IMG/VR virus record: IMGVR_UViG_3300026521_000471 | Span: 62,001-126,000 of that record | DNA: 64,000 bases | Reading direction: 5' to 3' (one strand) | Shown: piece after piece, positions 1 through 64,000 of the stretch | How positions within the stretch are numbered: position 1 is the first letter of the stretch | Layout: each line of letters opens with the position of its first letter | The notes under the pieces: model-generated | Databases searched by the model: none | Seen by the model: the letters and a program-made list of their open reading frames with translations, nothing else | Told to the model about the DNA's origin: nothing | Position numbers and translations under genes: made by a program

Positions 1-2
1 TA

Positions 3-554
3 TCTGAACAAATAGATTATCTTAAAAAACAGTTTGAAGATAGAAGTAAGAAGTTTAAGAATTCAACATATGTAAAATTTTTAGGTGAACGAACTATTAA
101 AAATATTGAAACTATACGCACTGCAGAATCTATTGCCAAAAGAAAATTAGAGGTACTAAAAAATAAAAATTTAATCAAGCGACCTATAGCTTTTTTTGAA
201 AGAGCCGCAACATTATATCTTGGTAAAACAGGCGAAGATATTATGACCGATATGTATAAATTGGGTTATACAAGTAAAGATATTCATATATTAGCTATCG
301 AATATTTATTCTTTTTACTAAAGGTAGTTAAATTAAATGAGGAAGGTGGACATTATACATCACCAATTTTACCTATTCTAAATGGTGAAGACACTAATAG
401 TCTATCTTATATTGAACCAGATCTTCTTAGACTTATGGCAAATCATATGTTTATTCATACTATAAACATTACAACTGATTATAAATTTGATGACCCAGTT
501 AAAAAAGAAGAAGATCCTATTGAAATTCCTAGTATAGTTTACGTTATGGAATAA
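3..554 (+). CDS. Hypothetical protein, 5'-truncated by the window edge
   Basis: The frame of listed ORF 243..554 stays open back to base 3 (SEQIDYLKKQFEDR...). Confidence 0.65.
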   Translation, partial: SEQIDYLKKQFEDRSKKFKNSTYVKFLGERTIKNIETIRTAESIAKRKLEVLKNKNLIKRPIAFFERAATLYLGKTGEDIMTDMYKLGYTSKDIHILAIEYLFFLLKVVKLNEEGGHYTSPILPILNGEDTNSLSYIEPDLLRLMANHMFIHTINITTDYKFDDPVKKEEDPIEIPSIVYVME

Positions 555-566
555 AAAAGGGTTATA

Positions 567-899
567 ATGATTAATTCAATAGATTTTACAAAAGTACGAC
601 CCAACCAAACATTATACTTGGTTCGATATAGTCAAAAAGAACATCCTGATGTAATTGATATAAAGTTTAAAGGATATGATAAGACAAAGCAAATTATAGA
701 ATATGAGTATGAAACCCCAAAAGGATTAAAACTTAAACGTATTCCAATACGCAAGGCTAATTTCCGTATTTTTATAGATTCTGATGAGATGGCTAGAACA
801 TTATATGATTGCTTTGAAAAACGAGAGATTAAACCGTCTGAAAAATATACTGAAATATTTAATCAAAGTCAAAATAATAGACCAGAAATATGGATATAA
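567..899 (+). CDS. Hypothetical protein, C-terminal PExxI tag (RPEIWI*)
   Basis: ORF track; AAGGG RBS; shared C-terminal motif. Confidence 0.7.
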   Translation: MINSIDFTKVRPNQTLYLVRYSQKEHPDVIDIKFKGYDKTKQIIEYEYETPKGLKLKRIPIRKANFRIFIDSDEMARTLYDCFEKREIKPSEKYTEIFNQSQNNRPEIWI

Positions 900-1198
900 T
901 ACCTGTAAGTTATGATAATGGTATAGGACGATTGTTAGTTTCTATTGAATCTATAACTGGGACATTTGCATATCAAAAAGTTATTAATAGACATATAATA
1001 GAAACGCTTAATTGGTTTTATGATGATATAGCATACACACCCCATAAAATAATTAAGGGATTGATTATAGAAAAAGCAGCACTTGAAAAGAATATTATAT
1101 TATGTCATTCATCAAAATATTATGCAGCTATTCTATTTACTATAAATCATTTAGAAAATAAATTCCCAGTTGAAACATATCCAGAATTATATATTTAA
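890..1198 (+). CDS. Hypothetical protein, C-terminal tag YPELYI*
   Basis: ORF track; overlaps the stop of the previous gene. Confidence 0.7.
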   Translation: MDIIPVSYDNGIGRLLVSIESITGTFAYQKVINRHIIETLNWFYDDIAYTPHKIIKGLIIEKAALEKNIILCHSSKYYAAILFTINHLENKFPVETYPELYI

Positions 1199-1250
1199 TC
1201 TTTTTATAAGGTTTGATTATTTATAATTAATTATAAAGAAGGAGATAGAA

Positions 1251-1427
1251 ATGGACAGAACTAAATATACTGAAGAAATATTTAATGAGATAAAAAAATT
1301 ATCTGAAAGAGATTTACGAGTCGGACAAACCTTTGAAATTATAAGAGGACAGGCTGGAGATTTATTTTCTATGGAAAATTATAAATTGCTTGAACTCTTA
1401 AAAAATCTAAATGCATCCTTTAAATGA
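1251..1427 (+). CDS. Small hypothetical protein (58 aa, MDRTKYTEEIF...)
   Basis: Not in ORF track; AAGGAG RBS and TAAG-N11-TATAAT promoter upstream; stop overlaps the next ATG. Confidence 0.65.
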   Translation: MDRTKYTEEIFNEIKKLSERDLRVGQTFEIIRGQAGDLFSMENYKLLELLKNLNASFK

Positions 1428-2032
1428 TGAAATTAACACTTTCAGAACTTATTAATTTAATTGATGAAAATAACAGTCCATTTTATATTCTTGTAGCCGG
1501 TTCAGTAGGTAGTGGAAAATCTTATTTAGTTAATCAATATTTATCTCATTTAAAATTAATTGATCCGGATATGTTTACAATGCAATTGGGGGATGGGATA
1601 TATGATAGTAAAAATGTTGCTAAATCTATGAGTTTAGTTAAGAAAACAGTAAAAACATATTTAGATGATAAAATATCATTTATTCAACAAGGAACTTCAG
1701 CTAACTTACAATCAACAATTAATAAATTAATATTAGCAAAAGAAAAAGGGTATAATACTGTATTATTTTACGTCGATACCATTCCTGATAAAGCAGAAGA
1801 ATATATTAAAATGAGAGTATCAAATAATGGTCATGGTTCAACAATTACTAAAGATAAAATAAATCGTACTTATGAAGGATCGAATTTTACTTATCGATTT
1901 TTAACTTCTGAAGTTAAAAATGTCTTTTCAATAGAAGAAAAAGAAAGAATTGATGAAATATTGAATAAATTTAAGTTATCCAGAGATAAATTGAGAAGTA
2001 ATTTAGATTATTTTATTAGAATTGAAAATTGA
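1424..2032 (+). CDS. P-loop kinase, zeta-toxin/AAA_33-like
   Basis: Walker A VAGSVGSGKS followed by IDPD, typical of zeta-toxin-like kinases. Confidence 0.7.
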   Translation: MMKLTLSELINLIDENNSPFYILVAGSVGSGKSYLVNQYLSHLKLIDPDMFTMQLGDGIYDSKNVAKSMSLVKKTVKTYLDDKISFIQQGTSANLQSTINKLILAKEKGYNTVLFYVDTIPDKAEEYIKMRVSNNGHGSTITKDKINRTYEGSNFTYRFLTSEVKNVFSIEEKERIDEILNKFKLSRDKLRSNLDYFIRIEN

Positions 2033-2068
2033 ATTATTTTGATATAAATAAAATAAAAAGGATTTTTA

Positions 2069-2500
2069 ATGAGACTTAATAACATTATTAAAACAAGTAA
2101 AAATAATTTAAACGAATCAACTATTGATATAATTGTAGGTAACAAATTATCAGATATAGTAACATCGAATAAAGTACCTAAACACTTTATCAAATTAGAA
2201 AATGAATTAGCAGTAGGTAAATTTGAGGGTGATATATATAACTTATATACATCTTTATATTCTCAGCTTAAAAAATATAAAGGAAACCCATGTATTGTAA
2301 ATTACGTGGATGGAATTGAATTTCAAATTATAGAAATTGATAAATCAGGGCTAAATATCATGACGTATGATTTTTGGGATAATATTAATGAAGTAGGTGA
2401 TGATTTTGAAACCACTAAACCAATATCTGTAAAGCCAGATAAAACTGTAAAACATATAAAAATGCCATTTGATTTTAGTATTATTTCACAATTTTTATAA
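2069..2500 (+). CDS. Hypothetical late protein
   Basis: TATAAATA at 2043-2050; N-terminus MRLNNII...NES. Confidence 0.65.
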   Translation: MRLNNIIKTSKNNLNESTIDIIVGNKLSDIVTSNKVPKHFIKLENELAVGKFEGDIYNLYTSLYSQLKKYKGNPCIVNYVDGIEFQIIEIDKSGLNIMTYDFWDNINEVGDDFETTKPISVKPDKTVKHIKMPFDFSIISQFL

Positions 2501-2572
2501 AATTGTATAATTATTATTAAGGTATGAGATAATTTCAATAACCCTAAAAGATAAATTCAATAGGACTTAATA

Positions 2573-3424
2573 ATGAAAGAAATAAATAAAACTGTTGTAC
2601 GTAAAACCTTCTTAGATTTTGCAAAAGCACACAATTTAACAAATGGGAATTTAATAGACACCCTCAGTAATTATGGGAATATAGATTTCTTTAATAATAT
2701 TACATTATCTATATTAGATAAACCTGCTTTTACTCACGATAAAAATAATTCTAATAATATATCGGCACTTACCTATGTTCCTCATAGTGTTAAAGATAAA
2801 TTTGTGGAGTCTGTCGAGATTATATCATTTAATAATCTCTATCAGGGAATAATACATAATATGGAATTTAATTATGAGAATTACCCAAAATTTTTAAGGT
2901 TATTATTTGAAGTACGTAAAGACCTAAAAAAAGAATATTCCGAAACACACAATAATTTATTTGATACAACTCAAATGCTTATTAAATTATATTTAAATAT
3001 GGTTTATGGAATGATTGATAATGAGCGGTCAATTCTAACATCATCGAATAGCACTCCACGAAGTTATATAACAAAAGTGGGTACTGAAGCTGTATTAACC
3101 ATCGTTTCTTTTTTATTAAATAAATCATATCCAATTTTTTATATTGATACTGATGAAATTCACACCAATAAATTAACAGATGCAGACTTTAATGAATTAG
3201 ATTCACTTATTTCTAAAAACCTAAATAATATCAATACTAGTATAACTACAATCGATCGTGAAAATGAAATAAGAAATGCTTATTACATAGCTAAAAAAAG
3301 GTTCTTAATAGGTAATATGAATAGCAGAGGTATGAAAACACCAGATATCAATGATATTTTAAAAGAGAATAAGAAATTTTTTGGACATAAATATCCGGAT
3401 ATTTTTCCAGAATACCGTATTTGA
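2573..3424 (+). CDS. Family B DNA polymerase palm/finger-like fragment, probably inactive
   Basis: Motif B KLYLNMVYG, motif C YIDTDE; motif A degenerate (ISFNNLYQGII, no catalytic Asp); only 283 aa; ends FPEYRI. Confidence 0.6.
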   Translation: MKEINKTVVRKTFLDFAKAHNLTNGNLIDTLSNYGNIDFFNNITLSILDKPAFTHDKNNSNNISALTYVPHSVKDKFVESVEIISFNNLYQGIIHNMEFNYENYPKFLRLLFEVRKDLKKEYSETHNNLFDTTQMLIKLYLNMVYGMIDNERSILTSSNSTPRSYITKVGTEAVLTIVSFLLNKSYPIFYIDTDEIHTNKLTDADFNELDSLISKNLNNINTSITTIDRENEIRNAYYIAKKRFLIGNMNSRGMKTPDINDILKENKKFFGHKYPDIFPEYRI

Positions 3425-3461
3425 AATAATTTATATAAATAAACTAAAAAAGGAACACCTA

Positions 3462-3773
3462 ATGAAAAAAGAAACGTTAAAATCAATTTTTAATAATATA
3501 GAATTGAATGAAAGAGTTTTAGAGCCTGCAGGTTGGTTACATTTTGATAAAGAGTGTTTAGCACAAGAAAAAATCAAAATTTTAAAGAAATTTAATTTAG
3601 AAGAATTTGAAATTATAAACTTTTTAAATAGTATGCCGAATTCTCGAAATGTTAATGATACTATTAGAAAAATTGGTGCAAAAGGTGGATTAGAAAGATT
3701 CTTAAGATATAATCCAGTAGAAAAAAGTTTAACAAAACAAGTAATAGAACGGATGATTAAAAGAGGTTATTAA
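3462..3773 (+). CDS. Hypothetical late protein
   Basis: ORF track 3381..3773; start moved to ATG 3462 after TATAAATA 3434-3441 and AGGA RBS. Confidence 0.6.
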   Translation: MKKETLKSIFNNIELNERVLEPAGWLHFDKECLAQEKIKILKKFNLEEFEIINFLNSMPNSRNVNDTIRKIGAKGGLERFLRYNPVEKSLTKQVIERMIKRGY

Positions 3774-3829
3774 ATATTATTTAAGCTAAATTTGAATATA
3801 ATTATTTAATAATTTATAAAGGGATTAAT

Positions 3830-5131
3830 ATGGGTGGAAACGCAAGATTTATAGATAGACAAACGGGTAAAGATAAAGGGTTTGCTGAAAAAATTGATTT
3901 AAATAAAATCCCTAGAGATACTATAATCAATGAAGTAACAACTTGTTTATTGTCTATTAATAAAAAAATTAATGAGAAAAAAGGTAATTATTTGTGGCCT
4001 GATATTGAAATCATTAAACAAGGCTATATATTTAATGGTTCCAGTTTTTCATTATTTGATAGAACTATATCAGATGAGGATTTTATTAAATTTAAACCCT
4101 TAGTCGGTGACATTGATGTTACATTTCCAAAAGAATATATGAAAGATTTATGGGATGTTTTAAATGACTTGGAAAATGTTGAACTTTCTAAAAATATTAC
4201 ATATATGGGACATAAAAATTCTACAATTGAACCAAGTAAAGCTGGTAATCTTAATCAAATAAATGCTGTATTTCGATTTGATAATGATGATATATCTACA
4301 TATATACAAATAGACTTTGAAGCCTCTGAATATCATGACAATATGCCAACTGAATGGACAATGTTTTCACATAATTCAGATTGGGAAGATATAAAAAATG
4401 GATTTAAAGGTGTGATGCATAAATTCACTTTAATTAATCTTGCTAGAGCATCTTCAAAAATGACTGATATAAAAGTGGTTACACCGACACAAGTCAAGAA
4501 AATAGAAGATGTAACATCTATTGAATATGCAGACTTTCTAAAACAAAGTAAAAAAAATAAGCTTGCAAAAGTTTCTACTAAAAAAGATTTCATAAACCCC
4601 ACAAATTTAGCTTTTTCTGTTGATAAAGGTGTGCGATTGAAATTCCGTCAATTATTCCATAAAGATGGAGTACCAGCAAAAATCGATAATTTATCGGTTT
4701 TTGTTTTTGTAGCGCCAAATGAATCAAAATATGAAACAGATTTAAAAACCATTTTTAGTTTATTTTTTCATACGGAACCAGAAGCCAATGACCTTATTAA
4801 TTTCAGATCATTTGTAGGTGTAGTTGGGTTAATGAAAAAATATCTAAATCAATCAATCATTGAAGATTTTTTTATTAATCATCTTATCAAAAAATCACTA
4901 TTTGGTGAAGGAGCTCAAGGCTTAGAACGTAATAATCCTACTGAGGATAAAAAAATCAAAACAAATATGATTAATAAATTATATTCTGAATTTGATTATT
5001 TAAAAAAGTTCAATAATGAAGTTGAAGATCTTAAAACCAGATATTATGCAGCTTATAAAATGTATGATGAAACCGAAGGTAAATTTATCTCTAAATCTTT
5101 TTCTCAAATATTCGAATCAGTTAATATATAG
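3830..5131 (+). CDS. Pol-beta-superfamily nucleotidyltransferase-like jumbo-phage protein
   Basis: FNGSS...VGDIDV and QIDFE acidic motifs; MGGNA start typical of this phage family. Confidence 0.55.
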   Translation: MGGNARFIDRQTGKDKGFAEKIDLNKIPRDTIINEVTTCLLSINKKINEKKGNYLWPDIEIIKQGYIFNGSSFSLFDRTISDEDFIKFKPLVGDIDVTFPKEYMKDLWDVLNDLENVELSKNITYMGHKNSTIEPSKAGNLNQINAVFRFDNDDISTYIQIDFEASEYHDNMPTEWTMFSHNSDWEDIKNGFKGVMHKFTLINLARASSKMTDIKVVTPTQVKKIEDVTSIEYADFLKQSKKNKLAKVSTKKDFINPTNLAFSVDKGVRLKFRQLFHKDGVPAKIDNLSVFVFVAPNESKYETDLKTIFSLFFHTEPEANDLINFRSFVGVVGLMKKYLNQSIIEDFFINHLIKKSLFGEGAQGLERNNPTEDKKIKTNMINKLYSEFDYLKKFNNEVEDLKTRYYAAYKMYDETEGKFISKSFSQIFESVNI

Positions 5132-5133
5132 GG

Positions 5134-5141
5134 TATAAATA
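5134..5141 (+). promoter_or_regulatory. T4-type late promoter TATAAATA (representative copy)
   Basis: Same octamer just upstream of RBSs at 2043, 3434, 8113, 10479, 15405, 18696, 19708, 22644, 27524, 54022. Confidence 0.7.
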
Positions 5142-5161
5142 AAAGAAAAAGGAGTCTTTTT

Positions 5162-5398
5162 ATGAAAATCAAAGATTTACTAGAAGGTAGTCGTCCAATA
5201 GTTTCAAAAGTGATATGCTCTGATGGAACTGAAAAAGGTTTTGTATGTAATAAAAAAACATATAATTTCCTACATAATATAGAACAGTCAGATAAAAATT
5301 CTATAACAACTTGGGCTAATAAATATTGTAAAGGTACATGGAAAGTAGAAACAACAAATGATTATGTTGGAGAAGAAAGATATGGAGGGAAAGAATAA
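5162..5398 (+). CDS. Hypothetical late protein (MKIKDLLE N-terminus)
   Basis: ORF track; late promoter and AAGGAG RBS. Confidence 0.7.
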   Translation: MKIKDLLEGSRPIVSKVICSDGTEKGFVCNKKTYNFLHNIEQSDKNSITTWANKYCKGTWKVETTNDYVGEERYGGKE

Positions 5399-5727
5399 TG
5401 TTAAGGGAACAAATATTAAAAGATTTTCCTAGTTGGTCTCCAGAAAAACAACTAGCAGAATTCCAAGGTTATAAATCATTAGGTTCTTTTTCACCTTTCA
5501 CAGAAGATGACTATCTAGTTATGGAAGCAGTAATGAATAATCAAAATGTTGCTATTGAATGTGAGAATGGAGTATGTTCTATTAAAGATATAGAAAATGA
5601 AGTAGAAGAATTTGTAGAAATTAACTATAAAGAATTATTAGAATCGATTTTAAAAGAAATTGAAAATAGCAATGATACAAATTTAATAGAAAATATTGAA
5701 AAAATTATAAATGAAAGGTTACATTAA
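5398..5727 (+). CDS. Hypothetical acidic protein
   Basis: ORF track; TAATG coupling to the upstream gene. Confidence 0.65.
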   Translation: MLREQILKDFPSWSPEKQLAEFQGYKSLGSFSPFTEDDYLVMEAVMNNQNVAIECENGVCSIKDIENEVEEFVEINYKELLESILKEIENSNDTNLIENIEKIINERLH

Positions 5728-5745
5728 GTTTTTATTTTGTATAAT
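5724..5745 (+). promoter_or_regulatory. Host-sigma70-type promoter TTAAG-N11-TATAAT (representative copy)
   Basis: Same spacing at about 3781, 6565, 6837, 8058, 15844, 18581, 18944, 34234, 45511, 51358, 54822. Confidence 0.7.
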
Positions 5746-5779
5746 TAAAATGTTAAAAGGTAGTTTTTAATTTAACAAT

Positions 5780-5851
5780 TAACTTGTAGCTATAATGGTA
5801 GAGCGGAGTGTGAAGTTCCTCGCGATATTGGTTCGATTCCAATCAAGTTAA
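5780..5851 (+). pseudogene. Degenerate tRNA-like cloverleaf (anticodon ambiguous, GUG or UGA)
   Basis: Acceptor TAACTTG/CAAGTTA, D arm GCTA..GGTA-GAGC, T arm ATTGG-TTCGATT-CCAAT; irregular anticodon arm, no CCA. Confidence 0.5.
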
Positions 5852-6210
5852 TGGATGATCTCAGGCTATTAATTTATTTTAATAGGAATCGCAAAGAATC
5901 ATCAAATAATTGTTAAATTTAATCTATATATAATAGACAGTAGTTGCAGGAATTGAATTCTCCTAAGACGACTCAATGTGCTAATAATGAAAGGTTAGCA
6001 GTCGCTATATTCTCTGTAAGTGAGATAAGTATGGAAATAAGTTGGTAAAACCAAATGACACCATAAACATTTAAGAAATGTAGTTTGATAATTAGTATGA
6101 AATAACAACCTACGGTTATCAGAGGGTCATCCGACAGATAATTAAGTTTATCTGACCCGTACCTTGGAATAGGTCTAGCGATATTATATATATTTTATAA
6201 ACTATCTTTA

Positions 6211-6375
6211 AATAATTTTACCGAAGCCTCTCGTTAGGTTGGGGTTCGATTCCCTACGAAAAAGTAGCTCTTTTTCATAACTTGGAGGAACCTAAGTGAT
6301 GCCCGAAGTTGAGGTTCGATTCCTCTGTAAGGGTAGCTCCCTTTGTAATACATGGTGGGCTTCGGTAAAATTATT
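6211..6375 (+). ncRNA. Structured RNA: 18-bp terminal stem enclosing two T-loop + GUAGCUC-hairpin units
   Basis: Perfect IR 6211-6228/6358-6375; two units GG-TTCGATT-CC ... stem-GTAGCTC-stem with compensatory stems. Confidence 0.6.
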
Positions 6376-6419
6376 ACAAACAAAAATAAATAAGTATATC
6401 TTATGATCGAGGTGTACTT

Positions 6420-6557
6420 ATGAAACTAGTAATAATTTTTTTACTCCTTTTGCTTTTTACAGGATGTAAAGAACCTACAAAAGAGGAAAAAGCTAAAAAA
6501 CAAGAACAAGCTAAGTTATTATTAATTCTAGATTCAATAGAAAATCAAAAAAATTAA
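6420..6557 (+). CDS. Small lipoprotein (45 aa)
   Basis: Not in ORF track; GAGG RBS; MKLVIIFLLLLLFTG-C lipobox. Confidence 0.65.
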   Translation: MKLVIIFLLLLLFTGCKEPTKEEKAKKQEQAKLLLILDSIENQKN

Positions 6558-6671
6558 TATAATTTTAAGGTTACTTTTTGTATAATATCAATATAAGTTT
6601 TAGTTTCAACTATTTTAAATAGTAGTTAGAAGATTTAGGTTTAAGAAATTAGACCTTCTACTAAGACTTAT

Positions 6672-6818
6672 AAATTAACTTTTTAGTGTTACCAAATAAA
6701 AAAGATATAGCAGCTTAACTGCCTCTACTTTATAAATGTTAGAACACTCCTTTATTTTTTAGAACTCCTTTGTTGGGTTATTTGAGTTACTAATTTGGTA
6801 GCACTAAAAAGTTAATTT
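6672..6818 (+). ncRNA. Long hairpin RNA with two anti-Shine-Dalgarno CUCCUU motifs in the enclosed region
   Basis: 26-bp IR 6672-6697/6793-6818 with one G.U; CTCCTT at 6747 and 6765. Confidence 0.5.
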
Positions 6819-6865
6819 TAAAAAATTAAGTTTATTTTAAGAACTTTTTTTGTATAATTACTTTA

Positions 6866-7790
6866 TCGAAACTGATACCACTAAGAAATCTTTGGATTTT
6901 TTAATGGTGCTAGTCACCCATAGTATGATATGGATAACGGGGATAGTATCCCCCGAAGACGGATTTGACAATTCCGTGCTACTTAATTGTAGTCAATTCA
7001 TACAAGCTGACACTTAGGTAGGTTTGTTGCCTATCGGATACTGAAATGTGTCCTATTAGTGAAGTATTGGAATCTGCAGACTAACAATCTGCGTATGTGA
7101 GAGCCATTCGGTGTAGCATACAGAAGCTAGGGATAGTGAAAGGTTCATCCAACAATACGAATTAAGAATAGTGAACAGTAGAATAGGTGTTTGAGTGTAA
7201 AAACAAAGGCTGCTATTCAATACAATAGTATGAGTCCATAAGGCTTACTGCTAGAAGTATGGTGGAAATCGAAAGATGGAAGCAAAGGGTGTGTTGTATT
7301 CTGAAGGTCATACTTTGGAGCAACTGAGCAGACACACCCTTGTCATTATCGTATAGCTCAGGGTAGAGCGTTTTCATTTTAAGGAAAAGGTCGAAGAGTC
7401 GAATCTTCTACGGAAATATTAAAACGGAAAGTTCTGCTCCCTATGTAAAAGGTCGAAAGACCCGACGAAAATAGCCTAATCGCTGACAGTTTAACTGAAT
7501 TGGCGACAATTAGTACCTCCCAAGGGGAAAGTTGTTTGATAGGATGCAGCATTTATTGGGGTAGCTCCTCATTAACGGCCTGTAAGAAGGACGGAAGAAT
7601 GTTGATAATCGAGTAGTCACATAGTAGAGAGGAAATGCTACCTCTGTAAAAAACAAAGCGGCTATGGGAATCAACTATAATGTACTGGGGACAGTAGTTA
7701 TAGTGGATAAGGAGAGAACCTTTTATGGGGACATAATTGGATAATGCTCTGAATGGATTTCTACTAAAAGGTGTAATCTCAACCTTTTAA
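6866..7790 (+). ncRNA. GOLLD-like giant ornate RNA
   Basis: About 900 nt ORF-free, GC-enriched, hairpin-dense region after promoter 6837-6858; GTGTG..TGTATTCT..AGCAACTGAG..ACAC, CGAGTAGT and 3' GTAATCTCA hairpin resemble GOLLD as I recall it; next to tRNAs, with an embedded tRNA. Ends approximate. Confidence 0.7.
7347..7416 (+). tRNA. Degenerate tRNA-Lys(UUU)-like element embedded in the GOLLD-like RNA
   Basis: TAGCTCAGGGTAGAGC D arm, TTTTC-ATTTTAA-GGAAA anticodon arm, aberrant T loop (GTCGAAT), no CCA. Confidence 0.55.
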
Positions 7791-7937
7791 AATAAAATTT
7801 TAATGAGAAAGAATTATAGATAAAGATTACATCGTAATTTTTGAAACAATTGACAGGAACCCGTTCGATTCGTGGTTTTGGAAGCTGGTGCCACTTTAAG
7901 TCTTTATTGCTTCTATCTTTCTCATTAAAATTTTATT
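7791..7937 (+). ncRNA. Structured RNA closed by a perfect 22-bp stem, apical GTTCGATTC T-loop
   Basis: IR 7791-7812/7916-7937. Confidence 0.5.
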
Positions 7938-8057
7938 TAAATATAGTTTAATACAATTTTTATTAATTGAAAATATCTATTCAATTAAGTTTGAGGTGAA
8001 ATAGAAGATTGAGTGAAAGTCTCATATTTAAATAAAATTTAAATTTTTAAGTGTAAA

Positions 8058-8097
8058 TTAAGAAAAATTATTGTATAATTACAGTAATTAAAAAGAA
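8058..8097 (+). promoter_or_regulatory. Promoter of tRNA array 1
   Basis: TTAAG-N11-TATAAT; 8068-8097 is identical over 30 nt to 18591-18620. Confidence 0.7.
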
Positions 8098-8151
8098 AAA
8101 AATAAAAAGTGATATAAATAAAATCACAAAATAAAAATAAGGAGAACGGTT

Positions 8152-8241
8152 ATGAAAATAGTATCAATATTTAACAATTATTTAAACATATTTTATTCGG
8201 CACTAATATCGTACTCTTCTTATTTTAGAGTCTTTCACTAA
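8152..8241 (+). CDS. Leader peptide A (29 aa, MKIVSIFNNYLNIFYSALISYSSYFRVFH)
   Basis: AAGGAG RBS; Ser x5, Tyr x4, Phe x4, Ile x4 (all ATA), one TTA, matching the downstream tRNAs. Confidence 0.8.
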   Translation: MKIVSIFNNYLNIFYSALISYSSYFRVFH

Positions 8242-8330
8242 GAGATAAATTCATTTTTATCCCTTAGTGAAGAACTTAGGGATAAATTGAAAATCTTTCA
8301 AAAATCCCCTATTTTCTTTACAAATTACTT
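8236..8330 (+). promoter_or_regulatory. Attenuator-like switch A
   Basis: Box 1 CACTAAGAGATAAA (8236-8249) and arm 3 (8275-8286) both pair with arm 2 TTTATCCCTTAGTG (8256-8269); C-rich, G-poor tract follows. Confidence 0.7.
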
Positions 8331-8331
8331 T

Positions 8332-8422
8332 GGAGAGTTGGCAGAGTTGGTCGATTGCACCGGTCTTGAAAACCGGCGACGTGTAACAGCGTCCGAGAGT
8401 TCGAATCTCTCACTCTCCACCA
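8332..8422 (+). tRNA. tRNA-Ser(UGA)
   Basis: Type II cloverleaf, CCGGT-CTTGAAA-ACCGG, encoded CCA. Confidence 0.95.
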
Positions 8423-8426
8423 TTTT

Positions 8427-8511
8427 GGAAGCGTAGTCAAGTGGTCAACGACGGCAGACTGTAAATCTGCTCCCTATGGGTTCGGTGGTTCAAATCCACC
8501 CGCTTCCACCA
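8427..8511 (+). tRNA. tRNA-Tyr(GUA)
   Basis: GCAGA-CTGTAAA-TCTGC, V arm, CCA. Confidence 0.95.
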
Positions 8512-8570
8512 TAGAAAAAAATAAAAAATTAAGTTAATCTAAAGGATTAATTTGGTATAATAACTTTATA

Positions 8571-8743
8571 AATTGATTGAAATATGAAAACTTGAAAACG
8601 GATTAAACTGTGGTGGTTTATGATGTGGCGAAGTTGTAAACAAAAGAGCCCGGACCATTAGTAAAAGACTAACCATCTTTGAAAGTGGTACGGAAGCTGT
8701 TTGGATGAAGACGGGTACTAAAGTTTTCATTTTTCAGTCAATT
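8571..8743 (+). ncRNA. Structured RNA domain closed by a ~23-bp stem, abutting the permuted tRNA
   Basis: IR 8571-8593/8721-8743 with G.U on the + strand; GC-enriched multibranch interior. Confidence 0.5.
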
Positions 8744-8776
8744 GATTGAGAATTAAACTAAGAAAATACATCGAAG

Positions 8777-8869
8777 TAAAACCGCTGACATATTGTCTTG
8801 TTGGTTCGAGTCCAACCTTCCCCACCAGTTTATATGGGTGAAGTGGTGAAATTGGTAAACACGGCGGAT
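8777..8869 (+). tRNA. Circularly permuted tRNA, best reconstructed as Leu(UAA): 3' half 8777-8827, spacer, 5' half 8836-8869
   Basis: 3' half has V arm, T arm and CTTCCCC-A-CCA; the downstream 5' half GGG(T)GAAG-TG-GTG-AAATTGGTAAA-CAC-GGCGGAT complements both acceptor and anticodon stems; flanks 8744-8772 and 8867-8901 pair. Confidence 0.65.
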
Positions 8870-8920
8870 GATAAAATATTTCTTAGGATTCAATCTCAAT
8901 CAGGTCTGAAATAAAAAAGC

Positions 8921-8997
8921 GGACAATTAACTCAGTTGGTTAGAGTCACCGCCTCATAAGCGGGAGGTCGCTGGTTCGAGTCCAGCATTGTCCACCA
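8921..8997 (+). tRNA. tRNA(CAU), probably Ile2 (lysidine type, reads AUA)
   Basis: CTCATAA loop, GTCGCTGGTTCGAGTCCAGCA Ile2-like T arm, CCA; leader A uses ATA four times. Confidence 0.85.
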
Positions 8998-9673
8998 TCA
9001 ATACAAAAGTATCATTCAAAATCATTTTAATTTCACGCTCCTTTAAAACTATTAAATTATTAACAACGTCCCATTTTGCTTTATCTCTTTCTCGTTCATA
9101 TCCTTTAACTTCAATAAATATATTTAAATCGGGAATATAAAAATCTGGAAAATATAAGTGTTTTCTTCCTTTCCATTCATATTCAAATGGTTCTGTATCT
9201 CTAATATAGTTAATATCATGTTCCACTAAATATTTTGCTACTATCACTTCCCATGTTCCATGAAATTTATCTCCATTAAATTCAATTATTTTTACTCTAC
9301 CACAAACGTTATTAGCAGAATAACTATCTGGATTATTACGAACCATATCTCTCATTCGTTCTGATTGTTCAATTTTATACTTAGTACTTTTCATATATGC
9401 TTGAAAATTATCTGACATAAAGCCTTGAGGTTCCCAACCATTAATTTCCATATTATGATGTTTGGTCCAATAATGATTTCTAAATTGACCAATAGTTTTA
9501 AAATGTTTATCGCATTTATTACAAATATACTGATTATTATCTATATTAAGAAATTTATCTGACAACATATCTCTTTGATTTTTTTCACAAGCTTTTGTAC
9601 CTATATGACTTTTTAATTTAGTTAAAGAACTAAACTCTTTTCCACAATCAGAACATATTTTTGAGTCATTCAT
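8954..9673 (-). mobile_element. Free-standing homing endonuclease-like gene (C2H2 zinc fingers + PD-(D/E)XK domain)
   Basis: CSDC..H, CNKC..H..H fingers; YFPDFYIPDLNIFIEVKG nuclease motif; antisense insertion in the tRNA cluster. Confidence 0.7.
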
Positions 9674-9702
9674 TAGTCTTCCCTTTTTTGTATAATTTAA
9701 TT

Positions 9703-9768
9703 AGAAGGACAGCAACTCATACTTCCCGAGTTGTTTCTTAATTGGTGCAAACAATTAAGATTACTTCT
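9703..9768 (+). ncRNA. Conserved three-way-junction RNA antisense to an endonuclease 5' UTR (copy 1)
   Basis: AGAAG-GACAG-[stem]-TT-TCTTAA[stem]TTAAGA-TTA-CTTCT, repeated with covariation at 28593-28655; TGTATAAT just upstream. Confidence 0.6.
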
Positions 9769-10265
9769 TTATTACTCTTATTTATACTTATTTTTAATCA
9801 ATTTTAGAAACTTTCTAATATTTTCAAAGGAATTTAAGTTTATTTTAATATATATTATTGTATAATATTATAAATAAAAAGGTTATTAAAAATTATATTA
9901 GCCCACCATTAAAATAATTGATTGCTTAAAGATTTCTTTGAAATTTTTCAGCAGTTAATAGAAATATTAACTTTAGCAAATGAGCCCAAGTATCACCCGA
10001 AGCTATTAAGTAGGGATTGCCTCTCCATTGGAAGATGGCTTGGGAGCCGATTTAAACCGAAGTACAACTCTGTACAAGGACAGTTTTAAAACTGGTGGTT
10101 ATGTGCTTTATTCCTAAAAGCAATGAGTAAAAATTAAGCGTGAAAAATAAAACTCAAAAATAAGGACAGAAAGATGAATTTTACATTTAGTAAGTCCTAC
10201 TATAAATCAGTCTAATTCAATAGGGTTTGTAGTAGGACGTTAATATAATAACAGAAAACTACAAA

Positions 10266-10341
10266 CCCGTTGAAGCTAACTAAGTAGAAGCGCTGGTCTG
10301 AAAAACCAGAGGAGTTGGAGCGTTACCAACCAGCGGGACCA
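10266..10341 (+). tRNA. Non-canonical tRNA-Phe(GAA)
   Basis: Full cloverleaf and CCA, CTGGT-CTGAAAA-ACCAG; no GG in the D loop, T loop AGCGTTA. Confidence 0.75.
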
Positions 10342-10352
10342 TTTTAATTAAT

Positions 10353-10430
10353 GGGACCGTCGAATATCCGGTGACTGTTCGTTGGACTGAAAATCCAAAG
10401 GTAGAGGTTCGACTCCTCTCGGTCCCACCA
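10353..10430 (+). tRNA. tRNA-Phe(GAA)
   Basis: TTGGA-CTGAAAA-TCCAA, T loop TTCGACT, CCA. Confidence 0.9.
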
Positions 10431-10507
10431 TTTAATTTCTTCATTATTACTATAAATATAAAAATCACTCCGATAATCTATAAATAAAAATAAAAAAGAG
10501 ATTAATT

Positions 10508-10798
10508 ATGACTTTAAAAGAATTTAATTATAATGGCTTTGGAGAAGATGATCATCTTAATCCTGATGGAAGTAGAAAACCCTGGCCTCATAAAAGAAAA
10601 GTAGATCCTAATGAGGAAAAAAGAAATAATATTGAATCCGAAATAAAAAAGCTAGAAACTCAATTAACTCGATTAAATAGAAAAATATCAAATACTAAAA
10701 ATCCAAAACAAAAATTTGCTTTAACCAATGATAGACGAGCACCTCTTATAGCAAAGATCCAAAACTTAAAATCAGAATTAAAAAAAATTGTAAAATAA
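10508..10798 (+). CDS. Hypothetical basic coiled-coil late protein
   Basis: ORF track; TATAAATA at 10479. Confidence 0.65.
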   Translation: MTLKEFNYNGFGEDDHLNPDGSRKPWPHKRKVDPNEEKRNNIESEIKKLETQLTRLNRKISNTKNPKQKFALTNDRRAPLIAKIQNLKSELKKIVK

Positions 10799-10816
10799 AA
10801 CCAAAAAGGTTTTATT

Positions 10817-11527
10817 ATGAAAATTGGATTTACAGCAAGCTCATTCGACTTACTCCATGCTGGACATATAGTAATGCTTAAAGAGAGTAAGGAAAATTGC
10901 GATTATTTAATAGTGGGTTTAAATGTCAATCCACATAAAAATGGTCGTTACCCAGTACAAAATGTAGTAGAAAGATATGCTCAATTAGAAGCAGTTAAAT
11001 ATATTGACAAAATTATTCCATACAATTCAGAATCCGAATTAGTAGATTTATTAACTTTATACAAAATAGATATAAGATTCATAGGTGAAGATTATAGAGA
11101 TAAGTCATTTACTGGAGATCACTTACCAATAGAAATTTTCTATAATTCTAGACAACACCGATTTAGTTCATCAGGTTTAAAAAAAGAAGTAGTTAAAAAT
11201 CAAGAAACACCATCTTTAGTAGGTGAAGTTATAAAGGACAATGACACTTATACTTTAATTGACAATACAGAATTAAAAAATTTAGTTGTTTCATCTACGG
11301 TTCTAAAACCATCGCAACATACTAGAGGGCATAAACATGAAGGAATTGAAGAAGTTTATATTTTTCAATCTGGCTTTGGGCGTATTGAAGTGGGTGATGA
11401 GATTAAAGAAGTTAAGGCTGGAGATACAATAATTATTCCAGATGGTCAATTTCATAAAGTTTATAATGATTCTAGTACTGAGGATTTCTCATTTATCGCC
11501 ATATTTAATGATAAACGTAGTCACTAA
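10817..11527 (+). CDS. TagD-like cytidylyltransferase fused to a cupin domain
   Basis: FDLLHAGH (HxGH) and FSSS motifs; C-terminal cupin GHKH..EEVY...IPDGQFHKV. Confidence 0.8.
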   Translation: MKIGFTASSFDLLHAGHIVMLKESKENCDYLIVGLNVNPHKNGRYPVQNVVERYAQLEAVKYIDKIIPYNSESELVDLLTLYKIDIRFIGEDYRDKSFTGDHLPIEIFYNSRQHRFSSSGLKKEVVKNQETPSLVGEVIKDNDTYTLIDNTELKNLVVSSTVLKPSQHTRGHKHEGIEEVYIFQSGFGRIEVGDEIKEVKAGDTIIIPDGQFHKVYNDSSTEDFSFIAIFNDKRSH

Positions 11528-11828
11528 AAAATAATTTTTAAAATTATAAATAATGTATAATAATAATTATAATTTATAATATGAATGGATCTTTTTGAAA
11601 TTGTTTTTCCTATAATTTAATATAACCAAGACGAATAACTGTTTTATATTTTAAGTTATATTTAAAATTTATTTTGTATAATTCTTATTATAGTTTTATT
11701 TGAAACATTTCTAGTGTTTCGATCGACTAAATAGTAAGTCACCCATTTTTAATGGGAAATTATGAGTGCAATTCTCTATCGGAACAAAAAAAATAAAATA
11801 TGTTGAGAAATCAACAAGGAGATTTGTT

Positions 11829-12593
11829 ATGAACAAAACTAAATTAATAATTGTGGGTTTAGTTACAGCTTTAATACTAAGTGGTTGTGGTGATTCAACG
11901 AAGAGCAATATAGATGAAAATTATGTGGTGAAGGTCTCAAGAGGACCAGTTTATGGTGCCGAAGTTAAGGATAGTGCAGACCCTGCTAATATAGCAGTTG
12001 AGATTGAAGGAACTAACACATATCGATTTGCTGTCTCAGAAGACGAAATTGTGCTACCAGTTACTGCTAATGGTGGATTTATTGACGTAAATAACGATGG
12101 AAAAATCGAAGCCGGTGTAGATATGAAATTAAATATGGAGTTGCGTTCTTATACTGAAAACTTAACACCAATTACGACTTATTTGGCAACTGAAGCAAAT
12201 AATACAATAAGAGATGCGAAATTAGATAGTCTTACAAAGTTAGTAAATAATTCAATAGATGACATAAACGTTTCTGATACTGATTTACTTAAAGCAACAG
12301 AAGATGCTTCAACAGAGGCACAATTAGTTATCAATGCGGTTTACAGTAAAATAATTGAAGCTCAAAATTCAAACAGTTCTTTGGAGTTAGATACTGATTC
12401 AGCACAAGCAGACCTAATAGGGAAACTTACGGATTTATCAAATCGTTTGAATACATTCGATGATAATTTAACAGACGCAGAAATTGCTGTAGAACTTGAA
12501 AAGCAAACTATGACTGAGTTAGACATCGATCCTATTTTAGAGGCCGACTTAAATCTAACAACAGAACTTAACATTACAGATATTAGTAGTTAA
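11829..12593 (+). CDS. Host-like lipoprotein
   Basis: Start moved to MNKTKLIIVGLVTALILSG-C lipobox; EF-hand-like DVNNDG. Confidence 0.7.
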   Translation: MNKTKLIIVGLVTALILSGCGDSTKSNIDENYVVKVSRGPVYGAEVKDSADPANIAVEIEGTNTYRFAVSEDEIVLPVTANGGFIDVNNDGKIEAGVDMKLNMELRSYTENLTPITTYLATEANNTIRDAKLDSLTKLVNNSIDDINVSDTDLLKATEDASTEAQLVINAVYSKIIEAQNSNSSLELDTDSAQADLIGKLTDLSNRLNTFDDNLTDAEIAVELEKQTMTELDIDPILEADLNLTTELNITDISS

Positions 12594-12611
12594 ATTTATT
12601 TTAATTCAAAG

Positions 12612-12631
12612 GGAGAGTAATCATACTCTCC
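12612..12631 (+). terminator. Hairpin after the lipoprotein gene (possible terminator)
   Basis: GGAGAGT-AATCAT-ACTCTCC. Confidence 0.5.
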
Positions 12632-12645
12632 TCACCCTCTTTTAT

Positions 12646-12685
12646 GGAAGTGTAACCGAGAGTTCGAATCTCTCCACTTCCACCA
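12646..12685 (+). ncRNA. 40-nt tRNA minihelix (acceptor stem + T arm + ACCA)
   Basis: GGAAGTG-TAACC-GAGAG-TTCGAAT-CTCTC-CACTTCC-A-CCA; all 12 bp perfect. Confidence 0.7.
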
Positions 12686-13025
12686 TTCTAATTTTTTATC
12701 AAATCAATTAATTTCTAAAATTATAAATAATGTATAATAATATTTAAAAGGGTTTTCGTGTACAAAAGCGATATGATAACTCTTACTAAATATGCTATGG
12801 AATTGGTTTAGTTGGGCTAAGGATAAAGGAAGGTTATAATGGAATACCATTATTATCAAATCTAATTGTAATAGCTCCTACGCAGATTTATTACAAAAAT
12901 TTGCTGAGAAGATATCACGAAAACAAACAACTATATTAAAATTGAAGATTGATTTGTTTAAAGTATCAGCCATCTTTGGTGAAGATACCCGTTGATAATT
13001 CTATACACCACATTAAGGAAAATAT

Positions 13026-15212
13026 ATGAAATGGAATATTAATAAAAAATTAAAAGCCATGACAATCATTCCGAGTATAATAATGATATTTGGATTTGGT
13101 TATCTGGTTTATACCGATTATAATGAATATCGAGATTTAGTTGTTTTAGAAAAAACAGTTAAAATCGATACACATATTAATCATTTAGTGCATTTCTTGC
13201 AACAAGAAAGAGGAGCTAGTGCTGGATACGTAGCATCCAATGGTAAAAAATTTAAAAATCAACTATCTGAAATTCGTAAAAAAACTGATACAAAATTCAC
13301 TATCTTAGAGAAAGCATTAAAAGGTAACAGAAATCATTTTACATTAGAAATGTCTAGAAAAATAGATGAGGCACTTCAAATGTATAACGAACTTTCCGTT
13401 ATGCGAAGTAGTATTGATAATTTAACAATAACCGTTCCAGAAACTGTTAAATACTTTAGTTCCATGAATGCAACCTTTTTAGATTTTATTAAACTAAGTA
13501 AAGATTTATCTAATGATAATGAATTTTCAAAACAACTTTCAGTAATTACAGCTATTAGTGCTACAAAAGAATTAGCAGGTAAAGAAAGAGCTGTTATGAC
13601 AAGTGTTTTTGCTAAAGATAAATTTATAGATGGTTTCTATGCACAATTTAAAACTTTAGTAGCATTACAGAAAAGTTATATGGAAAGTTTTAGATTACTT
13701 GCAACTCCAACAGCAATTAAAATTCTTAATGAAATATCTTCTACTTCTCCTTTTTTAGACGTTGAAGAAATGCGAAAGATTGCAATGGAACGAAATAAAG
13801 ATGGGGCTTTTGGTGTTGACTCGGTAAGATGGTTTGATACTATGACTAAAAAAATAAATGGTATGGAACAAATCGAACATAAATTAGAAAATATTCTTCT
13901 AGATGAAATTGATAGTCAAATGAAATATTTATTGTCGATGGTTATTACAATGTTTATCCTTGCAGTCTTAATTACATCTAGTTTAACTTATGCAGGGTAT
14001 AAATTTAATAAATTTTTAATCGATAGAGTGAACAAGATGAATATTATTTTAGAAGATTCTATTAATACTCATAGCTATGATGAACAATTATTAATTTCTA
14101 ATGATGATGAATTATCAAAGATAGAAAATGCAATTAATAAAATGTTTGTGAGTTTAACTGAAGCTGCAGAGGCTAGAAGAATTTCGGATATTGAAATAAA
14201 GAAAAAAGCTGAAGAAACTGCAAAACTATTAGCAAGAAATAATATGAATCTTAAACTGAATAAACTAATGAGTACGCATACAACCGATAACCTAAATGAT
14301 ATTAAAGATGGGCTGAGTGATGGGACTGAAGAATTAGAAAAAATTAATGAAATTAATGATAAAGCCCAAGATAATTTTAATTCTGTTATTGCGGCTAAAA
14401 ATACTATGGTTACTACTTTAGAAACCGTTTCTGAAGGAATGAATTCTACAACAGAAAGAGCGGAACAATTAGAAGAATCTGTTAATGAAATTGCAAGCAT
14501 TATTGGTTTAATCAAAGATATTTCTGAACAAACAAACTTACTTGCACTTAATGCAGCTATTGAAGCAGCAAGAGCGGGTGAGCATGGACGAGGTTTTGCC
14601 GTGGTTGCTGATGAAGTTCGTAAACTAGCTGAGAGAACAGCTGTTGCAACTAAGAATGTAGAAGCGAGTATTAATATCGTTAAACAAAATACTTCTGAAA
14701 TGAATGAAAGTACTGAACAAATGACAGAAAGTATTAAAGATGCTCAAGAGGTATCTCATACTCTAGATGTAGAATTAGACACCTTAATATCTATCAATAG
14801 AAATAATACTGTTAGAAATAATATGATTAGTGAAGATATTCTTGTTACCCTTACTAAATTAGAACATGTTATTTTTAAAATAATGGGTTATAATAGCGTT
14901 TTAGAAGAATGTACAAAATGTGAACCTGTCACTCATGAAGCTTGTAGATTTGGACAATGGTATAAAACTGAGGGAAAAAATAGATATAGTAAAAATTCAT
15001 CTTTTAGAAGTATCGAAATACCGCATAAAGAAGTCCACGAAAATGTTAGAAAAGCCGTTGAATTAATAGGCAAAAAAGATGATGATACTATTATTCGATA
15101 CTTTGAGATCGTAGAAGTAAATTCTAAAAAATTATTTGATCTTTTGACAAGAATAGTTAAAGAAGAAAATGATAAAATGGTTCTGGAGATTAATGATGGA
15201 AAAAATAAATAA
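13026..15212 (+). CDS. Methyl-accepting chemotaxis protein with NIT sensor and C-terminal CZB domain
   Basis: [17 protein letters not shown] (NIT)-TM-HAMP; [35 protein letters not shown] signalling tip; [16 protein letters not shown]. Confidence 0.9.
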
Positions 15213-15387
15213 ACCACAGTTAGAAGATTTTAACTTATTAATTCAAAGCGAAGAGGGAATCAATGCCCTTTTCGATTATGTTCGACATTTAGATAAACAA
15301 CACGCTCAAGATAAAAGAGAGATAAAATATTTAAACGATTATATTGAAAAGCTAGAAGCTACAATTAGTAAATTAAGAAAAAGATAA
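15193..15387 (+). CDS. Small coiled-coil protein
   Basis: ORF track 15169; GGAG RBS favours ATG 15193. Confidence 0.55.
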
Positions 15388-15431
15388 TTTAATTTATTTA
15401 AAATTATAAATAAGAATAAAGGAGATGTATT

Positions 15432-15824
15432 ATGAAAGTACAAAATATTATACCAATATACCAACAACCAAAAATAGAAGATATGGTTGGACAACAAAAA
15501 CAGGAATACCCAAAACCTAGTGTTCCGCCTGAATTACCAAATGAAAACCCAGTAGAATCTCAAGATAAAAAAGAAGATTCTACTAATACAACTCCATCTT
15601 TAACAGATGGACAAACTTTAGCAGTAAAAGCTAATTCAGTTCAAGGTAAAATAGATGCTTATGCTGCTGGAACAGGAATAGATAGAAATGATAATACGCC
15701 TGATTTATCTAATAATCAATTCCAACGAACAATAGACGATCTTAATCAATATAGAGAAATTCAAGATAAAGTTCAGAAACAAAATGGTATCAAAGAATAT
15801 CAATCTATTTTGGGAATGAATTGA
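15432..15824 (+). CDS. Hypothetical late protein
   Basis: TATAAATA 15405, AAGGAG RBS. Confidence 0.7.
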   Translation: MKVQNIIPIYQQPKIEDMVGQQKQEYPKPSVPPELPNENPVESQDKKEDSTNTTPSLTDGQTLAVKANSVQGKIDAYAAGTGIDRNDNTPDLSNNQFQRTIDDLNQYREIQDKVQKQNGIKEYQSILGMN

Positions 15825-15859
15825 TATATTTTTTAAGGTTTTTTTAAGGTTTTTTTATG

Positions 15860-17050
15860 TATAATTTCCTAAGTAAGTTACTAATATTTAGTGTAATTCG
15901 GATATGATTCCATCTTACTATAAAAATCAAAGTTTCACAAAGATCGGGCTTTGTAGGTTAATTAGTTTTGCCTTAGAATAGGTGATCTTTATCGTCAGTA
16001 TATCCATTATATCGATAGTAGAGCGAAAGCGTAGAAGCTGATATAAAGGTGCGATGCCACACAATTAGAATAGTATTAAAGTTGCTACTACCTCAGGACG
16101 AGCAGTTTGATTCTGATGGGTTCGAGTCCCATGATTGAGGAAGGAAGGTTAAGTTCGAGTCTTAACAGTAGCAACTTTTAATTTATTTAAGTTAAGTGTA
16201 TTACTTAGTTTAATTAAATTAAAACATCGGGAAATATTGGTATGGAATCCAATGGTGAATAAATTATTTTTTTCATTTCGACTAAGAACCAGTAGGAAGG
16301 TCACCCGAAATAGTTTAGCAGTTAAAGGTAGATTTGAAACTGTTAAGTAATATTAGCAATTGCAAGCCAATATGAAAATTTAATGGATTAAATAATGAAT
16401 TGAGGGCTTTCTTTGGGTTCTGCAGCGAAAAAGAAAGAACGGTTGCAAACACGTAAAAATGTTGGGAATAATATAATAGTATATTAAATATGCCGACTGG
16501 ATACCGTCTCAGTATGAGCTTAACTCAATTCATTATTTAGTCTATTATAAATAAATTAGTAGCTTCAAGAAATTAAGTTTGATAGTAAAAGCAAATTCTT
16601 TTTAGAATTGAGTGTTAGTGCAAGTCTAACCTAGTTGAATTTATAATAGACATTTTAATCATTTTATAAAGATTACCCTAACCGATAAGGAAATTAGTAC
16701 TAGCCTTATTCGTACAGTTGTACTTATATAATAATTACCTATACGTAAAAAATTGATTTTGGTGATGGATAAGAATTATAATACTAAAGAACCGTTTGAA
16801 CCAATAATCAGAAGAACTGTCTCTCTGAGCAATGGGTAATCTTTATAAGGTGATTAGACTCCATAATTTTTCGTTTTTAGATTACCTCCGAAGGGGTTTA
16901 AAAAATTATGCCTTTTCACCGGTTTTAAATACCATTGGCAGTCGGAGATTGATAAAAAAGTATTGCTTTTTTATTAAGGTTTGTAAGTGAACTAATCAGA
17001 CGTAGAATTTAAGAGTAAGATAATTTCAAGCTATTAAATGACAACCATAA
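15860..17050 (+). ncRNA. ORF-free array of tandem stem-closed structured RNA modules
   Basis: Promoter 15844-15865; perfect IRs 16078-16089/16167-16178, 16390-16404/16524-16538, 16540-16552/16639-16651, 16664-16678/16834-16848. Confidence 0.55.
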
Positions 17051-17135
17051 AATTAAGTGAGTTTTTGGTCTCACTTAAAAATACTTTTTGACTTTATTGT
17101 ATAATAATATATAATCTAATAATAAAGGAATATAT

Positions 17136-17882
17136 ATGTCATATGATTGGTCTAAATACTCTGCATCATCCGATTCTAAAACTCTTAATAGTACAAATCA
17201 ACCAACACTTAAAGAACTTCGAGAAGCATTAATACGACCTTTAGGCGAAAGTATTAATGAAGCAATTGAAGAACATGTATCTACTGCAATGGCAAAAATC
17301 ATTACAGGTAATAATAACGCTGACTCAGCTTTAAGTAACTCTTTGAATAATCAATTAAAAGTTAATGAATCATCATTAGAAAATATATTAAAAAATAATG
17401 AAATATCATTAGAAGCACGAATTAAAAAAACCACAGAAATTATTACTGGTATATTAGTAGGAATATATGATGAAGATATAATAGAAGATACCTTAAAATC
17501 TATCGATATTAATAACTTAACATCAATTAATGATAATTGGGATGGTTTAGAAAAGGGTGCGTCATTTATGAAAAATGACATAAAAAGAAATTCTAATTTT
17601 ACCATGGATAATGGGACGGAACATAATCCAGTAGATCCATTGATTGAATTAACAAGAGCCGTAAAAAGTCTAGTTGTGCAACATACTTGGATGTCAGTAA
17701 AATCTGATAAACAGGCTAGCAATATGGGTGTTGCTGTAGATGGTGTTGTTTCTGAAGCCTTTTACAATGATGCAAAAGCCGCAAATAGAAAAGTAGCAGA
17801 AGATACAGTTCATCAGATTTTAAATTTAGATGGTACACATGATGATGACGGAATTTATCCAAATAATCAGGGATTTGAATAA
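17136..17882 (+). CDS. Hypothetical protein
   Basis: ORF track; AAGGA RBS; coupled to the PAAR gene. Confidence 0.75.
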   Translation: MSYDWSKYSASSDSKTLNSTNQPTLKELREALIRPLGESINEAIEEHVSTAMAKIITGNNNADSALSNSLNNQLKVNESSLENILKNNEISLEARIKKTTEIITGILVGIYDEDIIEDTLKSIDINNLTSINDNWDGLEKGASFMKNDIKRNSNFTMDNGTEHNPVDPLIELTRAVKSLVVQHTWMSVKSDKQASNMGVAVDGVVSEAFYNDAKAANRKVAEDTVHQILNLDGTHDDDGIYPNNQGFE

Positions 17883-18178
17883 TGGGTACTTTAGCGGGTA
17901 GAGTCCCAGATTTAAATACAGGTCACCCACCTTGTTTTACACCTACCGTAGCTATTACAGGTTCTCCAACAGTATTTGCAAATTCATTACCAGCTCATAG
18001 AATGGTTGATTTACATATCCCACATCCTTGTCCTGGAATACCACCACATCCAGTATTTCAAGCGATAGGATGTTCGAGAGTATATGTAAATTCATTAATG
18101 TGGGCTGGAGTTGGACATCCTCAATTATGTCTATCTTTATTATTAACCGGTTCACCGACAGTATTTGTATGTATTTAA
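17882..18178 (+). CDS. PAAR-repeat tail-spike tip protein (T4 gp5.4-like)
   Basis: GH..C.PT..ITGSPTVFANSLPAHRM.D...PH.C and terminal TGSPTVF repeat. Confidence 0.85.
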   Translation: MGTLAGRVPDLNTGHPPCFTPTVAITGSPTVFANSLPAHRMVDLHIPHPCPGIPPHPVFQAIGCSRVYVNSLMWAGVGHPQLCLSLLLTGSPTVFVCI

Positions 18179-18191
18179 AGGAGAGAAATAA

Positions 18192-18578
18192 ATGGACTTA
18201 ACACAAGATGAAATGACAAAATTAAAAAAATTATTAAAAAGTATAAAGTCAATCGAGTCGTCAAATAATATAGATACTATCACGTTTAATAAAACGGTAG
18301 TACTAGAATCTGAAGATAACTTTATAACAATCGCAAATGGTTTTGCAATAACTCAAGCTAAGCAAGTACACCTAAATCCTTTTGAGACTAAAAAAGATAT
18401 AACAGATTCACTTTTGACGTTAGAAAGTCTAGAGTTTAAGAAAAAAATTGTTGAATCTATTGTTTCAAAATTAAATATTATTGCGTCTATAGATGAAATA
18501 GAAGGGATTGTTTCTGGTAGAATTGATATTAATGATTTAATTGATATTGAATCGTTAAAACAATCACAGTTAAGTTAA
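18192..18578 (+). CDS. Hypothetical protein
   Basis: ORF track; AAGGAG RBS. Confidence 0.7.
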   Translation: MDLTQDEMTKLKKLLKSIKSIESSNNIDTITFNKTVVLESEDNFITIANGFAITQAKQVHLNPFETKKDITDSLLTLESLEFKKKIVESIVSKLNIIASIDEIEGIVSGRIDINDLIDIESLKQSQLS

Positions 18579-18580
18579 TT

Positions 18581-18620
18581 TTAAGAACATTTATTGTATA
18601 ATTACAGTAATTAAAAAGAA
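18581..18620 (+). promoter_or_regulatory. Promoter of tRNA array 2
   Basis: TTAAG-N11-TATAAT; 30 nt identical to the array-1 promoter. Confidence 0.7.
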
Positions 18621-18733
18621 TTTAACATTTTTTAAAAAGAATTTCAAAATTTTAGCTAATTTAAGGTTAAAAAAAGAAAACTTTTTGTATAATGTTATAA
18701 ATAAAAATAAAAATTAAATCAAGGAGAATAGTA

Positions 18734-18841
18734 ATGAAAACTATTACACTACAAAATAAAAATATTACTACTATTCATAATGCCAATAAACCGGCGGTCC
18801 TTGAAATTATTAAACAAGAACAGGATAAACAGATTCTGTAA
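18734..18841 (+). CDS. Leader peptide B (35 aa, MKTITLQNKNITTIHNANKPAVLEIIKQEQDKQIL)
   Basis: AAGGAG RBS; 33 of 34 non-Met residues are amino acids served by array-2 tRNAs; Ile only ATT, Leu only CTN. Confidence 0.8.
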   Translation: MKTITLQNKNITTIHNANKPAVLEIIKQEQDKQIL

Positions 18842-18935
18842 GAGATAATTAATCTTATCTTTTACAGAATTGGTTTTCTGTGAGAGATAAGATATTCTAA
18901 ATATCTATTCTCCCACAAAACCTTTTCAATTTTTA
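18834..18935 (+). promoter_or_regulatory. Attenuator-like switch B
   Basis: Box 1 (18834-18848) and arm 3 (18876-18893) both complement arm 2 (18852-18869); C-rich tract follows. Confidence 0.75.
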
Positions 18936-18990
18936 ATATTATTTTAAGATAATTAATTGTATAATTCACTATATCAATTAAGGATTTAAA

Positions 18991-19113
18991 ATGGTTTACT
19001 TTATAACTAGTATTCTGATTCCATCAGTAGTACTTTTAGGTTTAATGTATGTTGTGTATCATCAATATGGTGAAATGAAATACAAAAGTGAAAAACGAAA
19101 AAATAAAAATTAA
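18991..19113 (+). CDS. Small membrane protein (40 aa)
   Basis: Own promoter at about 18944, AAGGA RBS, one hydrophobic helix and a basic tail. Confidence 0.55.
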   Translation: MVYFITSILIPSVVLLGLMYVVYHQYGEMKYKSEKRKNKN

Positions 19114-19225
19114 GGAACGAGTCAATGAAAGACAAGAGCGACAAGTGTCGTAAAACAATTCAAACTCTGTTTTCTTAAATAGTCATTAAAAGTGATTGTT
19201 TAGGATGCGGAGTATAAACTATTCC

Positions 19226-19302
19226 GTATCCGTAACTCAACTGGATAGAGTATTCGGCTTTTAACCGAAAGGTTGTGAGTTCAAGTCTCACCGGATACAC
19301 CA
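19226..19302 (+). tRNA. tRNA-Lys(UUU) copy 1
   Basis: TTCGG-CTTTTAA-CCGAA, CCA; D loop carries A20. Confidence 0.9.
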
Positions 19303-19304
19303 TT

Positions 19305-19380
19305 GGGTGTATAGCTCAGTTGGTAGAGCACATCACTTTTAATGATGGGGTCTAGGGTTCAAATCCCTATGCACCCACCA
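19305..19380 (+). tRNA. tRNA-Lys(UUU) copy 2
   Basis: CATCA-CTTTTAA-TGATG, CCA. Confidence 0.93.
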
Positions 19381-19464
19381 ATGTAGCATTTTACTAAGAA
19401 GATTAGATTCTTTTTATTAAAGTGTTATTGTTAGGACGCTAACATAACTCTTAGGAGTATTTTT

Positions 19465-19539
19465 ATAGTAGTAATAACCTTTGTCGGTTTCTCCTTACTA
19501 AGGAAATGAGTTCGAGTCTCATTAAAGGCTTACTACTAT
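19465..19539 (+). ncRNA. D-armless tRNA-like element in a long closing stem
   Basis: ATAGTAGTAA/TTACTACTAT stem, CCTTT/AAAGG, anticodon-like hairpin and T arm TGAG-TTCGAGT-CTCA. Confidence 0.45.
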
Positions 19540-19599
19540 ATCAAAAAGTAATAGCGTGGAGTAATTAACCACAAAATTATATACTCCGATTTTAAATAT

Positions 19600-19675
19600 T
19601 GCGGAGTGGAGCAGTTGGTAGCTCGCTGGGCTCATAACCCGGAGGTCATTGGTTCAAGTCCAATCTCCGCCACCA
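19600..19675 (+). tRNA. Initiator tRNA-fMet(CAU)
   Basis: 1:72 mismatch (U.C), three G-C pairs closing the anticodon loop, CCA. Confidence 0.93.
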
Positions 19676-19719
19676 AATTTTAAAAATTAGATTTTTTTAA
19701 CAATGTGTATAAATAGATT

Positions 19720-20008
19720 ATATATACATTTTTAAGAGAATTAAAGATGGAAATTACATCGAATTATTGGAAATTAGGAAACAACTTTCCATTGATTTTA
19801 TCTCTTACAACCGAGAAAAAGCCATAAATTGAGTGGTGTTGTAAAACTAAGAGTTGTCTAAGTTACCTGAAAGAATGGTTATTAAATAGATGCACCCAGT
19901 AAGAAAGTGCCGGGCATCAACTAAACTTAATATTATTAATTTAATATGAATGACAAACGGGCGGAGTATGGTATAAACAGGGCAGCTCAAAATTTATAAA
20001 TGTATATG
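19720..20008 (+). ncRNA. Unidentified structured RNA between fMet and Ala tRNAs
   Basis: Late promoter 19708; terminal stem 19722-19731/19998-20007; several internal hairpins; no convincing ORF. Confidence 0.4.
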
Positions 20009-20013
20009 AAAAT

Positions 20014-20089
20014 GGGGCATTAGCTCATCTGGGAGAGCGCTACCCTTGCAAGGTAGAGGCGAACGGTTCGAGTCCGTTATGCTCCACCA
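20014..20089 (+). tRNA. tRNA-Ala(UGC)
   Basis: G3.U70, CTTGCAA loop, CCA. Confidence 0.95.
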
Positions 20090-20171
20090 TTTTTAAAAAT
20101 TTATTAAAGCTTTTAATAAAAGTTTTAACAAGTTTTTACTTGAAAATAAAAATTAAATTAAGGAAATTAGT

Positions 20172-20330
20172 ATGAGAACAATTAATACAATTACAACTAC
20201 TGTAAATACACTTATTAATAACACTATTGATACTCATGCAAATGATATTATTAATATTCATACTAATGAACAAATTCTGGATATTCAGCCGAATATTCAA
20301 GAAGATGAGCAGGAACCAATCTTTCTGTAA
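20172..20330 (+). CDS. Leader peptide C (52 aa, MRTINTITTTVNTLINNTIDTHANDIINIHTNEQILDIQPNIQEDEQEPIFL)
   Basis: AAGGA RBS; 47 of 51 non-Met codons are Ile/Thr/Asn/Asp/Gln/Glu/Leu(CTN)/His/Pro, the downstream tRNA set; no Lys, ATA or TTA. Confidence 0.85.
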   Translation: MRTINTITTTVNTLINNTIDTHANDIINIHTNEQILDIQPNIQEDEQEPIFL

Positions 20331-20430
20331 GAGATAACTTAAACTTTATCCCTTACAGAGAGATTTGTAGGGGATAAAAGAAACAAACTTTCCACTTTCT
20401 TTTCTCAATCCTTTACAAACTCTCTAAATT
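20324..20430 (+). promoter_or_regulatory. Attenuator-like switch C
   Basis: Box 1 (20324-20337) and arm 3 (20364-20377) both complement arm 2 (20345-20359); long G-free C/T-rich tract follows. Confidence 0.75.
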
Positions 20431-20435
20431 ATTAT

Positions 20436-20519
20436 TGTGATATGCGCCGAATGGTAAGGTAGCCGACTGTTAATCGGTCGAGAGAAATCTCATTGCTGGT
20501 TCGAATCCAGCTATCACAG
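20436..20519 (+). tRNA. tRNA-Asn(GUU) with an unusual long variable arm
   Basis: GCCGA-CTGTTAA-TCGGT, V hairpin GAGA-GAAA-TCTC, G73; followed by CC then the next tRNA. Confidence 0.85.
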
Positions 20520-20521
20520 CC

Positions 20522-20598
20522 CGTCCCTTAGCTCAGTTGGTTAGAGCGTTCCGCTGATAACGGAGAGGTCGGAAGTTCAAATCTTCCAGGGACGACCA
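20522..20598 (+). tRNA. tRNA-Ile(GAU)
   Basis: TTCCG-CTGATAA-CGGAG, CCA. Confidence 0.95.
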
Positions 20599-20612
20599 TA
20601 AAAATTAAATAC

Positions 20613-20689
20613 GGTCTGTTAGTTCAGTTGGTTAGAACGCAACCCTGTCAAGGTTGAGGTCACCGGTTCGAGTCCGGTACAGATCGCCA
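20613..20689 (+). tRNA. tRNA-Asp(GUC) copy 1
   Basis: CAACC-CTGTCAA-GGTTG, G73, CCA. Confidence 0.95.
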
Positions 20690-20693
20690 TTAC

Positions 20694-20767
20694 TGAGGTA
20701 TCGTCTAGTGGTAGGACATCTGGTTTTGGTCCAGAGAGCGGGGGTTCGAACCCCTCTACCTCGTCCA
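20694..20767 (+). tRNA. tRNA-Gln(UUG) copy 1
   Basis: TCTGG-TTTTGGT-CCAGA, CCA. Confidence 0.93.
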
Positions 20768-20780
20768 TTGTGTATTTTGC

Positions 20781-20851
20781 TGGGCTATCGTCTAGTGGCA
20801 GGACTCCGTCTTTTGGCGGCGGTAACATAGGTTCGAATCCTATTAGCCCAT
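20781..20851 (+). tRNA. tRNA-Gln(UUG) copy 2
   Basis: CCGTC-TTTTGGC-GGCGG; no encoded CCA. Confidence 0.9.
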
Positions 20852-20895
20852 CAAAGTACATTGTACTTTTATCAATGAAGATATAAAAATAAAAC

Positions 20896-20970
20896 GGCTC
20901 CATGGAGAAGTGGTTATCTCATCGCTCTTTCACAGCGAAATCTCGGGTTCAAATCCCGATGGAGTCACCA
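20896..20970 (+). tRNA. tRNA-Glu(UUC) copy 1
   Basis: TCGCT-CTTTCAC-AGCGA, CCA. Confidence 0.95.
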
Positions 20971-20979
20971 AATTTAATT

Positions 20980-21062
20980 GCCGAAATGGTGGAATTGGTA
21001 GACACGCTAGACTTAGGATCTAGTGCTTTTGCGTGAGAGTTCGAGTCTCTCTTTCGGCACCA
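20980..21062 (+). tRNA. tRNA-Leu(UAG)
   Basis: CTAGA-CTTAGGA-TCTAG, V arm, CCA. Confidence 0.95.
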
Positions 21063-21132
21063 TTATATCAATTTATTGATGAAGCCTTAATTTAAATATT
21101 AAAGTTTCACAAATAAATTGTTACGAGCTTTA

Positions 21133-21232
21133 GAATCGCACATAGGATACGCGGCCTATGTAGCAGAAGTACCCACTTTAAGGAGGGAGATAGATTTCAA
21201 GGGATTGAAATTGAATATCCAGAATGCGATTC
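21133..21232 (+). ncRNA. Unidentified multibranch RNA inside tRNA array 2
   Basis: Closing stem GAATCGCA/TGCGATTC with three internal hairpins. Confidence 0.45.
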
Positions 21233-21242
21233 ATTAAAAAAT

Positions 21243-21319
21243 GTCGATGTATATCAACTGGTTAGATTGCCACCCTGTCAAGGTGGAGGTTGTGGGTTCG
21301 AGTCCCATCATTGACGCCA
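21243..21319 (+). tRNA. tRNA-Asp(GUC) copy 2
   Basis: CCACC-CTGTCAA-GGTGG, G73, CCA. Confidence 0.92.
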
Positions 21320-21322
21320 AAT

Positions 21323-21397
21323 GCTTCGTTCGACTATCGGCTAGGTCATTAGGTTTTCATCCTAAAAAGAGGGGTTCGATTCCCCTACGAAGTACCA
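21323..21397 (+). tRNA. tRNA-Glu(UUC) copy 2
   Basis: TTAGG-TTTTCAT-CCTAA, CCA. Confidence 0.92.
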
Positions 21398-21410
21398 TTT
21401 TTTATTATAA

Positions 21411-21488
21411 CGGGGTGTGGGAAAGTTTGGTTAATCCGCTACTTTTGGGAAGTAGAAATCCTCAGTTCGAGTCTGAGCACCCCGACCA
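21411..21488 (+). tRNA. tRNA-Pro(UGG)
   Basis: C1-G72, TTTGGGA loop, CCA. Confidence 0.93.
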
Positions 21489-21501
21489 TTTACATATCAA
21501 T

Positions 21502-21577
21502 GCCGATTTAGCTCAGTTGGTAGAGCAACTCACTTGTAATGAGTAGGCCTGGAGTTCAAATCTTCAAATCGGCACCA
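21502..21577 (+). tRNA. tRNA-Thr(UGU)
   Basis: ACTCA-CTTGTAA-TGAGT, CCA. Confidence 0.95.
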
Positions 21578-21595
21578 CTTCTAATTGTTAAATAT

Positions 21596-21673
21596 GGTAG
21601 TAGTAGCTCAGTTGGTTAGAGCGACGGTTTGTGGCACCGTAGGTCGTGGGTTCGAATCCCATCTATTACCCCA
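21596..21673 (+). tRNA. tRNA-His(GUG)
   Basis: G-1:C73, ACGGT-TTGTGGC-ACCGT, CCA. Confidence 0.95.
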
Positions 21674-21675
21674 TT

Positions 21676-21762
21676 GTCGATATGGTGAAATTGGTAAACA
21701 CACTACCTTGAGGGGGTAGCGCCTATTAAGGTTTGAGAGTTCGAATCTCTCTATCGACACCA
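21676..21762 (+). tRNA. tRNA-Leu(GAG)
   Basis: CTACC-TTGAGGG-GGTAG, V arm, CCA. Confidence 0.95.
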
Positions 21763-21833
21763 TCTTTTAATTCTCCTTTCAATCAAATTTCATTAAATCT
21801 TAGAATAAATAAAAATAAAAAAAGAGGTTTCAA

Positions 21834-22076
21834 ATGAATCTTAAATCAATTATCGAATCATCTTATGAAGATAGAGTTTGTGAATGCAATAATATTTCCA
21901 GAGGTGAGTTATTAAAGCAATCTTCATTCAATCAAGCATTAACAGCAAAAGAAGTAATAGAATCTTTAGTGAAAAAAGGATGTGGATGCTGTTTAAAAAA
22001 TAAAGACGATTGGGAAAATTCTTCATGTAGAGAAAAAAAAGAATTAGTTATTCATTACTCAGATATAATCAGATAA
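21834..22076 (+). CDS. BFD-like [2Fe-2S]-binding protein
   Basis: VCECNNIS...GCGCC pattern. Confidence 0.65.
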   Translation: MNLKSIIESSYEDRVCECNNISRGELLKQSSFNQALTAKEVIESLVKKGCGCCLKNKDDWENSSCREKKELVIHYSDIIR

Positions 22077-22146
22077 TATATTAAAATCATTTATAAATAA
22101 TATTGATTTGTTTTACAAATTACTATTTTATAAATGGAGAAAATTT

Positions 22147-22596
22147 ATGTATAATTTTGGAAAAAGAAGTAGAAGCAGACTTGACACTTGTCACCCAGAC
22201 TTAATTAAGATTATGGAAGAAGCTATTAAAGTTTTTGACTTTTCTGTTTTGGAAGGCATTAGAACTACTGAAAAACAACAAGAATATTTTGAAACAGGTA
22301 GAAGTAAATTAGATGGCATTCATAAACTATCTAAACATCAAGACCATGGAGATGGTTTATCTCATGCAATCGATATTATGCCTTATAAAAAAGGGACAAA
22401 TGCTTTTAGTGGAAAAGAGAAAGATAAAGCAAGGTTTTATTTCTTGGCAGGATTGATTAAAGGTATTACTTATAGACTTTTAGAAGAAGGAAAAATTTCA
22501 CATACTATTAGATGGGGTGGAGATTGGGATTCCGATGATATCTTTAATGATCAAAATTTTGATGATTTACCTCACTTTGAGTTAAAAGCTATTTAA
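22147..22596 (+). CDS. Endolysin, M15 L-Ala-D-Glu peptidase family
   Basis: EGIRT..Q, SKH, HAIDI, WGGDW, DLPHFEL; start moved to ATG 22147. Confidence 0.88.
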   Translation: MYNFGKRSRSRLDTCHPDLIKIMEEAIKVFDFSVLEGIRTTEKQQEYFETGRSKLDGIHKLSKHQDHGDGLSHAIDIMPYKKGTNAFSGKEKDKARFYFLAGLIKGITYRLLEEGKISHTIRWGGDWDSDDIFNDQNFDDLPHFELKAI

Positions 22597-22683
22597 TATA
22601 AGAAATTTACCTACTCTTTGACTAAATTTAATATAAAATTAAGTATAAATAAATTAAAATTAAATTAAAAAAGAGCAGGTAAT

Positions 22684-22980
22684 ATGTACAAATTTAAACC
22701 CTCCCCTCTTGTTGAAAAACTATACGAAGAAATTAACAAATCAATAAATTCATCATCAGAAATAGAATCTTATATTGTAGATGGTATAATCAGCGGATTA
22801 TTATTAGAATATATGGAAGCAACTAGTAAAAATCAAGAATTTAATGGATTTGGTTCTCTTAATGCCGATGACTTTGATAAACTTGTGGGTTTAATTGATG
22901 AAGAAAATGCACCTTTTGAGGACATAACGCCGATTGAAGAAGTATTAGGTAATATAGATAGCTTTGAAAATGAGGATTAA
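22684..22980 (+). CDS. Hypothetical acidic late protein
   Basis: ORF track; TATAAATA 22644. Confidence 0.65.
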   Translation: MYKFKPSPLVEKLYEEINKSINSSSEIESYIVDGIISGLLLEYMEATSKNQEFNGFGSLNADDFDKLVGLIDEENAPFEDITPIEEVLGNIDSFENED

Positions 22981-22983
22981 TAT

Positions 22984-25131
22984 ATGCAACTGAAAGATTT
23001 ATTATGTGAAAAAATCACTCCAACTGATAAAGATATTATCGATTGTGTTACAGCTGTTGGTATAAAAGGTATGTATTTAAATGCCACCGATAAAAAAGAG
23101 TTACCAAAAAATAATAAAGTTTTAAATTCCTATAATAAAATACAAAATGATTTTATGTTCATTATGAAAAAATTTACTACATTGACTAAATTTTATTTTA
23201 GAGAATCAGATAAAACAATGAAAGGTAATACTGAGAAAGCAGCACAATATCTATTATTAAATAAAGATAAATATAACACAATTAAATCAACATATGACTT
23301 TATTGAAAAGAGTATTAAAACATTTAAAAGTAATACTAAAAAGATAAAAAAAATTATTAATAATTCTAGGAAATCTAAAAATGAAAAACTACTTTTAGAT
23401 TTAGATATTCTGGAATCTAAATTAACTAAAACATTAAGTTTAATAAATTATACAGAAAGAACTTTGGATAATGTGAAATCTGTTTTAGATTTAGTAGAAA
23501 AACCTAATTTCCAATCAGCATTCGGAATTGTTACAACTTTAAAAGCCAAAAATAAAGTTTTAACTGAAAATGCTATGCTTGACATAAGTATCCCGAATCT
23601 AGATAAAGTTGTAACCAATGATGAAAAATTAGAAACTTTTTTATTAGATTATTATCGAATAGAAGAAAAATTTGATGGGACAAAACTGACGTTATGGCGA
23701 AATAGCAATGAATGGGAAGAAGATTATCGTAAAAATTGGGTAGTTTCATTTAAAAACCAAATTTTATATCCAGCTGAATTTGACAAGATTGATAGAAATA
23801 TTATTAAAAAATATTCATTAGGTATTTCACAATATGCATTTATTCATGATCACCTTAAAAGATTTCATAAAAATACTAAAGATATACCAACAAATACTGA
23901 ATTCTTTATAGAATTTATACAAAATAAATTAACCACTACTAGAGATTATAAAAAACAACATGATCTATTTCTTATTGCTTATTCACCTGCTAAGGGAAGT
24001 ATTGAGGGTGGCATGCTAAAGACCTCCCCTATTGGGTTTTTTCAGCAGGATTTAAATATATTTAGTGAAATCTTATCTTTAAAAATGCCTCCCGTAGTTT
24101 TTCATGGACAAATAAATTCTGAAGAAAATTTTACGAAAGGCATTAAAAATAATAATCTTATGAATGCTTGGATTAGTAATAAACATTTATTTGAGAAAAA
24201 TAAATATGATACTATTAAGAAAACATTATTATCATTTGAATCTATATTAGGTGGAAAAACTGAGGGAGTAGTACTTCATTCTTCTAGTGGCACAATGTTT
24301 AAATTTCTACAAGATGACCAACATGATAAAAGTGTAAGATTTGCTAAAAAATTAAGATTTCAAAATAGCAAAGAAATTGAAGAAAAATATTGGTCTGAAA
24401 TTTATATTTTAGCTAAGGAAAATATAGACAATATAGAAAATCTTAATAGTAATAATTATGAAATAAATCTTAGTAAAATAGTTAAAGCTATTTATAGTAT
24501 TAAAGATAATAGAATTAAAAGTCTTTTTACCTTTAAATTTAAAGCCATGAAAAAAGAAGATAAATTGACTGATGATAAGGCTTTAATACAAAAGATTAGA
24601 GATGATTTGCATTTAACATCAAAACAATTACTTATGGATAAGCTTCCTGAAAATCAGAACGCACTTTTTATTGGGAAATTAAGAGTACCTACTAAAGCTC
24701 ATACTGATATTATTAGAAAAGCTATAGACAAGTATAATCATGTGATTATTTGTATTGTGAAAGCCAAAAAAGATAATAAACTGTCTTTAAACTTAGAATA
24801 TCAAAAAAAGATTCTAAAAAGATTATTTGGTGAAAAAGTAACTATTATTGAACATAGTACTGGAAACTTAACTTCAATTATAAATAAATCACCAAAAAGA
24901 ATTAAATTCTTATTAACCGGTACTGATAGAATTGAAAGTTATAAAGGTCAGTTAAAAAGACATCCTCAGATCAATATGATTGAAATAGAAAGGGATGAAG
25001 AATCAGTTGATAATATTTCAGCCACAAAAACAATAGATTATATTAGAAATAATAATATAAGTGGTTTTAAGGAAATGGTGGATATAGAAATATGGGATGA
25101 ATTTGAGAATATAAGAGAGGTGTTAAAATGA
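22984..25131 (+). CDS. ATP-dependent ligase-like nucleotidyltransferase fused to an HxGH cytidyltransferase-like domain
   Basis: Motif I IEEKFDGTK, EFFIEF, EGVVL, FKF; C-terminal GKLRVPTKAH...GTDR. Confidence 0.65.
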   Translation: MQLKDLLCEKITPTDKDIIDCVTAVGIKGMYLNATDKKELPKNNKVLNSYNKIQNDFMFIMKKFTTLTKFYFRESDKTMKGNTEKAAQYLLLNKDKYNTIKSTYDFIEKSIKTFKSNTKKIKKIINNSRKSKNEKLLLDLDILESKLTKTLSLINYTERTLDNVKSVLDLVEKPNFQSAFGIVTTLKAKNKVLTENAMLDISIPNLDKVVTNDEKLETFLLDYYRIEEKFDGTKLTLWRNSNEWEEDYRKNWVVSFKNQILYPAEFDKIDRNIIKKYSLGISQYAFIHDHLKRFHKNTKDIPTNTEFFIEFIQNKLTTTRDYKKQHDLFLIAYSPAKGSIEGGMLKTSPIGFFQQDLNIFSEILSLKMPPVVFHGQINSEENFTKGIKNNNLMNAWISNKHLFEKNKYDTIKKTLLSFESILGGKTEGVVLHSSSGTMFKFLQDDQHDKSVRFAKKLRFQNSKEIEEKYWSEIYILAKENIDNIENLNSNNYEINLSKIVKAIYSIKDNRIKSLFTFKFKAMKKEDKLTDDKALIQKIRDDLHLTSKQLLMDKLPENQNALFIGKLRVPTKAHTDIIRKAIDKYNHVIICIVKAKKDNKLSLNLEYQKKILKRLFGEKVTIIEHSTGNLTSIINKSPKRIKFLLTGTDRIESYKGQLKRHPQINMIEIERDEESVDNISATKTIDYIRNNNISGFKEMVDIEIWDEFENIREVLK

Positions 25132-26732
25132 AAATTTCCGATTTAAAAGGATTAAAAAAAGATGATAAACTTCGTTTTTTACAATCTGTGGATATTGAAA
25201 AATTAGATGATGAAATTTTAAAGAAATTATCTAATGATGCGGCAATCGACGTCCGTTTAAAAATAGCTCGTAAATGCCCTTCATCGAAAATTTTATTAGA
25301 TATGATGTTTAATAAAAAAAATTGGAAACCTCATATTATATCAGAAATTTATATGAATAAAGCATTTACTATTGAAAATAAGATAGAGTTTATTAAGTCT
25401 AAAAAATGGCAGGAGAACTTATTTCCATTTCACCAAGTAAAATTTGATTTGGTTAGAGATCTAAACAATCCTGAATCAAACGACGATTTTATTGATTTAA
25501 TTATATCTTTTTTAGAAGAAGATCCGGAAGGAACTCCTATAAATTTTGTACGTAATGCTATATATGGGACTTCAAAAGAAGAATTATTAAAGATTATAAA
25601 CCTAACAATGATGAAAAAAGACAATTATTTAAATTTATTTTTAGGACATTCCCATGTAATAAATCTATTATCTGTAAAGGAATTAAGAAATCTATTTAGT
25701 AAATATGCTGATAATAGTATAACTTTTATTCACTTTGAAAGTCCATTTTATAGATCAATTATAAATGATGAGATTTTTAAGAAACTATTAAAAAATAGTG
25801 ATTATATAGGTCAAAATAGTTTTAGTTTAATTAGTTTAGATTCTAAAATTGTATTCTTTAATAATCCTGATATTTCTCAATATATCTATGATGATATATT
25901 AAATGAATATATTAATGCCGATATTAAACTGCGCATGGCTATTGGTTCTAAAAAATATAATGAAATAGTTAAATATATTAAATTAACAGAAGATACTAAT
26001 AAAAAGGTTATTAACTTTGCTTTAGAATTGAAAAAACTAGATGCTGATTTAGCTAACACAATATGGTTTTCTTATATATCAAATGAAACGGCTATTTTCA
26101 AATTGGTAAAAGACAATCTTAAATTTTTTAATAATAGTGCTAGAAATCTAGCCTTTTTATCAGATAATAAATCCTTTAAAGATGATGAAGTAAATGAACT
26201 TGTAGATGAAGCTATAAATAATTCGGATAACCCTACTGAAAAGACTTTATCGCTTTTTAAACATATGCTAATAAATGGTGAGGCTCCTAGAAATGACTTA
26301 ATAAATAAAGTATGGGAGATTATAAAAGATACAAAAGTTGAAAGAGAAGATAGTGTAAATAGTGATGACCCAATAACAAATATTTTTAAACGATTTTTTA
26401 ATACTTCTGCAACAAAAAATAGTTATGGGCAAAAAGCTAAAGTACCAAAAGAAATTCAAATTGAAAAAGCTTTAGAATATTATATGAAATTTATGATTCC
26501 AGATTGGTTAGTTTACTCTGATGATTTACCAGAAGAATTATGGGAAGAAATCTTAGACCATCCAAAATTAAAAGATTTGATTGTTGCACCTCATAGTTCA
26601 GACTTTTTTATTTCATTAAAGGAACAAATTTTAACTGGTAAGTATCAAGCAAAATTCGGTATGAAATATTATGAACAAACAAATGATGAAAGATATATAC
26701 CTGAAGAAGTAAAAAATATATTTTTATTTTAA
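25128..26732 (+). CDS. Helical-repeat hypothetical protein (possibly virion-associated)
   Basis: LRV-like repeat near the N-terminus; C-terminal RYIPEEVKNIFLF. Confidence 0.6.
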   Translation: MKISDLKGLKKDDKLRFLQSVDIEKLDDEILKKLSNDAAIDVRLKIARKCPSSKILLDMMFNKKNWKPHIISEIYMNKAFTIENKIEFIKSKKWQENLFPFHQVKFDLVRDLNNPESNDDFIDLIISFLEEDPEGTPINFVRNAIYGTSKEELLKIINLTMMKKDNYLNLFLGHSHVINLLSVKELRNLFSKYADNSITFIHFESPFYRSIINDEIFKKLLKNSDYIGQNSFSLISLDSKIVFFNNPDISQYIYDDILNEYINADIKLRMAIGSKKYNEIVKYIKLTEDTNKKVINFALELKKLDADLANTIWFSYISNETAIFKLVKDNLKFFNNSARNLAFLSDNKSFKDDEVNELVDEAINNSDNPTEKTLSLFKHMLINGEAPRNDLINKVWEIIKDTKVEREDSVNSDDPITNIFKRFFNTSATKNSYGQKAKVPKEIQIEKALEYYMKFMIPDWLVYSDDLPEELWEEILDHPKLKDLIVAPHSSDFFISLKEQILTGKYQAKFGMKYYEQTNDERYIPEEVKNIFLF

Positions 26733-26770
26733 ATATATATTGTATAAATATAAACAAAAGGAGAAATAAT

Positions 26771-27532
26771 TTGAAAAAAATAATATTACTAATGTTGCTA
26801 GGAGGCTTATTATTTTCAGCTACATTACCAAAAACATTTTCTAGTGCAAAAAACATGTCGGTTAGATTATATAGCACGTACCATTTAAAAACATTTTATA
26901 CTGATAGCAATATGAGTTTAGCTGCTAAGATTCACCAAAAAAAATTCCCGTATAAATCAACTGTTGATTTATATTTAAAATTAGATAACTCGCCGTATAA
27001 AGGAACAAAATATGTTTCGAGAGGTCAAAAAATTGAATGGGAACATATTACTCCAGCATCATGGTTTGTAACATCAGATCCAGCGATTAAAGAAGCTTGG
27101 GATAATGGCGATCCTAAATGTACCACATCATCTGGTAAAAAATATAAAGGTAGAAAATGTGCTGAAAAAGTTTCAAAACTCTTTAATTTAATGGAGTCGG
27201 ATATGTATAATTTAGTACCTGTGATAGGTGCTCTAAATGCTATGAGAAGCGATAAGCCATATGGCATTATAGATGGAGAGATACGTGAATTTGGTGAAAC
27301 ATTAGACGTAGAAATTAATAAAGATAAAATTGAAATTATGCCTAGTAGAAGAGGTGATGTAGCGAGAGTTTTATTATATATGCATAAAAGATATGGAGTT
27401 ATATTCCCTGACCATAATAATACCGTCTTAATGTTAAATCAATGGGATTTAGATGATCCAATGAGTCCATGGGAAAAAGAAAAAAATAATATTTTAAATA
27501 AAACTTACGGTACGGATTTTATATATAAATAA
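26771..27532 (+). CDS. endA: Secreted endonuclease I (EndA/Dns family)
   Basis: Signal peptide; IEWEHITPAS, DMYNLVPVIGALNAMRS, RGDVARVLLYM. Confidence 0.85.
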   Translation: MKKIILLMLLGGLLFSATLPKTFSSAKNMSVRLYSTYHLKTFYTDSNMSLAAKIHQKKFPYKSTVDLYLKLDNSPYKGTKYVSRGQKIEWEHITPASWFVTSDPAIKEAWDNGDPKCTTSSGKKYKGRKCAEKVSKLFNLMESDMYNLVPVIGALNAMRSDKPYGIIDGEIREFGETLDVEINKDKIEIMPSRRGDVARVLLYMHKRYGVIFPDHNNTVLMLNQWDLDDPMSPWEKEKNNILNKTYGTDFIYK

Positions 27533-27550
27533 TAATAAACTCAAGGGAAG

Positions 27551-27919
27551 ATGATGACTATACACGAAATGAATGAAGAATTAAATGAAATGATTACAAT
27601 GAAAGATATAAAAAATAAAGCTAAAGATACATTAGATGCTGCTAAACAATTTGGTAAAGATACAAAGAGAGAAGTAATAGAAACGGCTAAGATGATAAAG
27701 GTTGCGAAAGATGCTCTTAAACACGCATTATCAAAGGGTATTACTGAAAAGCCATCAAAAGAGGAAATTTTGAATGCTAAGAATCAGTTAAAAGATATTG
27801 GTAAAATAACTGCATTATTACCTTTATTTGCAGCACCAGGTGGGGGTTTAGCTATTGCAGCATTATTTAAGTTAGCTGAAAAAAATGGATATAAACTTGC
27901 ACCATCAAAATCATTTTAA
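27551..27919 (+). CDS. Hypothetical late protein
   Basis: ORF track; TATAAATA 27524. Confidence 0.65.
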   Translation: MMTIHEMNEELNEMITMKDIKNKAKDTLDAAKQFGKDTKREVIETAKMIKVAKDALKHALSKGITEKPSKEEILNAKNQLKDIGKITALLPLFAAPGGGLAIAALFKLAEKNGYKLAPSKSF

Positions 27920-27960
27920 TTTTGTATAATAATATATAGAATTTAAAACATGGAGTAAAT

Positions 27961-28251
27961 ATGAAAATATTACAAAAATGGTGGAATGTTATTAAAAGCT
28001 GGTTAAGTCTTTCCGATGAAAGTAGTACACCTCCTAAAAAAGCGAAAACTAAATCTAAAAAGAAAGTGAAAAAAGATGATTATTTAACTATGATTCTAGA
28101 AGCAAAGAAAACAGAAGATGAAGTTGGTAAAAGAAGATATATGTCAAGATTAGCCAACAATCTTACAAAAGCTATTGCATCAAATGATTCATCAGCAATA
28201 GATATAGCTGAAAAACGTATTAGAAACTATCTAAATAAAAGAAAGAAGTAA
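27961..28251 (+). CDS. Hypothetical basic protein
   Basis: ORF track; GGAG RBS. Confidence 0.65.
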   Translation: MKILQKWWNVIKSWLSLSDESSTPPKKAKTKSKKKVKKDDYLTMILEAKKTEDEVGKRRYMSRLANNLTKAIASNDSSAIDIAEKRIRNYLNKRKK

Positions 28252-28265
28252 TTTTCTTTCTTCTC

Positions 28266-28562
28266 TTACAACTCTCTTATTTCCCAACCTTTTAGTTTTC
28301 TCTTTGAAGCATAAATTACAAAACTATTATCATTCATTTTAAAAGCAGCATACAATAGTTTATTATTATCAGAATGAATCTTCATTAATAATAAATGTGC
28401 TATCATGTGTTCTTCTGGAAATAATGCAACTTTGTTATTATTAGCATCTGTACCATCAATACATTTTGGAATTATGTGATGTACTTCTCTGTATTCGGAT
28501 TTAAGGATACTTCTATTTTGAGCTTTTGAGATAAGTTTCTCGTAATGGAGTTTGTAGTTCAT
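28266..28562 (-). mobile_element. HNH homing endonuclease (short or truncated)
   Basis: MNYKLHYEKLI..EVHHIIPKC..G.D..NN.V.L..EEH..AH.LL; start moved to ATG 28562. Confidence 0.75.
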
Positions 28563-28592
28563 TTTGTCAACCTTTAATTGTATAATTATTGA

Positions 28593-28655
28593 AGAAGGAC
28601 AGTTAGGAGTCAACCCCTAATTTCTTAACTATTCGTAGTAGTTAAGATTACTTCT
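28593..28655 (+). ncRNA. Conserved three-way-junction RNA (copy 2)
   Basis: Same junction sequence as 9703-9768 with different, still pairing stems. Confidence 0.6.
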
Positions 28656-28755
28656 CTTTCTACTATTCTTTATACTCCAAAACTACTAAATTACTTAACT
28701 TTCCAAAAAAAAATTGTAAAATAAAATATATTTAATATAAACATAAGGTCAAAAA

Positions 28756-29358
28756 ATGATAATCAGAAAACTATTTAAATTTGAAGGTGCACATATTGTG
28801 AGAAATTGTTCATCAGTAAGATGTAAGAAATCAATCCACGGACACAGCTATGTTGTTGAAGTATTTTTCACAGCAAAGGGTTTTGATAATGGACAAATGT
28901 TATTAGACTTTGGTTTAATGAAAGGAACTATCAAAGATATAGTTGATTCTTTCGACCATGCTTATTCTATGTGGAATAAAGAGAGTGATGAATTCCAAAA
29001 ATTTATGATGGAAAATTCAGATAGATATATTACTATGCCAGTATCACCAAGTGCAGAAGCATACTCACTAATGTTATTATTTATTATTGATAGAATTGTT
29101 AAAGCGACTGAATTTAATAATGGCGAACAAGGTGTGGAGGTATCAAGTGTCAGGGTTGCAGAAACTGTAACCGGTTGGGCTGAGTCTTTTAGAGATGATT
29201 TAGATTGGGTAGATTTTAAGTTAGAAGATATAGTATTTTCAGATGGAGTTAAAGCTGAATGGAATAACCCAGAAATGTATGATAAATTAATATCGTTTCA
29301 TTCTGATAGTTCTTTACCTAAACCATTTATAAACTCACCGGTAGAACAGCAGGTTTAA
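28756..29358 (+). CDS. queD: 6-carboxy-5,6,7,8-tetrahydropterin synthase QueD (long, Campylobacterota-like form)
   Basis: FKFEGAH..RNC...C...IHGHSY, DFG, FDH, PSAE, ET motifs. Confidence 0.9.
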   Translation: MIIRKLFKFEGAHIVRNCSSVRCKKSIHGHSYVVEVFFTAKGFDNGQMLLDFGLMKGTIKDIVDSFDHAYSMWNKESDEFQKFMMENSDRYITMPVSPSAEAYSLMLLFIIDRIVKATEFNNGEQGVEVSSVRVAETVTGWAESFRDDLDWVDFKLEDIVFSDGVKAEWNNPEMYDKLISFHSDSSLPKPFINSPVEQQV

Positions 29359-29505
29359 CAATGTTTTGTGAAATCTGTAAGTGAGGTGAGAATTGTTATA
29401 ATAGTACTAAGGAATACCTAAGAGTACATTGTAACTTTCACAGCCAATCTTTTCCAGAAAAACATAATTGAGTAGATTTAAAGAAAAGAAGATAAAGGGG
29501 GGGTA

Positions 29506-29820
29506 ATGAACGAATTTATAATTACTGATATTCGCACTCAGATGGATTATAATGAAATGTCGTTTAATGGCTATACTCAAATAGATGGTATGGGTGTACC
29601 ATCTGTTGAATTAACTCTTAGACCAAGAATACCAGATACAGAACTTTTAAGAAAACTTTCAAATATTGTTCAAGCCGGGCGAACAGTTATTCTCAATGAT
29701 GCAGAATATCATTCATTATTGGGCGAATTCAAAGATGAATTTATTATTTTTATGAACGAAAAATATCCTGAAAAAGTATTAGCAAAACCTGAATCATGGG
29801 ATAAGTTAATAAATTTTTAA
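29506..29820 (+). CDS. Hypothetical protein
   Basis: ORF track; subterminal YPEKVL. Confidence 0.6.
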   Translation: MNEFIITDIRTQMDYNEMSFNGYTQIDGMGVPSVELTLRPRIPDTELLRKLSNIVQAGRTVILNDAEYHSLLGEFKDEFIIFMNEKYPEKVLAKPESWDKLINF

Positions 29821-29863
29821 GTAAGATTATATTATAATTGATTAATATTTAAAAAGGGACAAT

Positions 29864-30457
29864 ATGAATATAAAATCTGAACTTAAAAAGAATCAAAATA
29901 AATTTCTACCATTTTTGACATTACCTACTATACTATTTGCTTTAATTACAGCTATAGCTATATCAATTCTTACATTTCTTGTCGGGCAAGTATTATGGTT
30001 TAAGTTACTTTTTATAATTCTCTCAATAATAGGTGTGCTTGTTTATGTTTATGATAACAATAGAGATAAAAAAGATAAGTCCTATACTCTTAAACAAGGG
30101 TGGACATATACAATCCTTGTACTTATTTTTTTAGAAATGCCACTATATTTGATCGCAAATCAAGAACATACTCTACCTATATCAGTAATATCGGAAATTA
30201 AAACTAAAAAAGGTGATAAAGTAGATCCAAATTGCGAAAGCAACTGCAAATATAAAAAAATCAAATATTTAAAGCTTAGTCTTTATAACAGAGAAAATAA
30301 TGAGCAACTGGGTTATAGAACATTTGATTCTTTAGATGATCCAAGAAGTACTATTTATGATGGTATTGTTTCAAAACACATATACTTTGATTATATACCG
30401 TTTTTAGTTTTTGAAGAAAAATTTAATTACATTTATAAAGATAAATTAAATGACTGA
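29864..30457 (+). CDS. Membrane protein
   Basis: Three hydrophobic segments. Confidence 0.65.
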   Translation: MNIKSELKKNQNKFLPFLTLPTILFALITAIAISILTFLVGQVLWFKLLFIILSIIGVLVYVYDNNRDKKDKSYTLKQGWTYTILVLIFLEMPLYLIANQEHTLPISVISEIKTKKGDKVDPNCESNCKYKKIKYLKLSLYNRENNEQLGYRTFDSLDDPRSTIYDGIVSKHIYFDYIPFLVFEEKFNYIYKDKLND

Positions 30458-30833
30458 AGATGATTTCAATAATCTAAAAATTGGTGATATTGTTTATAAC
30501 TATAAAACTGTAAATCCTAAATATTTAGGGTCTATTAATGCAGCAGTTATAAAAAAAAGAGTTATTTCAATAAACTTGAAAAATGGCAAAAGAGTTATTG
30601 GTTTAGAACACGGCGGCATTATTATGAAAGCATTTTTGAATAGATTTGAAACCGACAAAAATACACTAATTTATCTAAAACTTAAAGACATAAAAAGAAA
30701 ATTATTTAACTTGAAACAAAGTCAAAATAAAGATGTCGTAACAATACGAGCTGTTGAATATAAATTAGAGAAAATTTTAAATCAAAAAAATGTTAAAAAA
30801 GTTTTAGATTTATACCCAGAAATCTTAATATAG
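30450..30833 (+). CDS. Hypothetical protein, C-terminal tag YPEILI*
   Basis: ORF track. Confidence 0.65.
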   Translation: MTEDDFNNLKIGDIVYNYKTVNPKYLGSINAAVIKKRVISINLKNGKRVIGLEHGGIIMKAFLNRFETDKNTLIYLKLKDIKRKLFNLKQSQNKDVVTIRAVEYKLEKILNQKNVKKVLDLYPEILI

Positions 30834-30843
30834 GAGCACTACA

Positions 30844-31080
30844 ATGAAAATTAAAATAAAAGATGAAATGGATGATATTAGATTAAAAGTTTCTCATCAA
30901 GAACTTTTATTAATTCTTGATGCTTTAGAAGAATATGATTATGACAAAGTTGATATTGAAGAAATAAACTATAAACTATTTGACAAGGATGAATTTCTTG
31001 ATAATGATAGTCTTGGCAAACAATTATATAGAATGATCAAAAAAATTCGCTGTAAAATAGAAGATATTAATCCTTGGTAA
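30844..31080 (+). CDS. Hypothetical protein
   Basis: ORF track; AGGAG RBS. Confidence 0.65.
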   Translation: MKIKIKDEMDDIRLKVSHQELLLILDALEEYDYDKVDIEEINYKLFDKDEFLDNDSLGKQLYRMIKKIRCKIEDINPW

Positions 31081-31090
31081 TATAAACAAA

Positions 31091-31618
31091 ATGAGATTTT
31101 ATACTGGTATTGGATCGAGAGAAACCCCACAAGAAATTTTAGAATATATGAAAAGTATATCAACTCGTCTTAGATTACTTGGTTATATTCTAAGAAGTGG
31201 TGGAGCCGATGGTGCTGATAAAGCATTTGAATCAAATGCAAAAAGACTTAAAGAGATTTACCTGCCCTGGAAAGGTTTTAATAACAATGATAGTGATTTA
31301 TACAATATCGATAATAACGCATTAGAATTAGCTTCCCATTTACATCCTGGATGGGATTATTTGAAACAAGGTGCTAGAAAACTTATGGCGAGAAATTGTT
31401 ACCAAGTTTTAGGTGCAGATTTAGAAACACCCTCCGATTTTGTTATTTGTTGGACTCCAGATGGTTGTGAAACTCATAAAGATAGGAAAAACAAAACTGG
31501 TGGTACAGGTCAAGCAATTTCTTTAGCAAATTTAGCCGAAATTAGAGTATATAATTTATTTAATGATGAATCTATTGATGAATTAGAAAACTTATTATCT
31601 AAATTGGAAAATCAATGA
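31091..31618 (+). CDS. SLOG-superfamily (DprA/YspA-like) protein
   Basis: YTGIGSRETP, LRSGGADGAD, GGT..A motifs. Confidence 0.75.
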   Translation: MRFYTGIGSRETPQEILEYMKSISTRLRLLGYILRSGGADGADKAFESNAKRLKEIYLPWKGFNNNDSDLYNIDNNALELASHLHPGWDYLKQGARKLMARNCYQVLGADLETPSDFVICWTPDGCETHKDRKNKTGGTGQAISLANLAEIRVYNLFNDESIDELENLLSKLENQ

Positions 31619-31863
31619 AACAATTTATAGGTTACAACGGTAAGGTTGTTGAAGTAGAATCTATCTGTGGCTATTATAATAGAACTATGAGTGTCGAACT
31701 TAAAGATGGTACAAGAATATCTGGTATTAATACTATCTATCATTGTGATAGAAATGGAAAATCGTTATCAACCAATGAATATTTAAATTGGAATGATGAT
31801 TTTTTCCCATATGAAAATGGGATATTTAAAAGTGAAAGGTTAAAGAAAAATGAAAGAAATTAA
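31615..31863 (+). CDS. Hypothetical protein
   Basis: ORF track; ATGA overlap. Confidence 0.6.
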   Translation: MKQFIGYNGKVVEVESICGYYNRTMSVELKDGTRISGINTIYHCDRNGKSLSTNEYLNWNDDFFPYENGIFKSERLKKNERN

Positions 31864-32050
31864 GAGAGTGTCATTTAGAATCTTAGAAAAAGAAGGAACA
31901 GATATGGATCCGTACATATCAGATGAAATTGAAGATATCATGGATACGTATAGAATAAAAGAAAAAAATATTATTAATATAACCGAAAACAAAATTGGCG
32001 AAACATACCATATTTCAATTTATTATCGCAAAAAGTTTAAGGCTAAATAA
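31850..32050 (+). CDS. Hypothetical protein
   Basis: ORF track. Confidence 0.55.
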   Translation: MKEIKRVSFRILEKEGTDMDPYISDEIEDIMDTYRIKEKNIINITENKIGETYHISIYYRKKFKAK

Positions 32051-32086
32051 ATGTTAATATTTGTATAATTAAGGAAAGGATTAAAT

Positions 32087-32353
32087 ATGTCTAAATTTAT
32101 TATTCATAGAAAAGACAATATCTTGGAAATTGTTGATAAAGATATACGTTTAAAATTTTATGGAAATGTAGTTAATAGTTTTTGTAATTATATAAAAGAT
32201 AGCAAAATTGTTAATACAGCTTTTACAAATGAACAATGGATTGCATCAAATAAAATTAATAAACATTATGAGAATGAAATAACTCTTAAACGAAAAGATA
32301 AAATAATAACATTTTATAGCTCTCAGATACCTGATGGCTTGAACTATTTTTAA
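32087..32353 (+). CDS. Hypothetical protein
   Basis: ORF track; AAGGA RBS. Confidence 0.6.
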   Translation: MSKFIIHRKDNILEIVDKDIRLKFYGNVVNSFCNYIKDSKIVNTAFTNEQWIASNKINKHYENEITLKRKDKIITFYSSQIPDGLNYF

Positions 32354-32363
32354 AAGGAAAGAA

Positions 32364-34214
32364 ATGAGAACAAACTATAATTTAGAAATTAGAAAAAATT
32401 ATATAGATAAGGAAGTTACGGTTTCGGGGTGGGTTAATTCAATCCGTGACCATGGTGGCGTTTACTTTATTGATTTAAGAGATACTTCCGGTATTGTACA
32501 AATTGTTGCAAATCCAACTTCTTTAACAGAAGATGAATATGAAAAGTATCACGCTTTAAGAGATGAGTGGGTAATTGAAGTTACTGGTAAAGTTAGACTT
32601 CGTGGAGAAGGTCTTGAAAATCCAAAATTATTAACTGGTGAAATTGAAATTGTTGCAGAAGATTTAAAAATTCTAAGTAAAGCAAAAACATTACCGTTCC
32701 AACCTGGAGACGAATCTGTTAATGATGATTTAAAGCTTAAATACAGATATTTGGATATGAGAGATAACAAACTGCAGGATACTCTTACTAAAAGAAGTGA
32801 TATGGCGTTTAATATCAGAGTTGCTCTGCATAACGAATTAGATTATGCGGAAATCGAAACTCCAATCTTAATGAAGTCATCTGAAGGTGGAGCAGAAGAA
32901 GTATATGCCACTTCTAAACTATTTCCTGGAGAATTCTATTCACTGCCACAATCACCACAATTATATAAACAGTTACTTATGATTGGTGGGAGAGAAAAGT
33001 ATTATTCATTTGCAAAATGCTTTAGAGCTGAAAGTGCTCGTAAAGATAGAAACATCGAATTCACACAAATAGATATGGAACGATCTTTTTCAGATAGAAA
33101 TGGTATTTTAAAAGATGTTACTAAAGTTTTAACTGCAGCTTTTGAAACAACCAATGTCGATTTTGATAAAATTAATAATGATGTTAGAGAAACAGTCCGG
33201 TGGCTTGATAGTATTAGTATTGAAGGTGAAATTGATTCTTCAGCTGATATTTTAATTCCTATGATCAAATACAATGACGCATTAAACTACTTCGGTAGTG
33301 ATAAGCCGGATTTACGTTTCAAAATGTCATTGATTGAAGCTAAGAAACTTTTTATTAATACTGATTTTACGGTTTTTAAAGATATTGCTAAAAAGGATAA
33401 TACAGTTGTTAAAGCTTTAGTGGCTAAAAATGCAGACTATCCAGACAAACTATCTAAAAAGAAAATTAAAGATTTAGAAAAATTTGTTAGTGAATTTGGA
33501 GCTAAAGGTTTAGCTTATTTTCAAATGAAAGAAGAAGGCCTAAAAGGTCCTTTAACTAAATTTCTAAAACAAGTGGATTTAGATTTAATCCAAATTGAAT
33601 GTGAATTAGAAGTAGGTGATATTGTTTTCTTTGGAGCAGGTGATAAAGATACCGTTTTAGATTACATGGGTCGACTAAGAATTAAAATAGCAGAAGAGTT
33701 AAATTTAATTAATGATAAATTCATACCATTATTTGTTACTGATTTTCCTATGTTTGAAAAAGGTAAAGACGGCACAATTAAAGCTATGCACCATCCATTT
33801 ACAGCACCTATAATGGAATCTTATACAAATTATTTAAATGATGAATGTGACCTTACAGAAATTCTTACTGATAGTTATGATCTTGTTTTAAATGGTGTGG
33901 AATTAGGTGGTGGTTCAGTAAGAATTTATGATGAAGAGTTACAAGAAAATATATTTAAGATTATGGGGCTTACTGATGAGGAAATAAAAGAAAAATTTGG
34001 TTTCTTTACAGAGGCTTTACAGTATGGTACTCCGCCACATTGTGGATTTGCTTTTGGTTTTGATAGATTAGTTTCACTATTATTAAAAAAAGAAACTATT
34101 AGAGAAGTAATAGCATTTCCTAAAAATCAAAGTGGTCTATGTCCTATGTCTGAATCACCAAATAAACCGGATGTTAATCAATTAAAAGAATTAGGTTTAA
34201 GAATAAAATCTTAA
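32364..34214 (+). CDS. aspS: Aspartyl-tRNA synthetase, bacterial type, probably non-discriminating (Asp/Asn)
   Basis: RDHGG..FIDLRD OB fold, LPQSPQLYKQLLM, CFRAE, EFTQIDME, GAD insert, PPHCGFAFGFDRL. Confidence 0.97.
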   Translation: MRTNYNLEIRKNYIDKEVTVSGWVNSIRDHGGVYFIDLRDTSGIVQIVANPTSLTEDEYEKYHALRDEWVIEVTGKVRLRGEGLENPKLLTGEIEIVAEDLKILSKAKTLPFQPGDESVNDDLKLKYRYLDMRDNKLQDTLTKRSDMAFNIRVALHNELDYAEIETPILMKSSEGGAEEVYATSKLFPGEFYSLPQSPQLYKQLLMIGGREKYYSFAKCFRAESARKDRNIEFTQIDMERSFSDRNGILKDVTKVLTAAFETTNVDFDKINNDVRETVRWLDSISIEGEIDSSADILIPMIKYNDALNYFGSDKPDLRFKMSLIEAKKLFINTDFTVFKDIAKKDNTVVKALVAKNADYPDKLSKKKIKDLEKFVSEFGAKGLAYFQMKEEGLKGPLTKFLKQVDLDLIQIECELEVGDIVFFGAGDKDTVLDYMGRLRIKIAEELNLINDKFIPLFVTDFPMFEKGKDGTIKAMHHPFTAPIMESYTNYLNDECDLTEILTDSYDLVLNGVELGGGSVRIYDEELQENIFKIMGLTDEEIKEKFGFFTEALQYGTPPHCGFAFGFDRLVSLLLKKETIREVIAFPKNQSGLCPMSESPNKPDVNQLKELGLRIKS

Positions 34215-34276
34215 AACATATATTAAAGTTTTTTTAAGACTCTTCTTATTATAATATGTAATAAGGAGTCTTAAAA

Positions 34277-34870
34277 ATGACAATTATACAAGCAACTCGA
34301 CAAATTATTAGAATTTATATACCAATTATAGAAGATGCATTTATCAAATCAACTAAAAAGTCAAAAACTAAAAATTTATTTATAATTCTATCAATGTGCC
34401 ATACTATTTTAGATAATACTTATGATGAAGATATAAATCAAACCAAAAATAAAATGACTGATGATAAAATTAGTAGATGGTTGGGTTTTATACAAGGTAT
34501 TATGAAAGTTTATAATATTTTAGATATTGAAACTGAAAGAAATACAACCAGAGCATTATTTCATAAAGTTTATAGCGATAATAATATCGAAAAACCTATA
34601 TCGATTACAGCTAAATTTAATGATATAATATTCCATATTGTAGATATGCAAGATTTTAATAATCGATGTGTTAAAAAGTATAATGTTAGATCTTATAAAG
34701 AACTTTCTAAGGACAAATTATTAAAAATTTGTTTTAAAATTATGAAGAAAAGTAAACCCAGAGTTTACAAAATGTTAAAAAAATTAAACTATACTTATGA
34801 GTTTAGAACTGAAAATCCAAACATATATTCATTTGTTTTTATCAATCCAAGGTTAAAAAATGATTCTTGA
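34277..34870 (+). CDS. Hypothetical protein
   Basis: ORF track; KISRWLGFIQG motif. Confidence 0.7.
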   Translation: MTIIQATRQIIRIYIPIIEDAFIKSTKKSKTKNLFIILSMCHTILDNTYDEDINQTKNKMTDDKISRWLGFIQGIMKVYNILDIETERNTTRALFHKVYSDNNIEKPISITAKFNDIIFHIVDMQDFNNRCVKKYNVRSYKELSKDKLLKICFKIMKKSKPRVYKMLKKLNYTYEFRTENPNIYSFVFINPRLKNDS

Positions 34871-35138
34871 TGAATTTATCGATTATATAAATCTAGGTTT
34901 TTATTTTAAAGCTCATGAACTACTCGAAGAAAACTTATGGATAAAAAATGATAAGAGTAAGAAGAATTTATATTATAAGGGTTTGGTCAATGCTGCCGTT
35001 GCAATGGAACTTATTAAAAGAGGGAAAATAGAACAAGGGAAAAAAGTCTGGAAAACATATTTAAAATACAAAATAGATTCCTTCTATGAATTAAACTTTA
35101 GAGTTGAAAGAGCATATGAAAAACTTACTAAATTTTAA
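34860..35138 (+). CDS. DUF309-like protein
   Basis: YFKAHELLE..W and YKGLVNAAVA motifs. Confidence 0.7.
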   Translation: MILDEFIDYINLGFYFKAHELLEENLWIKNDKSKKNLYYKGLVNAAVAMELIKRGKIEQGKKVWKTYLKYKIDSFYELNFRVERAYEKLTKF

Positions 35139-35349
35139 AAACTTAAAATGGTTAGCATCAATTATAGGATTTATAGGAGCTATGACTATCGCACTTAATA
35201 CACCATATTCTAAATATGCTTTTATGATGTTTATTATATCATCAACCATATGGATAATAGCAGGTTATAAAGTTCGTGATTGGGCATTAGTATTTCTTAA
35301 TATTGGCTTTTTTATAGTCGATATTATTGGTTTATGGAGGTGGTTTTAA
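35116..35349 (+). CDS. Small three-TM membrane protein
   Basis: Hydrophobic; start moved to ATG 35116. Confidence 0.6.
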   Translation: MKNLLNFKNLKWLASIIGFIGAMTIALNTPYSKYAFMMFIISSTIWIIAGYKVRDWALVFLNIGFFIVDIIGLWRWF

Positions 35350-35829
35350 ATGGGAAAAGGTAATTATAATGGTAAACCTCACGAAATGGTTATGTTCTTT
35401 TTAAATAAAGACTTTGACATTGATTGTGATTTATCACCTTTTATCAAACAAAATAATATTTTTATTAGTACTATTAAATACCAAAATTACAAATTTATTT
35501 TTGAAACCAAACATTTTAATATCAATATTCTAGCCGAAGAGATAATAGAAAAACTTTCAGAGTTAAATATAAAAGACTTTCAATATAAAATTATTTACGA
35601 TAATGCTCTAAGACGAGATGCTATTTCTGTCTTATATGAAAAAATCAACCATAAAAATTTTGATATTGACATCGGATTTACTTATTTTAACCCCTATCTA
35701 TCAGAATATAGTATTTTAATTTCAATAAACGGTCATAAATCTACTTATAAAACAGGTAAATTAAATGAACCCCATATTATGAATATAGGACACCTTTATA
35801 TGAATTTATTTCCCGAATATACTATCTAA
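35350..35829 (+). CDS. Hypothetical protein, C-terminal tag FPEYTI*
   Basis: ORF track. Confidence 0.65.
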   Translation: MGKGNYNGKPHEMVMFFLNKDFDIDCDLSPFIKQNNIFISTIKYQNYKFIFETKHFNINILAEEIIEKLSELNIKDFQYKIIYDNALRRDAISVLYEKINHKNFDIDIGFTYFNPYLSEYSILISINGHKSTYKTGKLNEPHIMNIGHLYMNLFPEYTI

Positions 35830-35867
35830 TTTTTGTATAATTAATATAAAAATGTTAAGGAAACTGT

Positions 35868-37421
35868 ATGGCTAAAACTAAATTAGTAAATGGTGTTAAA
35901 CTTGATTATGTTGCCGGTTCTTTTGCCAGTTTTGCCAAAATTAATAATTCTAATAAAGAACTGAAAGAAGAAAATATTAAAGATTATATAGGACTTATGA
36001 AATTTATAGAAGGTAAGCTCAAGGGTTATATAAATGTTAGCACTTTATTTAATGCTTATCAAGAAGAAGGGGATGGTCGATCTATAAAAGAACATAATAA
36101 TTTTGGTTATGATAAAGTTTATGCTGATTCTGGTGGATTACAAGTCCTTACAGCAGGTAAAACTATCAATGATGAAGTTAAAGAAAAAGTTTATACAGTC
36201 CAAGCTAAATATTCAGACTATGCTATGACATTTGATGAAATGCCTATAATGATAGCTAAAGACTTAGGTAAAAAATCAAAAATCGGCGATTATGGACAAG
36301 TCTTTGTTGATGAGTTAGTAGAGAAAAATGCGGAATTATCTGCAATGCATATTCAAAAACAAATAGATATGTTTGAATCATTAAATACATCCACTAAAAT
36401 TTTACCAATCATACATGGATATGACATTGATTCATATTTACGTTATGCTAAATCTATTTTTAATAACCTAGATCATATAGGACATCATATTCAAGGGATG
36501 TCTATTGCATCGTTAAGTGGTCATGCGGATAATAAAGTGGGGATAATGAAAGTATTTGACTTTGTGCCAAAGATATTAAATAGTGGTGAGATTAATCCTC
36601 AATATTTAGAACATATTCATTTACTAGGTGTTGCATCTTCACAAAGAATAATACCTATTATTATGATGATTAAAAAAGGATTATTACCAATTAAAACACT
36701 TTCATTTGATAGCACCGCAATAACAAAAGCATACACATTTGGTAGAGCATATCAGACCATAGAAGAATATAAAAATCCGAGGGACTTTAGTACAGAAGTA
36801 ACATTAAAAAGTTATAAAAATAAAGAGTTTCCAAACATAAAACAATTATATCAGAGTATGTATGATACGTTTAAAGATTATGAAAATTTTATGTTTGATG
36901 ATTGGGAAGATATAGCAAAACATTCACCAAATAATGGCGATAAACGGGCTTTAAAAGATCAATATTTGGAAGAAGGCTTAGAATATCAAAGAAAATACTT
37001 ACAGCAAGTAAGGATAGCTAATCTATATCATCATTATACTTATGTTTCCATGCTAGAAGGCTATATTGACGATGAACTTAGTATAACAGAATTGTTTGGT
37101 TATAATAAAACTGTTGAAACTATGATGCAATCATTTGAGAGTGTAAACACACTTGAAGAATTATCAGAAATGTGCGAATATTTTTATAATTTTGCTAAAG
37201 TCGGTCGAACAGATTTAAGAATTAAAAAAGTAAAAACGGTTAAAGAGTTTAAAGAAAAATATGAAGAAGAAGGTATTGATGTATATGCGGAATTAGGTAT
37301 CGACAAAGACGTTGAAATCCTAAGTGAAGAATTAAAAAAACCTTGGATTAAATCTTCAATAAAAAGAGCAAAAGGGGAAGATTATCCTCATGGTGAGGAA
37401 CCAACCAATGCACTTTTTTAA
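35868..37421 (+). CDS. TGT-fold guanine transglycosylase paralog 1 (DpdA-like)
   Basis: YADSGGLQ, FDEMP, HIHLLG, SFDST; ends TNALF*. Confidence 0.8.
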   Translation: MAKTKLVNGVKLDYVAGSFASFAKINNSNKELKEENIKDYIGLMKFIEGKLKGYINVSTLFNAYQEEGDGRSIKEHNNFGYDKVYADSGGLQVLTAGKTINDEVKEKVYTVQAKYSDYAMTFDEMPIMIAKDLGKKSKIGDYGQVFVDELVEKNAELSAMHIQKQIDMFESLNTSTKILPIIHGYDIDSYLRYAKSIFNNLDHIGHHIQGMSIASLSGHADNKVGIMKVFDFVPKILNSGEINPQYLEHIHLLGVASSQRIIPIIMMIKKGLLPIKTLSFDSTAITKAYTFGRAYQTIEEYKNPRDFSTEVTLKSYKNKEFPNIKQLYQSMYDTFKDYENFMFDDWEDIAKHSPNNGDKRALKDQYLEEGLEYQRKYLQQVRIANLYHHYTYVSMLEGYIDDELSITELFGYNKTVETMMQSFESVNTLEELSEMCEYFYNFAKVGRTDLRIKKVKTVKEFKEKYEEEGIDVYAELGIDKDVEILSEELKKPWIKSSIKRAKGEDYPHGEEPTNALF

Positions 37422-37785
37422 TAAAATTAAATCATTTATAAAAGGATTAGAATTAACTAAATTCGATAAAATCTTCTTTATAGGATATATTAGTTTATGG
37501 ATATATTATTTATTTAGTGGAATGAGTTATTTAACTGCTGGCGGTATATTATTAATTCTTGGAGCATGGCTAGTTTTTAAAGGTGAAATTTTTGTTGCAA
37601 CTTTAAACTATGTTATAGCCGATATAATGTGGGTTTTAAATGCTATTAATATAGGTGATAATGAAGGTACTATTTTCATTATAATTGGTATGCTTTTAGG
37701 TATTGCAGCAACTTATAAAATGCAAATTGGATCTTTAGCAAAATCATTAAAAATAGAAAAAAATTGTAAAATAAAACTAAAATAA
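37408..37785 (+). CDS. Membrane protein
   Basis: Multiple hydrophobic segments; start moved to ATG 37408. Confidence 0.6.
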   Translation: MHFFNKIKSFIKGLELTKFDKIFFIGYISLWIYYLFSGMSYLTAGGILLILGAWLVFKGEIFVATLNYVIADIMWVLNAINIGDNEGTIFIIIGMLLGIAATYKMQIGSLAKSLKIEKNCKIKLK

Positions 37786-37797
37786 AAAAGGATTAAT

Positions 37798-38562
37798 ATG
37801 ATACCTATTATGGAAATGTTTGGCCCAACTATACAAGGTGAGGGTGCAAGAAGTGGTGTAATTTCATATTTTTTAAGAGTTGGTGGGTGTAATTTTACTT
37901 GTAAAGGTTTTGGTGTGGCATATACCGATCCTGATGGCAATGAAAAGTTTGGATGTGATAGTTATTATGCCGTTGACCAAAAATTTAAGAAGTCATGGGA
38001 TTTTTTAAACTATAAAGAAATTGTTAATAAAATGAATATAATTCTGAATAAAGGGGCTCATGGTATTTTTAAACCTGATATAATTATAACCGGTGGAGAA
38101 CCACTAATGTATTGGAATAATGAAGACTTTCAAAACGTATTAATTTACTATATATCAAGAGGTTATAAAATCACGATTGAAACTAATGGTAGTATTGATA
38201 TTGATTTCACAAAAGATTATCAAAAAGAAATTATGTTTTCTATGTCGGTTAAATTAAAAAATAGTGGTGAAGCAGAACATAGAAGAATTAATATAAAAAA
38301 TCTTACTAATATACTTGAAAATTCTAAATATAGTTATTTTAAATTTGTTATTGGTAATGATATGAATGATGTAGAAAAAGAAATTATAGATATTTTAGAC
38401 AGCATTCCATATTATACTGATGTTTTTGTAATGCCTATGGGAGAAACTACCGATGGGATTGAAAAACACGCTTTAAAAACTGCTGAATTAGCTATTAAAA
38501 ATAATTGGAAATATAGCGATAGATTACATATTAGATTATGGAATGATAAACCGGGTGTTTAG
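37798..38562 (+). CDS. queE: 7-carboxy-7-deazaguanine synthase QueE (radical SAM)
   Basis: EMFGPTIQGEG, FLRVGGCNFTC...CDS, ITGGEP, IETNG, RLHIRLW. Confidence 0.92.
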   Translation: MIPIMEMFGPTIQGEGARSGVISYFLRVGGCNFTCKGFGVAYTDPDGNEKFGCDSYYAVDQKFKKSWDFLNYKEIVNKMNIILNKGAHGIFKPDIIITGGEPLMYWNNEDFQNVLIYYISRGYKITIETNGSIDIDFTKDYQKEIMFSMSVKLKNSGEAEHRRINIKNLTNILENSKYSYFKFVIGNDMNDVEKEIIDILDSIPYYTDVFVMPMGETTDGIEKHALKTAELAIKNNWKYSDRLHIRLWNDKPGV

Positions 38563-38579
38563 ATTTAAGAGGAAAATAT

Positions 38580-39929
38580 ATGAGTAAATTTAAAAATACA
38601 GAACTAATTGTCGATTATGTTCTTTCAGGATTCGGAGCTTCATTTCGATTAGGCTCACCAAATGAAGCTTACGCTAGAGGTGTTGCAGAAGAATTATTTA
38701 GTTCTACTAAATTTTTAGAATCAGAAACTAGAGGCGATAATATTGAAATGAGTGCATTGTTTAATGCATATACAGAAGATAGAATGGCGGAACAGTTAAA
38801 TGGGTTTAATCTTAATTTAAGAGATCTATATACTGGGGGTATGTATGTTGATTCTGGAGGATTACAGGTTTTAACACAAGGCAAAACTATCGATGAAGAA
38901 ATGAGAAAAAAAATATATAAAACTCAGGCTTCATATGGTGATTTTGCTATGAGTTTTGATGTTATTCCTTCTGAATTTGTAAATGGCGAAAAAATATATT
39001 TTCCGGAGCGAGTAGCTGATGCGGGAACACAAGCTGGAAAAAATTTAATTGAACAAATTAAAGCATTTAAAGAATACAATACCTCTTGTAAAATCATGCC
39101 AATCATTCAAGGATTAGGTGAAAGTGACATGGATTTATATGCTAATAATATGTTTAGCCAACTATCTAAAGATGAATTGGATTATATCACAAGTGTCGCT
39201 TTTGGTGGTGGTACAAGTGGTTTTGAATTTTTAAATAGAATGATGAATGCTCATCATTCAAAAATTTTATCACAAAAAATGAATCATGTGCATTTACTAG
39301 GGATTACAGGCTTTTCTAGACTATTACCGCCTATTATTGCAGCAATGAATGGAATTCTTCCAGATGTTAATAGAATTTCTTTTGATAGTACAACAATATC
39401 AAAGACTTATGTATTAGGGATGGTATGGCCAGAAGTTGAGGATGTTATTTCTGGTAATGTTAAAGCTGGTGCAAGTACATCGTTAGGCAAAGTAAGAAAT
39501 AAAACTGTTGAAGCTCATTATGAAAAAATGTGGAATTGGTGGAAAAAAAATCCTAATAATATTTTTGATGGTGTTGAAGATCTTTTAGAACATTCCGTAT
39601 ATAACTCTAAAGGTTTTACAACTGGATACCAACAAACAGAAAATTTATCATTAGAAGATGGAATCAAAACAATTACCCAAAAGCATGTTTTTGTATATTA
39701 TAACACATATAATTTTATCAATATTTTAAAAGGATATATAAAAGGCGAGGTACCATTATCCAACTTGTTAGGTAAGAATCAAAAAGGTATTTTCTTATTT
39801 GAACAATTAGAGAGTATTACTGATGTAAACGATTATAATGAGTGGTTTATAGATGTTAAAAAACATATAAAGATTGATGTTCCATCTGTTGGTTCAGATA
39901 AAGGACAATCAACAAATATTTTATTTTAG
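38580..39929 (+). CDS. TGT-fold transglycosylase paralog 2
   Basis: LFNAYTE, YVDSGGLQ, FDVIP, HVHLLG, SFDST; ends TNILF*. Confidence 0.8.
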   Translation: MSKFKNTELIVDYVLSGFGASFRLGSPNEAYARGVAEELFSSTKFLESETRGDNIEMSALFNAYTEDRMAEQLNGFNLNLRDLYTGGMYVDSGGLQVLTQGKTIDEEMRKKIYKTQASYGDFAMSFDVIPSEFVNGEKIYFPERVADAGTQAGKNLIEQIKAFKEYNTSCKIMPIIQGLGESDMDLYANNMFSQLSKDELDYITSVAFGGGTSGFEFLNRMMNAHHSKILSQKMNHVHLLGITGFSRLLPPIIAAMNGILPDVNRISFDSTTISKTYVLGMVWPEVEDVISGNVKAGASTSLGKVRNKTVEAHYEKMWNWWKKNPNNIFDGVEDLLEHSVYNSKGFTTGYQQTENLSLEDGIKTITQKHVFVYYNTYNFINILKGYIKGEVPLSNLLGKNQKGIFLFEQLESITDVNDYNEWFIDVKKHIKIDVPSVGSDKGQSTNILF

Positions 39930-41519
39930 GTGATATTGATGGCTACAAGTAAAAAACAAATAAATGGTATTACTTTAGATTATGTTTCTGGTTCATTACG
40001 ACCTTTCTTAAAAATAGGTTCTGGTAGTACAGATGCTATAAAGCATGAGGGAGTTGAAGATTTTAAGAAACTACTAGATTGGTCTCAAACACATTTAAAA
40101 GGTTACTTTGTACTATCAACACTTTTTAATGCGTTTCAAGAAGAAAAAGATGGTAAAGTATTAAAAGAAGAAAACAAACTTAATCATGACGCAATTTATG
40201 CCGATTCTGGTGGATTACAAGTCCTCACTAGAGGATTAGAAATTACAGATGATATTAAATTGAAAGTATATGATACTCAAGCTAAATATTGTGATTTTGC
40301 CATGACATTCGATGAAATGCCTTTAAAAGTTATAGAAAATCAAGATCAATTTGGTAAATCAATTATTGATAATAACAGGGTTGTTCATATCAAAGAAATG
40401 GTAGGTATATCTGCAAAAAATTCAGCAGCACATATTCAACAGCAAATTGATGTATTTGAAAAACTTAAGACGAATACAAAAATATTACCTATTGTACATG
40501 GTTTTAGTGAAGAAACATATATCGAATACGCCGAAACAATTATGAAAAACTTACATAATATTAAGGAACATATCCAAGGTATGGCTATTGCTTCATTATC
40601 AGCATCAGCGGATAATAAGGTAGGTATAATGAAAGTTTTTGATTATGTACCAACTCTTATGAATGCTAAAGAGATAAAAGAAGAGTATAGACAACATGTC
40701 CACTTACTAGGAGTAGCTTCATATCAAAGAATAATTCCAGTTATGATGATGGCTAAAAAGGGTATTTTTGATACCGTTAAAAGAATTTCATTTGATAGTA
40801 CTGCACTTACAAAATCATATACATTTGGGCGTGTATATGCTAGTGTTGAAGAAATGAAAAATCCTAAAGATTATGAACCTCTTTTATCATTAAATCATTG
40901 GAAAGATCCTCATTCAAAAAATATTAGACAATTTTATAATAACGTACACAATTTACTCAAAGACTACCCCGATTATATTTTTGAAGATGTTGAAGATTTG
41001 ATGAACCATTCACAAAATAATGGTGAGAAATTAAAAGTTAGTGAACAATTTAAAAAATATGGAACTGAATATGAAAGAAAATATCTGGCTCAAGTGAGAT
41101 ATAATAGCATTTATAATATGATTCAGTATTTAAGTGTTATTGAAGCTTATTTAGAAGATGAACTGGCTGTAGCTGATATATTCTCATATAATGGGACAGT
41201 AAGATTTATGTTTGAAACCTTTGAGCATAATGCACATACAAAAGAAGATTTTAAAGAGATGTGTAACTATTTTTATACAACGGCTACAACAGGAAGAACG
41301 AACCTCAATTATATAATAATGGACACTTTAGAAGAATTTGAAAAAAGTGAATATGGAAATAATCCCGATGTAAAATCGGACCCATTAGCCGAATTAGGAG
41401 TAGGGGAAGTACCAAAACATGAAAAAGGGTATGTTCGACCAGATCTTTTAGCTCGACGAGCTAAAAGAGCACCTAGAGATTTTAAAGAAGATGGAAATCC
41501 ATCAGATTCTCTTTTTTAA
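39930..41519 (+). CDS. TGT-fold transglycosylase paralog 3
   Basis: YADSGGLQ, FDEMP, HVHLLG, SFDST; closest to paralog 1; ends SDSLF*. Confidence 0.8.
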   Translation: MILMATSKKQINGITLDYVSGSLRPFLKIGSGSTDAIKHEGVEDFKKLLDWSQTHLKGYFVLSTLFNAFQEEKDGKVLKEENKLNHDAIYADSGGLQVLTRGLEITDDIKLKVYDTQAKYCDFAMTFDEMPLKVIENQDQFGKSIIDNNRVVHIKEMVGISAKNSAAHIQQQIDVFEKLKTNTKILPIVHGFSEETYIEYAETIMKNLHNIKEHIQGMAIASLSASADNKVGIMKVFDYVPTLMNAKEIKEEYRQHVHLLGVASYQRIIPVMMMAKKGIFDTVKRISFDSTALTKSYTFGRVYASVEEMKNPKDYEPLLSLNHWKDPHSKNIRQFYNNVHNLLKDYPDYIFEDVEDLMNHSQNNGEKLKVSEQFKKYGTEYERKYLAQVRYNSIYNMIQYLSVIEAYLEDELAVADIFSYNGTVRFMFETFEHNAHTKEDFKEMCNYFYTTATTGRTNLNYIIMDTLEEFEKSEYGNNPDVKSDPLAELGVGEVPKHEKGYVRPDLLARRAKRAPRDFKEDGNPSDSLF

Positions 41520-41559
41520 AAATGTAAAATTAATATAAAATATTAAAAAAAGGATATAT

Positions 41560-42594
41560 ATGAAAATAGCTATTATTGGTGCTGGATGGTATGGATGTCA
41601 TATAGCTTCAATTTTAAAATCGTACGCTGTTGATATAACTATTTTTGAACAAGAAGATGATATTTTTAAACATGCATCATCAAAAAATCAAAATAGACTT
41701 CATTTGGGTTTTCATTATCCTAGATCTTCAATAACACGACTGCAGTCAAAACAGGGTTTTAAAAATTTTAAAAAAGAGTATGATTTTTGTTGTAGTCCTA
41801 TAAGTAAAAATTTCTATGCAGTAGATAATCAACGATCTTTAATAGACTTTGAAACATTTAAAATTATTATGGAACACGATCTGGATTTTAAAATAAAAGA
41901 TAATACGGACAGACTACAAAACTTATCTGGATTAATTAATACTAAGGAAGAAGTTATTAATTTTGATATTGCCATAGAACACTTTAAAGAATTATTGTCA
42001 GGCGATTTAAGATTAAACTGTAAAATTGAAAATGCAGATATTCAAAATTGTGATGATTATGTCCAAATTAAAGATGAAAATTTTGATTATTTAATCAACT
42101 GTACTTGGGCTACTTTTAGAAATAATTTCAATATTGACGCTTTTTATGAATCATGTATTGTTTTACTTTATAAAACATCACATCACGAAAATGATTTCGC
42201 TATAACTATTATGGATGGTGAATTTGTATCTCTATTTCCATATACTGAAAACGGGGTGTACACACTCACATCTGTAAAAAATACAGTTCTAAAAAGAGAT
42301 AAAAGTTATAAAAAAATTATAGATTTTCAAAATAATTTATCGGATGATTTTATACAAGAAATTATTAAAAAAATGGAAGCTGAAATGATATATTATTATC
42401 CAGATTTTTTAATAGATTTTGAATTTAAAGACTATTTTCTTACAACAAAAAGTAAACTTAATGTACAAACTGATTCTCGTGAAGTGGTAGTAAAACATAA
42501 TAATCGAGAGATTTTTGTATTTTCTGGAAAAATAGATACTATCTTTGAAGCTGAAAAAGAAATTTTAAAAATACTAGGATTAAAAAATGAATAA
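41560..42594 (+). CDS. FAD-dependent oxidoreductase (DAO-like)
   Basis: IAIIGAGWYG, ASSKNQNRLHLGFHYPRS, SGKID. Confidence 0.85.
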   Translation: MKIAIIGAGWYGCHIASILKSYAVDITIFEQEDDIFKHASSKNQNRLHLGFHYPRSSITRLQSKQGFKNFKKEYDFCCSPISKNFYAVDNQRSLIDFETFKIIMEHDLDFKIKDNTDRLQNLSGLINTKEEVINFDIAIEHFKELLSGDLRLNCKIENADIQNCDDYVQIKDENFDYLINCTWATFRNNFNIDAFYESCIVLLYKTSHHENDFAITIMDGEFVSLFPYTENGVYTLTSVKNTVLKRDKSYKKIIDFQNNLSDDFIQEIIKKMEAEMIYYYPDFLIDFEFKDYFLTTKSKLNVQTDSREVVVKHNNREIFVFSGKIDTIFEAEKEILKILGLKNE

Positions 42595-43255
42595 TAAAAT
42601 ATGTATCATTGGCGGTACCTCCAATATTTCAAAATCATTTATAAAAATGGTTGAAAATAATTTTGATATTATAACGGTTGGTAAAAGCTCTAATAATGAT
42701 ATTGAATTTGATATTAATAATGGAAATTTTAATAATATTAATAAAATACCTTTAAATTGTTCGTATTATTTAATTGCTGCAGGCATATTATACCCAAAAA
42801 AGATTATCGAACAAACAAATAATGAGATTTTAAATAGTATATCTTTAAATCTTTTATTTCCGACTTATTTAATTGAACAGATATTAGATATTAATGAAGA
42901 TGTAAGAATTGTAGTGGTTGGTTCTGAATCGGGTAAAAAAGGTTCATATGACACAACTTACTTTTTAAGTAAAGCAGCTTTAAAATCTTATATACAAGAA
43001 AAACATATTAAATCTAAAAACCAATCACTAAATATGATTGCTCCATCGGTTATACTGGATACAAAAATGACACAAGATCGGGACGATTTAGAAGAAGTAT
43101 TAGAAAGAGCAAAAGATTTACCAAAAGAAAGATATTTAATGAGTGAAGAAGTCGCTAAACTTATTTATTATTTATTTTTTGAGGATTCAGGGTATATTAA
43201 TAACGAAGTTATTAATATGAATGGTGGTAAATTTGCAAGAATGAATTACAGATAA
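42587..43255 (+). CDS. Short-chain dehydrogenase/reductase
   Basis: IIGGTSNIS Rossmann, S and YxxxK (YFLSK). Confidence 0.8.
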   Translation: MNNKICIIGGTSNISKSFIKMVENNFDIITVGKSSNNDIEFDINNGNFNNINKIPLNCSYYLIAAGILYPKKIIEQTNNEILNSISLNLLFPTYLIEQILDINEDVRIVVVGSESGKKGSYDTTYFLSKAALKSYIQEKHIKSKNQSLNMIAPSVILDTKMTQDRDDLEEVLERAKDLPKERYLMSEEVAKLIYYLFFEDSGYINNEVINMNGGKFARMNYR

Positions 43256-43265
43256 GGAAAGGGAT

Positions 43266-44705
43266 ATGAAACAATATAAAAAACGAATAGCATTTATTAT
43301 ATCATCACAACATTTTATAATACATGGTGGTATAGGAACATTTGCACGAGCTTTCGTAGATATGTGCAATGATTTAGATTATAAAGTCGACTATATAATG
43401 GATAAAGCTCCGGCTAATAAAGATTTAGAAGAATACATACTTAAAAATAATGGAAATATTTTATACCCTCACAAAGACTTGTCTTATAAAGGTCATAATG
43501 CAAGGTTTGTTTTCTCAGATAGTATGAATTTAGAAAAAACTATAAACTTTAGGGATTCGTTTTTACAATCATTTAAGAATGCAATTTATGATGTTATCAT
43601 CATAAATTCTAATGATGCTATATTACCAATATTAATAACCGGGATTCAGAGTATTGCACCGACAATAGTATATTCTCATAGTGGTGAACTAGTTTTTGTA
43701 AATGAAAAACATGATCCAGTCTTTAAAAAGTCTGTAGTCGAAATTTATAAACAATTAATGTGTTTGGATGATATTATAATCGGAACTCATAGTGACCATA
43801 ATAAAGCTATCATAGAAAATAACTTTCCAGATATAAATGTCAAAACATTACCTTTAAGGATAGCTGATAAGGGGTTATTAGACTCCATAGATCCGAATAT
43901 TGAAAAAAATGGCGTGTTATTTGTAGGTCGTTATGAACCAAGAAAAAATCCCGACACATTTTTAAAAGGTGTTTCTGAAGCAGGACTAAAAATCTTAATA
44001 ATGACAAATGATAACGGGGCTAAAAAATTTGAAGCTAAACTTTTAGCTTTAGGTTATGAAAAATTTAATGAAAGAAAAAATGATCCACTGCAAAATGATG
44101 GAAAAGTATATGAAATAAAATTTGGTATATTTGGAAAAGAAAAAGAAGCTTTCATGAATAAAGCTAGGCTTTCTTTCCAACCTGCTATTTTAGAATCATA
44201 TGCATATAGTACAGTTGAAGCATTACATTGTTGTAGAACCGTAGTACTTGATGAATATTCGTGGGGTAAAAATTTCAAAGGGTTAGCATATTTTACAAAT
44301 AAAAAGACAATGAGTGAAGATTTAAAACGTTGGCATGATGAAGATTATGATATGGAACAGCAATTAGAAAAAATGCGAAAAATTTATAATGATGGTGCGC
44401 AGTATTGGACAGATATATTTGAAGAATATTCCGCTTTAAATTTAAACCCTAAAAAAGTAACAAAAACTAAGTTATACAAATTATTGGATGAACAGAAGGA
44501 TTTTGTATCCATTTCATATATACTTGAAACGCTACTAAATAGAGATTTAAATTGGATAGCTATTGATGATGCTGAAATTTTTTATAAAATTATTAATGAA
44601 TTGGATATTGTTCATACTGATAAAGAAACTTTTATAGCATTAAAAAATAAAAAATTCAAATTTAATATATCGGACGAAGTTGATGGTTCCGAATTATTAT
44701 TTTAA
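43266..44705 (+). CDS. GT-B glycosyltransferase
   Basis: HGGIGTF, LFVGRYEPRKN, ESYAYSTVEAL; ends SELLF*. Confidence 0.8.
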   Translation: MKQYKKRIAFIISSQHFIIHGGIGTFARAFVDMCNDLDYKVDYIMDKAPANKDLEEYILKNNGNILYPHKDLSYKGHNARFVFSDSMNLEKTINFRDSFLQSFKNAIYDVIIINSNDAILPILITGIQSIAPTIVYSHSGELVFVNEKHDPVFKKSVVEIYKQLMCLDDIIIGTHSDHNKAIIENNFPDINVKTLPLRIADKGLLDSIDPNIEKNGVLFVGRYEPRKNPDTFLKGVSEAGLKILIMTNDNGAKKFEAKLLALGYEKFNERKNDPLQNDGKVYEIKFGIFGKEKEAFMNKARLSFQPAILESYAYSTVEALHCCRTVVLDEYSWGKNFKGLAYFTNKKTMSEDLKRWHDEDYDMEQQLEKMRKIYNDGAQYWTDIFEEYSALNLNPKKVTKTKLYKLLDEQKDFVSISYILETLLNRDLNWIAIDDAEIFYKIINELDIVHTDKETFIALKNKKFKFNISDEVDGSELLF

Positions 44706-44743
44706 AATGATATTTGTATAATACATATAAAAAGGTTAAAAAA

Positions 44744-45493
44744 ATGAAAATATACCAAATCGAAATAACAAATGCATGTCAATTTAGATGTGATTACTGC
44801 CCTAGAACAACAGCTATGACTAGAAAAGTAGGCTCTATGTCTAATGAAACGATTAACAGAATAGCTGATGTACTAACTAGTGATTCAATTCGACTTCACC
44901 ACTATGGCGAAAGTTTAATTGAGTTGGATAAAACTCTTTATGCGATTAAAGCATTAAAAAATAAAAACCCAGAATTGGTTATAGAATTAAATACAAATGG
45001 TGAGTACTTAACCCCAGAAACGACAGATAAACTATTTGAGGCCGGCCTTTCAAAAGTTAATTTATCATATCATTTCCCACCAAGTATTAAACACTTAAAA
45101 AATATTGATCCAAAATATAGAGAACGAATTGAAGTTATGAAAATAGCCCACTTATCTGAAATTGAAAAGTATAAAAATGAGTTAAAAGAAGTAAAAGAAA
45201 TAGGATACAAAGTAATCTTAAAACAATTAAGAGACTTAGGTCAAGTTAATGCAGATAGTGCAGGAAAAGGTAATGCATGGAAAGAATGTTCTTTTATAAA
45301 AAATAATGAATTCGTAGTATTATGGGATGGACGTATTGTCACTTGTTGCGAAGTATTTGATGGTGAACCAGAAGAAATACTAGGATCAATTTTTGATGAC
45401 TCTTTACCAGAAAAAAATAAATATATTTCTAAATGTGCTACTTGTATGGGTTATGGAAATGGCGATATTGAAACTGAAAAAATAAATATTTAA
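44744..45493 (+). CDS. Radical SAM protein with SPASM/Twitch-like C-terminus
   Basis: EITNACQFRCDYC, HHYGES, C..WDG..VTCC...C..C; start moved to ATG 44744. Confidence 0.85.
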   Translation: MKIYQIEITNACQFRCDYCPRTTAMTRKVGSMSNETINRIADVLTSDSIRLHHYGESLIELDKTLYAIKALKNKNPELVIELNTNGEYLTPETTDKLFEAGLSKVNLSYHFPPSIKHLKNIDPKYRERIEVMKIAHLSEIEKYKNELKEVKEIGYKVILKQLRDLGQVNADSAGKGNAWKECSFIKNNEFVVLWDGRIVTCCEVFDGEPEEILGSIFDDSLPEKNKYISKCATCMGYGNGDIETEKINI

Positions 45494-45554
45494 GGGTCTA
45501 TTAAGGTATTACTACTTATAATATTTAATACCATTATAAGGAGGTTCATACCAT

Positions 45555-48035
45555 ATGAACGCAGATTTAGAAAAAACACATAGTACCTTACCAGCACACC
45601 CTGTTGGGCAGGCTATAACTACGAAAACCAAAGTAATAGAATTTGCTGAAAAAATCGTAAATTCTCAACTAGGAGAAATTACTGGCGCATTCATAGATAC
45701 CGATACAATGCACCTTTGTTTAAAATATTCAAGTAGTAAAACTGCTCTCACAGCAAAAATGAATAATAAAAAAGAAGATATTTTAACCCCTATTTTCTTA
45801 AAAGCAAAAGGTAAAAATATTCAAGATTATACCTTTAATGTAATTCTAAACTCATCCGATAGTTCAACAAAAATACGTACAGATGCAGCATTAATTGAAC
45901 ATGGAATATTATATGCTATTGAATCAAAATTTTCTGAATCCATTTCAGAAAAAAAGATTATTGATCTATTGAATGAACTTCGTAATAAACACTTGAAAAG
46001 TTTTTATACAGCTTTAAAAGATGACAAACTATATCTTAATTTAGTAAAACAAAATTACATGCCTGTAACAGATATTATAATGACTGGCAAAATAATAGAA
46101 AACCCAATATTACTTGAAGCTTATGCTGATGAAGCATATATAAGTGAGATGGATATTCTGGATATTATAGAAAAATTTGGTCACTATATGCGCTCATACA
46201 AAATGAAACTCAAAGAGGGTGTTAATATCAATGATGATATATTTGATGATAAATCAAAAATGGTAAAGCCACAATTTGTAGAATTTGAATATATATCAGA
46301 CCACCTATATAATTTATTTGATGTAGAAATTGCTGCTAGAATCGATACATCTTCTACCGAACCAATAAGTGCTATTACTCATATGAAATTAGAAAAAGCA
46401 TTTGAAATGATTGGACAAAATGGTAATGTTGAAGATGGTCTAGGTAATAATAGAGCGAAGAAAAAGTGGAATGATCCGGCTAGAATTGGTTTATTTTATG
46501 ATCAACTAAACACTTATATAAATGAAATGGAATCAGGGTCATTTAATCATCATGCCCGTCACGATGCGTACGTAACAGCGACAAAACAACGTACTCTACT
46601 CTATAGACATTTTGAAGAACATATAACTAAAGATTTTGAGATAGATAAAGTTAGTGGTAAGTTGAAAGAAGTAAAAGTTAAATCAATTACTCCTTCAAAC
46701 ACTAAACTTATAATTAGTTCAGGGAATATAACTGTTGCTAATTCGCAGCATTTAGTTGAAAATAGATTACTCATAAAACAGTTGGCTTATTATTTTATCG
46801 AAACATCAATATATGGCAAATTTCATTATAATCCATGGGAACGTGATGAATTAATTAAAGAAGTTTATGATTGCAATAAAGGTTTGATTGATAAAGTTTT
46901 AGATAGATTTAAAGAACATTTTTTATCAAAAAAATTCAAAGATACTGATAAATCAAAAATAAAAGAGATGATTGAAAGATGGGGCGATGATAGAATCCCT
47001 GTAAGATTTGTAACTGAAGAGGGTGATATAATCAACCAATTTATAACTTCATCAAATACAGGTTTATCGGCTACAAAAAACCAAGAAATACTAGCTCCAT
47101 ATAAAACAGAGCAAAATACTATTAGAAGTATTATAGCCGATTATCAGATTGATAATAAAAATATTTCATTAGCATTAACACATAGTGATATTAGAAAAAT
47201 TTCTGCTAAGTTAAATTATAATGAAAATATAATAACATTAGTTAATCTTATATCTGATAATCCTCTGTATTGGGATGATGAACAGAAAAAAACAAAAATC
47301 GATTCTATGAACACAGTTGATTGTACTTATACAGTATCACTCACTAAAAAAATGGCTAAATCCTTTGCCCAATTATTTATTAAGGGTGATGATAAACTTC
47401 AAGATAACTTGTTAAAGTATGAAAAACTTATAGAGACAGAATTGGCTAAAGACGACTACGATGAATTGATACTAAAATCATTTGAAAATAGCGTCGCCGA
47501 TTTAAAAAGCCAATTAGAAGGACATTACAGTCATCATAGACTATTCCATTTGAAAAAATATGCCCACCTACAATTAGAAGCTATTATTAAGGTCATTAAT
47601 GTTTTTGAAAAAGTATATAAAATGGACCAATATAATGAACGTATGAGAGATTTGACAATTGCAAGCAACGATAATACTGTGTTAGTTTCAGAACACGACT
47701 ATACTAAAGGTCGCTTGGTCGGTTTATTCTTTAATGCTTTAAAAATATTAAAAACTAAAAAAGCCAATTATTGGCATGATGAAGATGAAATGATTCGATA
47801 TTTTAAATTGTTTATAGAAACCCTAGAAGATGTCCGATTATTATATAGAAATATTAATGGCGACATTGTAACGGTAACAAAATTATTCAAAGAGACCATA
47901 TATCCTAAGAATATAGATACCAACAATAGTAATATTGTATTATCTACCTTTAAAGTATCAGTAACCGATCTTACAGATAATATTATAAAAGTGTTTAAAT
48001 CGAAAATAATAAATACTAATCAAAATAATGTATAA
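45555..48035 (+). CDS. Large hypothetical protein (826 aa)
   Basis: Long ORF with its own promoter; no motif I can assign firmly. Confidence 0.75.
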   Translation: MNADLEKTHSTLPAHPVGQAITTKTKVIEFAEKIVNSQLGEITGAFIDTDTMHLCLKYSSSKTALTAKMNNKKEDILTPIFLKAKGKNIQDYTFNVILNSSDSSTKIRTDAALIEHGILYAIESKFSESISEKKIIDLLNELRNKHLKSFYTALKDDKLYLNLVKQNYMPVTDIIMTGKIIENPILLEAYADEAYISEMDILDIIEKFGHYMRSYKMKLKEGVNINDDIFDDKSKMVKPQFVEFEYISDHLYNLFDVEIAARIDTSSTEPISAITHMKLEKAFEMIGQNGNVEDGLGNNRAKKKWNDPARIGLFYDQLNTYINEMESGSFNHHARHDAYVTATKQRTLLYRHFEEHITKDFEIDKVSGKLKEVKVKSITPSNTKLIISSGNITVANSQHLVENRLLIKQLAYYFIETSIYGKFHYNPWERDELIKEVYDCNKGLIDKVLDRFKEHFLSKKFKDTDKSKIKEMIERWGDDRIPVRFVTEEGDIINQFITSSNTGLSATKNQEILAPYKTEQNTIRSIIADYQIDNKNISLALTHSDIRKISAKLNYNENIITLVNLISDNPLYWDDEQKKTKIDSMNTVDCTYTVSLTKKMAKSFAQLFIKGDDKLQDNLLKYEKLIETELAKDDYDELILKSFENSVADLKSQLEGHYSHHRLFHLKKYAHLQLEAIIKVINVFEKVYKMDQYNERMRDLTIASNDNTVLVSEHDYTKGRLVGLFFNALKILKTKKANYWHDEDEMIRYFKLFIETLEDVRLLYRNINGDIVTVTKLFKETIYPKNIDTNNSNIVLSTFKVSVTDLTDNIIKVFKSKIINTNQNNV

Positions 48036-48059
48036 TTATTAATAAAAAGGATAACTGAT

Positions 48060-48413
48060 ATGGCTGTTAAGCAATTAAATAATTTTGTATGGATTACAAC
48101 GAGTTTTGAGGGGTTTCATAAATACCCCGATGCTCCTGAAGAGGTTTCATTTTTAAAAGAAAGACACAGACATATATTCAAACTTAAAATTTGGATTGAA
48201 GTATTTCATAATGATAGAGACATTGAATTTATTCTTTTTAAAAGATTTATTGATTCATTAATAGTTGAAAATGAAATGGATTATAAATCATGTGAAATGA
48301 TTTCTGATGATCTCGCAAATTGGATTAATGAAAAATTTCCAAAGCGGACTATAAAAATTGAAGTTTCTGAAGATGGAGAAAATGGCTCTTATAAAGAATA
48401 TGAAGCTATATAG
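48060..48413 (+). CDS. QueD-like T-fold protein
   Basis: FEGFH.YP.AP, HRHIF, DRDIEF, SCEM, SEDGENG phage QueD-paralog pattern. Confidence 0.75.
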   Translation: MAVKQLNNFVWITTSFEGFHKYPDAPEEVSFLKERHRHIFKLKIWIEVFHNDRDIEFILFKRFIDSLIVENEMDYKSCEMISDDLANWINEKFPKRTIKIEVSEDGENGSYKEYEAI

Positions 48414-48421
48414 GTTTAGAC

Positions 48422-49510
48422 ATGAAAAATATTTTTTTAGTTGATATTGAATATATACCAACCCGTTATTCTTCACAATGGAAAGAATGGATTCCAGAAG
48501 AAATTAATAAATCCGAGTTATTAAATTGTGTTGTAATAGATGGTCCGGATAACAAAGATTATGAAACAACCCCTGGTGGGTTTTTCAATTTCTTTGAAAC
48601 TAATTTATATAAAATGGTGCAAGGGCAAAAAATAGCAAAACTCTTTATGGAAGATAAAGTCAATGATGGTGATATATTCTTATTTACTGATGGTTGGCAT
48701 CCTGCAGTAATATCTTTAAGACAAATGATAAATCTCTCTAAGAAAAAAATTAAAATGATGGGTATGTTTCATGCTGGGGCTTATGACCCAGCAGATATAT
48801 TGGGACAAACTTGCAGAGATAATTTTTTAAATATTGAATTAGGTTACTTAGATTGCTTAGATACGGCTATATTTGCTACTAAATTTAGTAAACAACTTAT
48901 GCTTGACAATCTTATTATTGATGATGTGAAAAAAAATGAATTAGATAAAAAAATGGTAGTGACAGGTTTCCCATATAATTTTGATCATTTATATCAAAGT
49001 AAAAATAAATCTAACAATATTTTATTTCCTCACAGAATAAGTCCAGAAAAACATATTGAACTTTTTAGAAAAAAAGATAAAATATCAGAACAATACAACA
49101 CTATTGAGGAATTACTTCCCAATTTTGAAGCAATTGTTACTTTAGAAATAACAAAAAATAAAGATGAGTTTCATGAATTATTAGCTAACTCAAAATATAG
49201 TGTTAGTTTCGCAGATCAAGAAACTTGGGGCATTTCAGTATTTGAATCATTAATGAGTGGATGCTTGCCAATTATACCAAATAAATTAAGTTATAATGAA
49301 ATGTATTCAGATGAACTTAAATATGATCCATATGATGAAAATGGTAATGAAGATATATATAACTGGCCTATAAAAGTTAAAAAAGTTATTGACCGTTTAG
49401 AACAATTAACACTAGAAGATAAACAAAAAATAATAGATAAAAATATAAAATATTTAAAAGAATATTATTGTACTTTTGAGTATATTTTAGATTTACTAAT
49501 TATAGGATAG
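48422..49510 (+). CDS. Glycosyltransferase (commonly paired with the QueD-like gene in phages)
   Basis: TRYSSQW, DGWHP, HAGAYDP, FPHRISPEK, QETWGIS..E. Confidence 0.8.
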   Translation: MKNIFLVDIEYIPTRYSSQWKEWIPEEINKSELLNCVVIDGPDNKDYETTPGGFFNFFETNLYKMVQGQKIAKLFMEDKVNDGDIFLFTDGWHPAVISLRQMINLSKKKIKMMGMFHAGAYDPADILGQTCRDNFLNIELGYLDCLDTAIFATKFSKQLMLDNLIIDDVKKNELDKKMVVTGFPYNFDHLYQSKNKSNNILFPHRISPEKHIELFRKKDKISEQYNTIEELLPNFEAIVTLEITKNKDEFHELLANSKYSVSFADQETWGISVFESLMSGCLPIIPNKLSYNEMYSDELKYDPYDENGNEDIYNWPIKVKKVIDRLEQLTLEDKQKIIDKNIKYLKEYYCTFEYILDLLIIG

Positions 49511-49803
49511 AGTCCATCTAATTTCAAAGTTAAATTCAAGACTATTATCGAATACAGGATATGAATTTAACTTAATTTTTATTAAATTCCTTTTGCAACG
49601 TCTATTTAGATTTAACTCCATTAAATCTAATTTTTAATAGCTTTATAATTCACCCCCCACTTATTTTCTTATAAATATTTTTTAATATTTCTACTATTTT
49701 ATCATAATATCATTTATCATATTAAAATAGGATTTTGACTTTTTTTGTATAATATTATCTATACAAATTCACTCAATAAAAGAGTTACCAAGGATAAAAA
49801 ATT

Positions 49804-51350
49804 ATGACACAAAATAATATTTCAAATATTAAATCTACTATCGAGAATGATCCAAAAGGATTGAAATTAGAGCTTGTAATTTCGGGCATACCTTAGGCTA
49901 CTTTAAATTAAGAAGTCAGCACGATGATTTATTTAGAATTACAGCATTATCTTTACGAAAATGCCTAGACTATATTGAAGAAAAATTACCAGGCAATGTT
50001 TTATTACAGGGTCTATTCAATGCATACACAGAGGAAGTCATGGCTCGTAGAGCAAGTGAAGAATCAATTAATGTACCGTTCAAATCTATCTTCCCACATG
50101 GATTGCATGCTGATTCAGGTGGTTTACAAATGGTTACTTTAGGTAAGGGTACTGTTGAAAAAGAAGATAGACTTAAAATCTATGAAACACAAAGTAAGTA
50201 TGCTGATTATGCTATGAGCTTTGATGAAATTCCTGCAGTATTTATTGATGATGTTAAATACTATATGCAAAGTCTAATTGAAGAAAAAGGTATTGAGTCA
50301 GGTAATAATCTCAGGGAACAATTTGATTATTTTGCTACAACCGATTCAACTTGTAGAATTGTACCCATCGTACAAGGTTGGGGGATAAAAGACACAAATA
50401 CATTCGCTAAAGGATTATTTGCACAATTTACTGATGAAGAAAAAAGCAAAATGGATATTTTTGCTTCGGGTTTCCAAAGTACATCTGTTTATGCATCGGC
50501 GAAAAGGGCATTCGACTTATACAGAGTTGAGTCAATACCTGAAAATGCTAAACAACATCTGCACCTTTTAGGGGTAACAGGTTTTAAAAGGTTAATACCT
50601 ATTTTGATACTAATCAAAAATAATATGACTGAGGGTTTAAAATCTCTATCATTTGATTCGGTTACACTTTCTATGAGTTATGTTATGGGTGGCACTGTTC
50701 CTTCTGTTGATGATTTTAAAAATGGTAAGGGCAAAATAAAATTAGGTAAAAAACGTAATAAAGATGTGGATGCTTATTGGCAAGAAATTTTTGATTTTTG
50801 GAAAGACGATCCAGAATTCCCTTTTGATGATTTAAATGATATGATGGAACATAGCTATTATAATTCAAATGGATTAACTAGTGGTTACCAACAATATGAG
50901 CATTTTTTACAAGCTGATGAAGATGGCAATTTTACTAAAAAAAATAAAAAAATAGCTGATTTTCATTTTGCTAAAGTATTGAAGCAAGAGCAGTATTATA
51001 TTTTATATCAAGTTCATAATTATGTACAAATATTAGAATCCTTTTTAGAAGATGATATTAAACTTGAGCATATTTTTAAAGGTAAAGATCTAGTATTATT
51101 CCAAGCTTTAGAAAAAGTTACAACTGATGATGATTTTAATGATTGGTATGAATACCTTAAAAAATCTACAGGTTTTTCAATTTTAACTATGAATTCTGAA
51201 GCAAAATCATCAGAGGAAACAACTAATTTATTATTTGATGACTCAAATAACGAACCTATAAAAGAAAGAAAAAAACAACCATCTAGAGTAGCTAAAAAAC
51301 CGACTAAAGTAGAAGAAGATAATATTGATGCTATGAATGATTTATTTTAA
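49804..51350 (+). CDS. TGT-fold transglycosylase paralog 4, with a -1 frameshift near 49885-49893
   Basis: 49804-49896 encodes LELVISG and the 50040 frame extends upstream through LFNAYTEE, both conserved in the paralogs; HADSGGLQ, FDEIP, HLHLLG, SFDS; ends MNDLF*. Confidence 0.75.
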
Positions 51351-51405
51351 TTATTATTTAAGGGAATTCTTCTTATAATAGATTTAATTATACTAAAGGA
51401 TTTAA

Positions 51406-51726
51406 ATGAATTTTTATATTGAATTTTATAAACGTGTTGATGAAAGAGTTAATCATACATTAACAGGATTTTTACTTTTACTCGAAAGTATTTTATTAGG
51501 AATAATTTTATATTTTACAATTTTTACAAGTGATACAAATGCATGGGTACTAACTTTTATTATAGCATGGCTTATGTCATTACTTATTAATGTTACTCTA
51601 TTTGGTGTGTTTGTAATGATTAAGCATTTTTTAAAATGGATTAATACCGATTTAAAAAATGCTATAAATGAAACTCATGCGTCATTTGGTACTATACCTA
51701 GTAAACATGGTAGAATTAAATTTTAA
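51406..51726 (+). CDS. Two-TM membrane protein
   Basis: Hydrophobic segments; own promoter at 51358. Confidence 0.6.
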   Translation: MNFYIEFYKRVDERVNHTLTGFLLLLESILLGIILYFTIFTSDTNAWVLTFIIAWLMSLLINVTLFGVFVMIKHFLKWINTDLKNAINETHASFGTIPSKHGRIKF

Positions 51727-51733
51727 ATTATAA

Positions 51734-52018
51734 ATGAAATATCTTATAATAGAAGAGACCTTATTAATTGCCAAAGTTGAGAAAATATCTCATGGGTTTA
51801 ATTCTACAAGTGTAGTATATAGAAATCCAATTTCCGATAAAGTTTCAGAAACTACTTGGCCTACATATCATGCTAAAAAAATATTATTTGAAACATTTAT
51901 TGATGCAATAGCATATATTATAAAACATTTAGATAAGACATCTAATCTTGAGTTTAAACAACGAGTATTTGAGTATGAGTATATTCTATTAAACAACTAT
52001 CCGGAGAAATTATTATGA
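51734..52018 (+). CDS. Hypothetical protein, C-terminal tag YPEKLL*
   Basis: ORF track. Confidence 0.65.
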   Translation: MKYLIIEETLLIAKVEKISHGFNSTSVVYRNPISDKVSETTWPTYHAKKILFETFIDAIAYIIKHLDKTSNLEFKQRVFEYEYILLNNYPEKLL

Positions 52019-52542
52019 AATATACACAAAAAGGCCTAATGCGCTTTTTTAGAGATAATGAGGTATCTGAAATTGAGGTCTTTATAAGTTATGTTGGAGA
52101 TTATAGAAAAAATGGACGTAAAACTATATCGACCTTGTTTACTATTATCAATCCTCAAAAAATTATTATTAAAGAATCTATTTTCGGAAAAATACTATTT
52201 GATGATATTGATGATGAAGATACTAGTAAAGCCTCTGCTCTTTTTGGATTTGATATAAATCGCAGTAATAATCCATTATATCCTAATGATGGTAGCATTA
52301 TTAATAATTTTGATACTCACTCAGATATATTAGATATAAATAATAATAAATTCGATTTTGATGGAGATTTAATTAATAGAATTTTCTTCTTCACAAAAAA
52401 AGAGGAAGCAGAAATACACTTCGTTAAGTTACTTAATCATTACCTTAAAGGGGTTGGGTTAAGCGAAGCATTATCAGAAAGAGATAAAATTTTAAATAAA
52501 TTAAAGGATACAAATCCCGAAAAGATTTTAGAATTGATTTAA
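52015..52542 (+). CDS. Hypothetical protein (ends NPEKILELI*)
   Basis: ORF track; ATGA overlap. Confidence 0.65.
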   Translation: MKYTQKGLMRFFRDNEVSEIEVFISYVGDYRKNGRKTISTLFTIINPQKIIIKESIFGKILFDDIDDEDTSKASALFGFDINRSNNPLYPNDGSIINNFDTHSDILDINNNKFDFDGDLINRIFFFTKKEEAEIHFVKLLNHYLKGVGLSEALSERDKILNKLKDTNPEKILELI

Positions 52543-52640
52543 GTTATCTTTAAATAGATTTTTTGTATAATAAATAAAACAAAATTCATACTGTTATTGG
52601 ATTCAACTAAAGTTGAAAGGAATAACAAAGGAGAACACTT

Positions 52641-54005
52641 ATGATTAATTTTAAAACACTTCAAACTGATTTCTATCAGATTTCAATGGCTTTCGCTTAT
52701 GTACTTTCAAATAAAGCAAATGTAACAACTGGTTTTGAGGGCTTTGTAAGAAATGTAAAAGCGGCTGTAAACCCAAACAGAGATTTTTATATCTTTAGTG
52801 GAGAGCAGGAAGTAAAAGACTACATCGAAACTGTAAAAAAAGAAATCAGAGACCCACAATTCATAGAAACTTTTATTGAGCTTATAGAACCTAAAATAAC
52901 TGCTAAGAATAAAGAGGATCTTATTCAAGAATTTAGAGAAAAATGGAAAACTCTTGATTTTGATTTTGAGTATAACGTAGTTGCAGAAGGCTCTATTGTA
53001 TTTCCTTTTGTACCTGTTTTTCAATATAAAGGACCTAAAATTTGGGGGCAACTTATTGAAACTTATGTTACAAATATTTACAACGGTAAAACAGCATTTG
53101 CTACTCTTAAAAAACTTAAAGAAGAAGATAAAGCATTTGTAACAGATAGTGAATTTATTTTCATTAAAGGTATTATGGAAAATAATCCTTTTGCTATAAA
53201 TGAATACACTAAAAATCTTGAGAGAACTGCTGAGGAATTTAGAAAGTCAACAGATAAAATCCTTCTTGAAGCAGCATTTAGAAGAGCACCAACAAAAATT
53301 ATAGCAGATGTAGCATCTAATGTAGCTATTAGTAAAGGTTGGGATGGTACTTCAAATGTTTCAAATGTTCTTAATGGTATGATTACAGCTGATAAAGTTG
53401 GTGGTACAATGGCTCATGCTTTTGTAATGAGTTTTGAAAATGAAAGAGATGCCTTTAAAGCATGGGATAGAATCTTTCCTGGAACAACAATGCTTATCGA
53501 TACTTATGACGTTGAAAATGCAGCAAAAATGATTAAAGAGATGGTTGATAACGGTGAGATAACTAAACCGAACGATCTTAGAATTGATAGTGACCCTATT
53601 GATGATTACTGTAAACTCGTTTACGATATTTTTGATAATGCTATTGGTATCTTTGTAAGTGGCGATATGGACACAGAAAAATTTGAAATCCTAGATGGAC
53701 AAAATATTCCATATAGTAAAGCTATGGCTGGAACAAAATATGTTTATGAAAACTATATCGCATCAAAACTTAATAGTGGTTTTGTTTACAAAATCGTAGA
53801 GTACATTAATGAGGATGGGAAAACTATTAGACCTGAGAAAAAAGCAAATGGGAAATCAAATTACCCTGGACTTAAAATGGTAAGTTATGATGAGTTTAGA
53901 AATATTCTTACTATTTGGAATAATACAGATAAAGGACAGTTTGGGTTTTCAGGAATGAGTAAAATCAAACCAGATTCAAAAGTTGAATTCAAAACTTCTT
54001 CATAA
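52641..54005 (+). CDS. pncB: Nicotinate (or nicotinamide) phosphoribosyltransferase
   Basis: LQTDFYQISM, FRRA, GTMAHAFV, LIDTYD, LRIDS, SGD motifs. Confidence 0.8.
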   Translation: MINFKTLQTDFYQISMAFAYVLSNKANVTTGFEGFVRNVKAAVNPNRDFYIFSGEQEVKDYIETVKKEIRDPQFIETFIELIEPKITAKNKEDLIQEFREKWKTLDFDFEYNVVAEGSIVFPFVPVFQYKGPKIWGQLIETYVTNIYNGKTAFATLKKLKEEDKAFVTDSEFIFIKGIMENNPFAINEYTKNLERTAEEFRKSTDKILLEAAFRRAPTKIIADVASNVAISKGWDGTSNVSNVLNGMITADKVGGTMAHAFVMSFENERDAFKAWDRIFPGTTMLIDTYDVENAAKMIKEMVDNGEITKPNDLRIDSDPIDDYCKLVYDIFDNAIGIFVSGDMDTEKFEILDGQNIPYSKAMAGTKYVYENYIASKLNSGFVYKIVEYINEDGKTIRPEKKANGKSNYPGLKMVSYDEFRNILTIWNNTDKGQFGFSGMSKIKPDSKVEFKTSS

Positions 54006-54055
54006 AAAAATACCACTTCTTTATAAATATTAACATATAGAGAGGTGGGTCAAAT

Positions 54056-54805
54056 ATGTTAGCAAAAGTTACAAAAAAAGTAAAAAATTTCATTCAAAAT
54101 CTAGAAGTTGTTTCTCCTAAAGACTACAACAAATACTTTAATGACATTGCATTTGATATGGGTATAGAAACAAGCGAATTTGATTGTGATATGTCTAATG
54201 CTATTGATAAACATCGTGACACTTTAGAAGAAAATACATCTCTTGCTATAAATGCTATTAATACTCGTGATGTAAAAGCTCTAGAACTTGTAAACGATAA
54301 TATGAGTAAATTAAAAAAAGAAATTATAGAACTTAAAGAATTAGTATATAAAGACGAATTAACTCAAGTATATAATAGAAAATATATTACTGATAATATA
54401 TTATCTGGAGATTATTTTAAAATTAATGGTCTTATGGTTATTCTTGACATGAATAATCTTAAAAAAATCAATGATACCATTGGACATGTAGCTGGAGATA
54501 AGGCTATAATCTATCTTTCTAAAGAACTAAAGAATTTAACAGAAAATACTATTAGATTTGGAGGAGATGAATTTCTATTATTTTTTGATGACATTGATTT
54601 AGAAGATTGCTTCTTAAAACTACATAAATTACGTGAAAAAATAAGTACCAAAATATTTCGCTTTAAAGGTGTTGAATTTAATATTAGTTTTGCTTTCGCT
54701 GCTATAGCTATCGACCCATCAAAAAAATTCAAAGAAACTCTTGAAATTGTAGATAATGAAATGTATAAAGATAAAGAAAGAGTTAAAAATATGTTAAACA
54801 AATAA
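54056..54805 (+). CDS. Diguanylate cyclase (coiled coil + GGDEF)
   Basis: DELTQVYNR, D..NLKKINDTIGHVAGD, RFGGDEF, ADxxMY-like VDNEMYKDK. Confidence 0.9.
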   Translation: MLAKVTKKVKNFIQNLEVVSPKDYNKYFNDIAFDMGIETSEFDCDMSNAIDKHRDTLEENTSLAINAINTRDVKALELVNDNMSKLKKEIIELKELVYKDELTQVYNRKYITDNILSGDYFKINGLMVILDMNNLKKINDTIGHVAGDKAIIYLSKELKNLTENTIRFGGDEFLLFFDDIDLEDCFLKLHKLREKISTKIFRFKGVEFNISFAFAAIAIDPSKKFKETLEIVDNEMYKDKERVKNMLNK

Positions 54806-54860
54806 AAAAAATAATTTTATTTTAAGTTCTTCTTTGGTATAATCTTTAGAAGGATTTAAA

Positions 54861-55691
54861 ATGAATATACACTTTACAAATAAAAGTCTTTTTTACGATT
54901 TAAATAAACAATCAATAGCAACAGTAAAAGTTGGATCTCATATGTATGGTCTAAATAATGAACGTAGTGATATAGATTATCTATCAATTTATATAGAACC
55001 TATTAAAAATAGAGATAGTTTTATGTGGACTCATCACCAACTACAATTTAAAGACGATAAGATAGATTATAATTTTTCATCAATCCAAACTTTTATAAGA
55101 AATACTTTAACAGGTGATGCTACAATCAATTTTGAAGTAATTCATTCCAAAGATTTACTTCAAACTGATTTAGCATGGCTTTATGAATATAAAGATTTTT
55201 TTATAAATTACAATATAATTAAAAGTTATTTAGGATTAGCTAAACGAGATTTAAAATATTGGAATAAAGATACAAAAAATGCTAAATTTCATAATGGAGA
55301 ATCCAATAAAAAATTATCTCATTTTGTTAGAGGTGTTTTATTTGCTAAACTACTACTAGAAGATAATTTTGATTTTAATTTAGAAATTAAACATACTTTT
55401 TCAGAATTTAAATATAATGATTTAGAATTATTATCAAGAATAAAAAATGGTTCATTAGATTTTTCATTTGATTATCTTATATCGATTATTAGTTCATATA
55501 TGGAACAACTAAGAATTTTAAATAATAAAAAATTAGAAGAAGGAGCAATCCATAGATATATGAAAACCGATATTTTAGCAAAATTAGATATAGAGATCCA
55601 AAAAACAGTTGAAAAATTAGATACCGAGATCAATTTTTTAGATTATGATGATTTATTTTATAAAGCGTTAGAAGAAGGGGTTGAGTATTGA
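54861..55691 (+). CDS. Predicted nucleotidyltransferase
   Basis: VGSHMYGLN..RSDIDY motif. Confidence 0.8.
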   Translation: MNIHFTNKSLFYDLNKQSIATVKVGSHMYGLNNERSDIDYLSIYIEPIKNRDSFMWTHHQLQFKDDKIDYNFSSIQTFIRNTLTGDATINFEVIHSKDLLQTDLAWLYEYKDFFINYNIIKSYLGLAKRDLKYWNKDTKNAKFHNGESNKKLSHFVRGVLFAKLLLEDNFDFNLEIKHTFSEFKYNDLELLSRIKNGSLDFSFDYLISIISSYMEQLRILNNKKLEEGAIHRYMKTDILAKLDIEIQKTVEKLDTEINFLDYDDLFYKALEEGVEY

Positions 55692-56287
55692 AAGAGTTAA
55701 TTAAAGCAACTAAAAAATTTGATAATTTCTTAAAAATGCAATTATATGTCATTTTTATAATCAGTATGAGTTGGTCTTTGATACTACCTTTAATAACTAA
55801 ATTACAAGGATTACTTTGGGCTACTAGTATTATTTCTATTTTTTTAATATTGACTAAATTAACAGCTTTTATAGCTCCAAGATTTAAAAATATTAAATTG
55901 CATTTAGCATATAGAAATCTAATTATATTAGATGGACTTTATCTTCTAAGTCTTTCAACATATTTTATAAGCCCGTTGTTATTCTTGTATGTTGAAGGTG
56001 TATTAATGTTAATCTATACAATTATAATGTCGGTTTTTGGTATTAGATATGATGCCTTTTTAATGAAAAAATACGATATTACTACTTTTGAAAACGTTCA
56101 ATATGCTGAACGTATTTCAATGGCAACAGCATCAATCATAGGTTATTCTATTGTTGTACTATTAGATCTGTTTACAAATAGTATTTCAACAGTTTTATAC
56201 GTTTTCATTATAATTTTATTAATCAATCTATTGATGCAGATTTACAATTATATATTTTATTGGAAAAGGTTGAATATTGGAAATTAA
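55688..56287 (+). CDS. Multi-TM membrane protein (MFS-like half)
   Basis: About six hydrophobic segments. Confidence 0.65.
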   Translation: MKELIKATKKFDNFLKMQLYVIFIISMSWSLILPLITKLQGLLWATSIISIFLILTKLTAFIAPRFKNIKLHLAYRNLIILDGLYLLSLSTYFISPLLFLYVEGVLMLIYTIIMSVFGIRYDAFLMKKYDITTFENVQYAERISMATASIIGYSIVVLLDLFTNSISTVLYVFIIILLINLLMQIYNYIFYWKRLNIGN

Positions 56288-56591
56288 AGTTGGTAATATA
56301 AAATACGTAGTTAATAAAGACAAATATATTATAGCTAAAGTATATGTTTCGGAAATACTTGATGATGCTATTGTAGTACAAAATATAATTGAAGAAGATC
56401 TATGCCCGGCATTACTAAGAATACCAAATACACATAAAAATATAATATTTGATACTTATCACAATGCTAAAATTATGTTTGGTGCTCTCATCTTTAAAGA
56501 GGGGAAAAATATAAATGCCAAAATTGATTATAAATCATTTGATTCATTTGTAAAATATACAGAAAGATTTAGCCCAGAGCTATTAATTTAG
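56277..56591 (+). CDS. Hypothetical protein, C-terminal tag SPELLI*
   Basis: ORF track. Confidence 0.6.
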   Translation: MEIKVGNIKYVVNKDKYIIAKVYVSEILDDAIVVQNIIEEDLCPALLRIPNTHKNIIFDTYHNAKIMFGALIFKEGKNINAKIDYKSFDSFVKYTERFSPELLI

Positions 56592-56600
56592 GAGATAACA

Positions 56601-57095
56601 ATGAATTGTATAGGATTATTTGGTACTTGCGGTAACAGTAAATGGAGAGATAGTTTCATTAAAGATTTTAAAGAACGAGATATTGAATGTTTTAACCCTT
56701 TAGTAGAAGATTGGAAACCAGAAGACGCTGTAATTGAAGCAGAACATTTAGCTAATGATAGCATTTTATTATTCCCAATAACAAAAGAAACGTACGGTGT
56801 AGGATCATTATCTGAAGTAGGTTTTGGAATATTAAACGCTATAAAAATAGATGATAGACGTGATTTCATAGTTATGATCGAAAGTGAATTAGATGATGAA
56901 TTAATGAAAGATAAAGAAAGAGCTAAAGAAAGTTTAAGAGCAAGAGCATTAGTTTTAGAACATCTTAAAAAACATAATTTTTCCAACGTGTATCTTGTTG
57001 ATACATTTGATGAAATGGCAAATGCTGCTAGAGTTCTATATCGAGCGAATTCTATTCGATCACAAATGGATAAATTTTCAATTAAAAATAAATAA
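56601..57095 (+). CDS. Nucleoside 2-deoxyribosyltransferase-like protein
   Basis: IGLFGTC...WR...FNP.V.DW...E...SLSEVG pattern. Confidence 0.7.
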   Translation: MNCIGLFGTCGNSKWRDSFIKDFKERDIECFNPLVEDWKPEDAVIEAEHLANDSILLFPITKETYGVGSLSEVGFGILNAIKIDDRRDFIVMIESELDDELMKDKERAKESLRARALVLEHLKKHNFSNVYLVDTFDEMANAARVLYRANSIRSQMDKFSIKNK

Positions 57096-57135
57096 TTGTA
57101 ATAAATAATTCTAGAATATAAACTAGGATTATTAA

Positions 57136-57513
57136 ATGACATTAACACAATTAAACGAATTTAACTTATTTGGTAATAAGAACAAAGAACTTAAATTTAA
57201 AAAACAAGGTGACTTTATTGAATTTGATTTGAGTGATAATAGATTCAAAAAAGATAGTATCAAATTTATTAAAATACGTAAACGAGATGGTTATCCAAAT
57301 TTAGTAGGGCAATACAGAGCATTTATTAGAGCTAGAGGTCATGTATTCAAAGTTATAGACCCAAATTTTGATAACTTAATTCGAGAAATTATAAGAACCC
57401 TAAAAGATTTAAGAATAATGGCTAAAAGTAGTAGAACAGAAACAGCACCAGCAGATATTCCATATATAGAAGTAAAAGACTTTAAAGGAATTAAAGCTTA
57501 CCTTGATAAATAA
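57136..57513 (+). CDS. Hypothetical protein
   Basis: ORF track. Confidence 0.65.
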   Translation: MTLTQLNEFNLFGNKNKELKFKKQGDFIEFDLSDNRFKKDSIKFIKIRKRDGYPNLVGQYRAFIRARGHVFKVIDPNFDNLIREIIRTLKDLRIMAKSSRTETAPADIPYIEVKDFKGIKAYLDK

Positions 57514-57660
57514 TGTTAATTTTAGATATTATGACATATACAATCTTATTTATACCCATAGTATATTTGATAATTACTAAGGGTACAGATCATTCATTTA
57601 TGGATAAGATTATAAACCTCCGACGTTAAAATTGTAAAATACCTTAAAAAGGTATAAATT

Positions 57661-58059
57661 TTGACAACAACAGATATTTTTTTAAACCCCTTAGAAGAAA
57701 AGTTTTATAAATCAGGATTTGAATATTATAAAGAAGTAGGACATATCGATAATGAGATTTTAGAACCTCTTTCAGAATTAAATTCTATTAATGGCTTAGC
57801 TTCATTATATTCATGCCAATCTCATCCAGAAAAAAACATTAATAGCAGTTATTTAATAATAAAATTTTCGGAAGAATTAACATACCCCATCACAAATGCT
57901 ATTTACGATATTAAAGAAAAATATAACTTGGAAATAGAATGGTATAACTCATGCTACTATAATTTTGAAACATCATATTTCATTGATAATGTTGTGATTA
58001 TTAGAGGTGGAACTGATTATAGATATTTTCAAGCTCTTTCTAATTTAATAATTGACTGA
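57661..58059 (+). CDS. Hypothetical protein (YSCQSH motif)
   Basis: ORF track; TTG start. Confidence 0.6.
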   Translation: MTTTDIFLNPLEEKFYKSGFEYYKEVGHIDNEILEPLSELNSINGLASLYSCQSHPEKNINSSYLIIKFSEELTYPITNAIYDIKEKYNLEIEWYNSCYYNFETSYFIDNVVIIRGGTDYRYFQALSNLIID

Positions 58060-58082
58060 TTTTTTTGTAAAATAAATTAAAA

Positions 58083-58343
58083 ATGAATAAAAGGATAGAA
58101 TTAATGGCTAAAGAAAATAATACTGAAGAGGTTATGAAAGTACAGATTTTTAATAATGTGTATGATTACAATCAATTATCAGACGACACAAAAAAAATGT
58201 TTATTTTACAGGATGATATAAGACGAGATTTAGCGTTTCATCACGCTAGAGCAGATGCAGCTCTAATGCATATTAGACAAAATTTAGAAGATTTAATTAA
58301 AAATGAAACCCCAATCGGTACAGTTGATAAAGGAGAAAAATAA
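58083..58343 (+). CDS. Hypothetical protein
   Basis: ORF track. Confidence 0.6.
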   Translation: MNKRIELMAKENNTEEVMKVQIFNNVYDYNQLSDDTKKMFILQDDIRRDLAFHHARADAALMHIRQNLEDLIKNETPIGTVDKGEK

Positions 58344-58669
58344 TGAGTAAAGTAAGAAAAGTTTATAAACTAATAGATAAATCGGTTATTTTAGGAACAG
58401 AATTAGAATCATCTGAATCTACAATAACTGTTGGTACACCAGTAAGTTTAACACAAGTCGTTAATCCACAAACAGGAGAACCGGAGATCGCATTTTTACC
58501 AATGGATTTAATATTCGCTGATGTTCAAGATTCAAAAAATCATGTAACATTAAAACAATCTCATATTATGTGGGAAAAAGATATGGCTGATTTTCCAGCT
58601 TATGATGCAAACTATGTACAAACAACAACTGGTATTGAGCCTGTTACATCTGGTATAATTAAGGGGTAA
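58343..58669 (+). CDS. Hypothetical protein, possible Sm-like fold
   Basis: Beta-rich pattern resembling Sm-like proteins of T4-like phages (recall only). Confidence 0.5.
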   Translation: MSKVRKVYKLIDKSVILGTELESSESTITVGTPVSLTQVVNPQTGEPEIAFLPMDLIFADVQDSKNHVTLKQSHIMWEKDMADFPAYDANYVQTTTGIEPVTSGIIKG

Positions 58670-58672
58670 GTT

Positions 58673-58891
58673 ATGGTATTAACATTAGACGAAGCAAAAG
58701 CACATATTCAATATTATAAAGTTGCACATCCAAATCATTTTAAAGATATTGGTGGTGAAAATATAACTGATGAAAAAATTGAAGAAGCTCTTAGAATTAC
58801 TGAGGTTATTGCCGGTGGACTACCACAATCTGAAGATGAGATTTTTATAAATGAGTTAAAAAGAATTTGTAATGACACTCAACGAAGCTAA
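58673..58891 (+). CDS. Hypothetical protein (paralog of the next gene)
   Basis: TLDEAK..Y..P..F / TLNEAK..Y..P..IF similarity. Confidence 0.6.
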   Translation: MVLTLDEAKAHIQYYKVAHPNHFKDIGGENITDEKIEEALRITEVIAGGLPQSEDEIFINELKRICNDTQRS

Positions 58892-59126
58892 GCAATTTTA
58901 TAGTAAATTTAAATCAAATTATCCTGAGAAAATATTTTCATTATCTGCAAATATTGAATTATCAGATGATAAATTGGATACAGCTATTTTTTTAGCTGAA
59001 CAATTTTGGTTAAGTGAAAATATATCAGAAGAATCGGCATTTGAAAAAGCATTAAATTTCTTAATTAAAGAATCAAGGAACGATACAAATGAAGAAACTA
59101 AAAGAGATCGAATTCAAAACAACTAA
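58872..59126 (+). CDS. Hypothetical protein
   Basis: ORF track. Confidence 0.6.
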   Translation: MTLNEAKQFYSKFKSNYPEKIFSLSANIELSDDKLDTAIFLAEQFWLSENISEESAFEKALNFLIKESRNDTNEETKRDRIQNN

Positions 59127-59206
59127 TGTAGAATCTTTTATTGAAGAATGTAGGACTTTAAAAATAAACTATGTAGGCATTATGAATTATTTAAGGACAG
59201 AGCATA

Positions 59207-59722
59207 ATGGATAAATTAACAGAACAATATCGACAAACAGATTCTCATTTTTATTTTTGGAATACTATATATTCGCAATGGTACACATCAAAAAATCAAA
59301 TCAATGATAATGGTGTAAGCTATCCAAATGCTGAGAAATATATGATGGTTGCAAAAGCTAAACATTTCGATGATGATAAAATATTAGAAAAAATGTTAAA
59401 AACTGATAACCCAAAGGAAGTTAAAGCACTTGGTAGAAGGGTTAAAAATTTTAACGATGAAAGTTGGGATAAAGTTAAGGAAGATATTGTTACCAAAGCA
59501 AATTACCTTAAATTTAAACAAAACTCAGATTTATTAAAGATACTCATGGAACATAAAGATTTAATTCTTGTAGAGGCTTCACCAGTTGATAAAATTTGGG
59601 GTATTGGTTTACATTTTTCCGATAATAAAGTACTGGATGAATCAAAATGGCGTGGAAAAAATCTACTAGGAAAATGTATAATGAAAGCTAGAGATTTAAT
59701 ATTAAAAGAAGAGGAAAAATAA
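59207..59722 (+). CDS. NADAR-family protein (YbiA-like)
   Basis: SQWY, AEKYMM..KA, LGR.V.NF, W, KF.QN, LVEASP.D.IWGIG, G.NLLG. Confidence 0.9.
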   Translation: MDKLTEQYRQTDSHFYFWNTIYSQWYTSKNQINDNGVSYPNAEKYMMVAKAKHFDDDKILEKMLKTDNPKEVKALGRRVKNFNDESWDKVKEDIVTKANYLKFKQNSDLLKILMEHKDLILVEASPVDKIWGIGLHFSDNKVLDESKWRGKNLLGKCIMKARDLILKEEEK

Positions 59723-59725
59723 AAT

Positions 59726-61351
59726 ATGAGTAAAAAGAAAATTAAAGATTTAATTATTGGCACGGAAGCTAGAGATGCATTAGCACAAGGAGTAGAATCA
59801 GTTGTTAATGCAGTTGGTACTACACTTGGACCAAAAGGTCAAAATGTATTAATTGATAGTGGACATCCTATGGCACCTTCAACAATCACAAAGGACGGTG
59901 TAACAGTTATTAGAAATCTTCAGTTATCAGATTATACAGAAAATTTAGCAGTAAAAATTCTAAGACAAGCATCAGAAAAAACTGTTGATGAGTGCGGTGA
60001 CGGTACAACTACTACTGCTATTTTGGGTGGAGCAATTTATACAGAAGGCCTTAAGCATTTAGCAAGTGGAGCTAATCCCGTTATGATTAAAAGAGGTATT
60101 GATAAAGTAGTTAGTAAACTAATTGAATCTCTTGATAATATTAAAGTTGATGTGACTACTGATGATCAAATTAGAAATGTCGCGACAATTTCTGCTAATG
60201 GTGATGAAGAAATTGGTAGTCTAATTGTTCAAGCTATGGATAAAGTTGGGAAAGATGGAGTTATTACTGTTGAAAATGGTAAATCTATGAATGATGAATT
60301 AGAAACAACTGATGGAATGAAAATTGATAGAGGATTTGCTAGTGCATACTTTGTTACTAATCCTGAAAAAAATATCGCTGAATTACAAAATCCATTAATT
60401 CTTGTTACTGATTATGAATTCCAAACAGCAAATGATGTTGTTCCACTTTTAGAAGCAGCACATAGTAAATCAAGACCATTATTAATTATCTCTGAAGGTG
60501 GAAGTGCAGAAGCATTACAAACTCTAATCGTTAATAAATTGAAAGGTGTTATTTCTGTTTGTGCTATTGATGCACCTGGTTTTGGTGCTAGAAAAAAAGA
60601 ATATCTAAAAGATATTGCTGCAATGGTAGGAGCTGAGTTCGTATCTGCTGATTTAGATATTTCTATTGAACAAATTACAGCCGATATGATGGGTTCATGT
60701 GAAAAAGCGATTATATCAAAATTTGATACAACATTAGTAAATAGTCAACCTAGAGGAACATCAAAAGATGATAGATTAGCGGAGTTACAAGGTCAAATCA
60801 AAGTTGCTGATAATCAATATGATATTGAATTTTATAAAGAACGTATTGCTAAAATGACTGGCGGTGTAGCTGTTATTCGAGTTGGTGGTGCTTCAGAAAC
60901 AGAAGTTGAAGAGAAAAAAGATAGGGTCGATGATGCTCTTGGTGCTACTCATGCAGCAGTTGAAAGTGGTATTGTAATTGGCGGTGGATGTGCATTATTA
61001 CATGCTGCCGAAAGTGTAAATGTTAAAGATTTAAATATTGCTAATTCTGATGAAGCTGCGGGTGTACAAATTATATTAGAAGCTATCAAACAACCACTTA
61101 AATTAATTGTTGAAAATGGTGGAGGAAGTGGAGATTTTGTATCTGAAACTGTTATTAGAAATACTGATATAGAAGGGTATGGATTTAATGCAGCGACTGA
61201 AGAGTATGGCGACCTTTTTGAAATGGGTATTATTGACCCAGTAAAAGTAACAAAATCAGCTCTTAAAAATGCTGCATCAGTTGCTACATTACTACTAACA
61301 TCAAAAACTATCTTAATGAAACAAAATCAAGCAACAGCTGTTCATGGCTAA
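59726..61351 (+). CDS. groEL: Chaperonin GroEL
   Basis: TLGPKG, ITKDGVTV, GDGTTT, APGFG, GGG, GIIDP. Confidence 0.97.
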   Translation: MSKKKIKDLIIGTEARDALAQGVESVVNAVGTTLGPKGQNVLIDSGHPMAPSTITKDGVTVIRNLQLSDYTENLAVKILRQASEKTVDECGDGTTTTAILGGAIYTEGLKHLASGANPVMIKRGIDKVVSKLIESLDNIKVDVTTDDQIRNVATISANGDEEIGSLIVQAMDKVGKDGVITVENGKSMNDELETTDGMKIDRGFASAYFVTNPEKNIAELQNPLILVTDYEFQTANDVVPLLEAAHSKSRPLLIISEGGSAEALQTLIVNKLKGVISVCAIDAPGFGARKKEYLKDIAAMVGAEFVSADLDISIEQITADMMGSCEKAIISKFDTTLVNSQPRGTSKDDRLAELQGQIKVADNQYDIEFYKERIAKMTGGVAVIRVGGASETEVEEKKDRVDDALGATHAAVESGIVIGGGCALLHAAESVNVKDLNIANSDEAAGVQIILEAIKQPLKLIVENGGGSGDFVSETVIRNTDIEGYGFNAATEEYGDLFEMGIIDPVKVTKSALKNAASVATLLLTSKTILMKQNQATAVHG

Positions 61352-61378
61352 TAATTAATTTTTATTTAATAATCCTTT

Positions 61379-61834
61379 TTGTATAATAATATAAAAGGAT
61401 TATTAATGACTATAATTGAAATGCTTGAAACTCCAGAAAAATATATTCCACACGGCGATTATTGCTATTATAACAACACCAACTGTCCATTTTGGGAATT
61501 AAAAAGTGGTGAATATCCTCCACAAGAAGATGGATATTGTCATTACTTACACGAATCTGATTGGGATTATAATGAACGGTCTAAAGCTGAAATTGTTTAT
61601 GCTAAAAATCCAGATCTAATAGGTACAAATGTAAATGACTACTTTGATGATGATATTGACCCAATATCAGGAAAGAAAACACATTTCCCAGTAAGTTTAT
61701 TATTCGATCAAGTAAAAAGTTGTAATGTAAATATGGATGGTTATGACGATACTATTATTATTCAATATGATTCTGATACAGGTGAAAAAAATGAAATTTC
61801 CATAGGAGATTTAAAAAAGACTAACAATGCTTAA
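61379..61834 (+). CDS. Hypothetical Cys-containing protein
   Basis: IPHGDYCY..CPFW..YC..VKSC pattern; true start may be 61406. Confidence 0.65.
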   Translation: MYNNIKGLLMTIIEMLETPEKYIPHGDYCYYNNTNCPFWELKSGEYPPQEDGYCHYLHESDWDYNERSKAEIVYAKNPDLIGTNVNDYFDDDIDPISGKKTHFPVSLLFDQVKSCNVNMDGYDDTIIIQYDSDTGEKNEISIGDLKKTNNA

Positions 61835-62228
61835 AATAGAAACTTCAACAAATAAATCGTCTAAATCTATGTTTATAAAAGGGATTATCCACTTTACGGA
61901 TAATGAATTAAATTTTGAAGTTCTACAAGAAGAATTCTTTTTTAATTTCTTGGAAAAGAATGGGGAATTCTTATCCCAATCCGATTTTGATATTCGCCTT
62001 GAATACGATTTAAAAGAGTTTGAGTGGGATATTAATCCTAAAGAAGATGAAGTGTACGGAGTGCTATGGGAATTTAAATTACACTCTAACAAATCTTGGA
62101 CGGATTGTGGTTATGAATATGATAGTGAGATAGAAACTATTAATTTAACTTTTGATCTTTTTGACTTAGAAGCTACTAATAGGGTTTTAAATGATGAAAG
62201 ATATTTTAGCTTTGAAGGAGATAATTGA
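61827..62228 (+). CDS. Hypothetical acidic protein
   Basis: ORF track. Confidence 0.6.
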   Translation: MLKIETSTNKSSKSMFIKGIIHFTDNELNFEVLQEEFFFNFLEKNGEFLSQSDFDIRLEYDLKEFEWDINPKEDEVYGVLWEFKLHSNKSWTDCGYEYDSEIETINLTFDLFDLEATNRVLNDERYFSFEGDN

Positions 62229-62668
62229 TGATATGCCCAATTTGTAATAAAGGTAAGGCATTACCAAATGAAAAACAACCTCAGCCTGGAACACATGCTT
62301 ATACCATAGTTTATGATTGTGGTACAAAGATTGATTATGCTTATGGGTATGATGATTATGAAGAAGTTACAGTTAAATGTACCGATAAAAAAACCAATTC
62401 AAATGAAAAACCAAAACCACAAGAAAAAAATAATAAATTATCTTCAATAATATTTGAACACAAAGGTTTATTTCCGGAATCGGATATACATTTAGTTCAT
62501 AAAGTTTTAGGATTTATGGTTGAAGCTATTGAAGATGCCCCTAAAAATAAAAGAGATATTCAATCTTTAAATGGTTCGGAGTTAATGAAAGAAGTTATGA
62601 AAAAAGGTAAAGGATCACTCAATCCAAACACAGTTGAAAAAATTATTAAATTTATTAAGGAGATATAA
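62225..62668 (+). CDS. Zinc-ribbon protein with a GatB/YqeY-like C-terminal tail
   Basis: CPIC..C..C N-terminus; LMKEVMKKGKGSLNP resembles the GatB VMKxxKGKANP tail. Confidence 0.5.
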   Translation: MMICPICNKGKALPNEKQPQPGTHAYTIVYDCGTKIDYAYGYDDYEEVTVKCTDKKTNSNEKPKPQEKNNKLSSIIFEHKGLFPESDIHLVHKVLGFMVEAIEDAPKNKRDIQSLNGSELMKEVMKKGKGSLNPNTVEKIIKFIKEI

Positions 62669-62670
62669 TA

Positions 62671-63192
62671 ATGAAATTAAAAGACTTAATCAATGAAGAA
62701 AAAGAAACTAAAGGGACTTATGCAGGTGTATTACTTAGTCAAGACGATGAAGATAAAATCATCTCAATAGTGAAAGAAATGGGAATACCTAATCCTATTC
62801 CTCGAAAAGATATTCATATTACACTTTTGTATAGTAGAAAGGTACTACCAGATTATAAACCAAATGAAAATTTAGATATTTGGGCATATCCGACTGAATT
62901 TCATATTTTTAATGGTGGTAATGGTAAAGATATTCTTGTATTAAAGATTGACTCTCCTGATTTAGTTAAAAGACATAAAGAGTTGATGAAAGAACATGAA
63001 GCTACTTATGATTTCCCAGAATATATCCCACATATCACATTAAGTTATGATTTAGAAGATTATTTAAATACAGAAGATGATAGACTTAAAGCCATTAATG
63101 AAAAATTTAAAAGTTTATTACCTAAAGAGTTTCATTTAGTTAGAGAATACGTAGAAGATTTAAATTTAGATTGGGAGAATAGTAATGACTGA
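62671..63192 (+). CDS. 2H phosphoesterase, T4 gp57B/Acb1 (anti-CBASS)-like
   Basis: Two HxT motifs (HITLLYS, PHITLSY) in about 170 aa with the T4 57B-like layout. Confidence 0.75.
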   Translation: MKLKDLINEEKETKGTYAGVLLSQDDEDKIISIVKEMGIPNPIPRKDIHITLLYSRKVLPDYKPNENLDIWAYPTEFHIFNGGNGKDILVLKIDSPDLVKRHKELMKEHEATYDFPEYIPHITLSYDLEDYLNTEDDRLKAINEKFKSLLPKEFHLVREYVEDLNLDWENSND

Positions 63193-64000
63193 AAATCTGT
63201 TAAATTATATTAAAGAGTTATCACTTAATGATAAAAAAACTTTAATTCAAAAAGTCACTAAGCTATTTGAAGAAGGTGGTGAACTTTCTAAAGTAGTTTT
63301 ACCATTTGAAGGAGCTTATGCTACAAATCATAGAGTAGTAAACAAACAAAAGATTCTTGAAGAATGTGCTGATGTTTTTCTAGTAAACCAAAGTATAATG
63401 TATAGTGCCGGGTTTACTGATGAAGAATTCAATGATATGGTTTTAAAGAAAGCTCAAGTATGGAATGGATTACAAGTTAAAGAAGATAGAGCATTAGCAA
63501 AAAGTGATTTGATGCCTTATGAAATTCATATTACAGTTAATGCTGAAAATGGCATTGATATAGAACAATATAAAAAAGATTGTAAATTTATCGGTGTTAA
63601 ACCTATTGTACTTGATTTACAAGATAAATCCGGTGAACCTGTTATGGATGATGTAATGACTTCATCTAAAATTGTTGGTAATAATGGTGAAGCATTTGAA
63701 GAAATGAAAAGAATTTCTAATCATCTAACTTCACTAGGTTATAATGTAATTAGAGAAAAGATTGAAGCCAGTTATTGGCATACTAAAGCACCTTTTAAAA
63801 TTGATGGCGATACAAAAATGCCAGAGGGATGCTATTTTGAATGCCACCTAAACGTTTCTTGTACAGATGAAAAATTACCTCTACTATCAACTATAGCAAA
63901 AAATACAAATTGTCATCTTTCAAAAAATAAATTTAAAGTATTTGATGATGGAAGCTTTACAATTATGATGACTTATCGAAGCTATGACCAAATGTTTGAA
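63185..64000 (+). CDS. MazG-like pyrophosphohydrolase fusion protein, 3'-truncated by the window edge
   Basis: Not in ORF track (no stop in the window); KLFEEGGEL...EECADV motifs, then a second domain (YEIHITV). Confidence 0.7.
   Translation, partial: MTENLLNYIKELSLNDKKTLIQKVTKLFEEGGELSKVVLPFEGAYATNHRVVNKQKILEECADVFLVNQSIMYSAGFTDEEFNDMVLKKAQVWNGLQVKEDRALAKSDLMPYEIHITVNAENGIDIEQYKKDCKFIGVKPIVLDLQDKSGEPVMDDVMTSSKIVGNNGEAFEEMKRISNHLTSLGYNVIREKIEASYWHTKAPFKIDGDTKMPEGCYFECHLNVSCTDEKLPLLSTIAKNTNCHLSKNKFKVFDDGSFTIMMTYRSYDQMFE

What the first reader, a model, noticed from the sequence alone, without database searches (positions are those of the whole stretch)
8744..8901. Circularly permuted tRNA-Leu(UAA)-like gene in a phage
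Seen: a tRNA 3' half (8777-8827: TAAAACCGC, V arm, T arm, CTTCCCC-A-CCA) lies before its 5' half (8836-8869: GGG(T)GAAG...GTG-AAATTGGTAAA-CAC-GGCGGAT), separated by 8 nt. Joining the halves gives a 7-nt loop A-U-UAA-AA on a 5-bp stem and a Leu-type D loop with A15:U48. The outer flanks pair over about 25 nt (GATTGAGA/TCTCAATC, CTAAGAAA/TTTCTTAG), bringing the two break points together. TTA is the dominant Leu codon here and no ordinary Leu(UAA) is in the window. The junction (exon ends U, leader ends G) echoes group I splice sites and the engineered permuted intron-exon design. Established: permuted tRNAs are known from red and green algae, nucleomorphs and a crenarchaeon and mature via a circular intermediate. 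I know of no phage case. Caveats: bulged U in the acceptor stem, no clear position 26, and a Tyr(GUA) reading is possible.
Basis: partly seen in the sequence, partly recalled or inferred. Interest (0 to 1): 0.8.

Follow-up and report, generated by a model that had tools for sequence, protein, structure and literature searches.

The report
Phage tRNA mimic, not permuted tRNA
The back-to-front tRNA is real and is transcribed, but it most likely belongs to the known YrlA/Y-RNA class of tRNA look-alikes, which are shaped like circularly permuted tRNAs, and is not a gene that matures into a working leucine tRNA.

Summary
At 8742-8903 a tRNA 3' half (8777-8827, ending ACCA) lies 8-9 nt upstream of its 5' half (8837-8869), and the outer flanks pair. 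Joined in silico, ARAGORN calls tRNA-Leu(UAA). Two independent DNA assemblies show the same order, so it is not a misassembly. Two metatranscriptomes hold an RNA contig that ends at or within 4 nt of the CCA (8827, 8823).

Homologous elements in two related phage contigs keep both flank helices through compensatory changes. Their acceptor stems are short closed hairpins without CCA, and they lack the anticodon stem. A strain variant carries a 1-nt insertion in the would-be anticodon loop.

The topology (5'/3' basal stem, V arm, T arm, acceptor stem, D arm) is that of YrlA, which its authors describe as resembling circularly permuted tRNAs. M. smegmatis YrlA is cut by RNase P and gains CCA. Metagenomic elements with the same T loop and Leu-type D arm sit upstream of Ro60 genes.

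Rfam's YrlA model does not score this element, and the window holds no Ro60. I read it as a new variant of a known kind. A spliced, functional tRNA-Leu remains possible (about 8%).

The parts
8534..8561 (+). Putative promoter: weak -35 (TTAATC 8534-8539) and extended -10 (TGgTATAAT 8553-8561). The predicted start is about 8568-8570.
   Evidence: My reading; the consensus scan did not list it. A TATAAT is kept in L155. A TATAAT lies 8-12 nt before the first helix strand in L042 and L082. Inferred.
8572..8744 (+). A structured RNA domain of about 175 nt of unknown family, closed by a helix of about 21 bp. It is co-transcribed with the tRNA-like element and is a separate module. In L042 it lies downstream of the element, and it is absent next to the L082 element.
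   Evidence: Fold z = -3.9. It is 65% identical to L042 1725-1912(-), with compensatory changes in the closing helix. RNA contigs cover 8599-8827 and 8622-8823. There is no Rfam match.
8742..8751 (+). Basal helix H1, 5' strand. It pairs with 8894-8903.
   Evidence: MFE fold. Core GATTGAGA/TCTCAATC becomes AATTGAGA/TCTCAATT in L042 and AATATAGA/TCTATATT in L082. Three of 8 positions changed on both sides and none is broken (my count).
8758..8765 (+). Basal helix H2, 5' strand. It pairs with 8879-8886.
   Evidence: CTAAGAAA/TTTCTTAG becomes GTAGAAAA/TTTTCTAT in L042 and ATTATAAA/TTTATAAT in L082. Four of 8 positions are compensatory and none is broken.
8767..8776 (+). Conserved single-stranded motif UACAUC(GAAG) on the 5' side of the internal loop. 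AUCGAAG matches 6 of 7 positions of the YrlA motif GNCGAAN0-1G.
   Evidence: UACAUC is kept in L042 and L082. Similar UACUUCGA and UACAGCAA motifs sit at the same place in other class members. The motif definition comes from PMC4201824.
8777..8827 (+). tRNA 3'-half analogue: UAAAA, anticodon-stem 3' strand CCGCU, V arm, T arm, acceptor 3' strand CUUCCCC, A73 and an encoded CCA.
   Evidence: The RNA contig of run X7 ends exactly at 8827 and that of X9 at 8823. Positions 8799-8835 are 35/37 identical to the tRNA-Tyr 3' end plus trailer of L082.
8828..8836 (+). Loop that closes the acceptor stem in the primary transcript (GUUUAUAU plus G). The presumed RNase P cut lies 5' of G8837.
   Evidence: Sequence. 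G8828T in L155 is tolerated. RNA depth falls from 29 to 0 after 8827. The cut itself is inferred by analogy with M. smegmatis YrlA.
8837..8869 (+). tRNA 5'-half analogue: acceptor 5' strand GGUGAAG, U8 G9, Leu-type D arm, anticodon-stem 5' strand GGCGG, and AU.
   Evidence: The D arm is identical to that of closed-acceptor mimics found next to Ro60 genes.
8879..8886 (+). H2, 3' strand.
8894..8903 (+). H1, 3' strand, the end of the element. tRNA-Met follows at 8921.
   Evidence: C8901T in L155 keeps the pair as G.U.

Best explanation
Positions 8742-8903 encode a YrlA-like (bacterial Y-RNA-like) tRNA mimic. This is a non-coding RNA whose 5' and 3' ends pair into a long basal stem (H1, H2, then a 5-bp anticodon-stem analogue) that carries a tRNA-shaped head: V arm, T arm, acceptor stem and a Leu-type D arm. 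It is transcribed from a promoter near 8556 together with an upstream 175-nt structured module. This copy has a 7-bp acceptor stem, A73 and an encoded CCA. The head is therefore most likely opened by host RNase P 5' of G8837, and the upstream piece trimmed back to CCA. That gives a two-piece RNA held together by the acceptor, anticodon-analogue and basal helices, as shown for M. smegmatis YrlA. It has no anticodon loop and does not decode. It would act through its tRNA elbow and CCA end as a scaffold or decoy for a tRNA-binding partner, such as a Ro60-like protein, an RNA-repair or decay enzyme, or a tRNA-targeting host nuclease. Shown here: the anatomy, transcription, the 3' end at CCA, covariation of the basal helices, and kinship with Ro60-adjacent mimics. 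Inferred: the RNase P cut, the two-piece state, and the partner and role.
For: 1. Topology. The order of elements equals that of YrlA. [quoted passage not shown] M. smegmatis YrlA, which has a 7-bp stem, is cut by RNase P and gains CCA in vivo.
2. Relatives. L042 and L082 keep H1 and H2 with 7 of 16 positions compensatory and none broken. Their acceptor stems are closed 6-bp hairpins with no CCA.
3. Class survey. The pattern T loop - N12-42 - Leu-type D arm gave 122 metagenome hits, of which 31 have at least 6 of 7 acceptor complementarity, against about 1.6 expected. About 22 are distinct closed-acceptor mimics.
4. Ro60 neighbours. L126 and L181 lie upstream of, and on the same strand as, TROVE+vWA_Ro60 proteins. 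They also sit beside Rfam YrlA hits.
5. Covariance model. A model built from 22 such elements, excluding the window lineage, scores the window element at 74 bits (E 2e-25). Ordinary His->Leu and Glu->Leu tRNA junctions in the same window score 40 bits.
6. RNA ends. RNA contigs cover 8599-8827 (ending at A76) and 8622-8823 in two metatranscriptomes, whereas the DNA contig reads through.
7. CCA precedent. Permuted elements carrying CCA and the same acceptor sequence lie next to DUF2828-vWA proteins in other phage contigs, L016 and L034.
Against: Rfam RF02553 (YrlA) gives no match here even at E<=10. Its D arm is of the GCUCAGU..GAGC type, not the Leu type. No TROVE/Ro60 or DUF2828 protein was found among ORFs of at least 150 aa in the 64-kb window, whereas published YrlAs lie within 4 kb of Ro60. 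The remaining roughly 160 kb of the phage contig could not be read. The GNCGAAG motif matches only 6 of 7 positions and is not kept in L042. The class used for the covariance model was collected with a pattern taken from this element, so the 74-bit score is partly circular. This copy is more tRNA-like than its relatives: it has a full 5-bp anticodon stem, loop halves that join to a 7-nt U33-UAA-A37 loop, and an encoded ACCA. That is what a real permuted tRNA would also show. No RNA contig covers the short 5'-half piece.
Confidence: 0.7

Rival explanations
1. It is a true permuted tRNA-Leu(UAA) gene. The flank helices bring 8869 and 8777 together, a nuclease removes the flanks and a phage or host RNA ligase seals the anticodon loop. 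RNase P and 3' trimming then open the acceptor end, giving a tRNA that reads the dominant TTA codon.
For: The joined halves score as tRNA-Leu(UAA) with U33, A37, A73, CCA and A15:U48. TTA is 59.6% of Leu codons and no other Leu(UAA) tRNA is in the window. The RNA 3' end is at CCA. The phage encodes an RlaP nucleotidyltransferase, a family that travels with RNA ligases. ORF 22984-25131 resembles phage cytidylyltransferase-like proteins, some of which are fused to RNA ligase domains; this is only a weak lead. Wang et al. raise this possibility for some YrlAs.
Against: L155 has an extra A in the would-be anticodon loop, which would make it 8 nt. L042 and L082 lack CCA and the anticodon stem but keep the flanks. 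There is no BHB motif and no known bacterial or phage enzyme for such an excision. RNA contigs are continuous across 8776|8777 and no go-back joint was reported. Pfam and PHROGs found no confirmed ligase or RtcB in the window.
Confidence: 0.08
2. It is a functionless remnant of a tandem tRNA pair, either Tyr-Leu or a duplicated Leu, whose outer halves decayed.
For: Positions 8799-8835 are 35/37 identical to the tRNA-Tyr 3' end plus trailer of L082. The T arm-to-D arm stretch is 83% identical to Tyr|Leu junctions of Bacillus Herelleviridae phages. This fits the dimeric-tRNA origin model for YrlA.
Against: Origin is not the same as present state. H1 and H2 covary across three lineages with no broken pairs. 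The element has its own promoter in L042 and L082. It is transcribed and 3'-processed. The acceptor and anticodon strands are 11 of 12 complementary. The element scores 34 bits above real tandem junctions.
Confidence: 0.07
3. It is a two-piece (permuted) tmRNA-like molecule. The acceptor piece with its 175-nt upstream domain would serve as an mRNA-like part, and the short piece would supply the 5' acceptor strand.
For: Gene order is 3' acceptor piece before 5' piece. There are weak Rfam tmRNA_permuted hits of 14-19 bits, E 0.6-0.75. The long RNA piece ends in CCA.
Against: The hits are far below the gathering score of 47, and ARAGORN finds no tmRNA. There is no G3.U70. A real D stem and V arm are present. 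The only short ORF in the 175-nt domain changes frame between the window and L042 (my reading). The domain is absent next to the L082 element and is placed on the other side in L042.
Confidence: 0.02
4. It is a natural permuted intron-exon group I ribozyme that self-splices the halves into a circle.
For: The exon end is U and the leader end is G. About 200 nt of structured RNA lies upstream.
Against: There is no group I match of any subtype at E<=10. No sequence downstream of 8869 can pair with GCGGAU to form P1. The upstream domain is a self-contained module that is relocated in L042 and missing in L082.
Confidence: 0.01

Closest known systems
YrlA (Y RNA-like A) of bacteria and mycobacteriophages, especially M. 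smegmatis YrlA (Chen et al. 2014, PMC4201824; Wang et al. 2018, bioRxiv 10.1101/312249; Rfam RF02553)
   Same: The 5' and 3' ends form a basal stem. The order is V, T arm, acceptor stem, D arm. The tRNA elbow nucleotides and the A15:U48 pair are present. There is a 7-bp acceptor stem with a CCA end after processing. The element is encoded among tRNAs in a phage. A dimeric-tRNA origin is plausible.
   Different: The D arm is of the tRNA-Leu type, so RF02553 does not score the element. CCA is fully encoded in the genome. There is a canonical 5-bp anticodon-stem analogue with loop halves that would join into a Leu(UAA) loop. No Ro60 gene lies within 64 kb. The Ro-binding motif is only approximate. 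The element is linked to a 175-nt module and to a GOLLD RNA.
Circularly permuted tRNA genes of Cyanidioschyzon merolae, green algae, nucleomorphs and Thermofilum
   Same: The 3' half precedes the 5' half. The leader and trailer pair. The acceptor end is closed in the precursor and opened by RNase P/Z.
   Different: Those genes have a BHB motif that is cut by the splicing endonuclease and ligated into a circle, and their anticodon loop is conserved. Here there is no BHB and no such enzyme is known. The loop is not conserved in the strain variant, and relatives have closed, CCA-less stems.
Two-piece (permuted) tmRNA of alpha-proteobacteria and cyanobacteria
   Same: The gene is permuted, and two RNA pieces are held together by helices with a CCA end on the upstream piece.
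   Different: There is no alanine identity pair, no tag reading frame, no pseudoknots and no model match.

Membership tests
YrlA / bacterial Y-RNA-like tRNA mimics | The 5' and 3' ends pair into a basal stem, and the internal order is V arm, T arm, acceptor-like stem, D arm | tested here: met
YrlA / bacterial Y-RNA-like tRNA mimics | Conserved tRNA elbow: T loop UUCGAGU, G18G19 in the D loop, and the 15:48 Levitt pair | tested here: met
   ARAGORN cloverleaf of the joined halves. A15 and U48 can be read.
YrlA / bacterial Y-RNA-like tRNA mimics | Acceptor stem closed by a loop, or, where it is 7 bp, opened by RNase P with a CCA end (M. smegmatis) | tested here: met
   Primary transcript loop 8824-8836. 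The stem is 7 bp with one mismatch. RNA contigs end at 8827 and 8823. The stems are closed hairpins in L042 and L082. The RNase P cut itself was not tested.
YrlA / bacterial Y-RNA-like tRNA mimics | GNCGAAN0-1G motif near the 5' end (putative Ro60 site) | tested here: inconclusive
   AUCGAAG at 8770-8776 matches 6 of 7 positions. L082 has AUCGUAC and L042 has AUCACAA. UACAUC is the conserved part.
YrlA / bacterial Y-RNA-like tRNA mimics | Encoded within about 4 kb of a Ro60 (TROVE) gene, on the same strand | tested here: not met
   No TROVE, vWA_Ro60 or DUF2828 protein in any ORF of at least 150 aa in the window, and none by phmmer with three Ro-like queries. The feature is met for class members L126 and L181. 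The rest of the 224-kb contig was not readable.
YrlA / bacterial Y-RNA-like tRNA mimics | Reaches the score of Rfam RF02553 | tested here: not met
   No match at E<=10. RF02553 also misses the Leu-type elements of L126 and L181 while hitting their neighbours.
YrlA / bacterial Y-RNA-like tRNA mimics | Bound by Ro60/Rsr | not testable with these tools
   Needs immunoprecipitation.
Circularly permuted tRNA genes | The 3' half lies upstream of the 5' half, and the joined sequence folds as a complete tRNA | tested here: met
Circularly permuted tRNA genes | A bulge-helix-bulge motif at the leader/trailer junction | tested here: not met
   Read. Between the anticodon-stem analogue and H2 the loop sides are 16 nt (8766-8781) and 11 nt (8868-8878). 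At most a 3-bp GAU/AUC mini-helix can form. There are no paired 3-nt bulges separated by 4 bp.
Circularly permuted tRNA genes | A ligated (circular, then mature) product exists | tested here: inconclusive
   No 8869->8777 joint in four runs. These are assembler contigs that drop small and rare RNAs.
Circularly permuted tRNA genes | Anticodon loop and stem conserved among relatives | tested here: not met
   L155 has a 1-nt insertion. L042 and L082 have no anticodon stem.
Two-piece tmRNA | G3.U70, a tag reading frame, pseudoknots, and a model match | tested here: not met
Group I permuted intron-exon | Group I catalytic core and a P1 pairing with the exon end | tested here: not met
   and my reading.

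The most novel reading that the evidence does not exclude
This copy may have gone one step further than a mimic. After RNase P opening and trimming to the encoded CCA, the two-piece RNA is charged by LeuRS, which does not read the anticodon. It then either works as a charged tRNA-like effector or is cut and sealed by the phage's RNA-repair enzymes into a real tRNA-Leu(UAA) for the dominant TTA codon. That would be the first permuted or split tRNA of a bacterial virus, and a living intermediate between tRNA dimers, Y RNAs and permuted tRNAs.
Probability: 0.08. Interest if true: 0.9.

Novelty: new variant of a known kind. Interest (0 to 1): 0.45.

Why it matters
The case shows that a 'permuted tRNA' seen in raw phage sequence is best read against the Y-RNA/YrlA class. 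It also extends that class in three ways.

1. There is a Leu-type D-arm subclass that the Rfam model misses. It is common in metagenomes and in two cases lies next to Ro60.
2. Here a phage copy has no Ro60 within 64 kb, a fully encoded CCA, and an environmental RNA 3' end at that CCA.
3. A module of GOLLD RNA, tRNAs and the tRNA mimic is shared by three phage lineages (window, L042, L082), and an extra 175-nt RNA accompanies the mimic in the window and L042.

The contrast between the window (open, CCA-bearing, full anticodon stem) and its relatives (closed hairpin) gives a natural series. It could be used to test how tRNA dimers turn into mimics, and whether some mimics are charged or re-spliced.

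Tried and rejected
- **Misassembly.** Rejected by the X2 DNA contig and by L155.
- **Close phage relatives.** GenBank phages gave no megablast hit for the first 20 kb. The distant hits are ordinary Tyr|Leu junctions.
- **Synteny through ORF 3830-5131.** It found only the source contig.
- **Synteny through the zinc-finger endonuclease ORF 8954-9673.** P0003 led to L042. P0002, P0004, P0011 and P0016 led to unrelated contexts.
- **A wasted scan.** I mis-typed a 17-nt pattern for the 175-nt domain by missing an indel, so the 10 hits are chance matches.
- **Pattern with the TCTCAAT flank.** It found only the source contig.
- **Ro60 in the window.** Pfam on 38 ORFs, PHROGs on 10, and phmmer with three Ro-like proteins were all negative. 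The HEAT-repeat protein 25128-26732 shows no similarity to Ro60.
- **Ligase next to RlaP.** ORF 55688-56287 looks like a membrane protein.
- **Group I, tmRNA and self-cleaving ribozyme families.** None was found at E<=10 in 8500-8930.
- **Supplementary YrlA alignments** of Chen et al. are not held, and the Annual Review on Ro60 is not held.
- **Acceptor-stem covariation in the class.** It is not independent evidence, because I selected those sequences for complementarity.

Full report
**What is there.** The window is part of a 224-kb phage contig from a hydrothermal-vent metagenome (IMGVR_UViG_3300026521_000471 = Ga0256828_1000004). It has 28% G+C.

Between tRNA-Tyr (8427-8511) and tRNA-Met (8921-8997) there is no credible ORF. 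The sequence reads in this order:
- a TATAAT box at 8556-8561;
- a stretch of about 175 nt that folds into a self-contained domain closed by a long helix (8572-8744, z = -3.9);
- the element in question, 8742-8903.

The tRNA 3' half (8777-8827) comprises:
- UAAAA;
- CCGCU;
- a V arm;
- the T arm GUUGG-UUCGAGU-CCAAC;
- CUUCCCC, A73 and CCA.

The spacer GUUUAUAU plus G follows. Then comes the 5' half (8837-8869):
- GGUGAAG;
- UG;
- the D arm GUG-AAAUUGGUAAA-CAC;
- GGCGG and AU.

ARAGORN and Rfam find nothing in the native order. On the joined halves ARAGORN returns an 84-nt tRNA-Leu(UAA) with one U3.C70 mismatch and the break between positions 33 and 34.

The flanks pair as two helices:
- H1 is 8742-8751 with 8894-8903.
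- H2 is 8758-8765 with 8879-8886.
- The flank duplex is -19.9 kcal/mol against -7.5 +/- 2.6 for shuffles (1 of 2000) and 15 of 2000 for equally spaced genomic controls.

TTA is 59.6% of Leu codons, and no ordinary Leu(UAA) tRNA is among the 22 tRNAs of the window.

**It is not an artefact, and it is expressed.** An independent DNA run from an epibiont metagenome holds a contig colinear with 8516-8958. A 221.5-kb contig from another sample (L155) has the same arrangement at about 97% identity.

Two metatranscriptomes from different samples each hold one RNA contig over this region:
- The X7 contig covers 8599-8827 and stops at A76 of the encoded CCA.
- The X9 contig covers 8622-8823 and stops at the last base of the acceptor strand.

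Depth falls from 29 to 0 after 8827, whereas the DNA assembly reads through. That marks an RNA 3' end.

The same contigs run unbroken across 8776|8777, the cut that a permuted-tRNA pathway would need. No joint 8869->8777 was reported. These are assembler contigs, so small or rare species could be missed.

**Relatives decide the reading.** A homologue of the neighbouring zinc-finger endonuclease led to a syntenic ENA contig, L042. A metagenome pattern scan gave L082. Both carry the same GOLLD RNA upstream, a tRNA array, and then a homologous element.

In both relatives H1 and H2 are kept through changes on both strands. This is my count:

| Helix | Window | L042 | L082 |
|---|---|---|---|
| H1 | GATTGAGA/TCTCAATC | AATTGAGA/TCTCAATT | AATATAGA/TCTATATT |
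| H2 | CTAAGAAA/TTTCTTAG | GTAGAAAA/TTTTCTAT | ATTATAAA/TTTATAAT |

Seven of 16 positions are compensatory and none is broken.

The heads differ from the window's:
- In L042 the acceptor stem is the closed hairpin TCTTAC-TTT-GTAAGA.
- In L082 it is TATCAA-TTTA-TTGATA.
- Neither has a discriminator or CCA.
- The anticodon-stem analogue is replaced by conserved unpaired ACUCAGCC and AGCAGACUAA.

In L042 and L082 a TATAAT box sits 8-12 nt before H1, so the RNA starts at the foot of its own basal stem. The 175-nt domain lies after the element in L042 and is absent next to the L082 element. It is therefore a separate module.

The strain variant L155 has an extra A (GGCGG-AAU), which would make the joined anticodon loop 8 nt long.

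The conserved unit in this lineage is thus a tRNA-shaped head on a long stem. It is not a splittable tRNA.

**What it is like.** The literature describes exactly this topology as YrlA, the bacterial and phage Y-RNA-like partner of Ro60. YrlA has a 5'/3' stem, then the V arm, T arm, acceptor stem-loop and D arm (PMC4201824). [quoted passage not shown] It proposes an origin from dimeric tRNA transcripts and raises the possibility that some are processed further (bioRxiv 10.1101/312249). M. smegmatis YrlA has a 7-bp acceptor stem. It is cut by RNase P in vitro and in vivo and ends in CCA, and both halves stay bound to Rsr.

I tested the link directly.
- In 31 of them the seven bases after the T stem pair at 6 or more positions with the seven bases before the D arm. 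About 1.6 are expected by chance.
- A few are true tandem duplicates of tRNA-Leu.
- About 22 are distinct closed-acceptor mimics.
- Two of these, L126 and L181, lie upstream of and on the same strand as proteins with TROVE and Ro60-vWA domains. They also sit beside Rfam YrlA hits.
- L126 has the same layout as the window: a basal stem, an internal loop, a 5-bp anticodon-stem analogue, a short V loop in place of the V arm, T arm, acceptor hairpin and D arm.

A covariance model built from 22 such elements, without the window lineage, scores 8771-8876 at 74 bits. The ordinary His->Leu and Glu->Leu tRNA junctions of the window, which share the D arm, score 40 bits. The set was gathered with a pattern from this element, so the score is supportive but not independent.

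An encoded CCA is not unique to this copy. Permuted elements with the same GGGGAAG/CTTCCCC-ACCA acceptor lie next to DUF2828-vWA proteins in L016 and L034. These proteins have the same two-part layout as Ro60. Their kinship to TROVE is my recollection and was not tested.

**Where it fails membership.**
- Rfam RF02553 does not score the element even at E<=10. It also misses the Leu-type elements of L126 and L181.
- No TROVE or DUF2828 protein is in the 64-kb window.
- The GNCGAAG motif is matched at 6 of 7 positions, and only its UACAUC neighbourhood is conserved.

I therefore file it as YrlA-like in architecture and probable descent, in a Leu-type D-arm subclass. I do not file it as a demonstrated Ro60-bound Y RNA.

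**Origin.** Positions 8799-8835 cover the T arm, acceptor 3' strand, ACCA and the 8-nt spacer. They are 35/37 identical to the 3' end and trailer of tRNA-Tyr(GUA) in L082. The V arm and the GUAAA stretch are also Tyr-like, whereas the 5' half is Leu-like. The same Tyr|Leu junction exists as two normal genes in Bacillus phages. Even so, 11 of 12 acceptor and anticodon-stem positions pair, which argues that the head is kept under selection.

**Mechanism proposed.**
- Shown: transcription, the 3' end at CCA, a conserved basal stem, and a tRNA-like head.
- Inferred: RNase P cuts 5' of G8837. Exonucleases trim GUUUAUAU(G) back to CCA. The two pieces stay together through about 29 base pairs.
- Also inferred: the elbow and CCA end engage a tRNA-binding partner. 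The partner is unknown.

The phage has an RlaP nucleotidyltransferase (54861-55691), a family reported to travel with RNA ligases. It also has an AspRS and 22 tRNAs, so an RNA-repair or tRNA-defence context is plausible.

Because LeuRS ignores the anticodon (established knowledge), charging of the two-piece form cannot be excluded.

**Rivals.**
- A spliced functional tRNA-Leu(UAA), about 8%.
- A functionless remnant, about 7%.
- A tmRNA-like molecule, about 2%.
- A group I permuted intron-exon, about 1%.

The evidence for each is set out in the Rival explanations section.

**Verdict.** The element is a new variant of a known kind.

Noticed in passing
window 7284-7785 (+), with an embedded tRNA-like 7347-7416: GOLLD RNA: Rfam 110.7 bits, E 2e-29, below the gathering score of 150. 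It is very strongly represented in metatranscriptomes (depth about 800-1260 in run X6). It is syntenic in relatives L042 (4348-4839) and L082 (913-1402), so GOLLD, the tRNA array and the tRNA mimic form a conserved phage module.
   Followed up: partly
window 8572-8744 (+); L042 1725-1912 (-): A conserved structured RNA domain of about 175 nt with no Rfam family. It is closed by a helix of about 21 bp with compensatory changes and is transcribed. It lies before the mimic in the window, after it in L042, and is absent next to the L082 element. Its first 10 nt (AATTGATTGA, 8573-8582) repeat the start of helix H1 (8741-8750).
   Followed up: partly
L004 5931-6223(-), L012 5373-5668(-), L017 7476-7771, L019 4402-4696(-), L023, L025, L027, L030, L033 9999-10292, L037: A conserved family of permuted tRNA-like genes in IMG/VR contigs. 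The order is: leader GGGAAAACUGAAAGUGUUUACAGUAA, T arm, CUUCCCC-A-CCA, a spacer of about 15 nt, GGGGAAG, D arm, then an intact anticodon-arm-like hairpin whose loop differs between members, and a trailer that pairs with the leader. The break therefore lies in an extended variable arm. ARAGORN missed the L004 copy, the only family locus scanned. The neighbours are a DnaB-like helicase, AntA, an unassigned 544-aa protein and ARPP-1.
   Followed up: partly
L016 about 4200-4450(-) with ORF 2628-4046(-); L034 754-785(+) with ORF 1295-2803(+); also L031, L036, L038: Permuted T arm-acceptor-CCA-acceptor elements lie directly upstream of DUF2828+DUF7788(vWA) proteins in phage contigs. This is possibly a second kind of Ro-like protein and Y-RNA pair.
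   Followed up: partly
window 9966-10372 (+): An expressed non-coding stretch in three metatranscriptomes (contigs 9966-10372 and 10039-10295). It ends in a low-scoring tRNA-like element (10266-10338, 44.7 bits) and tRNA-Phe (10353-10430). Variant insertions were seen between runs.
   Followed up: no
L042 2354-2450 (-): ARAGORN calls a 97-nt tRNA-Leu(UAA) between tRNA-Tyr and tRNA-Ser(GGA) in the relative. Rfam's tRNA model does not confirm it and its arms are irregular. It may be another tRNA-like RNA.
   Followed up: no
window 5962-6062 (+): A weak RAGATH-33 match (33 bits, E 5e-4, gathering score 120).
   Followed up: no
window 13026-15212, 54056-54805, 32364-34214, 62671-63192, 59726-61351: Unusual cargo for a phage: a NIT-sensor methyl-accepting chemotaxis protein, a GGDEF cyclase, an aspartyl-tRNA synthetase, anti-CBASS Acb1 and a GroEL-type chaperonin. 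It also carries RlaP (54861-55691) and NADAR (59207-59722).
   Followed up: no
L110, L143, L119, L159, L135, L112, L174, L102 (acceptor loops): In many Leu-type mimics with a 7-bp acceptor stem, the loop begins ACAA or ACAG right after the stem. This looks like a decayed ACCA, or a site for trimming and CCA repair as in M. smegmatis YrlA.
   Followed up: no

What the first reader, a model, noticed from the sequence alone, without database searches (positions are those of the whole stretch)
9674..9790. Covarying three-way-junction RNA upstream of two unrelated homing endonucleases
9703-9768 and 28593-28655 share AGAAG-GACAG-[P2]-TT-TCTTAA[P3]TTAAGA-TTA-CTTCT while P2 and the P3 tips differ in sequence and still pair. 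The GCAA and UUCG loops favour the + strand. Each copy starts right after a + strand TGTATAAT and lies between the RBS and a late-like promoter (AGTATAAA) of a minus-strand nuclease gene, one PD-(D/E)XK and one HNH. Inference: a portable antisense-RNA silencing cassette that keeps invading nucleases off early, or a small guide/ribozyme partner.
Basis: partly seen in the sequence, partly recalled or inferred. Interest (0 to 1): 0.62.

Follow-up and report, generated by a model that had tools for sequence, protein, structure and literature searches.

The report
Antisense RNA brake beside homing endonucleases
A conserved three-armed RNA element sits head-to-head with selfish nuclease genes in AT-rich uncultured phages, and one of its loops always matches the ribosome-binding site of its own nuclease gene, so it is most likely a portable antisense brake on these genes, of a kind not yet catalogued.

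Summary
The genome holds exactly two copies (9703-9768, 28593-28655), and each folds into a three-way junction. A covariance model plus pattern scans found 41 more distinct copies on metagenome and virus contigs. Covariation is strong: 97% of cells are paired and 15 of 19 pairs change on both sides. Every copy lies just upstream of an opposite-strand gene, and nearly all of these genes are homing-endonuclease-like (GIY-YIG, HNH, or endonuclease-I/PD-(D/E)XK-like).

The P2 loop, read on the + strand, is a perfect complement of the cognate nuclease mRNA from about -10 to -3 of the start codon. The median match is 7 nt, against 3.9 for non-cognate pairs (0 of 10,000 permutations). The match changes with each gene. 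P3 shows no such match.

A + strand promoter (TTGTATAAT) sits 6-8 nt before P1. This motif is the phage's common promoter motif. A TATAAATA late-type promoter faces it.

Best reading: a conserved scaffold carries a gene-specific anti-RBS loop and acts as an antisense repressor of nuclease translation. No transcript has been shown. Nothing in Rfam or the searched literature matches. I rate it a new variant of antisense control of mobile-element genes.

The parts
8954..9673 (-). Nuclease gene 1 (239 aa): two C2H2 zinc fingers plus a T7-endonuclease-I-like PD-(D/E)XK domain. It is a free-standing homing-endonuclease-like gene inside a tRNA cluster.
   Evidence: phrog_15137 at E 6e-35. Zinc-finger hits and weak endonuclease I hits among solved structures. 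Homologues occur in T4-like and ViI-like phages.
9674..9687 (-). Translation initiation region of nuclease 1. The mRNA reads AAAAAAGGGAAGACUA-AUG, and GGGAAG is the complement of 9678-9683.
   Evidence: Sequence.
9688..9696 (+). TTGTATAAT, the + strand promoter -10/-16 element. P1 begins 6 nt after it.
   Evidence: TGTATAAT occurs 50 times on the + strand and 19 on the - strand, against 25 expected, mostly just upstream of + genes. It is conserved at fixed spacing in all family members.
9703..9768 (+). Three-way junction, copy 1. P1 is 9703-9707/9764-9768, J1/2 GAC is 9708-9710, P2 is 9711-9718/9728-9735, P3 is 9736-9744/9752-9760, and J3/1 UUA is 9761-9763.
   Evidence: Fold, covariance-model score 120.7 bits, family covariation.
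9719..9727 (+). P2 loop AUACUUCCC. CUUCCC (9722-9727) is complementary to GGGAAG in the RBS of nuclease 1.
   Evidence: Predicted duplex -10.4 kcal/mol. 13 of 310 gene TIRs in the genome match this well.
9779..9786 (-). TATAAATA, a late-type promoter facing the nuclease gene. It would give a 5' UTR of about 100 nt that contains the mirror image of the junction.
   Evidence: TATAAATA is 6.9-fold enriched within 80 nt upstream of genes in this genome. The block is conserved in family members found without using it.
9807..9815 (.). GAAACTTTC box, a conserved flank of unknown role.
   Evidence: Present at about the same distance in about 17 of 43 cassettes. Not enriched elsewhere in the genome.
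28266..28562 (-). Nuclease gene 2 (98 aa): only the N-terminal HNH part of a family whose full-length relatives are 238-280 aa, so probably a truncated remnant.
   Evidence: phrog_655 positions 27-103 of 343. Relatives on L221 and L220 are 57-68% identical and full length.
28563..28577 (-). Translation initiation region of nuclease 2. The mRNA reads AAAGGUUGACAAA-AUG, and GGUUGAC is the complement of 28566-28572.
   Evidence: Sequence.
28578..28586 (+). TTGTATAAT promoter element of copy 2.
28593..28655 (+). Three-way junction, copy 2. P1 is 28593-28597/28651-28655, GAC is 28598-28600, P2 is 28601-28607/28616-28622, P3 is 28623-28631/28639-28647, and UUA is 28648-28650.
   Evidence: Fold, covariance-model score 115.2 bits.
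28608..28615 (+). P2 loop AGUCAACC. GUCAACC (28609-28615) is complementary to GGUUGAC in the RBS/spacer of nuclease 2.
   Evidence: Predicted duplex -11.7 kcal/mol. It is the only one of 310 gene TIRs in the genome with a 7-nt match.
28667..28674 (-). TATAAAGA, a late-promoter-like element facing nuclease 2.
   Evidence: Aligned with TATAAATA of copy 1 and of the family.
28696..28704 (.). TAACTTTCC, the copy 2 version of the conserved flank box.

Best explanation
The element is a mobile regulatory cassette that travels with free-standing homing-endonuclease genes inserted antisense between co-directional phage genes. Two promoters face each other across about 90 bp. TATAAATA drives the nuclease mRNA, whose roughly 100-nt leader contains the mirror image of the junction. 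TTGTATAAT drives a + strand RNA that starts at or next to the first base of P1. The + RNA folds into a conserved scaffold: P1, P3, and junctions GGACA / UUUC / GAUUAC. This scaffold presents a gene-specific P2 loop. The loop pairs with the nuclease mRNA from about -10 to -3 of the start codon, covering the 3' half of the Shine-Dalgarno and the spacer. That stretch lies outside the region the two transcripts overlap. Pairing there should block 30S binding, and the full antisense overlap of the leader could add duplex formation and decay. The outcome would be low or delayed nuclease synthesis. Shown: the conserved structure, its link to nuclease genes, the loop-RBS co-variation, and the promoter-like motifs with their spacing. 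Inferred: that the + RNA is made, where it ends (a discrete small RNA or the 5' leader of the next + gene), that pairing represses translation, and any timing.
For: 1) Structure. Across 39 distinct aligned copies, 97.1% of cells are paired and 15 of 19 pairs change on both sides. The covariation score is 0.768, against 0.249 in shuffles (0 of 500 reach it) and at most 0.137 when partners are slid. The junction is the minimum-energy fold in nearly all 43 copies.

2) Association. All 43 distinct copies have an opposite-strand ORF starting 12-31 nt from the promoter. These ORFs match homing-endonuclease PHROGs: phrog_314 (15 members), phrog_15137 (10), phrog_655 (8), phrog_3339 (7), phrog_12131 (5). 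The copies from the pattern scans were found without using any protein information. All 14 chance pattern matches in 596 Gb of prokaryote genomes fail the model.

3) Loop-RBS co-variation. The perfect complement to the gene's own TIR has a median of 7 nt (range 3-10), against a mean of 3.9 for non-cognate pairs. None of 10,000 permutations reaches the observed mean, and the Mann-Whitney p is 1.7e-23. Own duplex energy averages -9.6 against -3.9 kcal/mol. The target always lies at -10/-11 to -3/-4. The P3 loop serves as a control and shows nothing (3.49 against 3.54). One single-base example: TIR GGUUGAC with loop GUCAACC in the window, against GGUUGAG with CUCAACC on L225 and L182.

4) Only a + strand RNA can pair with the mRNA at this site, because the minus strand carries two same-sense copies and no complement.

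5) Promoter. TGTATAAT is the phage's recurrent, strand-biased promoter motif. It sits 6-8 nt before P1 in every copy, including those found through nuclease homologues alone. The variants seen keep -10 character: TGGTATAAT and TGTAAAAT.

6) In the mRNA folded alone the TIR is mostly open (mean unpaired probability 0.64), so a trans-acting partner has access.
Against: No transcript evidence exists. The one RNA library that holds this phage has contigs over the flanking + genes but none over 28224-28755. Contigs cannot show absence, strand or ends, and short RNAs are usually lost. Strand evidence from wobble pairs is mixed: G-U 10 against A-C 1 in model-fitted stems, but 9 against 7 in P2 under a symmetric rule, and the + fold is more stable in only 25 of 43 copies (p = 0.07). 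No terminator follows the junction, so a discrete small RNA is not established. The promoter and TTTATAC blocks were part of the search pattern for most family members, so their conservation is independent only in the 5 to 8 copies found by other routes. Because the + RNA already overlaps the whole leader, the need for an extra anti-RBS loop is explained only by argument.
Confidence: 0.65

Rival explanations
1. The functional RNA is the minus-strand leader of the nuclease mRNA. The junction would stabilise the mRNA or tune translation in cis, and its P2' loop, a copy of the RBS/spacer, would act as a decoy or ribosome standby site. Alternatively the pyrimidine-rich 3' strand of P1 would sequester the Shine-Dalgarno.
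For: The reverse complement folds almost as well: mean -17.8 against -18.6 kcal/mol, and more stable in 17 of 43 copies. A conserved TATAAATA would place the whole junction in the leader. In both window copies the minimum-energy fold of the long mRNA pairs CUGUCCUUCU with the SD. P1 keeps purines on one strand and pyrimidines on the other, an anti-SD-like bias.
Against: Cis sequestration is predicted in only 8 of 43 mRNAs, and the TIR is mostly unpaired. The loop's identity with the TIR extends through the non-SD spacer and changes gene by gene, which a decoy or standby site does not require. The mRNA contains no complement of the RBS. This reading does not explain a promoter-like TTGTATAAT at fixed spacing on the other strand.
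Confidence: 0.15
2. The cassette's + promoter mainly restores transcription of the downstream phage gene after the nuclease inserted, and the junction is a 5' stabiliser of that mRNA. Antisense effects would be incidental.
For: The right-hand neighbour is on the motif strand in 23 of 28 cases and usually starts 60-100 nt after the element. No terminator lies between them. T4 nuclease cassettes are known to carry promoters for neighbouring genes (PMC2988022).
Against: 26 of 41 right flanks hold a further promoter-like TGnTAnAAT between the element and the next gene, among them 9859 and 28717 in the window. A stabiliser needs no loop matched to the opposite gene's RBS.
Confidence: 0.1
3. It is a DNA-level element: paired operator sites for the nuclease or another protein, as in I-TevI autorepression, or a cruciform or recombination signal that marks the cassette.
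For: Watson-Crick covariation is strand-symmetric. The 5-10-bp sequence occurs twice as a direct repeat about 45 bp apart. I-TevI binds an operator that overlaps its own late promoter (PMC2988022).
Against: The repeat always coincides with -10 to -3 of the start codon and always lies in a hairpin loop, across nucleases with unrelated DNA-binding domains. The repeat (5-10 bp here) is also short beside the operator similarity reported for I-TevI (15 of 20 nt, PMC2988022). G-U pairs are tolerated in P1 and P3.
Confidence: 0.05
4. It is a self-cleaving ribozyme or a guide RNA partner of the nucleases.
For: It is a compact three-way junction with conserved junction bases (GGACA, UUUC, GAUUAC) and one variable loop.
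Against: No Rfam family matches even at E<=1. The junctions lack the hammerhead CUGANGA/GAAA core. The variable loop targets the gene's own RBS, not a homing site. The partner nucleases belong to protein-guided families.
Confidence: 0.03

Closest known systems
RBS-sequestering hairpins of T-even homing-endonuclease genes (I-TevI, I-TevII, I-TevIII, segB, Aeh1 mobE), reviewed in PMC2988022
   Same: They serve the same purpose, holding down translation of a selfish nuclease by masking its Shine-Dalgarno, with a late promoter (TATAAATA type) feeding the gene.
   Different: In T-even phages the mask is intramolecular. It forms on read-through transcripts of the same strand and is lost in late transcripts. 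Here the genes are antisense to their neighbours, the mRNA holds no complement of its RBS, cis masking is predicted in only 8 of 43, and the complement sits in a loop of the opposite-strand RNA.
IS10 RNA-OUT / RNA-IN and type I toxin-antitoxin antisense RNAs (from my own knowledge of these systems)
   Same: A mobile element carries a convergent promoter. The structured antisense RNA pairs through a loop with the 5' end or RBS of the mRNA for its potentially harmful protein and blocks translation.
   Different: Those RNAs overlap the site they mask. Here the RBS lies outside the overlap and is reached by a separate, reprogrammed loop on a scaffold shared by unrelated genes. No sequence or Rfam relationship was found.
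c4 antisense repressor RNA of phages P1 and P7 (Citron and Schuster 1990, cited in PMC12197685)
   Same: A small structured phage RNA whose exposed loops pair with short complementary sites that cover an RBS. Specificity is set by a few co-varying bases.
   Different: c4 is processed from the same transcript as its target and controls the immunity function ant/icd. It has a different fold and genes, and Rfam gives no hit.
CfrI antisense RNA of cyanophage S-PM2 (Millard et al. 2010, as summarised in PMC12197685)
   Same: An antisense RNA in a T4-like lytic phage that is linked to a free-standing homing-endonuclease gene.
   Different: As summarised in PMC12197685, CfrI is encoded between psbA and the endonuclease gene, and no three-way-junction scaffold or anti-RBS loop is mentioned there. 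Its sequence was not on hand, so no direct comparison was made.

Membership tests
Cis-encoded antisense RNA repressors of mobile-element genes (RNA-OUT / type I antitoxin kind) | A promoter on the opposite strand gives an RNA that overlaps the 5' part of the target mRNA. | tested here: inconclusive
   The promoter motif TTGTATAAT sits at fixed spacing and is the phage's common strand-biased motif. No transcript is shown, and the RNA-library contigs are absent over the element.
Cis-encoded antisense RNA repressors of mobile-element genes (RNA-OUT / type I antitoxin kind) | An exposed loop is complementary to the target's translation initiation region. | tested here: met
   The P2 loop against its own TIR matches over a median of 7 nt, against 3.9 for non-cognate pairs. 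None of 10,000 permutations reaches this, and duplex energy is -9.6 against -3.9 kcal/mol.
Cis-encoded antisense RNA repressors of mobile-element genes (RNA-OUT / type I antitoxin kind) | The RNA lowers translation or stability of the target. | not testable with these tools
   This needs reporter, toeprint or infection experiments.
T-even type RBS-sequestering hairpin of homing-endonuclease genes | A same-strand complement of the Shine-Dalgarno forms a stable hairpin that a late promoter bypasses. | tested here: not met
   No same-strand complement exists. SD pairing with the P1 3' strand appears in only 8 of 43 minimum-energy folds, and mean unpaired probability is 0.64.
Any curated RNA family (Rfam 15), including hammerhead and other three-way-junction ribozymes, riboswitches and c4 antisense RNA | A match to the family covariance model. 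| tested here: not met
   The window at gathering score gives only tRNAs. Both loci at E<=1 give nothing over the element. The junction bases GAC / - / UUA lack the hammerhead core.
Free-standing homing-endonuclease genes (for the adjacent ORFs) | A nuclease domain of the GIY-YIG, HNH or PD-(D/E)XK class with a DNA-binding module, lying intergenic and sporadic among related genomes. | tested here: met
   PHROG matches. Zinc fingers plus an endonuclease-I-like domain. The same nuclease family sits in different neighbourhoods.
Free-standing homing-endonuclease genes (for the adjacent ORFs) | Site-specific cleavage of the nuclease-free allele, and homing. | not testable with these tools

The most novel reading that the evidence does not exclude
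The cassette would be a natural 'scaffold plus programmable loop' translational silencer. A fixed three-way-junction chassis, perhaps read by a dedicated phage or host RNA-binding protein, as its invariant junction bases and within-genome homogenisation hint, is re-targeted to each new nuclease gene by rewriting 6-10 nt of one loop. In effect this is an antitoxin-like self-restraint module that lets otherwise harmful nucleases of any family settle in a phage genome. It could also be reused as a very small programmable repressor.
Probability: 0.25. Interest if true: 0.85.

Novelty: new variant of a known kind. Interest (0 to 1): 0.72.

Why it matters
How phages tolerate the many selfish nucleases in their genomes is understood for only a few T-even genes, where same-strand hairpins hide the ribosome-binding site. 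This element points to a second, modular solution. One RNA chassis is shared by GIY-YIG, HNH and endonuclease-I-like nuclease genes, and a single loop is rewritten to match each gene's ribosome-binding region. The idea is directly testable with loop and RBS swaps. It adds an uncatalogued RNA family of about 43 distinct members in these searches. It also gives annotators a marker for antisense-inserted nuclease cassettes in AT-rich phages from vent and related metagenomes.

Tried and rejected
- **Cultured phages:** megablast and blastn of the element and its surroundings found nothing significant.
- **Exact two-block pattern in IMG/VR:** no match.
- **Loose pattern GGACAG..TTCTTAA..TTAAGA in IMG/VR:** 118 or more chance matches, and none has the fold.
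- **Relatives of the downstream QueD-like gene:** 24 loci, not syntenic and without the element.
- **Relatives of the 826-aa window protein:** none in IMG/VR or in cultured phages.
- **Near-identical strains from other assemblies:** no variation.
- **Prokaryote genome scan:** 14 pattern matches, none passing the model, which serves as a specificity control.
- **Reads:** one RNA library holds the phage but has no contig over the nuclease-2/element region, which says nothing either way. A minor DNA variant in run X2 has the same P2 and a different right half, but its letters could not be retrieved.
- **Tetraloop argument for strand:** rejected, because the loops are not closed tetraloops and are not conserved.
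- **Cis SD-sequestration model:** weak, seen in 8 of 43.
- **P3 loop as a second targeting loop:** rejected.
- **P2 as a duplication of the TIR flank:** similarity extends a few bases beyond the loop in the two window copies only, not in L168 or L159 (by eye on the sequences).
- **GAAAGTT box as a general promoter element of this phage:** rejected, as it is not enriched.
- **Wobble test on loop-TIR mismatches:** uninformative, because matches are almost always perfect.

Full report
**Setting.** The window is bases 62001-126000 of a 224,467-bp IMG/VR virus record with 27.9% G+C. The record has no close cultured relative. It carries 23 tRNA genes, an aspartyl-tRNA synthetase, a GroEL-like gene and a QueD-like gene. 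Near-identical DNA occurs in hydrothermal-vent, epibiont and biofilm runs. Almost all genes in the window are on the + strand. The two nuclease genes are the clear exceptions.

The two copies are at 9703-9768 and 28593-28655. The shared pattern matches twice, against 0.00 expected in shuffles. No third copy exists in the genome by regex or covariance model. The conserved block is wider than reported. It runs from TTGTATAAT to TATTTATA/TCTTTATA, about 100 nt.

Both copies fold as P1 (5 bp), GAC, P2 (7-8 bp), P3 (9 bp), UUA, P1', with z = -3.9 and -2.7. The reverse complements fold into the mirror image with z = -2.6 and -1.9. The loops are 7-nt loops without the closing pairs of GNRA or UUCG tetraloops, and P3 loops vary freely in the family.

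**The genes.**
- 8954-9673(-) encodes two C2H2 zinc fingers and a T7-endonuclease-I-like PD-(D/E)XK domain. Evidence is phrog_15137 at 6e-35, zinc-finger hits and weak endonuclease I hits, and homologues in T4-like and ViI-like phages. Its 3' end overlaps a + strand tRNA.
- 28266-28562(-) is only the first third of an HNH homing-endonuclease family. Relatives of 238-280 aa exist.

**A family.** I built a covariance model from the two copies. It found the element upstream of three nuclease-1 homologues (59-68% identity) on unrelated metagenome contigs, in the same layout, at 45-66 bits.

A DNA pattern taken from the invariant blocks was then scanned. It gave 1 true hit among 8 matches in IMG/VR. 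In JGI metagenomes it gave 56 matched loci that yielded 44 model hits, two of which are the window's own copies. In 596 Gb of prokaryote genomes it gave 14 matches and none passed the model. Several metagenome contigs carry two copies.

In all there are 43 distinct sequences. Across the 39 distinct aligned rows:
- 97.1% of cells are paired.
- 15 of 19 pairs change on both sides (219 cells).
- The covariation score is 0.768, against 0.249 in shuffles (0 of 500) and at most 0.137 with slid partners.

The junction is the minimum-energy fold of nearly every copy. The junction bases GGACA, UUUC and GAUUAC are nearly invariant. GAUUAC and UUUC were not part of the search pattern.

**Association with nucleases.** Every copy has an opposite-strand ORF that starts 12-31 nt from the promoter. 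Of 39 distinct ORFs, 15 match phrog_314 (GIY-YIG type), 10 phrog_15137, 8 phrog_655 (HNH), 7 phrog_3339 and 5 phrog_12131. All of these are annotated as homing endonucleases or endonucleases. Eight of the ten ORFs I could not class by eye also match such families.

The neighbour on the right is on the motif strand in 23 of 28 cases. The neighbour on the left is on the motif strand in 18 of 20. The unit is therefore a nuclease gene inserted antisense between co-directional phage genes. HNH relatives that carry the cassette sit in neighbourhoods unrelated to the window's. A third nuclease-like ORF of this genome, outside the window, lacks the element.

**The key finding.** On the + strand the P2 loop is complementary to the cognate nuclease mRNA just upstream of its start codon, and the sequence differs from gene to gene.

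| Copy | P2 loop | mRNA target |
|---|---|---|
| Window copy 1 | CUUCCC | GGGAAG |
| Window copy 2 | GUCAACC | GGUUGAC |
| L168 | UUCAACCU | complementary TIR stretch |
| L159 | UCUAGUUCC | complementary TIR stretch |
| L190 | UAAUUCCUUA | complementary TIR stretch |

- Over the 43 copies the perfect match has a median of 7 nt (range 3-10).
- Non-cognate pairs average 3.9 nt.
- None of 10,000 permutations reaches the observed mean, and the Mann-Whitney p is 1.7e-23.
- Duplex energies average -9.6 against -3.9 kcal/mol.
- The target always spans about -10/-11 to -3/-4, which is the 3' half of the Shine-Dalgarno plus the spacer.
- The P3 loop shows no such relation (3.49 against 3.54).
- In this genome, only nuclease 2 among 310 genes has a 7-nt match to the copy 2 loop. 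13 of 310 match the copy 1 loop at 6 nt.
- A single-base example: TIR GGUUGAC with loop GUCAACC in the window, against GGUUGAG with CUCAACC on L225 and L182.

The minus strand carries two same-sense copies and no complement. The only base pairing this co-variation can serve is therefore between a + strand RNA and the minus-strand mRNA.

**Promoters.** TGTATAAT occurs 50 times on the + strand against 19 on the minus strand, with 25 expected. Most copies lie just upstream of + genes and are followed by a short leader and RBS, so it is this phage's common promoter motif. In every cassette it ends 6-8 nt before P1, which would make the first paired purine the start site. The rare variants are TGGTATAAT and TGTAAAAT, and both keep -10 character.

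TATAAATA is 6.9-fold enriched within 80 nt upstream of genes, usually 24-43 nt from the start codon. At the nuclease genes it lies about 108 nt away, so the leader is unusually long and holds the mirror image of the junction.

**Mechanism.** The best reading is a structured antisense RNA made of a conserved scaffold and a gene-specific anti-RBS loop. The loop reaches a ribosome-binding site that lies outside the transcript overlap and blocks initiation. Overlap of the leaders could add duplex formation.

The cis alternative has the P1 3' strand masking the SD. It appears in the minimum-energy fold of both window mRNAs but in only 8 of 43 family members. The TIR is mostly unpaired, with mean probability 0.64.

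**Weak points.**
- No transcript is shown. The single RNA library has contigs on the flanking genes but none over 28224-28755, and contigs prove nothing about absence, strand or ends.
- Wobble evidence for strand is mixed.
- No terminator follows the junction, so the RNA may be a leader of the next gene rather than a discrete small RNA. However, 26 of 41 right flanks hold a further promoter-like site.
- The promoter blocks were part of the search pattern for most members.

**Comparison with what is known.** Rfam 15 has no match even at E<=1. Full-text searches found the T-even RBS-hairpin paradigm and promoter-carrying nuclease cassettes (PMC2988022). They also found the CfrI antisense RNA next to a cyanophage nuclease gene and the c4 antisense RNA of P1/P7 (PMC12197685). 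Nothing describes this element.

The element works like antisense control of transposase or toxin genes. It differs in using a shared scaffold with a re-targetable loop that acts beyond the overlap. I rate it a new variant of a known kind, with high confidence in the element and its co-variation and moderate confidence (0.65) in the mechanism.

**Open oddities.**
- P1 keeps purines on its 5' strand, so it is SD-like.
- Cassettes on one contig share more of the scaffold than cassettes on different contigs, even with different nuclease families (0.77 against 0.63).
- A conserved AAACTTTC box lies about 20 nt beyond TATAAATA in about 17 of 43 copies and is not a general promoter element of the phage.

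Noticed in passing
window 8921-8994 and 8954-9673: The last 41 bases of nuclease gene 1 overlap a + strand tRNA gene, so its C-terminus ...GLEPATSRL is read from the tRNA's antisense. The gene sits inside a tRNA cluster (tRNAs at 8332-8508, 8921-8994 and 10266-10427), which recalls T4 segB in the T4 tRNA region.
   Followed up: partly
window 28266-28562: Nuclease gene 2 is a 98-aa remnant holding only the HNH N-terminus. Cassette-bearing relatives on L221 and L220 are 269-280 aa. Its regulatory cassette is nonetheless intact, and the TIR and P2 are identical to those of the full-length L221 copy.
   Followed up: partly
window 9807-9815 and 28696-28704; about 17 of 43 family loci: A conserved box (C/G)AAACTTTC(A/C)TA lies about 20 nt beyond the TATAAATA block. 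Other cassettes carry a second flank type (AAATCACTTTTTTCCTATATTTTA). The box is not enriched elsewhere in the genome, and its role is unknown.
   Followed up: partly
whole genome; e.g. window 6579, 6851, 8072, 9859, 11675, 15858, 18595-18958: There are several promoter classes. TTTTGTATAAT is often preceded by one or two TTTAAG boxes, which from memory resembles Campylobacterota sigma-70 promoters. A second class pairs CTTGACTT with TATGGCATAAT or TGTTATAAT. TATAAATA forms a late-like class. This suggests a T4-like temporal programme and a Campylobacterota host.
   Followed up: partly
G000:C1:142277-143014 (window coordinates 80277-81014, outside the window): A third nuclease-like ORF matches phrog_314 positions 176-445 and lacks the N-terminal catalytic part. 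It lies antisense to both neighbours and has TATAAATA 33 nt upstream, but no junction element.
   Followed up: partly
window 28596-28687, run X2 (record 6): A minor DNA variant at depth about 8, against about 175 for the main form. It shares P2 exactly, then differs at 13 positions plus one deletion through P3 and the right flank, and continues into unrelated sequence. Contigs of several assemblies break inside the element (L033 ends at 9711).
   Followed up: no
L172:6478-6519: The GIY-YIG nuclease next to this cassette begins with Met followed by 13 threonines, encoded by a GGTTGT tandem hexamer repeat directly after the start codon. The close relative on L228 has only three threonines there.
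   Followed up: no
family alignment A6, P1 columns: P1 covaries only between purine-pyrimidine pairs of the same orientation (A-U and G-C, almost never U-A or C-G). As a result the 5' strand plus junction always reads as a Shine-Dalgarno-like purine run (AGAAGGA, AAGAGGA, GAGAGGA).
   Followed up: partly
window 35868-41519: Three consecutive paralogous genes (517, 449 and 529 aa) all match phrog_10773, of unknown function. Nearby lie an aspartyl-tRNA synthetase (32364-34214) and a GroEL-like gene (59726-61351).
   Followed up: no

What the first reader, a model, noticed from the sequence alone, without database searches (positions are those of the whole stretch)
13026..15212. Phage-encoded chemoreceptor with nitrate-sensing NIT and zinc-binding CZB domains
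An intact 728-aa MCP with a canonical CheA/CheW-binding tip sits between the tRNA arrays. Established: NIT binds nitrate/nitrite; CZB senses zinc/HOCl, as in Helicobacter TlpD; many Campylobacterota respire nitrate. Chemoreceptors are rare in lytic phages. Inference: the phage steers infected cells toward electron acceptor or toward new hosts.
Basis: partly seen in the sequence, partly recalled or inferred. Interest (0 to 1): 0.62.

Follow-up and report, generated by a model that had tools for sequence, protein, structure and literature searches.

The report
Phage-carried nitrate-type chemoreceptor gene
A large phage of sulfur-oxidising Sulfurimonas-like bacteria carries an intact, long-conserved copy of a host-type swimming-direction sensor (NIT sensor, signalling hairpin, zinc domain), which suggests that the virus re-tunes where its infected host swims; this has not been shown.

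Summary
Window 13026-15212 (+) is an intact 728-aa transmembrane chemoreceptor: periplasmic NIT domain, two membrane helices, MCP signalling hairpin with an invariant kinase-binding tip, and a C-terminal CZB domain with all four zinc ligands.

It is not a host chimera. The 224-kb record is a virus record with phage genes on both sides. The gene's GC equals its flanks. Orthologues lie on five other phage contigs, four of which share further genes with this phage. All six form one clade (100/100) sister to Sulfurimonas receptors that are only 34-37% identical. Sensor, tip and CZB are under purifying selection (dN/dS about 0.05-0.25).

The phage record holds no CheW or CheY gene. The receptor must therefore use the host's chemotaxis machinery.

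- The ligand: one NIT chemoreceptor is known not to bind nitrate.
- The "lytic" lifestyle.
- The steering hypothesis.

Full-length chemoreceptors with other sensors also occur on other large viral contigs. I rate this a new member of a rare, uncharacterised kind. It is moderately interesting and directly testable.

The parts
13026..15212 (+). Phage chemoreceptor gene, 728 aa (P0001): TM1, NIT, TM2, HAMP-like linker, MCP signalling hairpin, CZB
13015..13019 (+). AAGGA ribosome-binding site, 6 nt before the ATG
   Evidence: read from the sequence
13185..13889 (+). Periplasmic NIT sensor domain (residues 54-288). Both signature arginines (R62, R188) are invariant and align to the two conserved arginines of NasR
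13914..14000 (+). Second transmembrane helix (about residues 297-325). The first is at about residues 9-30, nt 13050-13115
14001..14165 (+). HAMP-like linker (residues 326-380). No Pfam HAMP hit; the model's confidence is low at 380-398
14436..14828 (+). MCP signalling domain (residues 471-601), including the hairpin tip 495-540 (nt 14508-14645) that is invariant with the bacterial kin
14865..15059 (+). Cytoplasmic CZB zinc-binding domain (residues 614-678) with ligands H614, C640, H667, H671
15193..15387 (+). Small coiled-coil ORF (63-64 aa) that overlaps the MCP stop by about 20 nt, with GGAG before it. It is conserved directly after the MCP in two other phage contigs (L003, L178) and absent from the bacterial loci. 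Function unknown
   Evidence: no family
15432..15824 (+). 130-aa ORF, 38% identical to the gene in the same position in L003. Function unknown
12770..13010 (+). Decayed remnant (frameshifts and stops) of the 89-90-aa gene that directly precedes the MCP in L001 and L003
   Evidence: read from the sequence

Best explanation
This is a genuine phage gene. It was captured long ago from a Sulfurimonas-like (Campylobacterota) host and has since been inherited within a group of large phages. It encodes a working transmembrane chemoreceptor. During infection it would be inserted into the host inner membrane and join the host's polar receptor arrays through its invariant tip. There it would control host CheA/CheW, because the phage record holds no Che genes of its own. 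It would thus add two inputs free of host regulation: a periplasmic NIT signal (most likely nitrate or nitrite) and a cytoplasmic CZB signal (zinc or redox state). The likely effect is that the infected cell keeps or strengthens its swimming bias toward the electron-acceptor zone. That zone sustains energy for a long large-phage infection and also holds the densest population of new hosts. Shown: the gene, its domains, its phage location, its single origin and purifying selection. Inferred: membrane insertion, array coupling, the ligand and the behavioural effect.
For: Phage location: G000 is an IMG/VR virus record of 224 kb, estimated 85% complete. It holds RIIA, topoisomerase II, a DnaB-like helicase, T4-type RNA ligase, HNH endonucleases, an endolysin and many PHROG families. 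The gene's GC (0.287) equals that of its flanks (0.283). Independent contigs: L001 is collinear with the window at 81-98% aa identity. L003, L177 and L178 share other genes with G000. L002/L018 has a Gp23 capsid gene 2 kb away. Single origin: the six phage copies form a clade at 100/100, sister (100/99) to the Sulfurimonas-type clade. The best bacterial identity is 37% in 151 genomes of that family. Selection: dN/dS for window against L001 is 0.16 (NIT), 0.11 (TM2 plus HAMP-like linker), 0.10 (N-arm) and 0.05 (tip). Against L003 it is 0.16 (NIT) and 0.25 (CZB). The NIT signature residues and CZB ligands are invariant. There are no indels relative to the bacterial sister clade through the signalling hairpin, so array packing should be compatible. 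The tip matches the E. coli core-unit receptor at rmsd 1.5 A. No CheW or response regulator was found in the phage record. Sulfurimonas genomes hold 6-10 CheW-domain genes and about 25 MCP-like matches each. Sulfurimonas is reported to swim toward nitrate (PMC8359478, citing Grote 2012). Some NIT chemoreceptors respond to nitrate (PMC10832524).
Against: Ligand: the NIT domain of PA4520 does not bind nitrate (PMC6381276). There is no Pfam HAMP hit, and the model is uncertain at residues 380-398. No virion structural gene was detected in the record with four Pfam families, so phage identity rests on other genes and on the IMG/VR call. dS is near saturation for all pairs but the closest, so those ratios are rough. 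The host is inferred from the gene's own phylogeny only. A receptor that is one of about 25 in the host may change behaviour little.
Confidence: 0.5

Rival explanations
1. Array jamming or motility lock. The phage receptor joins host arrays mainly to fix kinase output, stopping or locking swimming. This could block superinfection by flagellum-dependent phages or keep the cell in place. Sensing would be irrelevant.
For: The tip is the most conserved part (dN/dS 0.03-0.05). No adaptation enzymes or Che genes are found in the phage record. P0007 has a degraded CZB that falls below the Pfam hit.
Against: The periplasmic NIT domain is also under purifying selection (0.16). Its signature residues are invariant in all six phage copies, and the CZB ligands are kept in the four full-length copies other than P0007. 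A pure jammer would not need either sensor.
Confidence: 0.15
2. A sensor for the phage's own decisions. The receptor, perhaps with the conserved phage-specific small ORFs downstream, reports nitrate or redox conditions to the phage (for example lysis timing) rather than to the flagellar motor.
For: A 50-64-aa coiled-coil ORF follows the MCP in three divergent phage contigs. In the window and L178 it overlaps the MCP's end, and in L003 it starts 3 nt after the MCP stop. It is absent from the bacterial loci. A second ORF is conserved in two of the contigs.
Against: The tip is identical to the host-type CheA/CheW-binding tip. The small ORFs have no recognisable family. The complex prediction gave no answer, which counts neither way.
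Confidence: 0.1
3. A neutral passenger: a host gene picked up by chance, with no role in infection.
For: It sits in a variable region full of tRNAs and small inserts. The neighbouring 89-aa gene has decayed here.
Against: The frame is intact in five of six phage contigs despite divergence to 43-46% identity and saturated synonymous sites. dN/dS is well below 1. Its divergence tracks that of the other shared phage genes.
Confidence: 0.05
4. Assembly chimera or host contamination: the gene belongs to a bacterium and was joined to phage DNA by the assembler.
For: A related contig (L001) does switch to unrelated, bacterial-looking sequence (an alternative MCP C-terminus, then a KsgA-like gene). 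The switch falls right after the conserved tip, about 730 bp from its contig end. This shows that such joins can occur at this gene.
Against: In the window the gene lies 75 kb and 147 kb from the contig ends, with phage genes on both sides. A second contig carries the identical protein with the same neighbours. L003 holds the complete gene with CZB inside phage DNA. GC matches the flanks. No bacterial copy exceeds 37% identity.
Confidence: 0.02

Closest known systems
NIT-MCP-CZB chemoreceptors of Sulfurimonas and related Campylobacterota (P0008-P0014; loci L004, L005, L179, L180)
   Same: They have the same architecture and length (715-724 aa), an invariant tip, the same NIT motifs and CZB ligands, and no indels through the signalling hairpin.
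   Different: They are only 34-39% identical. The phage copies form their own clade, sit in phage DNA, and are followed by phage-specific small ORFs.
Helicobacter pylori TlpD and E. coli DgcZ (CZB domain; PDB 3T9O)
   Same: They share the CZB fold and the 3His/1Cys zinc site. In DgcZ and TlpD, CZB reports zinc and HOCl oxidation (PMC8262984).
   Different: TlpD is soluble and has no periplasmic sensor, and DgcZ is a diguanylate cyclase. Here CZB is the C-terminal add-on of a transmembrane receptor. The relevant signal in a sulfur oxidiser is unknown.
NasR NIT domain (PDB 4AKK) and the NIT chemoreceptors Dd15070, PacN and PA4520
   Same: The NIT domain aligns over its full length (E 2.4e-18; Foldseek E 6.6e-10) with both signature arginines.
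   Different: NasR is a cytoplasmic antiterminator. Among NIT chemoreceptors some respond to nitrate (PMC10832524) and PA4520 does not bind it (PMC6381276), so the ligand cannot be read from the domain name.
Host-derived auxiliary genes of phages (for example cyanophage psbA, from general knowledge) and other viral MCP genes
   Same: It is a host-type gene kept under selection in phage genomes and presumably sustains a host function during infection. MCP genes are listed in phages of ammonia oxidisers (bioRxiv 10.64898/2026.05.02.722434) and in viruses of sulfate reducers (PMC9448743). They also occur on large IMG/VR contigs L035 (4HB sensor) and L028 (Cache sensor).
   Different: None of those MCPs has NIT plus CZB. 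None has been shown to form a conserved phage clade, and none has been tested. Here the function is behavioural, not metabolic.

Membership tests
Methyl-accepting chemotaxis protein (PF00015) | Signalling domain above Pfam's gathering score | tested here: met
   115 bits against a cut-off of 34.6; 122 bits in the genome search
Methyl-accepting chemotaxis protein (PF00015) | Conserved hairpin tip that binds CheA/CheW | tested here: met
   Residues 495-538 are invariant with the bacterial kin. The tip matches 6S1K_E at TM 0.89 and rmsd 1.5 A
Methyl-accepting chemotaxis protein (PF00015) | Two membrane helices flanking a periplasmic sensor | tested here: met
   Hydropathy peaks at residues 9-30 and 297-325; long helices in the model. 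This is a prediction only
Methyl-accepting chemotaxis protein (PF00015) | HAMP domain between the membrane and the signalling hairpin | tested here: inconclusive
   No Pfam HAMP hit. Residues 326-380 look HAMP-like by eye and are conserved in the kin. pLDDT is below 50 at 380-398
Methyl-accepting chemotaxis protein (PF00015) | Physical coupling to CheA/CheW and control of swimming | not testable with these tools
   Host-type genomes hold CheW, CheV and CheA genes; the phage record holds none
Methyl-accepting chemotaxis protein (PF00015) | Methylation sites and adaptation | not tested
   No C-terminal pentapeptide; CZB takes that place. Methylation sites were not mapped
NIT domain (PF08376) | Domain hit and fold | tested here: met
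   179.6 bits against a cut-off of 24.9; NasR 4AKK E 2.4e-18; Foldseek TM 0.68
NIT domain (PF08376) | Binds nitrate or nitrite | not testable with these tools
   R62 and R188 align to the two conserved NasR arginines. Their role in nitrate binding is from my recollection of the NasR structure paper. PA4520 is a counter-example (PMC6381276)
CZB domain (PF13682) | Domain hit with the 3His/1Cys zinc motif | tested here: met
   49.3 bits against a cut-off of 29.4, full profile; H614, C640, H667, H671; 3T9O_B prob 1.0, TM 0.74
CZB domain (PF13682) | Binds zinc and responds to oxidants | not testable with these tools
   Needs metal analysis and cysteine mutants
Phage genome (the gene's carrier) | Phage replication, lysis and other hallmark genes on both sides | tested here: met
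   RIIA, topoisomerase II, DnaB-like helicase, Rnl-type ligase, HNH, endolysin and PHROG families; virus record at 85%
Phage genome (the gene's carrier) | Virion structural genes in the same record | tested here: not met
   No hit for Gp23, Terminase_6N, Phage_sheath_1 or GPW_gp25. The record is incomplete, and the Gp23 search rang in none of its control genomes, so that blank says nothing either way. The related contig L002 has Gp23 next to its MCP
Auxiliary (host-derived) phage gene | Kept under purifying selection within phages | tested here: met
   dN/dS 0.05-0.25 by domain; monophyly at 100/100

The most novel reading that the evidence does not exclude
The receptor is part of a phage-owned sensory module: the MCP plus the small ORFs that follow it. 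Through this module the virus would read nitrate or redox conditions and either steer the infected cell or time its own development. That would make behavioural control of the host a heritable, conserved trait of a lineage of large phages.
Probability: 0.12. Interest if true: 0.85.

Novelty: new member of a known kind. Interest (0 to 1): 0.55.

Why it matters
Phage auxiliary genes are known mostly for metabolism. A complete chemoreceptor kept under selection across a whole group of large phages would mean that viruses also tune where their hosts swim. Sulfurimonas lives at nitrate-sulfide interfaces and drives sulfide detoxification and denitrification. A virus-borne nitrate-type sensor could therefore shift where infected cells respire and lyse. 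The case is directly testable, because the sensor domain can be purified and the receptor expressed in a model Campylobacterota host. It also extends the CZB domain to viruses; a 2021 survey found it essentially only in bacteria (PMC8262984).

Tried and rejected
- **Complex prediction.** I folded the MCP cytoplasmic part (residues 326-728, two copies) with the 63-aa downstream ORF. The verdict was no answer (score 0.00). This is no evidence for or against binding. The first attempt found the machine busy.
- **Sequencing runs.** There was therefore no read-level check of the junctions and no expression data.
- **Viral contig scans with single proteins.** The single MCP found nothing. The alignment found the L018 copy and about 160 MCP-domain contigs. 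A search for relatives through the topoisomerase II subunit found nothing.
- **tblastn against 50,697 GenBank phage records.** It returned only three weak signalling-domain hits, in records that look bacterial or prophage-like.
- **Virion genes.** Pfam searches of the record for Gp23, Terminase_6N, sheath and gp25 were all blank.
- **Sample origin.** A paper search for the JGI sample numbers found nothing, so the environment is unknown.
- **CZB against solved structures by sequence.** Nothing significant. The fold search did find it.
- **Big representative protein search.** Not used, because the word search had already answered the question.
- **Other checks.** No alternative genetic code was needed.
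- **A second MCP in L003.** I considered that the 616-aa ORF upstream of the MCP in L003 might be a second MCP. It has no match to the window's genome, so I dropped the idea.

Full report
**1. The observation**

The ORF at window 13026..15212 (+) is real. It is 728 codons long, starts with ATG and has no internal stop. An AAGGA ribosome-binding site lies six bases upstream.

Pfam finds three domains well above their curated cut-offs:
- NIT, residues 54-288, 179.6 bits
- MCPsignal, residues 471-601, 115 bits
- CZB, residues 614-678, 49.3 bits, covering the whole profile

NCBIfam adds matches to the Campylobacter CcaA receptor and, over the CZB part, to the diguanylate cyclase DgcZ family.

Two hydrophobic segments lie at about residues 9-30 and 297-325. 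They place NIT in the periplasm and the signalling hairpin plus CZB in the cytoplasm.

An AlphaFold2 model built on 16 homologues has mean pLDDT 82. Foldseek matches it to four kinds of solved structure:
- NasR (4AKK, E 6.6e-10)
- chemoreceptor core units (8C5V, 2CH7)
- the E. coli receptor tip (6S1K_E, TM 0.89, rmsd 1.5 A)
- the CZB domain of DgcZ (3T9O_B, TM 0.74)

tRNA genes flank the region at 5779-10430 and 19226-21762.

**2. Is it really phage DNA?**

The window is bases 62001-126000 of a single 224,467-base virus record (JGI 3300026521). IMG/VR classes the record as linear, and CheckV puts it at 85% complete. GC is 0.28 throughout, and nearly all genes are on one strand.

The record holds the following phage genes:
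- RIIA, a topoisomerase II subunit and a DnaB-like helicase
- a T4-type RNA ligase and HNH endonucleases
- an endolysin and a PAAR protein
- seven paralogues of phrog_10773
- GroEL and an aspartyl-tRNA synthetase

RIIA finds about 2,900 phage records, but none above 34% identity. This phage therefore has no close cultured relative.

One caveat remains. Four Pfam families for virion proteins (Gp23, Terminase_6N, sheath, gp25) gave no hit in the record. Either the structural module lies in the missing part or it is too divergent. The Gp23 search also rang in none of its control genomes, so that blank says nothing.

The receptor gene lies 75 kb and 147 kb from the record's two ends. Its GC (0.287) equals that of its flanks (0.283). 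A second contig in the collection carries the identical protein with the same neighbours.

**3. Relatives**

The word search found a graded series of full-length relatives. Their genomic contexts separate cleanly into phage and bacterial.

| Protein | Identity to P0001 | Locus | Context |
|---|---|---|---|
| P0003 | 82% | L001 | 72-kb contig collinear with the window; neighbouring genes 81-98% identical |
| P0004 | 62% | L003 | Phage contig; a dozen other genes match this phage at 35-62% |
| P0006 | 43% | L177 | Short contig sharing an RNA-ligase-like gene (33%) with this phage |
| P0007 | 43% | L178 | Short contig sharing an endolysin (82%) and a 587-aa protein (35%) with this phage |
| P0005 | 46% | L002 and IMG/VR contig L018 | 332-kb contig, 2 kb from a Gp23 major capsid gene; shares no other gene with this phage in the 20 kb seen |
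| P0008, P0013 | 36-39% | L005, L004 | Ordinary bacterial gene neighbourhoods |
| P0011 | 37% | not fetched | Named Sulfurimonas by its source |

**4. Phylogeny**

I built a careful maximum-likelihood tree of 47 NIT-containing receptors.
- The six phage copies form one clade (bootstrap/SH-aLRT 100/100).
- That clade is sister (100/99) to the Sulfurimonas-type bacterial clade (100/97).
- Both lie inside a NIT-MCP-CZB clade (100/100).

For this tree I trimmed P0003 to its first 538 residues, because its C-terminus is unrelated (see section 9).

Named genome contigs give Sulfurimonas, Sulfuricurvum, Thiovulum and other Campylobacterota as the best bacterial matches. Two Sulfurimonas genomes each hold full-length orthologues at 35-36% identity, among 24-27 MCP-like matches. 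In 151 genomes sampled from that family, 13 have such an orthologue, and none exceeds 37% identity.

The simplest reading is one old capture from a Sulfurimonas-like host, followed by inheritance within phages. The receptor's divergence between phages tracks that of their other shared genes. The root of the tree is not inferred, so the direction of transfer is an inference. It rests on the wide bacterial distribution of the architecture.

**5. Selection**

Nei-Gojobori estimates on the codon alignment:

| Comparison | NIT | TM2 + HAMP-like linker | N-arm | Tip | C-arm | CZB |
|---|---|---|---|---|---|---|
| Window vs L001 (dS 0.55-1.1 outside the tip; 2.05 in the tip) | 0.16 | 0.11 | 0.10 | 0.05 | not comparable | not comparable |
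| Window vs L003 | 0.16 | not quoted | not quoted | 0.03 | 0.21 | 0.25 |

Synonymous sites are near saturation in the L003 pair and beyond, so those ratios are rough.

In the 16-sequence alignment the following are invariant or nearly so:
- the NIT signature residues (H56, Q59, E61, R62 ... K181, E182, E187, R188)
- the whole tip
- the CZB ligands H614, C640, H667 and H671

R62 and R188 align to the two conserved arginines of NasR.

There are no indels between the phage clade and its bacterial sister through the signalling hairpin. The C-arm from the turn to the CZB start is about 95 residues. That fits the short 28-heptad class I recall as typical of Campylobacterota receptors. I did not assign the class formally.

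**6. How it most likely works**

The phage record has no CheW and no response regulator. The receptor can therefore only signal through host proteins. Sulfurimonas genomes hold 6-10 CheW-domain genes, of CheW, CheV and CheA sizes.

I infer the following steps:
1. The protein is made during infection and inserts in the inner membrane.
2. It joins the host arrays through its host-identical tip.
3. It feeds two inputs into CheA: a periplasmic NIT signal and a cytoplasmic CZB signal.

Nitrate or nitrite is the most likely NIT ligand. Some NIT chemoreceptors respond to nitrate (PMC10832524), and Sulfurimonas is reported to swim toward nitrate (PMC8359478, citing Grote 2012). The ligand is not safe to assume, however. 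[quoted passage not shown]

In DgcZ, CZB reports zinc occupancy and cysteine oxidation (PMC8262984). What it reports in a sulfur oxidiser is unknown.

By analogy only: in P. aeruginosa, nitrate lowers transcription of the nitrate receptor mcpN, and taxis appears only under nitrate limitation (PMC6381276). A phage copy would escape such host control and host shut-off.

The benefit could be sustained energy supply for a long infection, delivery of the lysing cell into dense host populations, or both. None of this has been shown.

**7. Rivals**

- **Array jammer.** This fits the extreme conservation of the tip. It does not explain the selection on both sensor domains.
- **Sensor for the phage's own decisions.** This is suggested by a phage-specific small coiled-coil ORF (window 15193-15387). 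It follows the receptor in three divergent phage contigs: it overlaps the receptor's end in the window and L178, and starts 3 nt after the receptor's stop in L003. It is absent from the bacterial loci. A further 130-aa ORF is shared with L003. Neither has a recognisable family. A complex prediction gave no answer.
- **Neutral passenger.** This is unlikely, given intact frames at 43-46% identity.

**8. Comparison with what is known, and novelty**

As a protein, this is a member of the bacterial NIT-MCP-CZB receptor family, in a separate phage clade.

As a phenomenon, phage-carried MCP genes have been listed in passing. They appear in phages of ammonia oxidisers (bioRxiv 10.64898/2026.05.02.722434) and as auxiliary genes of viruses of sulfate reducers (PMC9448743). 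I found none that has been tested.

In IMG/VR at least 160 contigs hold an MCP signalling domain. Of ten top hits I checked, five lie within 1.5 kb of a contig end and may be host flanks. Two large contigs do carry full-length receptors among phage-like genes:
- L035 (161 kb) has a four-helix-bundle sensor and lies near an HNH endonuclease.
- L028 (89 kb) has a Cache sensor and lies near thymidylate synthase and a helicase.

Chemoreceptors in large phages are therefore rare but recurrent.

Three points are new here:
- the NIT plus CZB combination on a virus
- evidence for a conserved, monophyletic phage clade under purifying selection
- the linked phage-specific small ORFs

I rate it a new member of a known but uncharacterised kind, with moderate interest.

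**9. Seen in passing**

- In L001 the receptor switches, right after the tip (nt about 1620 of the gene), to an unrelated MCP C-terminus without CZB. A KsgA-like gene follows at the contig end. This looks like an assembly join, or a recombination, with a bacterial receptor at the conserved tip.
- In the window, the 89-aa gene that precedes the receptor in L001 and L003 has decayed.
- A lipoprotein-like ORF (11829-12593) absent from L001 is inserted upstream. It is bounded by a tRNA-like element and a 40-base match to the 3' end of tmRNA.
- A GOLLD-like RNA lies at 7284-7785.

Noticed in passing
window 7284-7785 (+): Match to the GOLLD large RNA family (RF02032). It scores 110.7 bits, below the gathering score of 150, but with E 8e-29 over the full model. 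A tRNA-like element is embedded at 7347-7416.
   Followed up: no
window 12646-12685 (+): A 40-base match to the 3' end of tmRNA (RF00023, E 3e-8), ending in a T-arm, acceptor stem and CCA. It lies just upstream of the receptor module and may be a remnant of an integration or recombination site.
   Followed up: partly
window 10266-10338 and 11716-11786 (+): Two further tRNA-like matches that ARAGORN did not call (44.7 and 34.7 bits). The second overlaps the start of the 11766 ORF.
   Followed up: no
window 11829-12593 (+): ORF with a lipoprotein-type signal peptide (254 aa from the inner ATG). It is absent from the otherwise collinear contig L001, which implies an insertion of about 1.2 kb between the cytidylyltransferase/cupin gene and the receptor module.
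   Followed up: partly
window 12770-13010 (+): Decayed copy, with frameshifts and stops, of the 89-90-aa gene that is intact directly upstream of the receptor in L001 (9732-10001) and L003 (1976-2248).
   Followed up: partly
L001 11620-12346: After the conserved tip, the receptor of this related phage contig continues as an unrelated MCP C-terminus without CZB. A KsgA-like rRNA methyltransferase gene follows at the contig end. This is probably an assembly join or recombination with a bacterial receptor.
   Followed up: partly
window 32364-34214 (+) and 59726-61351 (+): A full-length aspartyl-tRNA synthetase (tRNA-synt_2, GAD and anticodon-binding domains) and a GroEL chaperonin are encoded by the phage, besides at least 22 tRNAs.
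   Followed up: no
window 35868-41519, 50040-51350; G000 126668-129322: Six paralogues of phrog_10773 (function unknown), with weak tblastn matches in Pseudomonas, Vibrio and Synechococcus phages; the gene at one of the Vibrio phage matches is annotated as queuine tRNA-transglycosylase-like.
   Followed up: no
window 22108-22596 (+): Endolysin-like ORF, 82% identical to the L178 gene that matches phrog_465.
   Followed up: partly
window 8954-9673 (-): One of the few minus-strand ORFs. It has a C2H2 zinc-finger motif at its N-terminus and sits inside the first tRNA cluster.
   Followed up: no
window 17882-18178 (+): PAAR-motif protein (26.9 bits, just under the cut-off of 27), possibly a tail-spike tip, 2.7 kb downstream of the receptor.
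   Followed up: no
L035 8861-10606; L028 8804-10744: Other large IMG/VR contigs (161 kb and 89 kb) carry full-length chemoreceptors with different sensors (4HB_MCP; Cache_3-Cache_2) among phage-like genes (HNH endonuclease, thymidylate synthase, helicase).
   Followed up: partly
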